From Lepidodermella squamata (taxonomy: Eukaryota > Animalia > Gastrotricha), in assembly GCA_047495785.1 (NCBI GenBank), contig JBLDXI010000017.1, positions 1,116,001-1,180,000 of the forward strand: a DNA stretch of 64,000 bases, read 5' to 3'. The notes under the pieces are model-generated. The model did not search any database. It was not told the origin of the DNA and saw nothing but the letters and a program-made list of their open reading frames with translations. Positions 1-64,000 of this stretch are shown here, one piece after another. Numbering within the stretch: the first letter of the stretch is position 1; the number at the start of each line of letters is the position of its first letter. A program made the position numbers and the translations under genes.

Positions 1-3000
1 GCTTTTACCGTCAGACTATCAGACGCTGCTTTAGCCGCGTTTTCGACAGTTGGGACTTTCTTAACGTCGAATATTGAATGTTACTGTTATCACTCTGTTC
101 AGCGGGAACATACCTTGGTTCAGCAAGAGGTTGTTATGCCGCCGTGGTGTTTGTTACTCAACGTCACAGCTAGCACTTATCCGTTAAATGCCGAAAGAGC
201 TGTTCCGATGGTGCTTACCTTCAACCCTTTAGACGCAATTTTCTTCCCTTCCCTCGTTATCGGCGAAACGGCGTATCGAACGCTGCTAATTTCCAACAAA
301 CTCGACCTACCCGCGTTGATAAATATCGAAAAGCCAACAGATGAGAGCTTCGAGGTCAAACCTAGCATTGCGGTAGTTAAACCGGGCTCCCACGTCGTAG
401 CAACCGTTCGATTCCGGCCTAATGACGCGCAAATTCTTCAGCAACAACTGAAAGTTAACGTTAACGAAGTGGCAAAAAATACGAAAGAACTAACGCTTTA
501 CGGAGCTGCCGAACCGCCAGATGTTGTTTTCGATGAAGGTGATCTGGTTTTCATTGCACCGACTTGCATTAACTCAGAGTCATACCTGCCTTACACGATA
601 AGAAACGCGAGTAGACAACGAGTTGAGTATCAATGGCACGTTCCAGTTCAATATCGCGATGTTCTAACAGTCAGGCCAACTATTGGCTGCCTGGATATTC
701 GCGGATTTCAAACTTGCAAATTCATCTACACCCCAAAGGTAGGTCAAATAATGATCAAATATGAAGGGATTTTTGTGATTCATTTTTCGATTTTCAGAGT
801 GAATCCAGACAAATGATGAAAATTAATTTGGCTACCAGAGTCATTCCGTCGACAGTAATAAACCCGGATAACGTCCCGACTCGCGATTTTCGAGTTCGAA
901 TCGTTGCTGAAGGTTGTGTTGGCAGTCTAATGGCCCGTCAAACTCTTCACAACTACGGATCGTTGCGAGTTGGCCGATCTCAACGCGTTCAAGATTTCGT
1001 GGTAACAAACACCAGCGACTGCCCAGTCCACGTTCGTTTGGTCTACCAGCAACGCATCGAGCCACTGGAGGAAGACGAACAAATCTACGAGGTGACGTCG
1101 TCTTCATCGACCCGAAACATCATCACCATGGATCCGGATGAATTCACGGTCAACCCGCATTGCGATCAAACAATTGTTGTTCATATTAGGCCGAAGCAGA
1201 GATGCCGCTATCATTTTAAGGTGGCCTACGTGCTGCTGGATAACTACGGCGATCCGCTACCTCCGATCGAGTCTGAAAAGTCTCTACCACCCGAGAAGCC
1301 GTTGGCAAACCTCGTAGCCGAGGGAATTTACCCTCAAATCTTTGTAAGCGACGTTCAAGCCTCGGGCAGTGCTCGGCTTGTAACAAAACGTCACCTTTGG
1401 CAATTGTTATCCCTGGACGATTTGAACGTATGCCTGAGTTCGGACCCTCACGAAGCAGAACTGGGCAAAAGCCGAGCGAATTTCTTGCGAAATTCTGCCC
1501 GAAGGCGTTTAGAGACGAATACGCCAGATTTTGACGGAAATGATCAGATTGTAGATTACAAACCAAGATCTTACATTCAATTCGACATGGGGGCGATGCC
1601 GTTGAACACAGACCCATGGAAGGTGCATCTTACGATTCAAAACAGCGGGCCGTTAGACGCCGAGTGGCAATTTTTATTCCCGACTGATTTACTCGTCGAC
1701 ATCCAACCATGGGCTGAAAATCTTGATTTCGACGAAGAAGAGCTGCATGAAATGATGATAGTTGATAACAAGCTATTCGATATCACCCCGAGAAAGGGCA
1801 CGCTGCCAGCGAATGGCGGCCAGCAAATGATTACCGTCACTTTTCGGCATCAATTTATCGGAACTTCTCGCCTACCTGTCCTCCTTAAAGTTAACGATGG
1901 CCGCGAGGTTCTTCTAACGTTGACCGGAGCTTCAGTTGCGGATGATACGCCCTATCTTTACCTGCCTAAAACCAGGTTTTGCCTAGCCCCTGTCGCGATT
2001 GGCGACCCGTCCCCGCCCGTTCAACCGCTTGAATTGTTCAACGGAGGCCGGTTGCCAGTTAATTTTGCGTTCGATTTAACTGCAGTTTCCGCCCTAACCG
2101 AAGCAAGTTACGGCCATCAAATTTTCACGTGTTTAACGCCGACAGGGAAAATCGCACCCGGCCGTGTTTTCGAAGCTCAATTCAAATTTTCGCCACTTGA
2201 AGCAAGGACTTACGTCGTCGATATCCCCCTTCGAATCGAACATGGCGATATGAATATGTTGACCGTAGTCGGGCTGGGTTATGATCGCCGCGAATTAGTC
2301 GATACCGCTCCCGATTTTCCGGAACCAGGTCTAGCCAACCCGCCGCCGGTACAAGCGATTGAGCTACCGAATCAACCAGCTAGATTGTCTTTAGATCGAC
2401 TCCAACTCGGCAATGTCCCACTTTTCGTCCGAGTGTCTCGCGCAATTCTGCTGCATAACCTTCGTTTAGACAGCGATTTAGCATTTGAATGGCGAGTAAC
2501 CGATCCGAAATTCGTTCATATGGTCGATGTAGAACCAGCCAGTGGGGTGTTACAACCTGGGCAAACGAATGTTTGTCAAGTAACGTTCACCGCAACTCCA
2601 CCGGCTGCGTTTCATGAGGTGGTTTTAGTGTGTCTACTAAGCCCTCATGCCGATGTCAATGCCTACCACGAAAAACTAGCGGCCTGGGAGTCGGAACGTG
2701 AGGCTCAGTTGGTTAACCTAGGGCTTGATAACGACAGGCTAACTGCGACCCCGCGGCCTGAAATGGTTGAGCTGAGCCCGGAAAAGGCGATGGAGGTCGC
2801 TTTACTACCCCGTTTTGGTCGGCTATGCGAGGTTGTGAAGTCAGAGGGCATTCGACAGGGCAAGGGTGAGCCGAAGAAGGACCCGCGAGGCCAGGCGCCT
2901 GAGACCAGTTTCCATACGATAACAATACCGCCGCTACTTCACGGCGAAAATGAGGATATCTATTTCGCTGAGCGTTACCTAGAACGCGCGACTGCTGCTG

Positions 3001-4269
3001 GGAAGTTGTACCCGAAACCTCAGCCGCCGCCTCAAACTGTATTGCAACTAGCTGTGACTGCGAGAACGCACGACCCTGGCGAGTTTACGCAGGCGTTTGG
3101 CGTTGGGGCGAAGCAGCGGTTTGTTGCGGATTTGACGCTTGTTAAAGACTACTCGCAGGAGGGCACAAGTTTGGTTGAGACTAACGAACAGGGAAAGATC
3201 AAATGCGACGAAACTGAAGTCACAGTGCTGACTGATGCGCTTGGTTATCTGCTAATGAAAACGCTTAAGGAGGCTGATATGAAGGTGAGAAAATCCATTA
3301 TTTCAAATTTAGATAAAGACCCTTGGCTTCGTTATTTTTGCTAACTGACGCCCTCAGGCACGTATAACATTTTTAAAGGTGGTTTAAAAGACTGCTTACA
3401 TCGAAAAATCACTTATTTGTAAAATCGATTACCAAGTAATAAAATATTTACCCGAGTAAGCCAGGAAAAACCCGATGGTAACTAATTCGGTATTTTTCGG
3501 TATTTTACCCGGTTGGACCCAATTTCTCTTTATTTATTTTTAAATTTTGATGAGTGGTATACCTGGTTACTATTGCAATGAAATTTCATTTTTTCATTAT
3601 TTGAATATTTGAATATTTGAATATTTCTAAGATACGTCTCTCCATGTTCCGTATTTTGGAGTTTCTGAACCCTTTTCCGTGTATTTTCTTAGTTTGCGTT
3701 TCTTATTGGACACGCTGTATAACTCTAAATTGACCATAGTTAGTGCAAAAAATGCAAAATAGCAGTCAGATCTTGTGATTAGGCATGATAATAAAGAAAC
3801 TGGAATTTTGGATGAAAAGAATCTCGCAAAAATCTTTGGGAAAATTTCGAGTTAGACCTTAAAATTCGGTGATGGAATACTGAAAATTATCCTTATTTCA
3901 ATGACTAAATAATCGTTTTTTGCCTCATTGCAGGATATTTTCAAAGCTGCTGTCAACGAATCTGTGCCAAATTATCTCGAGATGTTAGGCGTACCAGCGC
4001 CTGATTCTGACCGGGCCATTGCGAGCCCCGGCGCCTATGCGCTATCACCCCCTCCCACCCCGGTCTCAGCTGCCGGAAAGCGGAAACAGACCGAGGCGCC
4101 CGAAACCGGGGTCATTCTTGACGGCTATATGTCCTCAATTTTATGCTCTTTGGTCGACGATGCAGTGGCGAGGCGCTTCGACATCACCCACCGGCCGCGA
4201 TTAAAGGCAGTACCTTCCACGCCAGCTGCGAAACGGGACCACAAGAAAAATTCGGACGCTAAAAACTGA
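1..4269 (+). CDS. CFAP65: Cilia- and flagella-associated protein 65 (3' part; 5' end outside window)
   Basis: Tandem ASH/MSP-like Ig beta-sandwich repeats and a CFAP65-like segment (WQFLFPTDLLVDIQPWAE...ELHEMMIVDNKLFDITP..G...HQFIGTSRLPVLLKVNDGREVLL). Exons about 103-738, 798-3284 and 3934-4269 join in frame via GT-AG introns. Confidence 0.85.
3653..3717 (-). mobile_element. Tc1/mariner-type terminal inverted repeat fragment
   Basis: Reverse complement reads TA|CAGCGTGTCCAATAAGAAACGCAAACTAAGAAAATACACGGAAAAGGGTTCAGAAACTCCAAAAT. It is homologous to 57385-57447 and has a TA-flanked CAG.GTGTCC terminus. Confidence 0.6.
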
Positions 4270-4568
4270 AATAATTAATTGTTTTGCCAACTGTGATAAT
4301 AATTGAAATAAAAACTACTCAATAGGTTTCAACAAGATAATTTTTGTTTATTTCAATTATCAATTGATAAATGGACAATAACGACCAGGTAGCATGCAAC
4401 GCGGGGGCGGATAAAATGTAGGAGCGGGTATTATAACCGAAAGAAATGAAATTATATAACACCGAGATGTTGCGACTTTAATTGAAGATTATTACAATAA
4501 GAATTTAGAAAACGCTATGCTACAGCTATAACAACTGCATTTTCTTCGATATAGGTACAACGGTAGCC

Positions 4569-7500
4569 TTAATCGTCCGAATGAGCCGGCGGTTTCGGGC
4601 ACAGCGCGCGTCGGCCGTATTGAGAGCTGGATTTGGCAGGCGGAACCTCCATCGTTGCTACCCTTGTCAGCTGGGGTAAGATTTCGACTGGGAGATTTTC
4701 AACGCTGTTGCTTTTGAGCAGAGCCGGAGGAACGGCGGGCAGGTTTAGGTCAGGCACTTTAGCGTTTCTCAAAATTTCGGCATCATCTGAAATAGAAAAA
4801 TCATTAAAATAATGGTAAAAATAAATTCCCCATTGAAATTTCAACTTTTTTCAAAATAGCCTGTTGAAAAAATGATTTAAGAAATTACCGTTTTCTAACG
4901 CTTCAGCAGTGGCGATTAGTTCACTTGGCGGTTTGAAAGTCGACAGAAGACGCTCATTTGGTGGCACAATAATCGGGTCGCGATCGATTGACCAGCTCTG
5001 AGGCTTAGGCGTTGTTCCACTCGGTTGATATACCCGTAAATTATTCGTCAAAAATCTGAGAAAAGTCGAGATAAACCATTGATGATTCATGAAATGGATA
5101 ACTTACTCAGTTGGTAGCATGGAAACTTGATCGACGTCCTCTTCGATCTTTTCCAGAGATTCTTGAACGGCTTGTTTGCCCTCTTTCAGGTTAGAACCGA
5201 TGAAATTCGATAGGGAAGCAAGATTTTCACGAGTATCTTCTGATGTTGATTCTCCAGTTGCACCAACATTTTCAACAGTTTCGAAATGATTCTGAAATCG
5301 GAAAAATAAATAAAGAAATTAAATAATAATCTAAAATTTACCTTCGTTGATTTGAGCTCATCAGATAACAAAACTTCAAGCTCTTTAGCCCGAGCTCGAG
5401 ATGAGGCCATTTTCTCGTCAATTTCAGCCGAGCCTTTCTCCTCAATCGACTTCGCCCGATTTTCAGCGTGGTCATGCGCTTCCGAGTTGATTTCGTACAG
5501 CTTGGTATAAAACGAATCAACCAGCTGCGAAACAACCTTCGAAGCTTGGTCCTTATTGGCTTGGGCAATCGTCACAGTTTCTTCGTGGTAAGAACTCGCT
5601 TTCGACTTCAAATCATCCTGGTTCTTCTTCAAAGTACTGCACATATTTTGCAAATCTACAAGAGATGAAGTCAAAGTTTTGATGGCTTCGTCCATTTTCT
5701 GGGCCTTTTCGTTGATCAAATCCATTTGCCGCTTAGATTCGTCGACAGTTGACTCGACATCAACCTTAAAGGCCTCAGAAACCGCGATTGTTTTCTTCTC
5801 GCCACCTGTGAAAGTTGAATAGGCAGCATCGCGTTTCGTTTCGGCTTCTTCGCGACTTTCACGGCATAACAAGTCGATTTTTCCGACAAATCCGACGTAT
5901 TCTTCGCGAGATGAGCTCAACATGGCTTGAAATCGCTCAGCAACTCCGGCCATAAATTGATCGGTTTCGTCGCCGAATTTCAATTTCTCCGTTAACGCGT
6001 CACCCCATTTCTTAAGGTGGTCCATTTCAGTGATCACGGTCTTGAAATAACCGCCTAATAAGCCTAATTTATCGCAATTCTCATCGAAAGCCGACACAAC
6101 TTTGGCAGATAATTCGTCCATTTTACCGCCGTGTTTCGCCGTTGTATCTTCAATCTTAATCCGAGTTTCACGAGTAACGTCAGTGATTTTATTGGACACC
6201 TCTTTGAAGCCTTTCTCGTTATCAGCCTCGATTTTCGATCGAACTTCAAGTCGGTTGTGAAGGGTTGATAACTGAGAGATGGTTTCGTCAGCTAACGAGG
6301 CCGTTTTCGCTAGTTTTGAAATGTTAACCTCCTCGGCTGATCGAAGTTCGGAGGTAACATATTCGAGCCCAGCAGCTTTGGTGCCCTGTTCGAAGATAGC
6401 TCGGCGCCTGTCCTCGAGGCGCTTACTCAGCTCTCGGAAGGATTCGTGCAAATCGTGAATTCGCAACTTCATCACGTCGCAATCGCTCTTGCTATCTTGG
6501 TACAACGTCTGAAATTGTTGCACGTCGATTTCAAGCGCTTGAATTTTCTCCTTCCGAGCGTCCAACATGTCTTGCATGTTTTGGTAGGTTTCTTTTGACA
6601 GAGTAACGCCGACCTTAGCCCAAGTCGCTTCCAAATCACGCTTCGCCCGTTCCAACTCGGCGTAAACCTCTTTGACGTGTACATCTTTCGAGACACGCTG
6701 GTTAATTTCAGGTTTGTTGAGGATATTTTTGGCTTTGAACGCGTAGTCCAATGTGGAAAGCGTCTCATCCAGGCAGTTGAGAGCAGGCGATAATGTCGCG
6801 ATGATGGTTGTTTTATTCCGACCACCCAAACTGTCTTGCAATAGACGGGTCAATTTCGAATCACGGTAAGGGATGTGCGGTTTTCGCTCGACCAGCGCGG
6901 TGATAACTCGGCCAAGGGTCAAAAGTGACTTGTTAATATTTCCAGCCTCTTGTGCGCGGCCGTCTTGTGCTCCGGAACGCGAAATGTTCTCAGAACCAGC
7001 CAAATCGACCAGGTACAGCTTGCCGGTTTTGACGACCTCTGAAACGACAAAGAATACAATCAATTTATAGCTTTTCAACGACTGTAGGGAAAGAGAAAAT
7101 ATAGTATGCATGACAGGCGTTATCATAGGACTGTTATGTAATCGGCGACGCAAAAAAAAACAACCTGTCACATTCCCTTTCCGTTTTTGTTTAACATTGC
7201 CATGACAAACAAGCTATAGACCAATATAAATGAGAAAAATCGAGCAAAGCTACCTTCTCCGATGTCAGACTTTTGCTGCATGACCAGAGTGACCATGAAA
7301 ACAGCGTGAGAGCGTGATGATCGTTCGTTCATCTTGGTCTCGGCAGTTCGGCGCTTGTACGAACCTTTCTGCAGCAGATCGAATACTTCCTCTTTTGTTC
7401 TAACAATATGCTCCGACAAGTTTTGGACCGTAGATGACCCAGACTGAAATTCATATAGATGAAAAATATCTCAAAAATATCCAAGTAAAACTTACTGTAT

Positions 7501-8050
7501 TTGCACAGATTTTGAGGGTGGGTTCCGCTGGACCGTCTCTGGCACTCAGCAAATCCATGAGAATCTCGTTGTATATTTCAAGGTATGATACGCGAATGCT
7601 ATAATCGGTGCTTTTCAGGCGATCATAGAAATACGCGACTGTGCGAGGAATTATACCGGCAACTGGGTCGTCTTCCCATCCCAGAGCTCGATCTTCGCTG
7701 CGATCACCTTCCATCGTATAAGTTTTACCAGTACCTGTCTGGCCGTAGGCAAATATCGTGCAGCTATAACCTTTCAAGACTTCGTCGAGCGTCGGAGTAA
7801 CAACGGTGTTGAAAACGGTTTTCTGAGTAGCTCCAGGACCGAAAACCGTATCAAAGCTATATTTCTTGCTCTGATATCGATCGTTAACCAAGACTTCGCC
7901 GTAAGAATCAACACATTCAATAACAAGTTGGTCACCTCGTCGAATAATTTCACGAGAGTTAGCTGGCCTCATGCGGACCGCAACTTTGATTCTGTCTTGT
8001 TCTTGCTGCGGTTTAGCATTGCTAGGAGTGCTCGGTAGATTGGTTGACAT
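4569..8050 (-). CDS. KIF11: Kinesin-5 (Eg5/BimC family), multi-exon
   Basis: Motor motifs [25 protein letters not shown] and [15 protein letters not shown]...[16 protein letters not shown], then a coiled coil and a BimC box (YQPSGTTPK). ATG at 8050. Confidence 0.95.
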
Positions 8051-8348
8051 TTGCAAGTGAAATAAAACGATGATCTAGATGGAAGATGGTTGCAATTAAT
8101 GGGAGTCGCAATACAAGGGAGTCAAGGGTCAAGGCAAGTTAAATGTTAAGTGCGAAAACAGTCGGATGTCGGATGTGATACCCGAGTCGGATTCAGAAAA
8201 GTGTTTGCTACTTGCTACTCTGTTTGGCTAAGAAACTATTTGCTTGGGATGCCTCGGCCAACAACCAACAACAAACAACAAACAACCAACAGCCTACGTC
8301 GCTCCTTACCAGACCGTCGAAGTACGTGAAAAAATGAGGAAATCATAT

Positions 8349-8373
8349 TTTGAAAATCGGCGCGAGTTTCAAA
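8349..8373. promoter_or_regulatory. CHR/E2F-like palindromic element in the divergent KIF11/KDM1A promoter
   Basis: TTTGAA-aatc-GGCGCG-agt-TTCAAA: a CHR hexamer on both strands flanking an E2F/CDE-like core, upstream of a mitotic kinesin. Confidence 0.4.
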
Positions 8374-8836
8374 ATTCGGCCTTCAATACCAATTTTTAAT
8401 TTGTCGTTTGAAATGAATTTAATTCGCATTATAAGACAAAAATTTATCCGTATGGCTAAAGATTGGGCATAATTTACATTTTAATTTCTGATAAGGTCGA
8501 CTGTCACTCGAAGTGGCGGGGACAAAACAGAGGCGACCTTGGCTTGTTGCCCTGGTTCACCGAATGAACCGAGCTGCTTAGAATACTGTTAACAGCTTCG
8601 GAAACCATCCCCCACTAAATGCTGTGGTTTCTAAAGTGTTTGTTTAGAGCTGAGGGTATTTTAATTCGTTTTAAAATGATTTCATGCGTAGTAATTGAGC
8701 TTCACGATCAGCTGATGCCGAGATACAGCATGTTATACAACATATCTTGTGCTTTATTAGATTGCCGTGGATCGATATTTGTCTTTAACTTTCGTCGTGG
8801 TCTTGATTCATGCAGTTTTGAATACTTCAATCGATT

Positions 8837-11311
8837 ATGGAACGTAAGCGCCCGAGTAACAAACTTATGGGCGAAACTAGTTTTGATGTCTCGGAGAAGA
8901 AACCTTCGCGTAAAGGTGGGAAGAAGAACTCGTCCCGACGTGGTGGCCGTCGAGCTAATAGATCTAGTGGAGATGATGCATCATCAAATTCTAACGGATC
9001 GACTGATGTGATACCTCCTGCTGGCGGAAGACGAGGGAGTTTCACTGAGAAGGGCGAAAAGAGCGAACATCGGGGGTCTATTGGCATCCGTAGTCCGGAA
9101 AAACAAGTTATCAAAGACAAGGAGAAAGAGAAAGAACTCGCAAAATCAGCCAAAGAAAGCGCGGAGCATGTCGTCGAGCCCTCTGATGTTGCGGGTCTAG
9201 AAAGCGCTTCATTTCTTAGTCGCCTTGCCTACGATAAGATGACACCGTTAGAAATCGAGTTTTTCCCAGACCTTCAGGCTCCGCTTGCCGCTTTGAAGTC
9301 CTATCTTTATATCCGCAACAAAATTCTCTTGTTATGGATCGAGGGAACAGGCCATCAGTTGTTGTTGGAAAGCGTTATACCCCACTTAGAGGCACCTTTT
9401 GCCCAAGACATCAACCTAATAAGGCGAATTTTCAACTTCCTCGAGCGCCAGAGCCTCATTAATTTCGGTATTTTCCGCGTCTCTCGGCCCCTCAGACCTT
9501 TGAAATCAAATCGCTCAGTTATTGTTCTGGGGGCTGGAATGGCTGGTTTGGGCGCTGCTCGCCAATTGGCTTATTTCGGATTGGACGTAACGGTTATTGA
9601 AGCTAGAGACAGAGTTGGCGGAAGAATTGAAACCTACCGCAACGGTGAGTATATTGCTGACTTGGGAGCAATGGTTATCATGGGTCTCGGTGGCAATCCG
9701 GTTAACATCCTCAGCCGACAGGTTTATATGGATCTTACCAAAGTTCGCCCTAAGTGTCCATTGTATGACCACGCCGGAAATGTTTTGCCTCGACACAAGG
9801 ACGAATTTATTGAACGCGAATGGAACAAATTGCTCGAAGCTACGGTAAGATTAATTTGCTTCTTCTAAATACTGATTACATGCTGATGTTTTTAGACGTT
9901 CTTGTCGCATCATTGCGGATTCAATTATTTCGATGGAAAACCATTGTCCCTGGGTGAAATGATGCAGCTGATTATCATGCTTCAAGAAAAGCATGTTATG
10001 GATGTCCAAGCTGTCCATCAGCAGTCATTAAGTCGTTTGTACGACCAGCTTGAATCACTTCTTCACAAAATGGTCATACTCAGAGACAACATTAAGAAGA
10101 CAAGCTCAGATTATCAGGAGCTGAAATCTCGTTGCAATGTTGAATCTACACATTCCAACTTCTCTACTTGTTTCACAAAAGACGATTTCTTGCTACGGGT
10201 CAAGCGAATTGAGCTCCAAACTAGCATGCAAGAGTACGAACAACTTGAGCAGCAAGTTTCGGAGATGGAACGTCGCATCAAAGACCTGGAAGATCGCCCA
10301 CCGCCAGATCAATACCTTTCAACTAAAGATCGTCACGTTCTCGAGTGGCATATGGCTAACCTTGAATTCGCAAATGCAATTCCTCTCGATCAGTTGTCAC
10401 TCGCTCACTGGAGTCAGGATGACGAATACGAGTTGAAAGGAGCTCATCTCATTGTTAAGAACGGCTATTCCGTCCTGCCTACAGCTATGGCTGAGGGTTT
10501 GGATATCCGTTATAATCATCGCGTCTGTCGTATAGTGTACGACGATCGAGAGCAAAAAGGCGTTCAAATCGTTTGCATGACCCCCGAAGGTGAAGTGAAG
10601 TCATTAAAGGCCGATGCTTGCCTATGCACCATCCCACTTGGTGTTCTCAAAGAATCGATTGCGGCTACCAAACAGACTTTCGATGTAAAAGGTTCATTGC
10701 CGGTTGACGACTGCGATGGGCCGCCAATTTTCTACCCGCCTCTACCTAAATGGAAAACAGATGCGGCTGAAAGATTGGGCTACGGAAATTTGAACAAGAT
10801 AATTTTGTGCTTCGAAAACGCGTTTTGGGACACTAGTATTAACATTTTCGGCCACATAGCTGGTAATACCGCACCCCGTGGTGAATGCTTCCTGTTTTGG
10901 ACTTGCTGGGGCGCCCCAGTATTGCTGGCTCTGGTTTCCGGCGAGGCAGCTGATGAGATCGAAAAGGTTTCAGACGAGGAAGCAATTTCACGTTGTATGA
11001 AAGTTCTACAAGGAATTTTCGGTGAAACTGCGGTACCTCAGCCGATTAGCTCTGTTGTAACCAGGTGGCGGGAAGATCCGTTTGCCAGAGGGTCGTATTC
11101 TCACATCGCTGTCGGTTCAACCGGGGATGATTATGACATTATGGCGGCACCGGTGGGCACGGAAGATGATTGCGAGACGAAACCCCGGCTGTTTTTTGCC
11201 GGCGAGCATACAATGCGGCAATACCCGGCCTCGGTGCACGGCGCCCTGCTAAGCGGGTATCGCGAGGCTGGTCGAATCGCTAATCTTTTACTCGATAATG
11301 ATGAGGCGTGA
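8837..11311 (+). CDS. KDM1A: Lysine-specific histone demethylase 1 (LSD1)
   Basis: SWIRM domain, FAD-binding VIVLGAGMAGL...EARDRVGGR, tower coiled coil, and C-terminal FFAGEHT...ASVHGALLSG. Single intron 9845-9895. Confidence 0.97.
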
Positions 11312-11481
11312 ATTTGTGTTTTTATAGTCATAAACTAGCTGCTTTACTATGATTCATTCCACACACTTTGCTCAGAATAACTCTTGTCCATAGACAGTAA
11401 ATATGTTTATTATAACCATTATTATTATTAAATTGTCTTTTCGTATTTTTTGCTGTAGAGTTTATATCGATTTTTTATTAA

Positions 11482-14400
11482 ATGGCGAACAGCGACTTTT
11501 TGGCCGAGAATAACATCTGCGGCCAAAATTTACTGCGAGTCGTTTCGTTCGGAAATGCCGTGATCGCTGAGCTGTTGCGCCTCGCCGATTATATCCCACC
11601 GGTTTTTCGCGGCGACCCGTCCGCGGCTGGTTTCAACAAGTACCGCGAGGTCATTTTCGACTTTGACTATTTCAGCCAAAATCGAGCCATTTACGAGAAC
11701 AAGATTTCGTCGAAGCCTGATTTGCTAGACATTGACGAGGAGTTCAAGGAAAATTTCATCGATATTTTAACGCGATTTTACGTCGCCTTCGAAAGTATTT
11801 ACAAATATGTGACTGATTTGAATCGCTACCTCGAAGAACTCGAAGAAGGAATTTACATCCAACAAACGCTGGAGACTGTTTTTCTAACCATGGAAGGCAA
11901 ACAGCTACTGGTAAGAGCTCTTTCAATATCTAAAGGATCATATTGCTTAAAGCATAATTTGAAATTTGATCCACCTTAATGAAATGTTGTTTGTCATTTT
12001 TTTCCAGTGCGAATCGCTGTATTTGTACGGCGTCATGTTGCTAATCGTTGATTCGAAAATACCTGGACCTGTCCGCGAGCGAATGCTAGTTTCTTACTAC
12101 AGATACAGCTCTCACGACGCTGCGACTGATTCGAATATCGTCGACGTTTGCAAGCTGCTTCGAAGCACTGGCTACTCGACGGAACCAGGCGCGAAACGCC
12201 CGCCTAATTACCCGGAAAATTTGTTTTCGCGAATTTTGATCAAGCAAGAATTCGTAACTATGGTCATTGGCCGGTTGAAATCCGACGACCTGTACAACGC
12301 TTCGACTTACTACCCGTACCCGGAGCACCATTCAACCGCCGTTGCTCCCCAGGCTTCAATGCTATTCGTCACTCTGTTTTTCGACCATCGCACCTTGCAA
12401 ATTGAACATGCGAAAATGCGAGAGATTGTGGATAAATTTTTCGCCGATAATTGGATTGTCAATATCTACATGGGCCTAACCGCGTCACTGGTCGACTCAT
12501 GGCAGCCGTATGAATCAGCGACGAAGGCGATGATAAATACCACGGAAACTCGAACAGTTTCTTCAGTCGTTAAACGGCACGTTGAAAAAATCAACGAAGT
12601 GCGGCCGAAATTGGACCAAGTCCTTAAAGAAGGTGTTTTACGCGATGATTACGTTTTGGATAACATTAACCAGCTGATGAATTTGATTCGGGATTGTAAC
12701 GTCTGTATTCGCTGGTTGATGCTACACACCGCGAAATTAACGCCCGGGGCTGATGTTAACAAACGTTGCATTGCCCTGCGTGAGCAGGTTCTAGCCGAGT
12801 CGAAACTACACTCATCGGCTATTCTAGTCCTGCTGCTTTCGACTGCTCAGTTGGAGTTGAGACTTCGCCAAATTCTTGAGCGGCTGCTTTCGGAAAAATT
12901 AGACCGTTGGACAGCTGGGAAGAAGGAATGTATCGATCGAATGGTTGAGCTGGCTGAGGTCTTCTCAGGCACGAAACCGTTGACTCGAGTCGAAAGAAAC
13001 GACCATTTACAGGCCTGGTTTATGGAGATGAGTCGCCATTTAGCCGGGTTGAACCACGAGGACTACATTGCGGCTGGTCGAAAAATTGCGCAAATCATCC
13101 AAGCGCTGGAAGAAGTTACCCAGTTTCACAGTTTAGAGACAAACATGCAGGTGAATCAATTTTTGGCTGAAACTCGAAAGTATTTGCATTCGATGCTGCG
13201 GACTATCAACATTAAGGACGACCATCTAACTACGCTAGATCGCTTGTCTGACATTTCGTACGCGTGGCAGTTGATTGCTGATTTTACGCCGTTGATTCAG
13301 AATGAAATCAAGCGAAATCCGCATGTTGTCAAACGCCTGCGAGCTGTTTTCATCAAGTTATCTGCCGCGATTTATCGCCCGTTGATGCGAATTGAAGAAG
13401 CTGGTAGTAAAGATTTGGAATTCGTTTCGAAATACTACAGTAACGAGCTTGTTAGGTAAATTGTAGTAGAATTTTAAGGAGGAGTTTTCAATATTTTCGA
13501 CTATTTTTGCAGCTATGTCCGAGGCGTTCTGCAAATCATCCCCGAGTCAATGTTTCAAATTATCGAACGCATCATTGTGATTCAAACGCAGAAATTGAGA
13601 GAATTGCCGACTCGGCTCGATAAGGATAAATTGCGAGAATTCGCTCAGTTGGACGAACGACATGAAATTGCCAAATTAACACACGATATTTCAACGTTTG
13701 CTGATGGCATGTTGATGATGAAGAAAACACTGATTGGTATCATTAATGTCGATCCGAAAAAGCTGCTTGAGGACGGTATTCGAAAGGAATTGGTCAAATT
13801 GGTGAGTAAATTGACTATAGTATAGCATTTATTTCGAGAATGATGGTTATTCACTTTGACCTGAAATTTGATGTTAAATTCACGCTGACTCGCTGAATTT
13901 TTATTTTTAATTTTCACGAATATTAAATTTTTTTTTAATAATTTGTAAATACGTTTTAAAGGTTTCTATCGCGTTCAACGAGTCGTTGGTTTTCAACCCG
14001 AAAGTTCGACCTTCAGAGCTTCACGCGCGTCTTCAAACTCTAGCAGTTCGAATGGATGGTTTCCAGCGTTCTTTCGAATATTTACAAGACTACGTCGGAA
14101 TTTACGGCCTGAAAATGTACCAAGAAGAGTTGTCCCGCATCATTGGCTTTAATATCGAGCTTGAATGCAACTCGTTTCTGCGGACGAAAATTCAAGAATG
14201 GCAGTCGATTTACCAGTCAAAGTCGATTCCTATCCCAGTTTTCCGGCCGATAGGTGAAGATACGCAGTCGGTAAATTTCATCGGCCGATTGGCTCGTGAG
14301 CTGATTCGAGTCACTGATCCGAAATCTTCGATTTACGTCGAGGAAATGCGAACTTGGTACGACTACAAAACGCGACTAGCTGTAGCAGAGCCGTCGCTTT

Positions 14401-15592
14401 TCCAGAAAATGGAAAAAGGAGTCGGCGTATTCTGCCTAGCCGGGCTCGACCGTTTCATGGGTTTCATGATTGTTCGGCAACTTCAAACCATTTTCCAGCA
14501 TTTGGAACGTTCGATTTTCAGATCGGGTGAAGTTGCGACGAAACGATCGGCGAATATTGAAGAAGCCGCCCGAGCCCTTGGGCAGTTTGCCTCGTTTTGG
14601 AGTGACTACGCCTCGTCGCCTCATAGCTCGAATATCAGCCCAGATATCGCCTCGAAGTCTTACGGCCAGGCCGCGTCCCGTTTGGCGAATGAAATCGCAC
14701 CGCTGATTGATGGCGTCGTTAAGGTGGGCCAGTTGCAATTGCTTCGCATGCAATTTCAGTTCCAGCTGTACAACACGTCTCGTTTCGAGTCGAAACTACT
14801 CGCCGGGGCGTTGGAGGCGCTAAATGAGGCCGTGTTGACCGAAGCCCGCAGCCGGCCGTTGCCGCCAGAGAGTGATTTTGTGTCCGAATTAACGACTTAC
14901 CTCGAATCGACTGGTATGACAGATCCGTTGGAGAAAATCTACGTGACGAGCCGGGCTTATCCTCGTCTGCCTCACCTTCTAGCCGTTTGCGTTTGGTCGC
15001 TGTTGTCGAAATTTGGCTTTTCAGCCGGGGCTGGCGTGTTGATAGCGAAAAAGGCGGCTTCGAGCTCTGATGCGACTGTCGACGCATTGCCATTCGCGGT
15101 TGGATGCGCGACCGTGTTGAGGCAGCTGCATCCGAGTTCGATGGAAGTTTTCGCCAAATTGTTGTGCCATTTCGCCTCGGCTAGCACTTTGCCTACTCCT
15201 CCTCGAAAGTGAGAATTTTAGAAAGTTCAATTCTTAAACATTTTTCAAATTTGTTATTTTTGAAAAATTGGATTTAATTCTGATTTTCAGTTTCGAAAGA
15301 TGGACTGATATTTTGAAAATCACCAAAATGCTTATTTCGAGTTAAATTTCAAATTTCAAATTTGAATTTGAATTTAATTTCTTGAATTTGAGATTTTTTA
15401 TTAAATTTGATTTAATTTATTTTCAGTAATGTTCCAGTAAAGGCGCCCGTCATATCTACGGAAGCTATGTTGGCGCTGGTTTTCGCCGACGAATTCGCAA
15501 ACGCTTCCCGTTTGGACCGAAAATTCATGGAAGATGCTGTTCCTTCTTACATTCTATGCGCTTACCGGACTCAGCTGGAAAGCTCAGTCTAA
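11482..15592 (+). CDS. WASHC5: Strumpellin, WASH complex subunit 5
   Basis: N-terminus [30 protein letters not shown], plus [14 protein letters not shown] and [15 protein letters not shown]. Five exons; the last (15427-15592) is in frame. Confidence 0.96.
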
Positions 15593-15859
15593 CACAACTC
15601 GCATTCCGTTAAAATATATTAATTTTAGTTGTGAACAAAATCCATCTTAAAAAATGGTAAAACTGCGCAATATTTTCAATCGAGTGCTTACATAAAAAAA
15701 TGCTTGTTATTATCACGAGATGAAAGAAAACGATGATTTGCTATTATACCTACCTATTGATAATTACACCGTGATTGAAGGGCTTTCAAATTCTATCGAT
15801 AAAAACGCGATTTAATTATCGTTGCACTTTTTCTCTAGATAATTTACTTCAATTTTTGT

Positions 15860-18689
15860 ATGGGCAATAAAGAATCAGTTTCAAGCGGCAAAAACCGCCA
15901 TGCCTCGGGCGACCATTCAGGCAGCGCTTATGGCCCGGCGACTTTCGGCGGAGGCCGATCGTCAGCTACCACGCCGCCGCCAGCTCGCAGTTCGCGGCAC
16001 GTCAGCGAAAGTGATAGCCCCTTCCCGATGTCTCAACCCTCGACGCCCGGCGCATTAGGCCCGCCGTCATTCAACACAGCAACGACGCCGTCCGGTAACC
16101 ACTTGTCAGTTTCACAAGCGTCATCCGTCGCGAGCACGGGCCCGGCGAATAAGCTGTTCATGCCGCCGGTGATTGATGCCGACATCGAATTCGACCCGGA
16201 GCGGTTTGGCCAGAAGAGCGCGGGTGAAATACCGCGATTTCGCACGTCGACCATATCCGAGGGCACGCGGATAGACAACAAGAAGCTGCCGTCTGTGTTC
16301 AAGTGGGACGGCCACAACGTGCGCGAGGTGTACATTGTTGGGTCTTTCAACAACTGGAAGGCTAAAATTCCGCTGCGCAAGTCGCAGGAGATTTTCTACA
16401 CGATCGTCGACTTGCCAGAGGGCGAGCACGAGTACAAATTTCTCGTCGATGGCCAGTGGAAACACGACGAAAGTCAGGTTAGCTCAACGCTACTACCTAA
16501 TACTTGTAACTCGAAATTTTGGGGGACTATTCAAAGTTACGACCATGAAGAGTAGAGAGAAAGGAATTTTTTGGAGAAATATCGAAGCGGTCAACATTAC
16601 CGCTACTTGAAAAAATATATTGGTTGGGATGGACAATATTTTTTTCTTAACTGAACGCGAAATTTAAGATTTGTTGACGTTTAGGGCAACATTTTGGTTT
16701 GATGCAAAAACACAACCAACCCTAATTGAAAAATTGATCGATAATGCTTCATAAATTTTGCACTTTGCACATTTACGTGACCTGGAACTTCCTTTTGGCG
16801 AAACGAAAGAATGGATCGGACTAAAAAATATTCAAAAATTATCTCTTTGGACCGGTAGATGATTTGGATGGCCTTTAAACTGCGAAGTTGAATGAATGAA
16901 AAGTAAAATGGGTTTGATAATTTTAGTTTCCCCTAAATTTCTTAGTTTTATTGTTGTCTCACACTATTATCCAAATTGAAAACGCCGCATTCTGCAGGTT
17001 TTAGGATGTGCAGCAATTTTAATTTTGACCCAATTTTTCTTTCAATTCAAAAAGCCTTCCTCGCCTCAAAATATATGGCCTAATTAATATTAATAAAGGT
17101 CTCTAAAAAATGAAAATTGCTGATTTAAGAATTCGTCAAATTGTTTAAGACAAAACTATGGGTTCCATTGTGGATGTTGTTTCCCTTTCAAACCCCTTTC
17201 AAACATTCCCTTTGACAATGTTTTTTTTACTATATTAAACAATTTGACACATCAATATTGAAACTGAAAAGAATTTTGGGAAAATCTGAATGCGGTACCA
17301 ATGCTTAATTAATTAATTTAATTCAATACCTATATAACCATTTTATTCGGTTATTTTACCGGCCAGGGCTAGGGTTAAGTTAGGTTTAGAGGCTGGGTCT
17401 GGAAATTGCGGACTTCGAACTGATTGGAATAATTTGGTACAGAATTCAATAATTTGGTAATGAATTCACTATATCCCAAGAATTTTTATTGTAATTTTAA
17501 ATTTATCTCTAATTTTTGTTCATTTTTTCAGCCCCACCGGCCTAACAACTATGGTTCTCACAATAACACGATTTCTGTGAAGAAGACGGATTTCGAGGTG
17601 CTGGAGGCGCTGGCAATCGATAGTCACAACAGCGCTGCAGCGGGCACGCCAGCAGCCACAGGTCGCTTATCTTCTGTCAATTCACAATCATCACCCACTC
17701 CACCTTCAAGTTCTTTAACTGCGCCATATGGCGGTACATAAAAAAGCGGGAATAAGTTGAAATAAGCGCGACAGCTAGCATGACAAGAAACTATAGCACA
17801 CGCGCTCTAAATTTATGTTGTGTGGTGATCCCCCCAACTCACTCAATCACTACTCATTTGCCCATTAATTTTGTTCGCCTTGTTGTGCTAATTTCGTGCC
17901 GTAAAATTCATTCGTTCACGCCCCAAGCTTCAAGGTAACAGCCGTGCAAAAAATATTATGTCCCTCTATTTTCGACTCCGCGCCGCGCCGAACAGGAAAA
18001 ATGTACTGCACGACCTTTGTTTTTAGCCTTTTTCAAGTAATCTTCTTCCGTTTTCTATGCGAATGGGCTAACTTTGATAGACTTTTGGCCTGTTACCTGT
18101 TGTTTTGTGAAATTTAATTTGCACTGCTTAAAAGTTGTGTATTTTATGTATAACCATACCCGAAATGACTCAATTGATGCAAGGACGAAACAAAAAATTG
18201 AAAATCGAAAAAATGTGTTTCCTTCCTGTTCAATTTCAAGTCATACATGTCCCAAGAAACTAACGTTGAATGTGGGATGATTTTTTTGTATTATTGGCTA
18301 ATTTATTTTTTAAATTTCCAGGTACCTTCGATAAACCAGAAGAGTTTCATCAAAGAGTGCCGCCGAAGCTTTCACTCGAAAAGGGCAATCCGCCCACACT
18401 GCCGCCTCATTTACTTCAGGTTTGTGAAAAAAAATTCGCAAAATAAAGGAGGATTTTTTTTAATTTTTCAATTTTTTTTCTAATTTTACATTTCCTAATT
18501 TAGGTTATTCTGAACAAAGAAACCTCGGAAGAATATGACCCATCGTTGTTGCCCGAGCCGAACCACGTGATGCTCAATCACCTCTACGCGTTGTCGATCA
18601 AGGACAACGTGCTTGTGCTAAGCGCCACGCATCGTTACCGCAAGCGATTCGTGACGACTCTTTTCTACAAGCCGATTAGCAGCTCTTAG
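15860..18689 (+). CDS. PRKAB1: AMP-activated protein kinase beta subunit (PRKAB1/2 family)
   Basis: MGN myristoylation start, carbohydrate-binding module (VYIVGSFNNW...YKFLVDGQW) and C-terminal PPTLPPHLLQVILNK...LPEPNHVMLNHLYALSIKD. Exons 15860-16477, 17532-17661 (or about 17733), 18322-18419 and 18504-18689. Confidence 0.95.
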
Positions 18690-20612
18690 ATTGCGAACTG
18701 AATGAACTGATTGATAGAAATGAATGAACTGATGATACCTGTATGTCTCCGCTCGATCATTCTGATAAATATATATACATAGAATAATAATTGTTATTTC
18801 GAATGTACAATGTTTATACACATCTACAGAACTTCCCGGCTCTTTTTCGCCAAAAGCAGTTCAGAAACTCGAACGAAGATTCAAGACCCTTTTAGCTGTT
18901 TCGTCGAAGAAATTTCTTTATTTTGGACCCGTTTCGTTTACACATATGAAAACCAGCTGCGTAAACTACTGACAGATGTCGATGAAAAGTTGCTACCATA
19001 GTAATAAAGTATAATATTTTGACTGCTCTTTGAATGATTCCAAATTTCGTTGACGTCGAGTGAAAACAAACTACATTTGTGCATGTATAAAAGGTAAAAA
19101 AAATCAAACTTGCATCTTAACGCGTCTTCTCTATCACCATCTCTCTCCCTTCGTAAATTTGGCGTGCATAAATTCGTTTCCACGTTTGAAGAATGAGAAT
19201 ATAACATTTTGGTGTACATCAAAGCTGATTCATTTTGTGAGGGAAAAAATGAAAAAGTGTGGGATATCGCCAAATATTTACCCTGATTGTAACCTCTTAA
19301 AATTATATTTTTTTGCGTTTGCTACCAATTTCAATGAAATATGTGTAAAATGAGGGATTACTATTGTAAAAAATTGTACAGCGGCTATTTACTATACTTT
19401 CAACGACACGCTGTAGTTGAAATTTTGATAGCAATCTATTTCGAAATAGCCTGCTAATAATCTTCGTGTCTTCATTGTTGTTGTGTTGGGAAAATTGCTG
19501 CTCGCTATCGCGCGGGTGCTCTATCTTGAAGTCGCTCTCTCGCGTCATTGCCTGGAAAGAAAAATTTATATTCTCTACTAAAAACCCATGAAAATTAGCT
19601 GTTAATTGCAGCAGTCGAACGGCTAATATTTACTACCCTTCTAGTGAAATCTTGATACTTCGTCTCGAGTAAAATGAAGAATGTAATGCACGAAATTGAA
19701 TGAAAATCATAACGAGAAGATTGAATGAAAGTGCCGGTCGGTATTATAATGTCATTATATCGGTAAAGAAGTAAAAAATGCCACGGAATGTTGAAAACTG
19801 TGTTGTTCTTTTCTATAATTTTGCCCCACGGTTCGAGGCCTAGTGAATTGAAATGCAGGGCTCTGTATCAGGTGATGAGAAAAATTGTCATAACTGCCAA
19901 TGGAATCAACAGCCATAAATAGTTGATGTTGGAAATTGACATTTTGAGCCGAAAACTTCCAAGTTGAAATTTTTTTAACTTATTATTTTAATTTTTTTAA
20001 GGGATGAACTTCAAAAGGCTCTGGAGAGATTTCAATGCGGCTTTCAATAGCTACTTCTTTTTACCCCTTGAGCTACTTCTTTTCAGCTGTTGATTGTATG
20101 CAACACTTACGAACATTGTTATGGCTGGAACTTGGAACACGTTGAAAATCAGAAACACATTATGCATAGCGCCTAGTTTATTAGAACATGATGACTTCGC
20201 TATTTAGATGATGGCAAACAGATTCAGGCAGAGAATTTGATCTCCTAAACAAAACAGAAGTTTCAAACAGCGAGCAAAAAAATAAATTTTGATGAGCAAG
20301 CAAGCAATACTAGTGAGAATGATGAACTGTGAGATTTCAGAGAATAAATGAGTTTGATTAAATGGCATATTCTGATTAAAGAGTGGCATTTCAACTATTG
20401 CACGAGAAATGGAGTGGATTTGGCTATTGCAGGTCAAATTATTGCAAAAAATAAACAGGCAAAATCCAACGCGGTTAACAAGGATTTCAAGGAGTCAAAT
20501 GCAAGGATTTCGCATCACAGAAAACAAGCCATCAAATAATTTAGATAAAGGCTATCAACACAATTGTTCAAATATATATCTGGTCTCTTTGATTGACAAA
20601 AATTCGATGATT

Positions 20613-23600
20613 TCAACGACGGTTCATGTCAATTGCACCCAGGGCAAGACGCGGACCGGCAAGTCCTCCGTTGCGGCGGCGGCGCGGCAGTCGACGTGGC
20701 TTTTCGCCCGTAGCGGTTTCGTACGGATAAATGTAGACCTTGTAATCCTTGGTGGAAATGGCCACAGAACGACCGCCATCGATCAGGCAACAGTCAAGAA
20801 CGCCTGGAAATTACGTTTCAAAATTTCGGTTTTTAAAGTGAAAAATATTTACCCGCATGTTTCACCTCGCTTTGGTAACCACGAAGAACCTCGCCAGAGA
20901 GTCTATAAAATTTTCAGATGATAGAAATTCCAAAATGATTAAAAATCTTACGTGAGGATTGTGATGTTGAATGTTTCGTGGTTATCACAAACAACAAGTT
21001 CTCCTCGGTGATTGATGTCGACGCCGACAGGATACATGATGTAGTCGGTACCCGGGTGAATGATGTTGAGCAATTTGCCATTGTAGTTGTACACCTGAAA
21101 ACAAACAATTGAAACGACATATGACCTATGAATGAACATCGTTAAAGCCGCAGAATTCATAAACAAAATTAGGTACGGCCCTAAAACGAGTCGAATGAGT
21201 GTCTCCCACTGACCCTGCTATTGCTTAGTTTTTGTGTTGTTTTAAAGAGCGCAGCTTTCGCTTTAGCGCCCTGAGACCAGCATCAGGTGATGGTGAGGAT
21301 ACATACCTTAGACACAAATTAAATTCGCAGATGGTTAAATGTTAAACGGACTTCAATTCCGACCACCCTCTGCAGCACAACTAAACTCAACTCTACGAAT
21401 ACATCAAAATTAGAGAACGATAAAAATTCGCTTTTACATAACATTAAGACCGCGCGTTGTCAAGCACTTGTTGTACCAGTAGAAAAATGTATAATTAATG
21501 TCGCTGAATTCGAGTAATTGGACATAAAAACTATTTGCCTCAGTTTGGCAATGACCTGTCTTACAAAATATGAACATATTCAGCCTTATGCGCTTAGCAG
21601 CAACCACTGAATTTACCTTTCCACTCCACCACAACAACCAAAGTTCAATCTGAAGAGTTTACATTAGGAGCCAGTTAAGAGGGAGCAAAGAACGTAGGAT
21701 AGCGAGCATAATTAACTGAAAATCGGCATCTTTTCACCCTTTTCTTGTAGGGTACAAGATGGTATAAATATAGATATTTTTCACGTTTTGTTTAGAGCGC
21801 GTAGTGTTTGACTCGGCGCCCCAAGAACCCAGAAAATAGTCAAAAAGATGGAATGAAACAAGACAACGAGATGGAAGATAACGAATGAAAACAACCAATT
21901 TCGTTTCTTCTTGTGTATTTTCGTTGTAAAGAGCGCAGCTTTCGCTTTAGCGCCCTGAGACCAACATCAGGTGATGGTAAGGATACATACCTTAGACACA
22001 AATCAAATTCGCAGATGGTTAATTAAAATGTGGCAAAACTTTTAACCGCCCGCTGAAATCTGATATCAATCAATCTATCGCATAGCTCTAAAAGGCATGA
22101 TGTTGATTATAGCATTGCAAAGAGCATGCATATACTGCTGCTACTGGAATGACATGCAAGAGCATTGTTAGAAGGAGGTTAAACACTCTTCAGGATCGAG
22201 CATGTCCGAAGTCTCATTCAAACTCCGCCTCCTGCGAGAAAATGAATTGAAATGCATTCCTGATTTTCTTCGGCTAAATGGACGCTTTGACTCTGGTTAG
22301 GTCTTCGACTGATAACCCGTCATTCTCGACGACTAGTGATATTCAGGAAAATTTCGATCAGTACCTTTTGCCTTCATTTAACGCAGCAAACACGAGAACG
22401 AGAGTTGATGCCCTCAAAATGAGGAAAGAAATCGAAACAGCGCTGACGCTCTTCGTGTCAGTCAGCAATATCAGTATTTCTTGATTATTTAGTTTTAAAG
22501 AGCGCAGCTTTCGCTTTAGCGCCCTGAGACCAACATCAGGTGATGGTAAGGATACATACCTCGCTCACTATGTCCCGTTCGCCCAGCCTTCGCGCTGCTG
22601 CTAGCCTGCACCCCTGTCTCAGGTGGTTTGCAGTCTGTTGTAAAATACGATAGCTGTTACTATTAGACAACCCACATAAGTGGCCCGGCCCAGTTAACCT
22701 ACGGGTTGGGGCCTTGTGTATTTTCGAATTTTCCGACAATAAACCTTAGACACAAATCAAATTCGCAGATGGTTAAATTTGAATACGACTATTTTTCGAA
22801 CCGACCGCTAAAAGCTTGTATCATTAAACCTAGCGCATTGCGTCGAGTATATCAGTATGTTCAAACGCGATCGAACGAGGAAGCGCTATCACGCCGGCAC
22901 GCAGAGAGGTTTACTGTAAGGCAAATGGTAGGTTAGCAAAGTAAGCGTGAATTGAACGCCGAACTTTTGTGACTCTATTACAGCTTTATTACATGCCTAA
23001 AGGTTTAGCATGGACAGCTCTGAAAGGCCTCGGTGCATGCCAAACACGCTAACTAATATTCTTCGATTTGTAGCCAGATTCTGCAAAGATTGACCACTCA
23101 ACCAAAATATCAGCGTCATGCTATATCGCTCTCGTCGTTTAGCATCTGAGAGGAGAAAAGGTTCGAAACATTTTGAATTACTTATTGAAAGTGAATTCAC
23201 GTTTAGGATTCAGAATTGTTAATTTAGCGAATTAGTTAATTACAAATAAACTGCGACGCTAGCGCTGACGCTCATAAGTCGAAAAATACTGAAAGTAATC
23301 AAATACACGTCTAACAGGCGCGAACGTTTTGAATTCTGCTTATGTTTTCGGTTTTAAAGAGCGCAGCTTTCGCTTTAGCGCCCTGAGACCAACATCAGGT
23401 GATGGTGAGGATACATACCTTAGACACAAATCAAATTCGCAGATGGTTAAAGTTAACAACGACGGAATTGTCAACCGGCTGCTGAAAGATGATACCATTA
23501 GACGCAGCGCATGATTGCTTTTGAGCAACGCTCGTCTAGCAGGCCATTCAAGTCAGCTGTCCATTGACTACAAGTTTCAATTATGTAATAAGCTGATGAA

Positions 23601-26600
23601 AACTAACGGAATACCCAAGGTGCGATCATTTACATTGTTGATGTAGATTAAGTGATAAGTGAACAGTGAAAGTTACGAATCAGTATCGTACATCACTCCC
23701 CCATCGACATCACTCGAGTGATCTCGGAAAAAGTTGACTAGAGTGATGTCGATGGGGCCAAACTGCTTCGATGTGATAACTGCTGTAGCTGAGTGTCAAA
23801 AGAGCCATTAGATCCACCTCGAATGAAGGCAGAGTCTAGCAGCAGCATGCAAATACCGTTTACCGTTTACCGAAAACGCCTTAATGCAGCAAGGTATTAA
23901 CTAAATAGCCGCCAAAACACAAGTGAGCGATTTGTTATTGATGGCCGAAACGGCCACAATGAGGGGAAAAATCGTAAAAGCGGCAACGCTTGTTAGAGAT
24001 ATATAGGATTCTTCGACTTTTTCAAGAATTAAAGAGCGCAGCTTTCGCTTTAGCGCCCTGAGACCCACTTCAGGCGATGGTGAGGATACATACCTTAGAC
24101 ACAAATTAAATTCGCAGATGGTTAAATTTCAAATTGACATAAAATCCAAGCGCTTTCTAGAGGACCACTCCGATGAATAGTACGAATAACTCGAATTAAA
24201 TGAGAAGCAGGAAATCGGTTTTGGAAGCACCAAGCCTACGCATTATCAATCATGTGTTGCGGCACTACGCTAACATTTCAACCGTTTCGCTAAAATTTCA
24301 GTACAAAGTATACAACCTGATCAATCACACCGAAAACGTTTTGCAATAAATTATTCACTAAAATATTCTTACCTAATTAAAAATGGGCCAGCTTCAAGTT
24401 AAAAGGGGTTTTCAAGTAATTTTCGTCATAACCACGTGGCGTCCGATTGGAAGCTCTGACAACCTGGACTGAAGTTACCTGGATGAGTTACAATCCAGCA
24501 AGGTACTAACGAGTACGTGAAATAAAAACCGTCAAAACTGCGAGATAATGCGCGTTACAACAAACTCAAAATTTCAAGACAAACAAAAGATGGATAGCTA
24601 CTAGAGATTGTGCTTATTTTATATATTTCTTATTTAAAGAGCGCAGCTTTTGCTTTAGCGCCCTGAGACCCACTTCAGGCTATGGCAAGGATACATACCT
24701 TAGACACAAATTTAATTCGCAGATGGTTGAAGTTACATGGTACCCAATTTCCACCCGCCCGCTGTGAGGTGATATTATCAAACCCTAATAACTGTCTTAA
24801 TTTACGCAATTATCATTCGAGTCATTTCATAGGAGACAAGCCAGTAAAGCAGCGGACTAATCTTTGATAGCTGCTGCTGACGATCAGACAATCAGATAGC
24901 TAAGTTGGAGGGAAGTTGCGAAACAAATGCGAGGGGGAAAGAGCGGATGGAAGAATGTCAAGCGCAAAATTAGGCGAATTCCGACTAAAAAATAGTTGAC
25001 CTGCTACGCAATCAAAAAAAATACAAAGCTTGCCATACTGCACGATGATAGAAAAGGCGGTCAGCTCAATCCCAAGCTTTAATCCTCCACTACTAAATCT
25101 AATCAACATGGATGAAGAAACATTTCACCCGTTACCAATTACCAAACAATGTATTGGTCCCAAAGAAGAAGAAGAAGAAGAAATAACTGGAATATATCTA
25201 AACTTCGTTGATTTTCGCAAAGCTAGAAAATGATTTTTTCTTGTTTCCTTATATTTTAGATTTAAAGAGCGCAGCTTTCGCTTTAGCGCCCTGAGACCAA
25301 CATCAGGTGATGGTAAGGATACATACCTTAGACACAAATCAAATTCGCAGATGGTTAAAGATGAAAAGGACCCAATTTTCAACCGCCCGCTGAAATCTGA
25401 TATCAATAAATCTATCGCATGGCCTCAAATTCCACAATACTTTCAATATCAGGCAATATGATAAACTCAGTGCGGCGGAAAATATTTTCCGAATGGATGG
25501 AATGCAAGGGAATAGCACAAAAAGCGTAGAAGGGATATGACATCCTACAAATCAGGATTACTCCTCAAGTTCGACTCTTCTTTCATTCGTGAGGCGGGCA
25601 TCGAAGAAATCATTTAGTTGACAGAATTATCAAAATGTTGGAGATGCCTGCAATATTCAAGATCGCATTTTGCCTCGTGTTTTTCATTGGCGAAATAGAC
25701 GCTATGACACACGCCACACGCTTACCTATCTACTGTTAAAGAAATAAATTTACTACTCCTAATTCGCTTTCTGCTCAAACGCATCAGTCATCACCAAAGC
25801 AATTATCCATCATTCACGATCGAGTTACTTCCATTATCTTTGCCATTAAGGTGGCGACATGAAATCCAGCATAAGGGCGTGGAATAGCGACGCGCATCGC
25901 AAATCGTATTTTGGTTTTTCCTTTTATTTATGGGTTTTAAAGAGCGCAGCTTTCGCTTTAGCGCCCTGAGACCAACATCAGGTGATGGTAAGGATACATA
26001 CCTTAGACACAAATCAAATTCGCAGATGGTTAAATTCTACAATGAAGGAACTCTTCAGCGCTTGCTAAAAGCTCAGATCATTCAACTTAGTCCACAGAAC
26101 AAGAAATATGATATGCCTTAAATGTTGAGAAGAATCAACTTCCCGGGATTTAATTTTAAATACGACAGATATTAAAATAAAATTGATACGAAAGCTCGCT
26201 GCTTGCGAGAGCTTGATGATAAAAATTATCAAAACTGATAGCCATAAATCGGAAAAATCAAGCACTAGGCTAAAATTAGATGAAATTGGAACTTACGAAA
26301 ATTGAGTTTTTAGTGTTGTCGGCAATGAACACCTGCTTGTCACGGCTGACGCACATAGCAAACGGGAAAGTCATGCTCTCCTGGGCGGACTGACTCAGGC
26401 AAGTGAAATGGTGCAGCCGTTTCCCGGAAGGCGAGTAGACCGAAACAGTCATCACCAAACCTTGAAGGACAACAACATTTCCGTCCACGTCGACGCAAAT
26501 GCCGCGCGGGTGCTGGATTTCGTCGACAGCAATGCGTCGAACAAACTGGTAGGACGAATCGAACACCTGAATGAGTTTTAGGGGCGCGCGCTCCGTGATA

Positions 26601-29600
26601 TAAAAATTGCCGGTTATCGGGCAGATGCTCGCGCGGTTCGGGAAGTGCAGTCGGCGGTCGCTATTCGGGTTGGGGCCGAAGGCCATCTTGAAAGCGCCGT
26701 TGCTCGAAAAAATCTGAATGCGATGGCCGTTCGCATCGGCGACGACCAGGTCGTTGTTAGGGCTGGCACATAAACCACTTGGCTCGTTGAATTGACCTAA
26801 GGCGTCGCCGCCCTGGCCGATTTTGAGGTTGAACTGTATGCGGTAGCGGGCGAACACGGGTGGCGGACGGATGTTGACTGACACATTCAGATTGCCAAAC
26901 GGAGCGCCGTTTGAAGACGCGCCGGAATTGTCGAGGTTGAGCGCAGTATTGCAACGGCGAATACCCGTTTCAGCCGGAAATTCTTGGGCATCTAAACAGT
27001 AAAAATCGCGAAATTATCAAAAAATAATCCACCTTAATAAATAGGATAAGTATACGGCAGAAATCAGAATTGTCTACAGCCGCAAGTGAACATGAAACGA
27101 TAGAGAGGAGGATGAAGCATAAATGAACGTAACTTCGGCGAGCCACTGCGGGAGACTGCGCTCGCGTGCGTAAAATGTGCGTAATCCCGCGAGTGGTGAG
27201 GGCGACATTGCGTAACACCTGGTCGGTCTTGCGCGACGTTCCGCGGAAACACACAGAGGACCAGTACTTGAAAGAATTTGCCCGCAATGCCACTCAAAAC
27301 ATTTCCGATGAAAAAATCAAAATGTTCACAAAATGTTTTGAAGTAAATTACGAAATAAAGCAATCTCTTAAGCGTCAATTTTGAAAGCTGGTTGTAGTAA
27401 GTAATATTAATTATTCTTGGGACATTTTTAGGGCCGCTCTAAGCGCGCGATCTGACTGGTCGTTCGCGCTCGTTGAGAAATTTTTGGTGATTTTAAAAAA
27501 TTTCAGAAAATTTCCGAAAATAAATACCTACCTGTTCAAATATTGAACATTTCGAAGCTGAATTAAGTAAGTCATCGGGGTCAACAGCGAAATTGCGAAT
27601 TGCCAGAAATACCAGCAAAAATAAAAAATAATATCCTTTTTCGAAGGGAATTTCCAAAAAATTGATTGCACTCCGAGATCGATGCAAAACAGGTTTTCTT
27701 CATTTTCTTCATTTTTTCTAGTTATAAATTATAATTCGTTATTTACGGAGTATACTCATTTCCTGCAGCTTGACCGAGATATGAGATCGAACAAAATCTA
27801 AAGGCAGGTCGAAGACTGCAGGTAAAATTATAACAACTTGGAAATTCGCAATATAGAAAATATTAACTGAGAGGTACCCGAATACTTTTCAAGATTCCTA
27901 AAATTCAAGTGAAATAATTGAATACGAACGTAATACAAATGCGAATAAAACCGAACGCAAACACCAAAAATGTCGGAAAACAAAGCGGGCTCAGGAATCA
28001 AAAGGCCACAAGTGGGCGGATGGAGGGTCATGATTTTTCTCCATAGCTAATCGTAATTCTCAATTTACCTAGGTTAAAAAGCCCATTTCAGGACTGAGGC
28101 TACGGTTTTTTTTATAAAATATCCCGGGCCGAGGTGATTTTTCATTCGGCTAGATCTTTCTTTCCAAAAATTGAAAAACGTGCTCATTAAAAAAGCGATA
28201 ATTGGTGGGCAATAATACTTATGGCTGAGTAGTATTATTGCAGCTGATTTATGATATCAGCGAATCGAATAATTACGGGAAATAGGAAAATAGGAAAATA
28301 ATTTGCTTCAATTGGTTTAATCCTAACTGGGCCGGCGAAGTCGCACAACTTCCTAAAACCGGGAAAAATTTCTGGTAATAATTTTGAATAACAATATTTT
28401 TAGTTAATAATTATCAGTAATCAAGTATGATATCTAATGTTATCTAGAGGCTAGAGGTAAAATTCGAAGTTAAATGAAACAAAAACCGAAATCCGACGGC
28501 GATCAAGAGCAACGGGCGAAAACTTTAGGGTATTGGCGTGGAAAATGCCCCCACATATTGGAAAATAACGAATTGTTTCGGGTTAAAATCAGCATGATTA
28601 CGAGTTAGGTTCGAGATTTTATAATATATCCGAAACATTAAACGAATTCCAAAGATTTAACAAAATTCAAGATTTAGAGAAAAAATGTTTGCGCATAAAA
28701 TCAAGAAAAACTCAATTGCGAAATCGACAGGGCCAAATATTCCCTCCTTGGTAAGATAAAAGTCCAACTCTATTGAAGCATAGCGGAATATTTCAGGAAA
28801 AGGAGTACACATTTGAATTCTTCCGCCCGCCTAAGATTCGAAAAAGACGCGAATTTTTAAATTAGAATTATGAGATTGGAATATAACATAATGAAATTCT
28901 CACGTTTGTTCTCGACGTTGCCAGCAATCGACGCGTTAGCTGAATGAGGCATTTCTTCAGGAACAGCGCAAATCTCCGCGAATCTCGGCACAGGTGACGT
29001 CGGAACGGAGAAGGTCAAGCGGGTGGCAATTTGACTAGCGCCGACGTTCAGTTGCTGGTTCTCAAACGTGGCGTCCAGCATAGACGGTAACCCCAATTTA
29101 CTCGGCATTTTCTTCTTTGGAGTCGACGAGCAGTTCTAAAAAAATCGAAATTAATTTACAATTCTCGAAAATGCTGATTTCATCAATCATCCGTAGAGCA
29201 GAGGATCGCACTGACAATAAACAACATCAATTCCCCACTTTTATTGCACAACTCAAATGTCGCGTTTTTACGGCGGCGAAATTTCATTCAAAGATCAGTC
29301 AAAACAAAAATCAAATTAATCGACAGACAGCAACAACCAGCAGCATCAAAACATCAAAAGGCAGCAAATCAAACAGCAATCAAACTACTACGAAGAAAAA
29401 GAATCGCTGATGAAACTAACTGGAGCTTCGCTTTGTTCGTCGTCGACCACTTGATCGTCGATGGCAATCGCCGGCGCAGTTTGCGTCGAAGCGGATTCAT
29501 GCGTCGTGCTTTTATCGTCGCTGTTACTCTTCGGAGCCCGATTCTTGGCGTCTAACAGCTTTTCAAAGTTATCGCAATGAAATTGCGCGCTGCTGATGGC

Positions 29601-31048
29601 AGTTTGAGCCCTGCCCCTCAACCAATGACGAACTAAACAATAAATCGCTCAATTCACATCGCAAAAATCACTCAAAGACAACTTACATAAGCAAAGTTCT
29701 TGAGTTGTGCAGTAAGCTAGGCTCTCATTGCCAAGGAGGCGCAGTCGAGTGAGGCAGTCTTTCGTCGTTCCGAGTTGGTTCATAACAGAATAAATCATAG
29801 AAATGAATTGATACGGGTCGTCGACGTGCACTCGCGAGGTTACCGCCAGCATTTGCAAATGAAGACCGTATTGTTCGAGCCTATCGATGTAGTAACTCAT
29901 CAGCTTCAAATAAGATCGCATCTGAAACGAGAACGAAATTTCTCTTGTACCAATGAGTGATAAAAAGGGGGCACATACGAAGGCAATTTCATGCTGAGTT
30001 ACGGCGGCGTCGAAGTGCTTCAAATTGTGCAGGTAATATCCATTCGAGTGTTCAGTTTTGACGTGACCCGCAGCGCAATCATCGCACAGGGCGCAGTGGC
30101 AAGTGCGGCAATAAATTTTGATAAATTCGCCGGCGTGAACAGGGCATTCGACGTAGGCCTGGCGATTTTGGCGCAGATAACTCATCAACCAATTCGGGTC
30201 ACGACACAGCTCGCGCAGTCTGTGTTAAAAGGAAACAACCACATTTTATTGCAGGGCGCGAATTATTAGTAGGGCGGCGAAATCGCCGAGGTCAAGTGCG
30301 CGTTAGAAAATCGTGCGTTTGACCTAATTTTTCAGAAAACTCACGCCATGTTAGTTGCTACACTGAAGATCCGGTCTCTCAGGCCAATTTTCAGGCAGTT
30401 TTCGCAGAGTAAGATGTTTTTAGCCTTGAAAATGCTGATAGCCGGGTTTCGGCACTGTTGACCGAGGTGGCGTTCCTCGCAGCAGAACGGGCCGTCGCAA
30501 ATCGGGTTGTTACTGTTCAGACGACGGATCAGCGAGTTGATCAGCGCTAAAAAATGAAAAATCGATATAAATTAAATAAAAAATTCTGAAAAAAGCTAAC
30601 AAGGAATGTCAGTCAGCATAGCGTTAACACCATTAACAAGGGCTTCGCTGGTGTTTTCTGGCAAATCAACAGGCGGGCAGTCGTTCGCCGGGCAAATCAG
30701 GCTGCCGTGGCCGTTCGATGCATCGCAGTAGCACTGGGCACAGAATGTGTGCAGGCAATCGGCGATTTTCGGCAGGCGATGGACGCTATCAAACCAGTTG
30801 TGACAGCTCTTGCAGCGGCCGTCTTGGTGGTTGAACAAATCCGCACGGGCAATTTCTCGCTGCAAGTTTTGCGTCGGCGGCGTGAAATAAGACAGAGAAC
30901 GAATAGGCGTCGGATTTTGCGGGCGCTGCAGTTGCTCGGCTAGCGAATTGACGCTGCTGCCTGACGAAAAGCGGCTCAGAATGATCGACGGCGGAGACGA
31001 CAACGTGGAGCTCTGAGGATTCTCAAAGTTGTTCGTTGAATTCTGCAT
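20613..31048 (-). CDS. brat: TRIM-NHL protein, brain tumor (brat)/NCL-1-like, with RING, two B-boxes, coiled coil and NHL repeats
   Basis: RING (CKSC...CLHTFCAQC...CPANDC), B-box (CPVH...YCRTCHCALCDDC) and NHL repeats (GQFNEPSG, HPRGICVD, YPVGVDINHRGELVVCDNHETFNITI, EVKHA, STKDYKVYIY) that match my recollection of the Brat C-terminus. Large intron 21095-26296. Confidence 0.85.
21244..21336 (-). ncRNA. Putative spliced-leader RNA gene, copy 1 (leader 21307-21336)
   Basis: 93-nt unit with a 30-nt leader ending AAG|GTATGT; 3 substitutions relative to the major type. Confidence 0.8.
21928..22020 (-). ncRNA. Putative spliced-leader RNA gene, copy 2 (major type)
   Basis: Identical to copies 7 and 8 over 93 nt. 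Confidence 0.8.
22497..22774 (-). pseudogene. Putative SL RNA gene copy 3, interrupted at the splice donor
   Basis: Major-type sequence split by a 181-bp insertion with a duplicated ACCT (22558-22561 and 22743-22746). Confidence 0.8.
22562..22742 (+). mobile_element. Short structured insertion at the SL donor (possible truncated SL-targeting retroelement)
   Basis: 4-bp target duplication. Hairpins favoured on the + strand (AACC-UACG-GGUU; CUGUUGUA-AAA-UACGAUAG). Ends in AATAA(A) at the junction. Confidence 0.55.
23356..23448 (-). ncRNA. Putative spliced-leader RNA gene, copy 4
   Basis: 1 substitution relative to the major type. Confidence 0.8.
23699..23757. repeat. Hairpin with 17-bp perfect arms in the SL array spacer
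   Basis: CCCCATCGACATCACTC (23699-23715) is the reverse complement of GAGTGATGTCGATGGGG (23741-23757). Confidence 0.85.
24031..24123 (-). ncRNA. Putative spliced-leader RNA gene, copy 5
   Basis: 5 substitutions relative to the major type, mostly in loops or linker. Confidence 0.8.
24636..24728 (-). ncRNA. Putative spliced-leader RNA gene, copy 6 (most divergent)
   Basis: About 8 substitutions in loops or linkers; donor intact. Confidence 0.75.
25264..25356 (-). ncRNA. Putative spliced-leader RNA gene, copy 7 (major type)
   Basis: Identical to copies 2 and 8. Confidence 0.8.
25381..25420 (-). promoter_or_regulatory. snRNA-type proximal sequence element of SL copy 7 (-64 to -25); equivalent elements upstream of all 8 copies
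   Basis: Gap-free, semi-conserved 40-mer (minus strand ATGCGATAGATTTATTGATATCAGATTTCAGCGGGCGGTT), separated from the RNA start by 24 variable nt in 7 of 8 copies and 23 in copy 2. Confidence 0.65.
25939..26031 (-). ncRNA. Putative spliced-leader RNA gene, copy 8 (major type)
   Basis: Identical to copies 2 and 7. Confidence 0.8.
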
Positions 31049-33683
31049 TATTTTTGTTAAAGAGACGACCTATCAAATGGGCACATTGAATTTAACGAAG
31101 GGAAAAACTCGCGGTTGAAAGTTTCGACTACACGCAAAATCAACTCCAGCAATTATCACCTAAAATTGGAAAATCTAGCTAAACTCGTAGGCCAGTGGCC
31201 ATGCGGGAAAAATTACCGCGTTTTGCTGCGCCTGGAACGCATGACAGGCGCAACGGCCACGCGATTATTCTCGCAAACAACCCGAGAAAACGCGTGCCAA
31301 AAATTATTCCGTCGTTCGCTTTGTAGAATAATGATTTCTGTGTTGCAAAACACAGAAAAAAAATTATTGCCGCGCGCAGCCCTCTCGACTAGATGAAAGG
31401 CCTAGACGCCGCTTTGCGTTTGAGATGGCAGGTCATCGACAAAAAATAGCTCGCCACAGACCGCACTAGGTCACGACGTAAGCTCCGCCCATTTTCGACA
31501 CTTCCACTTCTTCGTTTTGAGCTTTTATCGCGCATCAACAAGGGCTTGTCGCTTTTTGATTTTTGATGAATTGCTGAGCTTACCTCGTTCCTAATAAAAT
31601 AAATGACGAGTTTTGAATAATGAAAATGATGAATACGATTAGCTCTATGTGTCTCTTTAAAATCGTAAAATTATTTCGTAGTTTTTCTATAATTTTTTCA
31701 TCGAATTTCGAATTTAGTGTCATTTGATGATCAGGTATTGCTATTGATCTCTACATTTTTCATTTTCAAACCTACATTTTTTATTATTTTATTTCAGTGA
31801 AGCCTCACGAGCGTGATGTAATTGCAGCGGGCCCCTAAGCGTTTAAACTTGGGCAGCTACTGTCGGTGGCTCGGGACGACCATCAAAGATATCTCTCCTT
31901 GGCGGCTTTGTATCGATCAAAAGAGCTTGCAGCAGAGCGGCTCAGATTGACATTCGGAATCTTTTGCTGCAGCTTTAACAAAATTTAAATGAATAAATTG
32001 ACTGAAATATTTTGTATTTCCATTCGAATGGTGAAGCGATTGAAAGAAAGTAAAAATCGATGAGAATTACATCGGCTGGTAATTTTTGGCATCCCTGCAA
32101 CTCGTTTATTGGTTATGACAGAAGTTCATAATTGTTTCTTAAATACCGCAAATGTCGAAGGCTGCAGGCACAATATTTCTGATTCAACACGAGCCGTCCT
32201 CGTTTTCCCCGCATTTAAATTGCCTTCAACTTGGATTAAGCGTCAACGATCCTAAAATATCGCATCCGCACTGACACCTTTTCGACTCAAATGATTTTTT
32301 CGTGCTCAATAACAGAAGTCCTTATTAACAGTGGGAAGTGAGATGCGACCAGTAAAGCCCATTCACTCATTGATCTGTAGAATTATTTGCAGGAATTTCT
32401 GCGTAATGCAGCTGAAGACTGCCGTTGAGCAAAAAAAACAAAAAAGTTCTAACACGTTTTGACGTCCACATTTTTTATTTCATTTATAAAGCAGCAATCG
32501 TACATAAAACATTAAAAATTTTGAAATGAAAGACAAGTGTATCAAGTTTAAGTCGATGCAGTTCAGCCGAGATCAGTTGCAGCACCTTGTAGTCAAAATT
32601 GGAGGAAGACGATTTTCCGGCGTATTTCAGATGGAAATGGATGTCCAGGCGAGGCGGAGTTTCATCATCATGTTAACGGCACCTATGAAAATTTGATGAA
32701 ATATTACTTGGCTGTTGATTCTGACATCGTGGCAGCTAAAAATTGCGTTAGAAAAAATGATTAGTTTCCAGAAAAAAATCAGGGTATCAATACAAAAATT
32801 AGCATGACTACCCAAGAGATTCAGTTGGCATTCAAAAATATATCAGCTTCTCGAATAATCGTCAATTGATTCCATACCAGCCCCAGCCATCAACATTTCA
32901 CCACTTTCCGGTCATATATATTATCACAGCTCGCCATAACACTTCTGATTAATGTCTCAAAAACGTACACTTCTTCAACACGTAGTTTACTTTCAAACAC
33001 TACCAGCATCATCATCATCATTATGATTTGTTCACAAAAGATAGGAATTTTAACGTCATAAAAAACAAAAACACGACTCAACCGTGCGTTCCGCTTTTTC
33101 GGAAAAAGTTCACACACGGACGGCCACAGAAATTTTTTTAAGCTGGATTTTTTATACATCAAATCAGCACAACTCGGTTGTCGTTTCAGTTCGATCGATC
33201 GATCAACAATCAATTATCATCGCTCAGTAAAATTAGAAACACGGGTAATCATATGTGATTAGAGCGTGACATGATATTACTATTTATTTATATTTAATTA
33301 ATGCAACTCGGGATGATTTTTTTCAGTCGACAACCAGCCAGCTCCATAAACCAGCGGTCGATCGAATTAGCTGTAGTTGTGTAGTAGGAGTAGTAGTAGA
33401 GTAAATAGCAGCAGCATCAGCAGGATTGACGATCGACAGAAACGACTCACGCGCGCACTTCACCGCATCAACTTCTCATAGACTTCAGGCACCTGTAGTC
33501 AACACAACAAACACGCATCGTCATCATGGTCATCCTCAATACTTTCACCACCATCCATCGATTTCACGCCTCAGAGTCTCATTTATTTGGTTGTTTTCTT
33601 TTCAAGCGCGGCGGTGCTCAGCCAACCAACCACACTGAAGGCAAGCAAACAACAACACTAAATGCTACAAACATGCCTGTGAT

Positions 33684-35489
33684 TTATCGGTACATGCCCG
33701 AGCCATTGCCGAAGCCGCCCTGGCCTCCGCCGCCGCTGTAGTTGTTGTTGTTGTTGTTACCAGAGCTGCCTGTAGACGAGAAGTCACCATAACCGCCCGC
33801 AGCGCTCGCCCCTATACTGTACGGGTTTTGCGAGCCAGAGGCGCCGGCGCCCGGAAACGGCCCACCAGCACCAGGCTGCCACTGGAAAAAAAATCGGAAA
33901 TTTTAATAAAAAACCAGGCTCAAAAATTAAAATTCGATCAAATTGTAATTTGATTTCCACTCACTCCTGACTGGTTTATCACACTGGATAACGCTGCGAT
34001 GAAAGCTGCCGAGTTCATCATGCCACCAGGGCCACCCGGGCCGCCCATTGGAGGCGTCATATTGTTGCCAACGTTGTTTCCAGCATTGCCGTTGTTGTTC
34101 GAGCCGCGGTTTCCCGGGAAATTTCCGCCGCGACCACCGGCGGGGTTGCCACCAGGACCTCCAGGAAACATACCAGGGTTGCCGAAATTTCTGAAAATTC
34201 AATCGAATTTAAGGAGGAATGCATCACGGAAATTTAATTAATTACCCAAAACCTCCAAAATAATTCATTAATTCGGCCGCCTGGTTGTTACCGCCGCCAG
34301 CCATGAAACCATTTCCATTGTTCATATCGTTTCCGTGACGTCCGCCACCGCCGCCACCACCTCCGCCAGAGCGGTTCCCACTGAAATTCGAAAAGTTACC
34401 ACCGCCTCCTTGGTGATTATTGTTGTTGTAATTGCCGCCTCGGCCGCCTTCGTGACGATCGTTGTTCGACTGTTTATTCGAACCACCGCCAGTAGCACCT
34501 CCACCTCCCGAACCGCCGTCTTTCATTCGCGGGTTAGCGCACGCAATGTGGACGACGTTGCCATCCATTTGCAGCTCCTTGCCGACGAGGCCCTGGGCGA
34601 CGGAGATGTCGCGGAATGTCACGAAAGCGCACGAGCGGAATGGTCTAGGCAAGTAGATATCCGTGACTGGGCCGTATTTGTTGAAGAATGTTCGAATCTG
34701 TTCCTCTGTTACATTTTGAGCGAGACGACCAACGAAAACGCGGCTACTGCAATTCGATGGCTGTTGGTTCGATTCATGCATAATCTGAGAAAAAAACACA
34801 TTTCTATCAGGTGGAATCGGTTGAAGAAACAATATTTTTACTTGAGAATTCGGAATTTTAACATCGCACCATCGCCCATCAATGTAATGCCGCATTGCTA
34901 GGACGCGTTCTTGAACGGAAAAGTCGGCGAATCTGACGAAACCAAAGCCACGAGAATGGCCGTCTTTATCACGCTTGATATCACAGGCGGCGATTGTACC
35001 GAATTGAGAGAAGTACTGCCGTAACTCGCTTTCGCCGGCTTTGTACGGTAGGCTGAGAACAATCAAATCACTGGTAGGCCGGTCGACCTTCGGCTCTTTT
35101 GAACTCGAGCCATCAGCTACATGACCGTCAAAGCTATCATCGGCTTTTCTCTTCCCACCCAGAACGCCTGTAAAAGATAAGACGTAAACTTGACTACTTC
35201 AAAAATGAACAAAATTACCCTTCGGGAAAGTTGCGATAAAAACTGTGTTCGCCCATGAGCCGTCTTCAGGAGGGTAGATCAAACCTTCAGAAACTCGAAC
35301 GCCGCGATACCGATCGGATCCTTCTTTCTTGTATTTTAGGCCCGTAGCACCTGGAAACTGAGCTTGAAGAGTGGACTGGGCAAGTGTACCGTTGCTTTCT
35401 AGAGGCAACTCCAGTGTATCATCGGGGCTGTTCTCTTCGCAAACCAGTACAAATGAGGGTGATGAATTTTCAGACGCTTCGGCTTTCAT
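33684..35489 (-). CDS. TARDBP: TAR DNA-binding protein 43 homolog
   Basis: N-terminal domain (ELPLESNGTLAQSTLQAQFPGATGLKYK...RGVR...PPEDGSW), RRM1 (SRGFGFVRF...HYIDGRWCDVKIP), RRM2 (VFVGRL...PRPFRSCAFVTF) and a Gly/Asn-rich C-terminus. Five exons. Confidence 0.95.
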
Positions 35490-35754
35490 TTCTCAATAAT
35501 GAAAACTAAAAACAATTTGTATGAATAGGTGCATTTAATTGTTTGTAAATTGTTTTGTCTTTAGATTATAACAAGTTTGAGCAAGATGTTACAGTTACCG
35601 GTTAGATTGTCAAGATAAATTCAAAAACGTTTTTATAAACTGTCAACATTGATATTAAAACAGCAGGAAAATGAGCAAAAACATGATGTATCGAAAATTT
35701 GGTAATACTAACAAACGAAAGACCGTCACCACGGATCACATATTGAGCATCAGG

Positions 35755-36969
35755 TCAAAAGATCAATACAAAAAGCAAGGCAGATAGCAAGATTAAAATA
35801 TTAATATCAAACTTGAAGGCAGAAGACTGTTCCCAGTACTGGTCGTCGTCGACAGTTGATTCGAGAGCAACTTTGTAGCCACCACGCGGAATATCGGCGG
35901 TTTCGTAGGTGAAAACAACAGGCGGGGGCTTCGGTGTAGTAGTCGCAACTTCAGGAGCACACAACTCTGAAGCGCGAGTGATTCCAACTTCAGCGAAAGT
36001 TTTAGGGGCAGTCTGGCGCATGTTTTGGAAGTCAGAATCGCGAATAACGCATTGGTCGTTGTTTTCAGATTGAGTTTGAGTACCAAAGGCACCATTCGCA
36101 ATCACGACATCTTGAGGCGCTGCAGTGCGAACACCGGTGAGTGAGATCTGACCGACCCAAAAGATGAATTTTGCACCGTTTTCATCGCTGCAACCATCAG
36201 CGGCTTTCACTAAGGTGTGCACAAGAACACGGGATACATCGCAGCGGAACACTCGGCAGTGTTTGCCGAACGACAACGGGGAGGAATCACCTGGAGATGC
36301 ATTCGATGATGATGATGGAGGAGCGATGCTGCTCAGCTGATTCAAGAGCTCGCGATCTTTGCGAATGCACAACGCGAGATCAGCCAACTTGACCTTTTGA
36401 TCTTGAATTTTACGGCAAGCATCAATCATTGCACGACCAACGAATTCGATTTGCTGATCAGTGATCAATGCTGCGATTTCATTCATAACCGAAGACATAG
36501 GGCTGCCAGATCCCGGTCGAGTTTGAGATGCAGCAATACCCTGGATGATGTCTACCAACTTCTTTTTGTCCAAACATTTCAGAAAATCACCACCAGTACA
36601 TTCGTTGAATATGTTGAACGCGCGACAAGTATCTTTCATCACCTGCGCTTGCTGCCGCAGCTTTGACTCTTCAATATCGGTAAATGACAGCAACTCATAG
36701 ACTTTGAACGTTTCGACGACAGCTGTAACGTTCAACGTCATTAGGCTCATCAGACACTGTGGAACGCGGCTTTGAGGACAACTCTGCGCAATGAAGTTAC
36801 CAGCTAACTGTTGCTGCTTCGCTGCGCCATTATTAGGTCCAGGACGGCGATCAACTGGCATAACGGGGTTAATATCATATTGTGAAGGAGCAGGTTGCCG
36901 TGCGATAGGTCTTTGAGCAGCAACCAGGGTCAGAAACACGCCTCCTAGTAATGCGACAGTTCGAAGCAT
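35755..36969 (-). CDS. Unknown secreted, probably GPI-anchored Cys-containing protein (404 aa, single exon)
   Basis: N-terminal signal peptide (MLRTVALLGGVFLTLVAAQ), spaced cysteines, Thr/Pro stalk, and a hydrophobic C-terminus with no cytoplasmic tail. Confidence 0.8.
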   Translation of the reverse strand: MLRTVALLGGVFLTLVAAQRPIARQPAPSQYDINPVMPVDRRPGPNNGAAKQQQLAGNFIAQSCPQSRVPQCLMSLMTLNVTAVVETFKVYELLSFTDIEESKLRQQAQVMKDTCRAFNIFNECTGGDFLKCLDKKKLVDIIQGIAASQTRPGSGSPMSSVMNEIAALITDQQIEFVGRAMIDACRKIQDQKVKLADLALCIRKDRELLNQLSSIAPPSSSSNASPGDSSPLSFGKHCRVFRCDVSRVLVHTLVKAADGCSDENGAKFIFWVGQISLTGVRTAAPQDVVIANGAFGTQTQSENNDQCVIRDSDFQNMRQTAPKTFAEVGITRASELCAPEVATTTPKPPPVVFTYETADIPRGGYKVALESTVDDDQYWEQSSAFKFDINILILLSALLFVLIF

Positions 36970-37248
36970 GGTCGATAAATTAATGTATAAAAATTTGTCA
37001 GCTGGATACTAAAAATGTTGAAAATGACAGTAGGTATATTGGCACTGTTGTTGATAATTGTAAGCCTGGTTACTGGCATATTAGACATATAAAATTAACA
37101 GTCATCTATGTTAAGGTGACTAACTGATAAGTATCCGATGAAACAAGGGCGGAGATGAGGGAAAGTTGTACTAAATCCATAACGCCATATTGATGTGAAT
37201 TGAAGATGGTTGTCAGGATTTGTTGATTTTTGACGCCGGATAACAACC

Positions 37249-37404
37249 ATATCCGGGTGTCATCGGTGGACAGCGATGAGCGATGGATATTCGTCCTTCT
37301 CCTTCAGGCTTCTATTCCGGCCTTCGGCTGCGCCTCGAGCCTACATAGCTAGCCTTCAGGCCGATATCCATCGTGCTATCCACCTATGATATCCACCCGG
37401 ATAT
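37249..37404. repeat. Degenerate palindromic MITE-like element
   Basis: Inverted arms ATATCCGGGTG...GGTGGA...CGATGGATAT / ATATCCATCG...TCCACC...CACCCGGATAT around a central GCC-TTC-GGC hairpin. Confidence 0.6.
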
Positions 37405-37571
37405 TGTATAAAAACTCAGGAATGTTTTAGCCCTCACTATAGTGAAAATAACCTATAAACTACAATTTATGAACCTCGTAACATTTGAATTGAGAAAAGG
37501 ATTCTAAGCGGGAAGAGAGTCCACTTTGGCTTCTTAAGTCTTAAAACACACAACCAGAGGGAGCCAGACAT

Positions 37572-38212
37572 GCCGTAAGGTATTCCGGGATAGCCCCAAT
37601 GTATAGTATACATCGTGTATAGCGCGCACTTGTATACTATACAACCGTATACTATACAGCGTGTATACTATACATGTATACTATACAAGCTGCGGATGCG
37701 CGCGCGCACTTGTATACCATACAAGTACGTCAAATTACGGCCGTTTTCAAACCTAAAATGCAGATCAAGTTGGTAGAAGCATGACCCCCTGCTTAACATT
37801 CGAATTTAGATAAATCGGTAGTTGCTCTAGGCTCTGTGAACAAGCGTTTAGCATTCAGCTTCGGGAAAATTAGGTATGAATTTTACAGCCAAATTGAATT
37901 GTGGCCAGACTGTGGAATGAGGGACATGTCTAGAAGAGTAATAATTTGATTGGCTCGAAAATAGTTGATTACAGAAGCTTTAAAAAGCTGTTTCTTGTGT
38001 TGAGTGCGCGTAGATTGTATAGAAGCGCGCTCAAGAAGTTGCAACTTGTATAGTATACATGTATGGTATACAAGCACCTAGTGCGCACTCCATGATTGTA
38101 TAGTATACATGTATAGTATACACGCTGTATAGTATACGGTTGTATAGTATACAAGTGCGCGCTATACACGATGTATACTATACATTGGGGCTATCCCGGA
38201 ATACCTTACGGC
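37572..38212. mobile_element. Non-autonomous foldback/MITE DNA transposon, 641 bp
   Basis: Perfect 117-bp TIRs (37572-37688 and 38096-38212) built from TGTATACTATACA subrepeats. 8-bp TSD CCAGACAT at 37564-37571 and 38213-38220. Confidence 0.93.
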
Positions 38213-39012
38213 CCAGACATGGATCGACAAAACTTGTCGCCAATCGTCGCAAATATGGAAAAGATTTTGATGGAAAGAACCGATGGCGCGAAGTTTAAAT
38301 TTAAAATAGAATATTATGTTAAATACAGTCTATATTATTATTCTATCGCATTTCAGATTGCCATTAAAAAGTTTTCACGGCCGAATGGAAAGCCCGCGTC
38401 CAGTGATTTGCCGATCGAACAGATGGCTGCCCACACCGCATGACGCCGCCTGTCCCCGAGATGAGTTAGCAAGTCGTTACGGGTCGATCGTATGTTATTT
38501 CGTCATTACCTCGTGTTGCCACATGCTTCGCAATCAGCATCACATGTTCTTTTGCCAATGGCGCATTTTCGGAAGTCGGAGGCTGGAGACTTGATGCAGG
38601 GCCATAGATTGTTTGAACTATCAATTCTCAATTGATTATATGCGCTTGTTAGCCGCTTTTTATTCCTTGAAATCGACTTCCAGTTGGGACCAGTTAACGC
38701 CAAAGTTGCGCACTTTGTCCGCGTGTCCGGTGTAAAGTGTCAGTAGACACATTTTACCGATTAAGTATGACAGCAAGGTGAAGTCTGTTTGGTCCCTAAT
38801 CCTTTTCTCTCGTATTAGGATCTAGCTATATTTATTGGATTCCAATAGCTTGCCCTTTCTTTTTTTTGCAAAATTCATGGGAACTACTCCTCTGAGACCG
38901 TTCCATTACTCGCCCTTCCATTTGAGCTGGTTGCACCTGTACCAAAGCTTAATTTTGTTTTCATTGTAGATTTAAATTTTCTGATAAAAGCCTCAAAATT
39001 GCTCCAATAAAG

Positions 39013-39813
39013 ATGCCACGTGACTCGCCCGCCGTTATGGTGCCAGAGCTTGAGGCATTCAAGGAAAAATGCAAAATAGACGCGGAAGCTTTGGTCAAAG
39101 ATGAGTTTCCGAAGAAAATATTGTCACTTCAAGCCTTGATTACTTCCGACAAGTTTAATGTCAAGCGCCTCAATGAAGTTGGTGGTATTGACCTCGGCAT
39201 TCCGGTCCCTAGTGCGGTGTCAGTTGACCAATGTTGCTCGGGGAAGCGTTCAAAAGCGGAATCCGGCGACGCTAAAGGAACAGCAGTTCACGCTTTCACT
39301 TGTGGAACTGTCCCAATCAATCCAATTTTGGCCGAATTGGTTGACATTGTCAAACCCGAGTCTCGTCAGCTAATTGACTTTTTAAACTTGGTTTGTTTTT
39401 TTTTCAAAATATTTACTGATCCACTAATTACTTATGAACTTGCATACTTTCAGATCAAGATGTGGATCACCTTCCTAATTCCCAGAATCGAAGATGGTAA
39501 CAATTTTGGCGTCGGTGTTCAGGAAGAGACTCTCGGCCTTGTTACTCAATCAGAGCAAGACGCCGCTACTTACCTCGATCAAATCTCGCGTTACTACTTG
39601 AATCGCGCTCGCATCGTTGCCAAAGTGGCCAAGTATCCTCATATCGAAGACTTCCGCAGGACCATTCGCGAGTTGGATGAAAAAGAATTCGTTTCTCTGC
39701 GCCTCATTCTTTGCGAGCTCAGAAATCAGTATTCTTCGCTGCACGACATCATCCACAAGAATCTGGACAAGATCAAGAAGCCTCGTACCGCTCACAGTGA
39801 TCACCTGTTTTAG
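39013..39813 (+). CDS. PSME3: Proteasome activator PA28 gamma / REG-gamma
   Basis: KMWITFLIPRIEDGNNFGVGVQEE, RIVAKVAKYPHIEDFR and ELRNQY...KIKKPR. 63-nt intron 39391-39453. Confidence 0.95.
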   Translation: MPRDSPAVMVPELEAFKEKCKIDAEALVKDEFPKKILSLQALITSDKFNVKRLNEVGGIDLGIPVPSAVSVDQCCSGKRSKAESGDAKGTAVHAFTCGTVPINPILAELVDIVKPESRQLIDFLNLVCFFFKIFTDPLITYELAYFQIKMWITFLIPRIEDGNNFGVGVQEETLGLVTQSEQDAATYLDQISRYYLNRARIVAKVAKYPHIEDFRRTIRELDEKEFVSLRLILCELRNQYSSLHDIIHKNLDKIKKPRTAHSDHLF

Positions 39814-40099
39814 AGGGTCTTAGTAATCGTTTTTCGCGGTTACCTGAAAATCCCAGTGTCACAATCGTGTGTAATTTTCAGCAAATCTGTTGCAGAGCTA
39901 CTGTAGATAATTTGTAAAATGGCTCTTTCAATCAGTTCCGTTCCATCTTTTCTGGTGATGTTACGTTTCTAGATACCTATAAGCATTTTACTGTCATTGT
40001 GTCGAGTATGCGTGCGTTCAAAGATTTACTGGTAGTAAATGACAAGTCGCTCAAATAATCTGTTTCTCTTTACTGTAGGGTTTGTTAATAATAGTAATA

Positions 40100-43000
40100 A
40101 TGGCTGAAAGTCAGGAAGAGATGCGTCAAAAACGGTTGGCTCGACTGCAAGCTATGGAAACATCCACTTCAAGGGTTGAGGCAGTATCGCCCGTATCGAA
40201 TGTTAGTGCCATGGAGTTGAGCGACGCTCCTCAAAAGATTGCACGAACCATCCAGCCCGAGGTAGCCAAAGTTGAGCCTAATGTGGAAATCATTGACAAA
40301 CCGAAGTCTCCTCAGCCCGCACCGCCGCCAAAACGAAACGTTGATCCAATGGAGGCATTCTTTCGAACAACTGCACAAATCTTCGAAGCTAACCAAGCTG
40401 ATTTGAGAGCTGGGTTTGCTAATCTGGATCCAAACAATGCGAATCATGTCAAATCGATTGCTCAACTCGCAGTATTTGCTTGGATGTCCACGAAAAATAA
40501 ACAACTTCACCTGTCCGAGGAGCTCGTGGAGCTTTGTGAGCCAAATTTAAGGAAGGACGTCGAAATTCTTCACTACTTTGCTTGCTGCTACAATCGCTGC
40601 ATGGAGTCTACTTACGCTTACGACAACTGCAAAAGCGTGATTGCGAGTAGCATTTTAAATTATACTCTCTTGCTGGTTAATGGAGGATTGACTAATACAC
40701 CGTTCAATACACTGGCGTTCTATTACTTGTTCAAGGAGAAAATAATCAGCGGTGACTTTATGCTTCAATTATTGTCACTAGTTCCGAATCCGAAGCTGAT
40801 TGACCAAATTTGCCATCCTATGTTGAAGAGACTGGCAGTTATTGTGTCAGATGCTACTCTGTCAAATCAGTCATTCCGACAACCTGTTGAGATTTTATCC
40901 GAGTTGTGTGGCTTGAAATTTCATAACAGTAATGTTCGGCCATTTTGTTCCTCGATGGTTCGCTTGGACAATTGGCAACCCGAGGCATTTACCAAAGATC
41001 ATGGTGATGACCTCAAAGCAGCGCCAGGGCGTGAAATTCAGGTTTTATCGTATTTGGGCCCATTTTTTTCGTTGTCACCGTTCGCCGAAGACGACCCAAC
41101 GATTTTGTACGACTGCTACGCAATCGACGAGCCTAGCCATGCCCAATTGAACATGACTAGTGCAGGTCTGGCTCAGAACGCAGAAAATCTACGACGTCAT
41201 TTACACGAAATCATCCACTGCTTATTGGTTAACGCCGAATCTCGAAATGCTACGCTTAATTACATTGTTCAAGTGTTGGAGCGATCTTGGAAGAGACGCC
41301 AGCACTACTTCGACTATCGTGTTGTTGCTAGTGATGGTTTCGTCCTGAATTGGCTTTACGTTCTGCAGAAATTGTGTGTGAAAATTAAGGTGGATAAAGT
41401 ATCGAAAGACTACTTATGGCATGCAAAATGCCGTATCGGGCAGCTAATTCAAACGGATGACGCTAGGATTCGATTCAACAAGCAAGAACTTGAACAATGG
41501 CTGGCGTCTAGGCCTCGGACTGCCGAGGATGAGGTTGATCCTACTTTTTCAACGGAATGCTTTTACCTGACAGCTTTTGTCCACCACATCGGTATTGTTT
41601 CTATCATCCGCCGTTTCAATAACAGGCGACGAGCAGTTCATGAAATCAACGATATGATCGCCAAGTTGGAGAAAAAAGTCGAGGAGGGTGGTCAATTGAA
41701 TAAGGAAGAAACTCGCCAGCTGAAATTAGCCAAGCTAGAGCGAAGCGCTGTGAAACGAATGGGTCTTTCTATTGGTGGGGCGTTGAGCGATCCGTGTCTC
41801 ATTGACCAAACTGTTCAATTCCTCAACACTTTCTGCTCTTTCCTGCTATCGTACATCTTTCCCGACCCGAAAAACGTGCCCTCGCAGTTCAACTCAGTCA
41901 CAGCTGCTGATTTGCCTGCTAATTTCCGTGCATTGCCTGAATTTTACTTCGAAAATATTGCCGAATGGTTGTTCTACTACTCGCGTGTTCACCCGGTGGA
42001 ATTGTCTCAATCAATGGTTGATGACATCATTACGTGGTTTACGCTGTTTTTGAGCAACACTTCGCTGATCAAAAATCCGTTTTTAACCGCAAGGCTTGTG
42101 GAAACTCTGTTCATGCTATGCCCAATGAACCCTCGCTACCCAACCGAGCGACTTTTCACGACTATCGTTATGGCTCCGATTGCTTTGAACGGCCTCGTTC
42201 CTTCTCTGATGAAATTCTACGTTGATTGCGAGTTGACCGGATCACACACGGAGTTTTTCGACAAATTCAACATTCGTTACCACATTTCGGTGATTTTCCG
42301 TCAAATTTGGAATTTGATGGAGTACAAAACTGCTATCATCAACGAAGCGCAAACTGCTTGCACGATTGGCTCGCAGTCTGTTTTCGTCAAATTCGTAAAC
42401 ATGCTCATCAACGATTGTACTTTCTTCCTCGATGAAAGCATGCAACTCTTGAAACGAATTCATGAAATCCAAGAACTGCAAGCTAACGAAGCTGAGTGGA
42501 ATAAGCTAAACGAGGTAATTAAATTTAAAATTTTCAATAATTAAGGTGGAATTTTGAGTTTTTAAATTTGATTACTTATTTTTCGATTTATTCCAGGAAG
42601 CGAAGAAAGCAAAGAGCGAGATTTTGGCTCAAGATGAGCGAGTCGTCCCGCAATATTTGAATTTGGGCGATGATAATCTTCGAATGTTCGGCTATTTGAC
42701 AAAAGATGCGAAAGAAGCCTTCCTTGTACCGGAAATCGTCGATAAATTAGCTGCGATGTTGAACTACAACTTGTCCCAACTGTGTGGTCCTCGCTGTACC
42801 GAGCTGAAAGTTCGAAATCCGGAAAAATTTAGCTGGAACCCGAAGCAGCTACTGGAAAGACTCATTCAAGTTTATTTACATTTGGACTGCGAAAAGTTTG
42901 CTAACGCGATATCAAATGATGAACGGTCCTACAATGATGAACTATTCGGACGTGCTCATTTCCGCCTGCTTAAAACCGGGATTTTATCCGGTGGCGAGAC

Positions 43001-43370
43001 CGAACAATTTCGCTTGCTGGGTGAACGTGTCGTTGCATTGAATAAGGAACGAATGCAGGAAGAAATGGACCTTGGCGAACCTCCAGAGCATTTCAAGGAC
43101 GCTTTGATGGACACTTTGATGTCAGACCCGGTGCAACTTCCTTCAGGCAAAGTTTGTGATCGCTCTATCGTCACTCGCCTGCTACTCGACCGTCCTGTTG
43201 ATCCTTTCAACCGACAAGAAATGACCGAAAATGACCTTATTTCACGTAATTTTGTCTGATTTTCGTAAAATTTGGCTATAAATATGTGTTATTTAGTGCC
43301 GGAGTTGAAAAAGGAGATCGAGGAATGGATCAGGGCGCGAAAGGCAGATCTTCAGCAGCAGCGTTCATAG
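40100..43370 (+). CDS. UBE4B: Ubiquitin conjugation factor E4 B (Ufd2) with C-terminal U-box
   Basis: [12 protein letters not shown]-terminus, [46 protein letters not shown] and U-box [14 protein letters not shown]...DPFNRQ. Three exons. Confidence 0.95.
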
Positions 43371-43569
43371 ATTTCCCATAAGTCTCATTGACATCTTTCG
43401 ATTATTCCGGAGGCAATTGAAATACACTCTTTCGTCTTAAGATATCTGCTTTTTTAACTGTTGCCTACCTAGAGGCTCTAAAATAAATTGTGACAAATTT
43501 TCGTTCTAATATAATATTTCTAATTTTTTAGACCTCATTAAATTGAAATTTTGGGGAAATTGAGGTCGG

Positions 43570-46500
43570 ATGGCTGTTCACATGCAGTCAAATGCTGTTT
43601 ACATCGTGCAGAGTGAAATTGTGCAGTTACTAACGCCGTTGAAGCGTTCGTTCAAGACTCAGACTCACGTCGATGAGGCTCAGTTGCCGCTTCTGAATTC
43701 GCTGCTGCAACTTCGAGACGTCCTGGCCAATGTCAGTGCTATTCATCAAGTCGATCTGAGCACGATTCTAGCTCCATTTCTCGACTGTATTCGATCTGAG
43801 GAGACTAGTGGACCAATCACAGCTCTGGCTCTCAATTCAATTAACAAATTTCTGCTCTATGGAATAGTCGATCCGAACTTGTATGAAATCAAACTGGTTT
43901 CTTCAGCGGTTTCGAATATTTCAAATGCGGTTAACCATGCTCGATTTGTTGGCGATTCCACATCCCAGTCTGATGAGGTCGTTTTTCTGAAAATTCTTCA
44001 AGTTTTGCGAACGCTTCTCTTCGTCAACGCGAGTTCACTGCTGACAGACGAAGACATCTGTGAATGCTTGCAAACGTGTTTTCGGATATGTTTCGAAGCT
44101 CGTTTGAGTGAATTGTTGCGAAAATCTGCGGAAAGTATCCTCGCAGAAGCGACTTTCATGCTATTCTCGCGGTTACCGTTTTTTAAGGAGGACGTCCGGC
44201 CTGATTCTAAAAAGTTGAAATTACGAACTGGGCTATTTGACGCCTCGCAAAAAGCGAAGAAGAAACCGACGAAAAAGCAATCGCCACAAATGCCGAAGCA
44301 CATGCCGCCTCGTTCTCAAACAATCGCTGACTTACCGGCTGGTCGTTTGACATCGGCAACTTCCACGCCGGACTTGACCAGCCCGGATTTTGTTATGGTC
44401 GGCCCGACTGATTTGGCTTCAGATCACGAAAAGGCTGAAACCAAGTCGGAAAATAACGACCACAGCTCAGCTGCGGATGCGTTATCAACTGATTCCGGTG
44501 TAGCTTCTAGCGAAAATCCACCTCAACAGTTGATTCCTAAACCACCTGTTGAGAGGGATCTGGTCCAAGAAAACGAGTCATACATGCTATCACCCTATGG
44601 CATTTCAACTGTTTACGAGTTACTTCGCTTTCTGATTCAAATCATCAATCCGTTGGATAAAAACAACACTCCTATGATGATTTCACTCGGTCTCAATCTA
44701 CTGACAATCGCATTTGAAACATCAGCTGATAATGTTTCAAATTCCAGGCCGTTGGTCATGTTAGTTCGCGAGGAGTTACTTAGGAACCTGTTGTTTTTCT
44801 TCTCATGCGACAACAAATATTCACTATTCGTCTCGGCTTTACGCCTCGGATTTTTCATCTACGAATCGTGCCGAACTTTTCTGAAATTCCAACTCGAAAT
44901 TTACCTGCAAAAATTGTTTCAGCTCATCACAAGTGAAAGCGGCAAGGTCAGTTTCGAGTACAGAGAAGCCGCCCTTGAGGCTGTGGTGGATCTATGGCGA
45001 GTCCCGGGTTTTGTCGCCGAGCTATATATCAATTACGACTGCTCGTTGTTGAGCTCGAATCTTTTCGAAAAAACCACCGAAATGTTGTCGAAAAACGCGT
45101 TTCCGCTTCACGGCCTATTCAACACGAATTTGATTTCTCTCGAAGCTCTGCTAACAATCATCGACGGAATTGAAGAGCATTGTCTATCGAGAATGTTGAA
45201 CGCTGTTGGGGATAATTCGATTTTCGGGGCGAATTCAGGTGGACCAGCAGCGGTTAGCGCCGCAGCGGCCCGTTCGACTATTCAATGGCGACTTTCTCGG
45301 GTGAAATCAACTCGTATGCCGTCGTTGGATGAACTCCTTCAAAACCGGCATAAAAAAGCGTTGTTGCATATGAGCATTGAAGAGTTCAACAAAAAGCCGT
45401 CGAAGGGCATTGTCTTCATGCAAGAGCATAAACTCATCTCCCAGAATGCGACTCCAAATGAAATTGCCGCGTTTTTGAAAAACAACCCTGGTATCGATAA
45501 AAAGGTCTTGGGTGACTACATCGGGGAACGGAAGAACGCGGCGATTTTAAAGGCTTACGTCGAGCAATTCACCTTTGAAAATGTTCGGATTGACGATGCG
45601 CTTCGAGTTTTTCTCGAGTCATTCCGTTTACCTGGTGAAGCGCCTGTTATTGCTTTAATCATGGAGCAATTCGCCGAGGCTTACTACAACGCGGCCGGCC
45701 AGCAGCAGAATTTTGCTAATAAAGACTCGGCTTTTACCCTCGGCTATGCGGTTATCATGTTGAACACGGATCAACACAACACAAATGTTAAGAAGAACAG
45801 TTTACCCATGACGTTGGAGGACTTCAAGAAGAACGTCAAGGGTTGTAATGGTGGTGGTAATTTTGACGAGGAAATGTTGACTGAGCTGTACTACGCGATT
45901 AAAACCGAGGAAATCATCATGCCTGAAGAACATACTGGTCTGGTTAAGGACAAATACCTATGGAAAATGGCTCTTCATTACTCGATGGATCCGGCGAAAA
46001 GCGAATTTCTCCACGTCCATCCGCCTGGTTTGCTCGATAAAGAAGTTTTCCTGCTCGCCTGGCGGCACATTGTCTCGGCGTTGAGTTATGTCTACGACAA
46101 AACCATCAACCCGTCGATGATTCAGAAGACGTTGAGCGGTTTCAGGAAATGTGCGTTGATATCAGCGCATTACAATTTGCACGAGGTTTTCGACAATTTG
46201 CTCATCACGCTATGCAAGTTTACCAATCTTGCCCCGTCAACTGGCGCTGGCTCAGCAGCTGCGAATTCCGCTACTATGAATTCCGGAATGGGCGCAGAAT
46301 CAGGTAATAAATATCTGAAAATTCCCGATTTTCGAAATTGACAAAAAAATCGATTAGGTATCATGTATTGAAAAATGGCTAAAATAGTTATTTCAAAATT
46401 GGAGATGAATTTTACTGATGGGCTGGAGAAAAACTGAAAATGACTAAAATATATTATAAACTTTTGCTTTAAGGTGGAGAACTTGTTGCGGTTACTCTCG

Positions 46501-49500
46501 GTTTCAGTCAAAAGGCTATGTTGGCTACGAAAACCGTTTTTACACTGGCTCATAGACACGGTGATGTCTTACGCGATGGCTGGCGCAACATTCTCGATAC
46601 GATGTGCCGTCTTCACGCCGCCCAGCTTCTGCCACCTGAACTCGAGGAAGTCGAAGATTTCGTCTCAGATACTGGTCGCATTTCAATCGCACCGACTTCC
46701 GGGCTCAATAAGGGCCAGAATGACCCCGGTGGTGGCAGTGTTTTCACCTCGTTTTTCAACTACATCACAGCTGGGTCTTCTGCTTCGGGTTCAGATCCTC
46801 ACCAAAATTTATCGCCTGAAGAAAGAGAAGCGATCAGTCTCGCCAGGGCCTGTGTGACGGAGTGTCACCTCGAGTTGTTGTTGCAAGACACGAAATTTCT
46901 TCGGCTGGCATCGCTGCACGAGTTGATGAAAGCCTTAGTGCGAGCCATGATTGACCAGGAAACGTCAACTGGCGCACCAAACTACTCCGGCGACGATGTT
47001 TTCTACCTGGAACTTCTCATTCGAGTAGTCCTTCAGAATCGCGATCGCATTGCGAATATTTGGCCGATGGTTCGCGACTGCTTGTTCACGTGCATTTTGC
47101 GGTCCACGGTCAATGTCTCGCACCAGCCGGTTCAGCAGAATCTCGACGGGTCTAACGGCCATCAACCGTCTGCTTCGTTTGTTGTCCAACGGGCTGTGGT
47201 TGGCCTTCTTCGCCTTGCTGTTCGCCTAATGCGGCGAGAGGAGGTAGGTGGTTAAGATTTACCGCAAAATGTTTGTAAAGAAAAAATGCAATCAAAATGT
47301 TGAAGAATTATGTTATTTATTCAGTCTTATCAAAATTACAGAAATTTAGCGCTTGCGCCCGTTAATGTTTCCAGTTCAGTTTGATATTCCGATTTGATGG
47401 CAAATTATCTCGAATAACTATGTCGAAAAATGAACACGTATCACGCATGTATCAAGTTACGAATTTCTTTAAAATAGCCGCGTATTTGCAATTAGAGCCG
47501 ACTGAAAAGACGCTTTTTGATGGGAGTGCGTGAAATTATTGTCTGACAGAAGCAAGGGGGATTTGGCGATTTGCTCCTTCTGCACGTCTTCTCATTGAAA
47601 CCCGGTTGATTAAATCCTTTAGCACCCAAATCACAAAGTTTGATGCCGAAAAAACCAGCGCTCCATACGCTGCTACAATCTGCTGTATTATCGGCGATGA
47701 CGCCGTGAAGCCCACGACTGCCGTACAAATCATTAGGGTAGTTGCGTTAATTAGGGAGATTATAATCGCGTTATGCTCTCGACACGTCGCTCGTACCCGG
47801 AAGCGAATTAGTACAGCTTTCAATCGGCAGGCGTGGAAAGCAGCTACAAAAACCAGCGCGAATTGTAAAACCGCGAAAAATAGAACGAGTTCAACACCAT
47901 GAGCGACGCCGCATTCGAAGCTGTGGACATCGAAACGCGTGTCCGAAACTGGGTCATAGCGCTGATGACTTGCATCTGTCCTAAAATCGCATTTAAACGA
48001 ATCGCAGATGAGCCAAATAATTATGATTATCAGGCAAATTCCCGAGAATGCGAGACTCTGTAAAGCCACTGGCTTGGAGCAACCATCCTCCAAATCAGTC
48101 AGCTGATTTTTGATTCCTTGAATTTGGGATTTCAAACGAGAAATGCTGCTCCGTAAACCACGCATCTTTGGAGGCCTTAGTGAGCGCAATTTCTCCACCT
48201 CAGCTATGAATAATCTAATCGCCCGGAAACAGATTATGCCATTGATCAGTGAAATAAAGCCTACAAAAATCAGGGCTCGAGCGACTTGAGTGAATAACGT
48301 TGTTTCTGCCAGCGATAGGATGGGGAAAGTATTTAACCCAAGACAGCATGTGATTCCGAATATTTTTAGTCGCTTAGCCGGGCCCAACACGTCTGCTCGT
48401 AGTGCCCATGCGACGGTCAAAATATCTGCCAGCGAAATAGCGGAAATCGATGCGATTATTGAAATGGCTATATTCACTGGCACTTCGTCGGTTGCAGTCA
48501 AAGTGAGCGCGCGGTCCCGAGGTCTTGGTCCGAACCAGTTTTCCCAATTAAGCATACTTTTTACAATATTTATTTCGTCATTCTTCGTTGTGGCGTAGTA
48601 ATTGGTCACGAATTCGCTTCCGTTCCAGCGCATGAACGTAACCATATCGTGGTCGAAGTTTCCGTCTTTGCTGAATCCTAGATGACTCCTCAGCCCAGAT
48701 CGGTTGATATGCAAGACTGATTCGTTCATCAGCTTTCCGATAAGTTTGCCATGCATTTTAGAATCATATAGGGTCAAGTTGTACTCCCGCTTCAATTTCA
48801 TATCCGTCTCATGAAGGGCGAATAGGCCAATTATTGCAGCATCGTGACACATATACGATACGTAATTTTCTGCTACTGAGGAGCCGGTCTTTCTGGAAAC
48901 AAGTTTTTCGAATCCATCTATCGTAAATCCCAGCTCAGATTTTCTAGTCCGATCGAAGATTGAGAATATCTGACTGGCGAAAATGACACTGTTGAACTGT
49001 GTTGCAATTATTTCTCGAGAACATTGTAGGTCTTCCTGGGAAATAAGATCGGGAGGGAGAGCATTGAATCCATCCATAATAAAAACGTAGCGTGCTCCTG
49101 TCATCCCATGTTGATAAGCTAGGCATAGAAACTTCCACACAGCTGACCCGCCGCTTATTGGAACGAAAAGAATCCGTAGATCGTAATTCACCATTTCTAC
49201 CATTACATCTTCGTTGATATCAAGAACAGCGTTGAAATAAGGAACACTTGTGTTGAACTCTTTGGCATATCGATAGGCGTGAGTAGCCGTTAGATAGTCG
49301 TAAGCGTTCGTGGCCAACGTGATGATTCCGAAGCGAGACCAGAGCCCGGTTTCCTTGATGAATTTAACATAAGCGCGGGCTGCTACGTCACTTGGTAAAA
49401 CTATCATGTACATGTTAGGGGTTACCAAATGATTGGCGAGAACAGAAGAGCCGCAAGCAAAGCAGATTCCCACAGAATCGAAGTGATGCAATACCCTTCC

Positions 49501-52500
49501 AAGCGTTATAGATCCTGCTGAAAAGAATCCGCTCATTACGAATGGGGCTTGAATTTCAGATGTTGCCCCCTGAATGTAATTCATGAAATTTTCGAGGGGC
49601 GAATAGCCGATTGATGGATCTCTTTCTTCGCGCCATTGGATTACGATGTCGTAATCAGGCAGTATGTCTGATCTGTTGTTAATCGCGTCGATTACAATTT
49701 GCGTCGCAGCCTGGCATGTTCGAGCATAGCGGCCTGGTGACATTCCTAGAACGTTGAGTTTAAATGTATTGGTTGCTGCAGCTCCGGGCACAACCATGAG
49801 TATTAGGATAAAAGCTCTCATTGCCATCAGTTAGAAGATAACATTTCGAATAAACTTGTTTGGTAATGCGCAAAAAGCTTATTCTTGCATGTTTTTTCTT
49901 GCGTAATTAGCCTTGATGTAACTTGAGCTTGAAGGGCGGAGTCGTTGAGCTCATAGCTTTAGGGAAAGCTATGGGGTGAGAATATGGCGCTCTGTCTCTG
50001 CTTTTAATTTTGCCGACTTCGGACTTACTATTTTTAGGAGTGAAATTGAACTAAACCTAATTTGACTGAGCCGGTGATAATTTGAGACGTGGCAAGCGAT
50101 TTCCGCCCTATTTAGTGATCTGACAGCAGTGGCGATATATCGTTATTATTGCGCAACCATCACATTTCAGATGACTGAAGATAAAATAGGGCCGAAATAG
50201 CTTGCCACGAAAAATAGCAAGTCCGAAATCCGGGGTTAACGTTTGTAAAAATCAAATCAGAGATAGGGCGTCTTTCTTTGGGGGGTAATCGACCTTTGAA
50301 TCTTTATCGACCCAAGCAAATTGTTGACCCCCTGTTTTTATTGCAGATTCGGATTTAGCGCTTCGAATTAGGGTACCCCTCCCAAACTGTTTTGTTTGAA
50401 AGCTGAAATTTTGATCGCACCTGGGCAACACGTAAATTAACAAGTAGTTGATCTGTTTCTGGGACGTTTCGTTTTTCGAAATTTCTGAGCTTCCGTTGGA
50501 TCTATCCTATTCCGTAAAAGAATCGACGTATTGCCCATGATATGGCGCATCTTTTGACACCAAGCTTGCCTAGTCTCGTGTACACCTGGCGCAGGTTATA
50601 TTTATCGACCTGAAAAAGGACATTTACTCAAATGGCTCGCGTACCCCGGTCATTTTTTGAAGGTTGAACGTCATAAAATTCTCAGTATTTCATTTAGTAA
50701 TTGCACGACAATTGATTCCACGAAGCAATATTTTGCAGTAGAGAGTTAATAAGTTTCTGATTTATTGCGCTTTTACCGAACATTAATAAAGCTCTAACAC
50801 TAGTAAGTTAGTCCTGGTTAGTTTCAATTTAGGTAACAAAATAATCAAATTCTAATTCAGTTTTCATAACTTTCTATAAAAAAATTAAAATTGAATGGTA
50901 TTTTATTGACTCATCTTTGTTTTTTGAAAGATTGGCCAACACGTCGTTCAGTCACTCCGCATCTTGTTGTTGCTTTCATCGCCCGTTCGGCGTCAAGTCG
51001 CCGAACAAATCAGCTTCGGTCTTTATGACCTCGTGCAGACGAATGCGGCCGTGGCCGGTCAGCTGCCGACGGACGCATGGCGCCTGGTCTTTCAATTGCT
51101 ACAGATTTTCGGCGCCGGAATCGAGCCGCCCTACGAATGGACGCGTGGCCTGTTGTCCGAACTCGAGCAAGACTCTGTTTTCGCGAACATGCTCGACCAC
51201 GCCGTGCTGCCAAACCCCGTCGCCAACCCGGAACCGTCTTCCGCCCTCCCACCGCCCAACATTCCATCAAACATCACGCTGTCTTCCTTGCCCGCTAATC
51301 AGTTCACAATTCGTGTCGACGTAAAATTTGCCTATCACAATCCGCGTGCGTTTTTCCAGTGCGCGGAGGCTCTGACCTTCCTTATTCGCGATGGCTCGGC
51401 TGTTACGCTTCAAAACGCATCCGTCGCCGTTTGGTGTCTCAGAATCTTCATCGAAGCCGCTATTAATGGCGCAGAACAGGCGATGCACAATCGTGGTCAA
51501 CAGGGTAATCAGGTAAAATGTTATGCAATAATTTTGGCTAACCTTAATTTTTTAATCGACTTTAAAATGAAAAATGTATTCCCATTAATCATTCAAATGG
51601 CCGTGCTGGCTTTGATTCCATAATCGCACAGAAGCTTTACGGCTTCTGTTGTCAGGGATCCGCGGGCACCGTTTTTGGTCATTAAGACACGCTTGCTCGC
51701 GGCGGAAAATTAGCGCGCAAACTCGGAATAGAAAATTACTTATTACCCTGGGCAAATTATGCTCGATCCTCTAATACCCTGGTTTGAAGATCCTGAGTTA
51801 ACCCATTTGCTGGCTCCATACAAAACATCTGTGCTAGCAGGGCGAGTCAAAGTTTTGGGCTCAATCGAAGGCCACACTGGGAGGAGCGTGGAGGATCGAG
51901 GTGACATCTGAGCCACCGACAACAACCATGACTGATGGTGTGGGAGCTAGCTTCCTTCACCCCTTCAACCCGTTTGCAATCCTTTGCTATATTTGTTATG
52001 GCGATGTCGTCCAATACCAGCTTTTCATTCTTCTTGAATGGAGAAGTGATAAATATTTTTCTCGACAAGGCTTCGACGGTGCCAATGCCGAACCATGGAT
52101 CGCACGGGCGAACGCGTTTCCTTGCGAAATTGACATAGCAATCGCTTCTGTTTTTTGGATTTCAGGCCTTTCCCCATACCAGCAAACAGCAAAACGGCCT
52201 TGTTGCCGCGGATAAACCGAGGAAGCTGGAATCAATTGAATCAATTGAACTATATTGAAGCATACCGAAAACATATTCCCATACGTAATGGCTATCTCTT
52301 CACCAGGAAGGATATCCCTATCTGCTTTGAACTTGACTAGAGTGTCACAGCCAGGGATTGCAATGGTGTTGGGTTGGCAGTCGTGGTTGGCGAACGATGC
52401 CGGCCCCAACCAAAGAAAGTAACGTTTTTTGCGCGCCAAATACCTGTTCAAATCTATTGAAACGAGGAAAGACACTTGGCAGTTTAGATAATTGAGAAAT

Positions 52501-54527
52501 CGTTCATATCCTTCTTGATTCAATCGTCGAAATCTTTGTCAACTAACTGTGCCGAAGATGAAACGAGATGTTCGATTATACAATCTTTGATAATATAGCC
52601 TTTCGCCACAACTCGTGAACCTCCGACTTCTCCGAAACGGTTGCACGGCTGCATACATCGATTTTTTGTTGCCTTCAGTCGACTTCTCATCGCGTTGAGG
52701 TTCGCGGAGAATGGCTCGGAATTCCTTGGGTAGTTCGATCAAGCCGTTGTCTCGCCTCGGAGGATCAAAAGACTTCAGCTTGAGGATATCGCGGCCAACG
52801 TCAATGACGTTATCGCGACTCTGGGTAAATTCGTAGAATTTCTGGCCGACGACATTGCTATGACCAAGGGTTCTATTTAGCTGCTTCAAATTTTGCCCTC
52901 AATTCGCAGCAACAAGCCCAGCCTCGAATTTCTCCTCCATTTGGAATTTTCGCATTCATTGTAGCTTGGAAATTACAGAAACAGCCAGATTTAAACGAAG
53001 CCAGCATGTCATAGAAGGTTTCAAAGTCGGAGTGCTGAAACATTTTCTTCTTCTTTATCAAAAAGTCGATAATAAAGTGCTGAAGTATAGTGCTGTAGTG
53101 CTCGCGTTTCCAGCGCCCGAGTAGCTCTGGTTGACTGCTTGGGCCGATTTTTCTTTAATACTTGGGAAAAAATGAATTTTGAGATTTTAAGGTGGATTTT
53201 TGTTTTCATAATTTTTTATTATATTCCAATTCAACAGGGAAAAGACGCCAAACGCTGGCGAGCCCAATCAAAGAGCGGTGCGACATCGCCTCAAAGCGGT
53301 TCAATCGACTCGGACGACGAATCGGACCAGTTATCATCAGCCTATCAAAACATCGCGCTGCAGCTTCTCGATCTGGTGAACGCTCTTCACACTCGAATCG
53401 TCAAAATTTACACGGCATCAACGCCAGCGAACGACGAGTTGATGAACCGAATGTGGACCGATTGTTGGCTGCCTTTATTGCAATCGACAGCTCGATTGTG
53501 CTGCGATCGCAGGCGGCAAGTTCGGGCTCACGCGTTGACCTACCTTCAGCGGTCACTGCTTCATCCAGATCTTCAATTTTTGACATCTCACCACTGGGAA
53601 CACGCCTTCAACGCTGTTTTATTCCCGCTATTAGCTGCGTTATTGCAAGCCGGTCGGCAGGCTCAAGGTCTGGAGGAGGCGCGAGTCAGAGCTTGTGCTC
53701 AGATATTGCCAAAAGTTTTCCTCCAACATTTGGCTGCGCTGTATCGGTTGACAACTTTCACAGCGTTGTGGTTAACAATTCTCGATTTTATGGATTGCTA
53801 CTACAAATTGAATGTCGATCCGTTGTCCGAGGCAATCACTGAGTCGTTGAAGAACATTCTACTCGTCATGGAAACCAGTGGGGTCCTTCAATTGGGTGAT
53901 GAGTCATCGCAGTTACTCAAACTCACATGGGACCGTTTGCAGCTGTTCCTACCTCATTTGAAGTCGGAGCTGTGCGTGAAAGCCCCGGCGCAAGTCTCAT
54001 CGCCTACTGTGCAACAAGTTCCGTTTCCTGGCGATGAGGCGGCATCAGCTGCCCAAACAGTACCAGTTGACATGCAGCAGCAACCACAGGTATTTAAAAA
54101 ACTTCAGAAACGTTTTGACGGAAAACTTTTGGGACTACCCAAAATTTCCCTAATCAGCAACTGTTTTCGTCATCAAATTTTCGCTTGAATCGTTTGGAGA
54201 AACTTTGGTCTCATTGATTTTTAATTTTTAATTCAATATTAAGGTGGATTTTATCATTTTAATTTTTTAATAAATTTTTTGTGAATTAAGGCTATTGCAT
54301 CGAGTCCACCGCCATCTCAACACATCAACCCGCTGTTGGCAGGTGCGGCTAATGGCTACGAGTCGTCGTCATGCATGTCGCCGGAGCCGCATGCGGTCAC
54401 GATGTTTTCGGTGCCATCATCGCCTAGTTTGGTCGAGCAGGCGGCAGCGTGTCAATCGCCCGCACCGGCGGTCGAGTCTCAGCAGCAACAAGCTGTCCCG
54501 CAACAACAGGAACAACCATCGTCTTGA
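43570..54527 (+). CDS. GBF1: Golgi brefeldin A-resistant Arf-GEF
   Basis: DCB (PFLDCIRSEETSGPITALAL), HUS (ELYINYDC), Sec7 (FRLPGEA...IMLNTDQHN) and HDS domains. Exons 43570-46303, 46474-47243, 50931-51512, 53238-54089 and 54291-54527. Confidence 0.95.
47536..49827 (-). CDS. Divergent class C GPCR (GABA-B-receptor-like: Venus flytrap plus 7TM), intronless, nested in a GBF1 intron
   Basis: Signal peptide, ANF-receptor-like INNRSDILPDYDI, GMTGARYVFI and HDAA motifs, PRDR linker without a cysteine-rich domain, then about 7 hydrophobic helices. Confidence 0.85.
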   Translation of the reverse strand: MAMRAFILILMVVPGAAATNTFKLNVLGMSPGRYARTCQAATQIVIDAINNRSDILPDYDIVIQWREERDPSIGYSPLENFMNYIQGATSEIQAPFVMSGFFSAGSITLGRVLHHFDSVGICFACGSSVLANHLVTPNMYMIVLPSDVAARAYVKFIKETGLWSRFGIITLATNAYDYLTATHAYRYAKEFNTSVPYFNAVLDINEDVMVEMVNYDLRILFVPISGGSAVWKFLCLAYQHGMTGARYVFIMDGFNALPPDLISQEDLQCSREIIATQFNSVIFASQIFSIFDRTRKSELGFTIDGFEKLVSRKTGSSVAENYVSYMCHDAAIIGLFALHETDMKLKREYNLTLYDSKMHGKLIGKLMNESVLHINRSGLRSHLGFSKDGNFDHDMVTFMRWNGSEFVTNYYATTKNDEINIVKSMLNWENWFGPRPRDRALTLTATDEVPVNIAISIIASISAISLADILTVAWALRADVLGPAKRLKIFGITCCLGLNTFPILSLAETTLFTQVARALIFVGFISLINGIICFRAIRLFIAEVEKLRSLRPPKMRGLRSSISRLKSQIQGIKNQLTDLEDGCSKPVALQSLAFSGICLIIIIIWLICDSFKCDFRTDASHQRYDPVSDTRFDVHSFECGVAHGVELVLFFAVLQFALVFVAAFHACRLKAVLIRFRVRATCREHNAIIISLINATTLMICTAVVGFTASSPIIQQIVAAYGALVFSASNFVIWVLKDLINRVSMRRRAEGANRQIPLASVRQ
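50015..50230. repeat. MITE-like inverted repeat with an interrupted left arm
   Basis: TTCGGACTTACTATTTTT...CGTGGCAAGCGATTTCCGCCCTATTT is near-complementary to AAATAGGGCCGAAATAGCTTGCCACG-AAAAATAGCAAGTCCGAA. Confidence 0.7.
51996..52889 (-). pseudogene. SUV4-20 (KMT5B/C)-like SET-domain pseudogene nested in a GBF1 intron
   Basis: QPCNRF..GSRVVAK...IEHLV, MNDFSI and [16 protein letters not shown]...RDILPGEEIAITYG motifs. In-frame TGA at 52520-52522, and an apparent intron 52444-52487 that starts CT instead of GT. Confidence 0.7.
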
Positions 54528-55238
54528 AGCGACTCAACGAAAGTATTCGCTCGTCGTCTCATGGTTATATATAGACCTCTCTCCATGTCAGTCATTTTCT
54601 GGAGGAAAAACAGAAACATGGAAAACACAGGTGATCTGGGTGCATTACAGGCGCTTTTTATGTTCGAAAAAACGGAAAAATATGTAAAACAAACTGGTCG
54701 TGGTGATTTCATGGTGTTGTGGTCATTTATTCTGAAAAGCAAAGCTTGAAGTCAGTGTAATATCAACAAAAATTGTCATTCCTTTTTGTGTTTTACTGCG
54801 TGAAAGAAGTAAAATATCAAATAATAAAATGCACTTCTGAAAAATTTATTGTGGAATGAAAAATATTATATGGGCTATATTCTTGTAAACTCGTCGAGAA
54901 AATCAGCGACCAATTGAAGAAAAACTGGACGAAAAATATTTCGGAATTATCTATTGTTATGATTTAATTTATCTGTGACTTGATGCAAAACTTAATATTA
55001 AAATGTGTACTAACTCCAGCTATTATCATGTGCTTGCTCCGGAATATCTATGATTTAAATGAAAATTAATAACTTATATAACATGTAAAAGGCCGAATAC
55101 CGAGGGCATGTCGCATATATAAACGTTATACTTGTCAAGCGAATGAAAGATGATAAATTATAATGATCTATTCCAGCGAATAAATCGCAGAATTTGATGA
55201 ATTTTTTCATTTTCCTAGCTGGTTAATTTATTTTTTAA

Positions 55239-58200
55239 ATGGCGGAACAGCGAGATTTTATTGGTAACTGGATTAAACGTAAGCACCATTGTACGATATC
55301 TTCAAGTCGTTAAATTTTCAATTTGTTTGCAGTAAATCCTGATTTACAACCTCACAAAGTGGGTTATGAGGACGTACTAAAGCTAAAAAATGCTACCCAA
55401 TCAGGAGCGTTTAAACTGGCTCCGGTCCTACCGCCACTTCAAGCAAACTCGGCTAGCGAAATTCGAACGCGTGTTTTAACCAGCCAAAGGATTCAAAACG
55501 CCGTTGAACTGGTAAGGAAATTTTAATTACCTATAATAGACATTTTTTGCATACAATTTCTATTGACAGTTATCTGCCTCTTTGAAAAAGCCAGCGAAAG
55601 AAATTGTAGAAATAGCTGGGGCGAATTATGACTCGATGGCGGCAAATTTAGACCCGTTAGCCACTCGGTCATTGTTTTTCCTCATCGCGCCTGTGATCAA
55701 CAAGATGTTCGCCCACATTTTTGTGAATGTCAAATCGCTCGACAGCATTCGAGAGGCCATGCATAGACACCCTGTTGTTTTGCTACCTAGCCACAAAAGC
55801 TACCTCGATTTTATCCTACTCGATATCGCCCTTTATATTTGTGGTATGTTTATTTTTTATTGAAAAATTTACAAAACTTGAGCATATTTTTTCGTTTTTT
55901 CAAGATCTGCCACTCCCGACCATAGCTGCTGCGACTGATTTCACCTCAATGAAAGTTGTTGGCGAGTGGCTGCGGCGCTGTGGCGCTTTTTTCGTCCAAC
56001 GCGGCACTGGAAATGCGGCAAATTTAGTCACAACTTCAATAAACGACTGCGCCGATGACTCGAAATGCATTGTTCGGCCTTTATTGGTTGTTTCCGAGGG
56101 CCAAAATCAAAAAGCTGATGATTGGAAATATGTTGCCGCCGATTACCTTCATCGAGCGATTTTAGCCGAATATATTCACCAGCTGGTGGTCTATGGCCGA
56201 CATCGTTTTCTCGAATTTTTCATCGAAGGTATGCGTTGAGAAAACCGAAAAGAAATGACTAGGAAAAAGTCATTATTTTTTAGGAAAAAGATCACGCACC
56301 GGAAAAGCGTGTCCTCCAAAGCGAGGCCTATTGAATTCGATAGCTGAAGCTTATCTACATGGCGACGTGGACGATATCTACCTGTGCCCAGTTTCGATCT
56401 GCTACGACCGATTTCTCGAAGAAACATTGTACGCTCGTGAGCTGCTCGGCACCCCAAAGCCAAAAGAATCGACGATGGGCCTGCTGCAATCGGTTCGAAC
56501 GATTATGGCAAACAACTACGGCTCAGTTGTTTTCACATTTGGCGAACCGATTTCTATCCGTGAAAAAGCGACTGGAAAAGTCAATCGCCACTTACATGCC
56601 TTGCACCCAGCTTGGATCGGCGCCCAAACTGTTGGAGAACGCGATTTTCTCGGGGAACTCAGCTTACATATTGTTGATATGCATCATAAATTGACGTCGC
56701 TACCTATTTTCAGCCTAGTAGCTGCTTGTTTAACCGCGAATTCCTGTTCGGAAGTTAGTAGCTGCTCGATGCCGCTGCATAACTTGATAGAAAGAGTCGC
56801 TTTTCTTGTTAATCTACTCACTGCCTCGCATACATCAGCTTCTCTATCGCTATCTCACTCACTCGATGCGGCGATTTTCGAAGTTTTACGCCTTCATTCG
56901 AATATTTTGGCGCTGAAGAAAGAAGACGGTTCAGTTGCGGTTAGGACTGATGTTCATGACGAAGAATCCGCCTTAATTTGCATGGTGCAACTCGGCATCT
57001 ACCGCAATCAGTCGATGTTCGCGTTATTCCCAATGGCTGCTGTTGCGCAATCAATCACGAGCCTGCATAAAGAGGGTCAAAACGTTGTATCATACGAAAC
57101 ACTCTTCAGAAAATACGCCTTCCTAGTGCAAGTTTTACGAACTGAGTTCGTTTCGAGTGAAAATTTCGGTCATGAAGCGGTTTTATTGGCGGCTTTCGAG
57201 AGAACTGTTGCGTCCATGGTTGATAGCCATTTGTTGTTCAAGGCGAGGCCTGGTCACATTGACGTTCAGAGGTCTGCATCGAGTTCGAAAACGACATTTT
57301 TAGCGCATCTACTTCAGCCCTTTGTTTTCGCGTATTCGGTAAGCATTTTTAACTAATTTTAGTGTAGCTATTTGAACATATATACAGCGTGTCCCTTAAA
57401 ACGCAAGGAAAGAAAATACAGGGAAAAGGGTTCAGAAACTCTAAAATGAGAGACACACACGGAGCGTTCCCGTTCGACCAACTTAATCCGCTCAGCTTCC
57501 CACTCGCTCAACATTTTCGCCCAACTACGCACTCGCCCAACCAATTCGCCCAACTTTAATTTAAAATTTAAATTAATGCTCAAATACACGCACCTGCGCG
57601 TTGTATCACAGATTCAAGGATTATTTAAATCAGTTCACAACGATGGCTCCCGATATTATCTAAGAATTCAACAGTAATTCCCGTTCACCCGGATTAACTG
57701 CGAACGGGAATAATTTGACATGCTGGGACCAAACCCTCTTTCTGGATAATGGACAGGCTCGAACTTTTATCGTTTAACTTCCAAAGCACGCCGTACCTAG
57801 TAGTTGCACGCCCGCAGCGATTGAGAACGCGGTAGTACTGGGTATCCGATTGCGCACTTTGACCATGCGAAGCCGTATGCTGAAAACAGTCTTTCAACGG
57901 TCGAGGCGCTCAATACGATAGCTCCTAACCTAACTCACATAACTCCTCAACGACGATCAACACACGCCCCAAACTCGGAGACTTATCGGAAACGCAGTTT
58001 GAAGCGGTAACATACAAGTCCTCCGATGCAAGGCAGATTTCTAGAGCACGTAGTATTTCGAGGCGCGTAGACCGCTTCAGCCATTAGTACCACACTGCTG
58101 TGAACCTGATAATTACGATAAATTGAGCCACCATTGCGGGGTTTCCTAAAATTCATAGACGACTTTTATCTAATTCCGTTCTATCAGAGCGCGGCCTGCC

Positions 58201-59476
58201 TTAACCCGGCAAGTTATGAACAGTTCCAGACTTGTTGAATTTCTTAACAAGCAGTTGACGATATTTTTTGTTCTGCGGATTACTATCGAATTTATTTCGC
58301 CAAGCGTCGCAAAAAATGTTGCAGGGAACTTTCGAATTATTCAATGCAAAGATAATGTCGGAAGATAATGTCGTTTCAGAAACACTCAGACTCGAGAGAG
58401 CTCATGCTGTCAGTGAAGCTGCACTGTTAAGTTAACTAATTTTGATAGCCGTAGCAAATTGATGAGGGTTACGAAGGCACAGCACAACACCACTCGTTGC
58501 ATTGAGAGCTTCTAACGTCATCTCTCAGCTTCTTTAACTCAGAATTAGTGTAGTCTATACAGAGGCGATCAAACTCTTCAAGCGAGATGGGTTGATCGAA
58601 AGACGAGAGATGAAACAGGAGATCTAATATTGCTTGATGCAAGTAAAATAGTGGAGAACAACGGATAGAAATCAATGCCGAGGAATGAGAAACCCAGCGT
58701 AAAAACAAAACCATTGAAAAACGGAAGTAGACAGAGATCGGCAAACGGCAAATGGAACTATGCATAACGGAAGACGGTTTTTGAAGAGCAAAAGAGAAGA
58801 TCTTTTAGATGCTAAATGAAGATATGAGAAGACAAGTTATTGGATGAAGTCCATAAAGGAAGATATTAATGATAGCGCAGTTGCCGGTCAGGAGCCGTAA
58901 ACGCTGCAGTTAATTTCGTCTTGAAGAGACGTTCGGTTGGAGGGCGAAGAATTTAGCCAATGAGCATGGTAGCAGATTAACCGATCTTTGAGTGTTTTGA
59001 GTGTTTAGAGTTTTATCTTTTGAGCAGCTATAATAATTATAATTTATTTCATTTAGTTGTGCTGTTCATTTTTACTACTTCGAGTCTCGACACCCGCTGT
59101 TCTGCTGCGAAATGGTTCAAATGTTGCTTTGCTCGATCGGCTAGCTTCCAACTCGGGCAAGGTCATTCTTCAACAGGTCCTAGCCCTGACGAAGAGCGGA
59201 TCCCTGCCATCAATCGCCGCATGGTCTGTTTCAAGTGATCTGATTTCAAACGCCCTTGTTAGCTTCGGCGAAATGGGACTCATCGCCAACGGGCACGGGC
59301 GATCTTTGACCATTCAAGCCCAAAAAATGGAGGATGTCAGCGCGCAGCTTGGATCGTTTTTACCAAACTACCTTCCTGCAACCGCTGGGCAGCTTTCAAC
59401 AATCGTATTCACCAATAGCAATCTCGACGTTGAACTTCCGAGAAAGCGGCCTGGGAACGTGCATTCAAAACTGTGA
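55239..59476 (+). CDS. GNPAT: Dihydroxyacetone phosphate acyltransferase (peroxisomal)
   Basis: PVVLLPSHKSYLDF, WLRRCGAFFVQR, EFFIEG(K)RSRTGK, LEETLYARELLGTPKPKES and C-terminal PTS1 SKL. Last intron about 57339-59056. Confidence 0.92.
57385..57447 (+). mobile_element. Tc1/mariner-type TIR fragment (same family as 3653-3717)
   Basis: TA|CAGCGTGTCCCTTAAAACGCAAGGAAAGAAAATACAGGGAAAAGGGTTCAGAAACTCTAAAAT. Confidence 0.6.
58436..58960 (-). pseudogene. NEMP (nuclear envelope integral membrane protein)-like decayed fragment in a GNPAT intron
   Basis: ISLEEFDRLCIDYTNSELKKLRDDVRSSQCNEW, then after a frameshift VVLCLRNPHQFATAIK, resembling the conserved NEMP C-terminal region. Hydrophobic, stop-interrupted segments lie upstream. 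Confidence 0.45.
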
Positions 59477-59742
59477 AAACGCCTTATACTTCGCTTTATG
59501 CTCACTTCAATCGATCTTATAGTTTGTTTTTCTACTCATCGTTTTGCTTTATTGCGCTAGTCTTGTCTTCGCGTTTCTTTAGTTCGCTTCTATGTTTAGT
59601 TTTTGGTGTTGAATCTTAGTGCTTCTATGCTGTTATAACGATCTGAGAAAAACAATGAAAAATTGAAATGAACAAAAGCAGGCGATTTTTTATTTCGAAC
59701 TCCTACTATTTCGGAGAACACCGGAATAATTCATTGAAAAGT

Positions 59743-61031
59743 CTACATTGAGATGGAGCCGAAAACGCTGCTGAAACTTCGCCGATAAACATGATTTCCG
59801 ATTAGATTGGTGACAATCGTCGATATTTCAGCAATATCGACCAAACTGTTGTAGGTCTCTACCAGAACAATGCTAACAGTGCACCGCATGTACGCCTCCA
59901 TGTCCTGAACCCGTACAGCGAGGAAAATATAGAGCTCCGATCCATCGACAATGACCGAAAGCAGGTAGCAGGTGGCTATGGCCATGTAGACGCGGTTCAT
60001 GCGCTGTTCCCGCTCAGTCGAGGGGCGGTTGAAACCACATTCCAATAGAACTTTGTGCGACTGGCTCGAATTTGAGGAGGCAGTCTTGCAAAGCTGCAAA
60101 GCGGCTCTGTTACGCCGGTAAATTATCGAAATGTGACCGATACACATGACGAAAATGCAGGCTATGAATAAACAAAGGGCAGGACCGAAAAGCAGATGCA
60201 CCAGTGCCATTACCTCGTTCGAACTGAAAGAAGGACGGCGAAGGAATGAGACCCAGAGGGTTGAATTCTGCTTTTGGCCGACCTCCCAAAACGTCAGTTC
60301 CAGACTGACTTTCGCAAATGCTACCTATAAATCAAAGTTGACAATATATTTACCAATAACTGATAACTGTGACTCATTTTTACCAGGTAAGAAAGCGCTA
60401 TGCAGTAGCGAGCAGTTTTAATCGTGAATTTTCGCCTCATTCGTAAACTTCCGGACGCAGCGATACACCGCTGGACACCGTACAGGGTACACGCCAAAAC
60501 ATTTGACCAGTGAGCGAATTCGCAAACAGCTCGGCAGAAGAAGAACGTCAAAAATGCCATGGCGTAACCTGACCAGCCCGATCTCCAACCACAGATATCA
60601 CGGCTATAGTTGCACCTGACGAGGGTGAGGGGCCAAGCTGTCAGGAAATATAAGAAACTGTTCGCATTCATTGCTTTGATGAATGTATATCCCGGGCCGA
60701 CAAATGATGGTATTTTACTGTTAGCCCAAGCATTGTTTCCACAATCTTCAACGCGGTTATTCCGTTGCGGGAACAGCCCGAGAAGACTGAATCTGTGCGA
60801 CCGCTGGTTACTTGATACAGAATTACGAGATTGCATGCTTGCATTTTGAGCAATAAGCGATAAATTTCCGCGGCGGAACATGATGATCGACGCGATGTTC
60901 AGGAAAGATCCTAGAACCGTTACAACTGGGTAGATGTAACTCCATAGATATTCCTGGAAACAAACAGCCTGGCAACTCGCCGCGTCATCAAGAGCTCGAA
61001 TTCCGCAGTCAGAGCTAGATTCCGTTGGCAT
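59743..61031 (-). CDS. Divergent rhodopsin-class (peptide-receptor-like) GPCR, two exons
   Basis: TM1 YIYPVVTVLGSFLNIASI, TM3 ending GVQRCIA, and further TM helices. Exons 61031-60384 and 60324-59743 join in frame. Confidence 0.8.
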
Positions 61032-61758
61032 GAAAATTGTCGCGTTGACTCGACAAAAAATTCCGACACCTTGCGCTAATAACTGCTACCGAAATAATTA
61101 TCATGCGATAAGGAAGAGGCCATATGTTCTGGACTATTTTTATAACTCTGCTTCGCGTGATAATGGTAGAATATTTTAAAATTAATTATTTTCTTTCTAA
61201 TCGGCGCAGTGAGTTGGCGGGTATTTTCATGGGAATTTTGGCTCGATGATATGGGCTTCATTTCACGTATTCATCACGTCATTCAGTATTGAATGTCTGA
61301 ATGACGCCAGACCGGCCGATAAAAATAAGCAGGGAAGTGATTGCCGCTCATTGCCCATCGATGAGCATGTTCACCCATGTGAAACAGCCTTTTCCCCAAC
61401 TAATAATACGTCGCTCTGCCCCAATTATTCGCTCTTGAGATGAGGGTCTTCTACAACAACGGAGGTAATACTCAACTTCATGGCCACGAGAACTTTGCTA
61501 ATAGAGACAATTTTCCTTTCTCACTCGAAGATACTTGAGGCATGAGATGTAGCTACGTCTCATGACTTGAGGGGTTATCATCAAGCGTCGCGAGATAGGG
61601 CAAAATACGGCATGAGGTGCCGGCGCTTGATTATGCCATAATTCGCAGCACGAACGCTTTAATGATATTGTTAACAAGCGCGCATCTAGCTGCTCCCTTG
61701 TTGGTATCAACACTTTCGCACTATCCTAAAGTAGCGTGTATCTGGCTGGCCTAATTAA

Positions 61759-62881
61759 ATGAAATTACAATTTGTCGTTTTGACCTTTGGTATCGGTTCA
61801 ATATTTCTGTGCCTCTACATTTTTCAAACCGCCCAGAGTAGTTGGTTTGACTATCCTTCTCGGAATTACAAGAGACTATTCACAAAGGCTTCAATGGAAG
61901 CAGTTTTCGCAATAAGGCGTGAAACTGCGTATCGAGGGTGCGAGAAGCATTTTCATTACTCCGCGAGGACGAAGGTTAACGAAACTTTCCCAGCTTCGCG
62001 ATCGAGCAGTTTTCTAGATTTCACGTTTTACAACGACGAGCACAAAATTCTGATTTGCACGTGGGTTTTCTCTATACAACCGTTTCCTTATAACGTCTGC
62101 TTCGCGGCTTAGAATTCCGAAAGTCGCATCAACAAATGTCAAACAGCTATTGAGTAGCATGCTAGATCCATCGGAACTGGAACAGTGGCCGCCAGATTCG
62201 ATTGTTAAATCGCTGCTGCCTAAACAACTGCATCGTCTCGTAGAAATGGGTTCGAAAGAGATTGACAAGCGAATGGGTTACACGAAGATATTATTTGTGA
62301 GACATCCTGTCGACCGAGTGATATCCGCATGGCGAGACAAGTTTTCACGTGGCTATCCTCCTGACCATCCCGAGCTTCACAGAATTATCGATGTTATATA
62401 CAGGACATACCGTTTCAACGAGTCTAATGGATCTTTCAACACAGCTACCGAGGTACTGAAGAAACAGGAACCCGTTAAACTAAACGAATTCTTCAGGTTT
62501 CTGATAGACTTCCAATCGAAACCTGAATTCCAAGATGTGCATTGTAATTTTAATCTCGTTCATGCATATGCAACGTCGTGACATCTTTTCACAGGGCGCT
62601 CGTATGAAGCTCATTGCGACCCATGCCATGTGGATTACGAGTACATTGGGCATTTCGAAAACCTAAGTGTTGAGTTGGCCTACATTGTGAATGTAACTAC
62701 GAGTGGCGGCAATTTCACTATACCGAAACCTGCGAATGGATCTTACGCCGCTGAAATGGGGGAGAAAAAGCGAGGAACGCTTCGATTAAATCATGAATCA
62801 CTAATTTCCTCCGAACTTATCAAGGGCATTGAAGAACGTTACAGAGTTGACTTTGATGTATTTGGTTACGAAACCTCTTGA
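61759..62881 (+). CDS. Carbohydrate sulfotransferase (Sulfotransfer_2, CHST11-like), three exons
   Basis: Type II membrane anchor, 5'-PSB C..PKVASTN, 3'-PB FVRHPVDRVISAWRDKF, and HW..Y..HCDPCHVDYEYIGHFENL. Confidence 0.9.
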
Positions 62882-63423
62882 GTAGCATTTTTTGTTCACA
62901 ATAAACGAGGGTGTTCTTTCATGTTTATGTGTAGCCAAGTGCGCACCAAAATTGACCTGAAAAAAATGTCGGCGAGTTCGCCACGTGACTTTCTTGGTGA
63001 GTTTTTCTCACACTTACGCAAACAATGAACGTGTGAATCATCAAAGAATTGAATCGATTCCTTATACGGGGTGCGCAATTGTCGGTTGACTCGACACAAC
63101 ATGATAGCTCAACGCACAAATTTTACGGCGGCAGCTTCTGTAGCTCAATTGAGCTTGGTATCTAATGTACGCAGAGCGGTTATAGTATAATACATTCGAG
63201 CATAACAAAAGGTACTCACGAAAATCTACTTAACACTTAACGCAATCTCTTGTAAACAAGCACATTTTGCTGTGAGCGGGGCAAGGCGTTGGCGTACGTG
63301 CGCCGTGCGCCTTGCGCTGACCTAGATAACCTAAAATTGTGAATGCGGTATGTTACTTGTGCACGATTTTGATTTAGATTTTATTGCCATCGAATTGAAT
63401 GTTTAATTTTCGACTTGCAGAAG

Positions 63424-64000
63424 ATGAATAATCAAATTATCAAAATAGGACTTTTCGCGCTTATCCTCGTGGTTGGGCTGTTTCATGTATTAGACATGCA
63501 CCTTGAAACATCCTACGCTCTGTCGAATTCCTTCTCGAGCTACCTGACCGAAATTTCCAAGCGCTCTTATTTTCTTTCGATATTCAGGGGTGAGAGCTTG
63601 GCAGAGCAGAGCTTCCGCCATCGTAGGCAGCATGTGGTAGATACCTGCAAGAGGCTATTCAATAAATCGCCGCAGAGAGATTCCTTAACCGCCTCAACTT
63701 GTCAGTCATTTTACGAATTCACATTCTTCAATGACGAGTACAAGTTTCTATTATGCACGTGAGAAATGAGTCTTTCTCAAAGCTCTGTAACTTAAGCTGT
63801 CATTTTTAGGATTCCAAAGGTGGCCTCTACAAATATCAAAGAATTTATGGTGAGCCTATTGAATAAATCTCAACTTGAAGTGTGGCCACCTGGTTCCAAC
63901 AATAAGCCCCGCCCTCCGCATATCCACAGATTATTCGAGCTGCCACGTTACGATTACAACAGTAGGGTCAATTATACTCGAATTATGTTTGTTCGAGACG
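63424..64000 (+). CDS. Second carbohydrate sulfotransferase paralog (runs past window end)
   Basis: TM anchor, FTFFNDEYKFLLCT|RIPKVASTNIK and IMFVRD. Same first intron position as the upstream paralog. Confidence 0.85.

Follow-up and report, generated by a model that had tools for sequence, protein, structure and literature searches.

Eight 93-nt units on the minus strand, packed within 4.8 kb of the 64,000-nt stretch of Lepidodermella squamata DNA analysed here (the window), probably form a cluster of spliced-leader (SL) RNA genes. The first-pass annotation had taken this array for the SL trans-splicing donor locus of the organism. All the sequence-level tests that we ran fit that interpretation, but a canonical Sm site is missing, so the claim stands in part; it is the best-supported reading of the array and stops short of proof because we infer, rather than observe, the joining of leader to mRNA, and because of the missing site. 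Among animals, SL trans-splicing has a patchy distribution, and whether this pattern reflects many origins or many losses is debated. If our reading is true, a new leader together with signs of operon-like gene clusters in an unsampled bilaterian lineage would add a data point to that debate. The 30-nt leader would also serve as a handle with which to fish the lineage's full-length mRNAs from mixed soil or freshwater metatranscriptomes, and would help to annotate true 5' ends and predict operons in the genome—an assembly of 122 Mb in 157 contigs, at 43% GC and 83x (PMC11660948).

All eight units are present at the positions first assigned to them on the minus strand: copy 1 at 21244–21336 (leader at 21307–21336; 119.4 bits), copy 2 at 21928–22020 (121.5 bits), copy 3 from 22497, copy 4 at 23356–23448, copy 5 at 24031–24123, copy 6 at 24636–24728, copy 7 at 25264–25356, and copy 8 at 25939–26031. 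Start-to-start spacing runs 684, 569, 859, 675, 605, 628, and 675 bp. Seven of the eight units are intact, with mutual identities of 92–100%, and patterns of 36 nt and of 28 nt from the unit occur eight times in the window against none in its dinucleotide shuffles. The spacers had been described as largely unrelated, which is correct save for some 35–65 nt adjoining the leader. The 93-nt RNA quoted in the first-pass annotation is exact in the canonical copies 2, 7, and 8 and in copy 3 once its halves are joined; the other copies vary. Copy 1 has the loop variant UUA and the Sm-like motif AUGCUGG, and copies 5 and 6 are of a second type (type B) with AAGUGGG in the middle, the former with leader loop UUA and the latter with leader loop UAA and terminal loop AAAA.

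The insertion earlier noted in copy 3 is real, but its effect needs correcting: it splits the leader (22745–22774) from the rest of the unit, a 63-nt intron part that starts with GUAUGU (22497–22559). The inserted 185 nt (22560–22744, minus strand) sit exactly at the AAG/GU junction and are flanked by a duplicated AGGT, for 189 nt with the duplication counted. No second copy of the insertion is found within the window; the loose end of a DNA contig suggests that copies exist elsewhere in the genome. DNA contigs (~97x) also contain extra genomic copies of the unit, some of which join an identical leader and donor to another intron, and the genome holds at least 14 units. Searched with a covariance model of the unit, neither the window nor the contigs of relatives gave additional copies.

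Conservation extends beyond the units in one place: a box about 27–36 nt upstream of all eight, with consensus YAG-N2-RG-Y-G-S. The box zones, all on the minus strand, align at 21361–21386 (copy 1), 22045–22070 (copy 2; CAGCGGGCGG), 23473–23498 (copy 4), 24148–24173 (copy 5), 24753–24778 (copy 6), 25381–25406 (copy 7), and 26056–26081 (copy 8), and that of copy 3 is TAGCGGTCGG at 22799–22824. The limits of the units themselves are sharp, at AACC on the 5' side and CUCUUU on the 3' side. Eight copies against none in shuffles, sharp limits, and unrelated spacers together point to selection on the 93 nt plus the short upstream box.

Each unit is built in the same order—a 30-nt leader, AAG/GUAUGU, a middle that varies, and a 3' hairpin that does not. 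The candidate mini-exon consists of the first 30 nt, AACCAUCUGCGAAUUUGAUUUGUGUCUAAG (5' end of the unit, AACCAUCUGCG), and the GUAUGU donor follows it directly in all copies and in a homologue from a relative (metagenome contig L003). As the first-pass annotation had it, the leader contains no AUG and ends at a consensus 5' splice site; this donor fits the 5' splice sites of cis introns in the window, which read AG/GUAAxx and once GUAUGU. A tRNA search of the units found none, and ORFs do not exceed 93 aa. Among copies, most of the positions that vary—16, 17, 48, 49, 55–58, and 78—fall in predicted loops or linkers. The earlier statement that nearly all differences do so is accurate for most of them, but a change of U42 to C in three copies disrupts A-U pairing in the donor hairpin.

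The folds predicted for the window copies and for the L003 homologue have a donor stem-loop, a 3' stem-loop, and a donor that lies inside a helix, where in the consensus fold the 5' ACC pairs with G/GU. Compensatory double changes occur at no pair among the array copies; since all stem positions are either invariant or changed on one side, there is no covariation. The z-scores of the fold reach only −1.35 and −1.59, and the gain in stability over shuffles is modest, at −1.35 for the minus strand vs −0.61 for the plus strand. The earlier choice of the minus strand as the RNA strand holds: three G-U pairs are unchanged in every copy, and the GAAA loop, the donor consensus, and the box upstream favour it too.

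SL RNAs typically measure about 45–150 nt and have an snRNA-type external promoter and a trimethylguanosine cap. Another of the features by which they are recognized is an AU4–6G-type Sm site that lies between stem-loops, 20–60 nt past the donor (PMC7986045). The canonical AU4–6G site is absent from the unit. The best candidate is a degenerate Sm-like motif in the right position: AUGUUGG, 24 nt past the donor, in five of the eight copies, with AUGCUGG or AAGUGGG in the others and ACCUUGG in L003. Dinoflagellate SL RNAs likewise have an unusual Sm arrangement, and linkage of their SL genes to 5S genes is common; they belong, however, to another kingdom and carry the unrelated 22-nt DinoSL. In one SL RNA type of Polarella the Sm motif is reported to be AUGUUGG, and there are U-rich Sm-like runs in the dinoflagellate exon (PMC12787238); in the units, AUGUUGG lies in the intron half.

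Contigs from metagenomes extend these observations to relatives of the window species. The 93-nt homologue in L003, which scores 103 bits with the covariance model, is identical to the window units at positions 1–39 (leader and donor) and 64–93 (3' hairpin) and differs at 16 of the 24 positions of the middle; a similar box lies upstream. It stands ~150 nt from a 5S rRNA gene, and SL genes are known to adjoin 5S genes in nematodes, Oikopleura, euglenozoans, and dinoflagellates. A second contig, L002, on which 18S is also present, has partial copies made of leader plus donor alone. A scan of the metagenome contigs with 22 nt of the leader yielded just these two loci, both linked to rDNA; no contig resembled an mRNA, which counts against the SL reading. 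For comparative work on the evolution of SL RNA genes, the degenerate Sm site would be of use, as would the linkage to rDNA and 5S seen in a relative.

Genes of the window and of two syntenic relatives are arranged in tight same-strand clusters; intergenic gaps measure 170–270 nt, and from the stop codon of KDM1A to the start codon of WASHC5 there are only ~170 nt. Strong, strand-specific acceptor-like sites occur 4–60 nt ahead of start codons in these three genomes. For 19 start codons with ortholog support, taken from all three, the upstream acceptor score is 8.9, compared with 6.3 at random positions, 6.4 on the antisense of the same windows, and 7.3 in shuffles (Mann-Whitney p = 6e-7; Wilcoxon p = 0.0025). 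The predicted acceptor before PA28 is TTTGTTTTCATTGTAG (38955–38969, plus strand), 43 nt ahead of the start codon, and similar predicted acceptors end at 8815 (KDM1A), 11458 (WASHC5), 15838 (AMPK beta), 40078 (UBE4B), and 43531 (Sec7). The site upstream of UBE4B is conserved between the window and contig L001. Alternatively, these acceptors may be those of ordinary 5'-UTR introns.

Taken as SL RNA genes, the units would work as follows. We infer that they are transcribed as RNAs with defined ends, bound by Sm proteins, and trans-spliced. Each unit would probably be transcribed singly, from a promoter that includes the box ~27–36 nt upstream, and a start at AACC would give an RNA of roughly 93 nt. 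Cutting by the spliceosome at AAG/GUAUGU would then free the leader (AACCAUCUGCGAAUUUGAUUUGUGUCUAAG), to be joined to AG acceptors that lie between a few and ~60 nt ahead of the start codons in many pre-mRNAs, among them those of downstream genes in the tight same-strand clusters. The end of the leader, ...GAUUUGUGUCUAAG (...UUUGAUUUGUGUCUAAG), is predicted to meet first exon bases at 8816, 11459, 15839, 38970, 40079, and 43532 and, on the minus strand, at 37008 (a 404-aa gene). What is left, 63 nt, would be discarded as the intron half; it consists of the variable middle with its degenerate Sm-like AUGUUGG and the invariant, GNRA-capped 3' hairpin.

A multicopy small RNA gene need not encode a spliced leader, and the array might represent a new small nuclear or nucleolar RNA of ~93 nt that is kept intact as an RNP, its GUAUGU being a coincidence or a binding site for protein or RNA. 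We consider this unlikely, though worth weighing—the promoter-like box, the sharp limits of conservation, and the stable 3' hairpin would suit any snRNA-type gene, and the leader contains the Sm-like runs AAUUUGA and GAUUUGUGU, the latter of which we take to resemble the Sm site of U1. No Rfam family matches the units, however, and cross-species constraint is strongest over nt 1–39, up to and including a perfect 5' splice site, as one would expect of an SL exon with its donor. The partial copies in L002, which retain only leader and donor, also argue against an RNA kept whole, and the acceptor and operon signature of the genome calls for an SL.

Still less credence goes to a strongly diverged family of U7-like snRNAs, which we regard as very improbable. 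U7 snRNA is a small Sm-type RNA gene, with a 5' anti-HDE, the special Sm site AAUUUGUCUAG, and a single 3' hairpin. The units share a small-RNA gene layout with a 3' hairpin, and their motif AUUUGUGUCUAAG, after which hairpins follow, resembles AAUUUGUCUAG, from which it nonetheless differs by two insertions. Element order, length, and copy number all set the units apart: the 5' end AACCAUCUGCG is not a pyrimidine-rich anti-HDE, CUCUUU is at the wrong end, 93 nt exceeds the ~60–70 nt of U7, and at least 14 copies would be unusually many. The Rfam U7 model (RF00066) gives no match even at E<=10. Least of all do we believe that the units are a selfish or non-functional repeat (a SINE or a satellite-like element, for example) that plays no part as RNA; multiple copies, one with an insertion, could be expected of such a repeat, but units 92–100% identical among unrelated spacers speak against it, and the units have no tRNA-like parts and no poly-A tail or target-site duplication around them. 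Another species, moreover, retains the unit at full length amid other genomic surroundings.

Searches for known families bear on the novelty of the SL RNA proposed here. An Rfam scan of the units gave no family match, neither with the gathering threshold nor with E<=10, where just two chance miRNA matches appeared (E about 2); the expectation that no known snRNA would be found is borne out at both thresholds, and the nematode SL1 and SL2 covariance models (RF00198 and RF00199) are without a match at either. A full-text literature search for the leader, in DNA and in RNA letters, returned only chance matches in unrelated papers. Judged by these searches, the leader sequence is new, as the first-pass annotation had supposed in finding it unlike the nematode, flatworm, tunicate, cnidarian, and rotifer SLs. 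The rotifer SL has a 23-nt leader, GGCUUAUUACAACUUACCAAGAG, and that sequence has no match in the window at up to three mismatches. Rotifers are also missing from the 120 proteins listed for each of the UBE4B, PA28, and KDM1A searches, and the data lend no support to a rotifer origin. Two other classes were tried and rejected: a C/D-box snoRNA, since there is no proper C box and copies 5 and 6 lack the motif, and a SINE derived from a tRNA, for want of tRNA-like parts.

Metazoan SL RNAs—those of nematodes (SL1/SL2), flatworms, Hydra, rotifers, tunicates, chaetognaths, and copepods (PMC7986045)—are like the units in many respects: small, multicopy, clustered genes; a short, AUG-poor leader with a GU donor; a donor in a predicted stem followed by a 3' stem-loop; a 5S-adjacent gene, here in a relative; a compact host genome; and acceptors just upstream of start codons. 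The units differ from them in having no matching leader and no AU4–6G Sm site, and the spacers of the array are not homogenized. The SL RNA of the flatworm Schistosoma mansoni is likewise ~90 nt long, with a donor-containing hairpin like the one predicted for the units (PMC7986045, PMC12582326), and its leader also starts with AACC and has UUGUG within (PMC7986045). Aligned without gaps from the 5' end, the two leaders are identical at 15 of 30 positions, a value reached by 39 of 5000 shuffles; with gaps the similarity is not significant (1784 of 5000). Flatworm leaders are ~34–41 nt and end in AUG, whereas the unit leader has 30 nt, ends in CUAAG, and lacks AUG; the long U-rich flatworm Sm site AGUUUUCUUUGG is absent from the units.

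Flatworms are the sister phylum of gastrotrichs. We offer a fuller reading, which is tentative and in our view has the odds against it: the array may encode the SL RNA of an animal lineage, possibly Gastrotricha, for which neither SL trans-splicing nor operons are known to have been described, with a leader unchanged in several uncultured relatives, a degenerate Sm site, and, in one relative, a gene in the rDNA spacer next to 5S. Its AACC...UUGUG leader and the flatworm SL may be related by descent, a relationship that would point to an ancestor of both phyla that already trans-spliced, and away from independent origins.

Some further observations concern PA28 and neighbouring gene products. 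Three metatranscriptome contigs with PA28 of relatives (L004–L006) begin 20–34 nt before the ATG, without the leader, which counts against the SL reading; their own 5' ends are missing. Four more contigs with a relative's PA28 are all metagenomic DNA. The UBE4B, PA28, and KDM1A proteins are 33–51% identical to those of named animals; for PA28 and KDM1A, the named animals are about equally distant (42–51%).

The eight-unit array is real and far beyond chance. Reading the minus strand across 21100-26200 bore out the eight 93-nt units (21244-26031) at the positions assigned in the first-pass annotation, with start-to-start spacings of 684, 569, 859, 675, 605, 628, and 675 bp (repeat finder, n = 8 copies). 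Patterns for the leader plus donor (36 nt) and for the 3′ hairpin (28 nt) have eight matches apiece in the 64-kb window, all in the array, where the expectation from shuffled sequence is zero. Identity among the seven intact units is 92-100%, with conservation that begins abruptly at AACC and stops at CUCUUU; the spacers are indeed unrelated, their sole common part being about 35-65 nt just upstream of the leader. Neither a tRNA nor an ORF longer than 93 aa was found in the array. About 27-36 nt upstream of all eight copies lies a YAG-N2-RG-Y-G-S box (e.g., CAGCGGGCGG), a pattern that would fit one promoter per unit.

Each unit consists of a 30-nt leader, the donor (AAG/GUAUGUAUC, the slash marking the splice junction), a variable middle, an invariant 3′ hairpin (GGGCGC-UAA-AGC-GAAA-GCU-GCGCUC), and a final UUU; as had been proposed, the leader lacks AUG and ends at the donor. 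A scan with 22 nt of the leader yielded two loci on metagenome contigs from relatives, L002 and L003. L003 contains a full-length 93-nt homologue (103 bits with a covariance model built from the unit) that agrees fully with the window consensus over positions 1-39 and 64-93 and departs from it at 16 of the 24 middle positions; AAGTGGCGCA lies at the same upstream distance as the window box. A 5S rRNA gene lies about 150 nt away from this homologue, and a large-subunit rRNA gene has its 3′ end nearby; SL RNA genes recurrently occur next to 5S genes. L002 is a ribosomal DNA spacer from an uncultured organism, containing a 5S gene and, between it and the 18S gene, four tandem partial SL pieces (2436-2586, minus strand); these comprise leader positions 8-30 plus GUAUGUAU, and lack the 5′ AACCAUC and the 3′ half. 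Together, the identity pattern in L003 and the leader-and-donor pieces in L002 point to the leader and donor as the most constrained part of the unit, as expected of a mini-exon and its splice site. The L002 18S gene (1-2004, minus strand, 1346 bits, exceeding the model span in length by about 200 nt) shows a divergence unusual in an animal, extending to stretches that are normally invariant, which is puzzling for an organism with a leader identical to that of an animal genome.

The assignment of the RNA to the minus strand is supported by three invariant G-U pairs and by a better predicted fold energy (-23.4 versus -18.6 kcal/mol for the plus strand). In the consensus fold, a leader hairpin (9-14/18-23) holds all leader variation in its loop, and a three-pair helix, 5′ ACC with G/GU, spans the splice junction and is followed by an extended 3′ hairpin. 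Single-sequence folds of the unit place the donor inside a predicted hairpin of UAAGG with CCUUA; in the predicted L003 fold it lies in a helix of CUAAGGU with ACCUUGG that encloses an extra small hairpin. Given the weak fold z-scores (-1.35 and -1.59) and the lack of compensatory changes at any pair among the window copies, this predicted structure is plausible rather than proven.

Two metagenomic contigs from relatives, L001 and L007, show strong synteny with the window, are almost intron-free, and are 60-70% identical to it in protein; their proteins were used to set window start codons and to map cis-introns. Synteny covers kinesin, KDM1A, WASHC5, and AMPK beta (8815-18000), and TDP-43, an unnamed gene, PA28, UBE4B, a Sec7/GBF1-like gene, and GPAT (38900-57400); WASHC5 is a single 1138-aa ORF in the relative versus at least two introns in the window copy. 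In the window, about 1.7 kb (51497-53226) interrupts the ortholog of the L001 gene g255, the GBF1-like TPR region, and contains an oppositely oriented 175-aa ORF (51996-52523); this stretch is an insertion or else a large intron that harbours a nested gene. Since window cis-intron donors read AG/GUAAxx, and once GUAUGU, the unit donor is, by the standards of this genome, a normal 5′ splice site. A T-rich tract and AG lie 4-60 nt upstream of most start codons. The acceptor score is 8.9 for 19 start codons; random positions score 6.3 (p = 6e-7), the antisense strand of these windows 6.4 (p = 0.0025), and shuffles 7.3. The acceptor upstream of UBE4B is common to the window and L001, and the KDM1A stop and WASHC5 start are just about 170 nt apart. 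Acceptors and tight gene spacing would fit outrons and operon-like clusters; the acceptors could instead belong to ordinary 5′-UTR introns. Metatranscriptome contigs from relatives begin 20-34 nt upstream of the PA28 start codon without the leader, and are uninformative on trans-splicing because 5′ ends are frequently lost in assembly.

The array is best read as an SL RNA gene cluster, an interpretation we consider probable: of the SL donor locus first proposed, the gene anatomy, the constraint on leader and donor, and the acceptor enrichment all fit, but a canonical Sm site was not found in the unit. Five copies have AUGUUGG 24 nt downstream of the donor (varied in the others), the same heptamer reported as the Sm motif of one dinoflagellate SL RNA type (PMC12787238). 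The main alternative, that the units are a new, intact, non-spliced snRNA, seems unlikely. Rfam, searched as had been advised to check for known snRNAs, gave no match in the whole window at the gathering threshold and, in the array at E<=10, none apart from two chance miRNA matches (E about 2); given this lack of matches, the unit is none of the curated spliceosomal snRNAs, U7, or SL1/SL2. A U7-like RNA is suggested by the motif AUUUGUGUCUAAG in the unit, but Rfam, length, element order, and copy number all argue against it. A selfish repeat is ruled out by the conservation pattern of the units.

A full-text search for literature joining spliced leaders and gastrotrichs (at least three of six terms) returned only an unrelated Euglenozoa review. 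UBE4B, PA28, and KDM1A place the host among bilaterian animals, with the best named species at no more than 51% identity among the matches listed. Its nearest relatives were found only in metagenomes and JGI metatranscriptomes, the latter presumably forest-soil samples, going by their sample numbers.

Copy 3 is split into its leader (22745-22774, 30 nt) and remainder (22497-22559, 63 nt) by a 185-nt insertion (22560-22744; all minus strand) exactly between AAG and GUAUGU, with a duplicated AGGT flanking it. No second copy of the insertion occurs within the window; it is probably a repeat present elsewhere in the genome, since a contig from a run of DNA contigs, X1 (about 97x depth), matches it starting at 22579 before diverging. 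The insertion may represent an element with SL genes as its target. Summed over the commonest unit variant, X1 depth is about 15x single-copy depth, and loose ends in X1 reveal other genomic copies of the unit, some of which combine an unchanged leader and donor with a different intron. Two DNA contigs at window 24689 share the leader and GUAUGUAUC, then diverge into different downstream sequence (GCUCUUCUAGUAUUGUGG..., RNA sense), which suggests that another part of the genome encodes a second class of SL RNA sharing this leader.

Follow-up and report, generated by a model that had tools for sequence, protein, structure and literature searches.

The window analysed here (the whole stretch of 64,000 nt, positions 1,116,001 to 1,180,000 of contig JBLDXI010000017.1, referred to as C17, of the gastrotrich Lepidodermella squamata) contains eight SL-like genes, all on the minus strand, the third of which (copy 3) is split by an insert. 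Their layout, as it appears from the fold of copy 2, comprises a leader of ~30 nt, a short stem that includes the splice donor, an Sm-like stretch and, at the end, a hairpin, and it is on this architecture that their designation as putative SL genes is based. A comparison of window positions 19000-27000 with Rfam (E up to 1) gave no SL or other RNA family for either the array or the insert, and a literature search with the leader sequence returned nothing relevant. Some further features of the SL arrays may be recorded here: just left of copy 2 lies a degenerate stretch (21786-21830) that weakly resembles a leaderless SL 3' half, with a 13-nt core under strict scoring, while a cleaner orphan SL 3' half is present in the second C17 array (C17:1749505-1749555), and the spacer between copies 4 and 5 holds an inverted repeat (23698-23767) with arms of ~17 bp, CCCATCGACATCACTC ... 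GAGTGATGTCGATGGG. The coordinates of the split gene, its insert and the related features are given in Table 1.

Table 1. Features of the split SL-like gene and its insert (positions in the window), and of the SL-like genes of the rDNA spacer (positions in the rDNA unit)
Feature	Position	Strand	Remarks
3' half of SL copy 3 (donor GT, Sm-like site, terminal hairpin)	22488-22561	-	97% to copy 2 positions 33-106; architecture as in the copy 2 fold
Left ACCT of possible duplication	22558-22561		CT may be the element's; C11 relative has CTCGCTC there
Insert: 5'-truncated 3' UTR of an APE-type LINE whose group has SL-a, in the rDNA spacer, as its target	22562-22742	+	91% to C11:1044290-1044476, 86% to full-length C89, 81% to C1
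3' UTR hairpin with UACG loop	22687-22713	+	conserved across 12 distinct copies
Tail motif CAATAAACC	22737-22745	+	conserved; from the aligned 3' ends of 28 copies
Right ACCT of possible duplication	22743-22746		ACC may be the element tail's; tail consensus of relatives is AATAAACC
Leader half of SL copy 3, ending ...CTAAG/GT	22743-22776	-	100% to positions 3-36 of intact copy 2
14-mer	21910-21923	+	identical to insert 22713-22726; abuts 3' end of SL copy 2; 0.02 expected
SL-a, SL-like gene in rDNA spacer	unit positions 8437-8460 and 1-85	5S strand	unit C90:6581-15100
SL-b, SL-like gene in rDNA spacer	unit positions 451-543	5S strand	unit C90:6581-15100

The two halves of copy 3 have 4 nt in common (AGGT when read on the SL, i.e. 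minus, strand, ACCT on the plus strand) and enclose 181 bp, so that an earlier note, which had described from the letters alone a copy split by 181 bp with a duplicated AGGT, was right on this point; the AATAAA that it had placed at the junction is also there (22738-22743, on the right junction of the insert). Because the CT on the left and the ACC on the right recur in relatives of the insert, the true target duplication may be anything from -1 to +4 bp, 4 bp being the upper bound, and both junctions show microhomology over these same letters (CT left, ACC right). In a region as repetitive as this one, the assembly could have fused a LINE tail into the SL array, but both junctions are clean and the SL halves fit exactly, with the 4-nt overlap. 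In addition, the insert is 9% different from its nearest relative and is therefore not a mis-placed copy of another locus. Such an artefact is considered very improbable.

Equally, it does not seem that copy 3 is rescued at the RNA level. The insert has GT and AG at its ends on the SL strand, for which reason the earlier note had suggested that it could act as an intron and be spliced out to restore the SL RNA, but these dinucleotides merely derive from the AGGT overlap. Inspection of the sequence shows the acceptor context to be purine-rich, without a pyrimidine tract, and the insert, with its 181 bp and 51% GC, is unlike two nearby host introns, which are ~50 nt long, AT-rich and end in TTTTATAG or ATTTCCAG. 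Removal by splicing is thus highly unlikely. The Sm-like site and the terminal hairpin are cut off by the insert from the leader and its donor, and in all likelihood this has turned copy 3, one of many redundant SL copies, into an inactive pseudogene whose insert is not spliced out.

Judged from its sequence, the insert is a dead fragment from the 3' end of a LINE of the APE-plus-RT type, truncated on its 5' side. Six other places in the genome match the 181 bp, and in three of them the similarity runs upstream into much longer elements; over 170-180 bp the identity to the C89 and C11 relatives is 86-91%, and the insert corresponds to the last 181 nt of a C89-type 3' UTR. The part that is left carries the hairpin and the tail that a reverse transcriptase would need, as would be expected of a complete, non-autonomous SINE-like element of 181 bp that is mobilised by the LINE. 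However, the homology to C11, C89 and C1 continues upstream into a LINE 3' UTR and ORF2, the other short copies are cut off at differing points, and the 5' boundary at 22562 is unique among the copies. As no copy has the same 5' boundary, the insert is better described as a truncated LINE than as a SINE, the latter being scarcely probable.

The strand and the structure of the insert are in line with this assignment. The plus strand folds better than the minus strand (-58.1 kcal/mol, z -2.6, versus -53.8 kcal/mol, z -1.2), as the earlier note had stated, and the C-UACG-G hairpin to which it had drawn attention is real, being backed by covariation among the relatives. When the 12 distinct copies are compared, pairing is kept in 99% of cells, neither the loop nor the inner stem varies, and each of the five outer pairs (5/5) shows compensatory changes, with a covariation score that was matched in none of 500 shuffles (0/500). 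The core of this hairpin, TTAACCTRCGGGTTG with a covarying outer stem, is a feature of the LINE group and is present in the window insert; it is probably the recognition element of the reverse transcriptase. The tail of the family reads CAATAAAC(C), followed by CATTCCA or CATTTCA. The window copy keeps CAATAAACC and is without the final heptamer, and its C11 relative, which ends at AAACCA, is also without CATTCCA. The TTAGAC that follows the tail in both the window and C11 copies was considered as a part of the element or as a nick-site motif, and was rejected as either because it lies within the 12-bp target duplication of C11. As for the 14-mer that the earlier note had found to be common to the insert and the flank of copy 2, the match is exact, and no homology extends from it on either side.

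The coding content of the group is best seen in the C89 copy, which is full length, with a 777-aa ORF1, a 1022-aa ORF2 and a 3' UTR of ~540 nt. Its ORF1 has three CCHC knuckles, and its ORF2 has an N-terminal Exo_endo_phos domain (Pfam, 6e-15) and RVT_1 (1e-29), with no match to a restriction-like endonuclease in this ORF. Compared with the PDB, ORF2 gave weak matches to R2 and L1 ORF2p (~1e-10), and a word-index protein search gave only two weak relatives. The C11 copy (C11:1042335-1044491), to which the insert is most closely related, is likewise 5'-truncated and also internally deleted, its deletion joining ORF2 residue 379 to ~785. This copy does not lie in an SL gene, and its target duplication, which is of the TTTCAT... 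kind, measures 12 bp. It sits within what appears to be another retroelement of opposite orientation.

Where intact members of this group insert is evident from the C89 copy, the flank of which belongs to a repeat of 8460 bp, present hundreds of times with 100% identity, which is the rDNA unit. This unit carries 18S, 5.8S and 28S on one strand and 5S on the other, and its spacer contains two SL-like genes, SL-a and SL-b, which both open with ATATCTGCG, as do the SL genes of the window, and both have a leader of 30-31 nt ending in AG/GT and a terminal hairpin at the end. A profile built with SL-a and SL-b included would be circular; an HMM of the window SL copies alone matched them only weakly (E 0.2-0.9 in 0.68 Mb), but they were its only non-self matches, and both their register and their strand were the expected ones. 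Around the donor, the window SL resembles SL-a on both sides (TCT.AG/GT..GTATC...ACCA).

The canonical LINE copies are found at unit position 8460/1 (SL-a) or 467-476 (SL-b), with tail junctions 8-10 nt before the donor (9 nt for one group in SL-a, 8 nt for another in SL-b). Without exception they have the sense orientation of the SL-like gene, their target duplications are 4 to ~39 bp long and often span the donor, and TTTC follows the 3' junction, as it also does where the C11 and C1 elements inserted. The copies at these rDNA sites represent at least four LINE subfamilies, 57-66% identical in ORF2. In one of them, 66% identical in ORF2, the 3' UTR contains a tandem array with a 65-bp period (C122, C80, C51, C126 and others), and these copies are intact and mostly located on small rDNA-rich contigs. 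The earlier note had taken the insert for the remnant of an SL-targeting retroelement, and this was correct as far as the 5'-truncated non-LTR tail and a family specialised on SL RNA genes are concerned, though not for the kind of endonuclease, which is Exo_endo_phos and not restriction-like. Its expectation of longer copies at the same SL nucleotide, with an RT and a restriction-like endonuclease, was likewise off: the relatives lie in SL-a and SL-b, in sense, 8-10 nt before the donor, and are of the APE type.

Two other observations on sequences near these sites can be mentioned. Outside the rDNA, at C33:1785569-1785668, a LINE stump of ~90 bp has as its next letters TATTCGTGAG/GTGTTG, similar to the canonical SL-a site TTTTCTGAG/GTTAGT; this flank may either be a near-cognate target or stem from SL-a itself, picked up when the source copy was read through. 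The rDNA spacer (C90:6581-15100, local 296-330) further has a short stretch the complement of which reads GAGATTCCCACTGTCC, presumably the 28S segment beside the classical R1/R2 insertion sites, a fragment of which may have survived here as a relic.

The window copy shares with the rDNA-spacer group its 3' UTR, the covarying hairpin and the CAATAAACC tail, but departs from the family rules in other respects. It lies outside the rDNA, in a dispersed SL array on C17, where it runs antisense to copy 3 and is placed right at the donor. It is without CATTCCA and has a duplication of at most 4 bp; furthermore, the TTTC that is found at the canonical sites and after the C11 and C1 copies is missing from its junction. 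Nor does the rest of the genome point to a habit of this kind. Only one split gene was found among at least 41 dispersed SL genes (the other 15 arrays being judged from search coordinates alone), and of 12 off-rDNA 3' ends of the LINE group, found by the hairpin motif, only that of the window is in SL-like sequence, none of the 11 others lying within an SL gene. As the window, too, holds no DNA of the LINE group besides the insert, the dispersed SL genes do not seem to be a recurrent target of homing. Yet these genes make up only ~4.3 kb of 121 Mb, so that with uniform insertion the chance of one of 12 copies landing there is ~4e-4, which makes a purely accidental landing by a family that homes to SL genes suspicious, and a loose link between the SL-homing and the window hit is conceivable.

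One such link would be a sub-lineage, made up of the window and C11 copies, whose tail ends in AAACC and which has, as its own target, the donor in dispersed SL genes, entered in antisense. The two copies are indeed each other's closest relatives, both are without CATTCCA, and the donor's GGT has its complement in AAACC. However, the C11 copy is outside any SL gene and has its TTTCAT... duplication, a second SL gene with such an insert was not found among the at least 41 dispersed ones, and a full-length member was not found either, which makes a dedicated sub-lineage improbable.

Alternatively, homing may have been relaxed, the endonuclease or DNA-binding part recognising a dispersed SL gene through donor features like those of SL-a. 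Priming would then have started from the sense-strand cut near the donor, which is normally the second cut, and would thus have given an antisense copy at the donor. The canonical duplications place this sense-strand cut from 2 nt before to at least 11 nt after the donor, the donor region being the part that the family cuts at its canonical targets, and the likeness of SL-a and the window SL on both donor sides and the improbability of a chance coincidence (~4e-4) also speak for it. Against it are the single hit among at least 41 dispersed SL genes, with none in sense orientation, the small duplication (at most 4 bp versus 4 to ~39 bp at canonical sites) and the missing TTTC. Altogether, relaxed homing with wrong-strand priming is regarded as rather unlikely, but as a rival to be taken seriously.

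The explanation that is preferred, with a probability of roughly 0.6, is that of a stray, non-canonical integration of a LINE tail, by which one redundant SL copy was inactivated. While intact members of the LINE home to the SL-like genes of the rDNA spacer, the window copy would not have arrived by this normal route. The orientation of the insert implies that a sense-strand 3' end of the dispersed SL gene would have served as the primer, at about AAGG^T, right by the splice donor. This end may have base-paired with CC or ACC in the tail. Reverse transcription would have begun inside the tail, at ...AAACC, and halted after 181 nt, upon which the cDNA may have been rejoined through microhomologies of 2-3 nt, leaving an antisense stump with the leader and donor on one side and the Sm-like site and 3' hairpin on the other. 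Endonuclease-independent or microhomology-mediated LINE insertion has been described for L1 in repair-deficient cells. The window copy is like such L1 insertions in being severely 5'-truncated, in lacking its 3' terminus and the usual nick motif, and in having junctions with microhomology and little or no target duplication, and by analogy its traits resemble an endonuclease-independent or an aberrant target-primed insertion.

That a stray copy should have ended up in an SL gene may be a matter of accessibility, since SL chromatin that is open and heavily transcribed could passively bias insertion, which would fit the stray integration (in one Leishmania study, SL arrays were reportedly nucleosome-free). 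A different reading, namely that the SL-homing LINE group is drawn to SL genes generally by a cue other than sequence, is rather unlikely; the cue could be tethering of the RNP to the machinery of SL transcription or processing, or a nuclear location that the rDNA and the SL arrays share.

Compared with known systems, the group has features of two kinds of site-specific LINEs. The canonical members resemble NeSL-1 (Caenorhabditis SL1) and CRE, SLACS and CZAR (trypanosomatid SL) in that they lie in sense in the SL exon, where the SL promoter can drive them. In addition, those elements insert in sense at a fixed SL-exon nucleotide, as do the rDNA copies here, but not the window copy. They differ in the endonuclease, which in NeSL, CRE, SLACS and CZAR is restriction-like (PD-(D/E)xK) and C-terminal to the RT, whereas in the present family it is N-terminal and apurinic-like. 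The other kind are the APE-type site-specific LINEs of the R1 and Tx1 clades: R1 targets the 28S rDNA, Keno the U2 snRNA genes and Mutsu the 5S genes. The group shares with the R1 and Tx1 clades its APE and RT in ORF2, a gag-like ORF1 with CCHC, multicopy RNA genes as targets and the absence of a poly(A) tail, the CCHC knuckles of ORF1 being found in R1-like and I-group elements as well. This likeness is one of domain content and habit, and the target differs, being an SL gene in the present case. In the literature searched, APE-type site-specific LINEs are those of the R1 and Tx1 clades, and the LINEs that target SL exons (CRE, NeSL) carry a restriction-like endonuclease (PMC4640811). A paper on an SL-targeting LINE of the APE type was not found in this literature.

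For the annotation of this genome it follows that SL copy 3 is to be entered as a pseudogene, and that the insert is to be masked as a LINE fragment and not as a new element or intron. More generally, the genome of L. squamata has a group of APE LINEs with an SL-gene habit, while the SL-targeting retrotransposons in the literature searched are all of the restriction-like-endonuclease type. To this the window adds a member of the group in a dispersed, non-rDNA SL gene, reversed and with a non-canonical junction, a case which bounds the strictness of homing. If an attraction independent of sequence were to exist, dispersed SL genes would be open to hits in either orientation at the exposed donor, and the window copy would be the first trace of this. 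In any case, it provides a natural example for asking whether the specificity of such elements comes from the DNA sequence, from pairing between RNA and target, or from the nuclear context.
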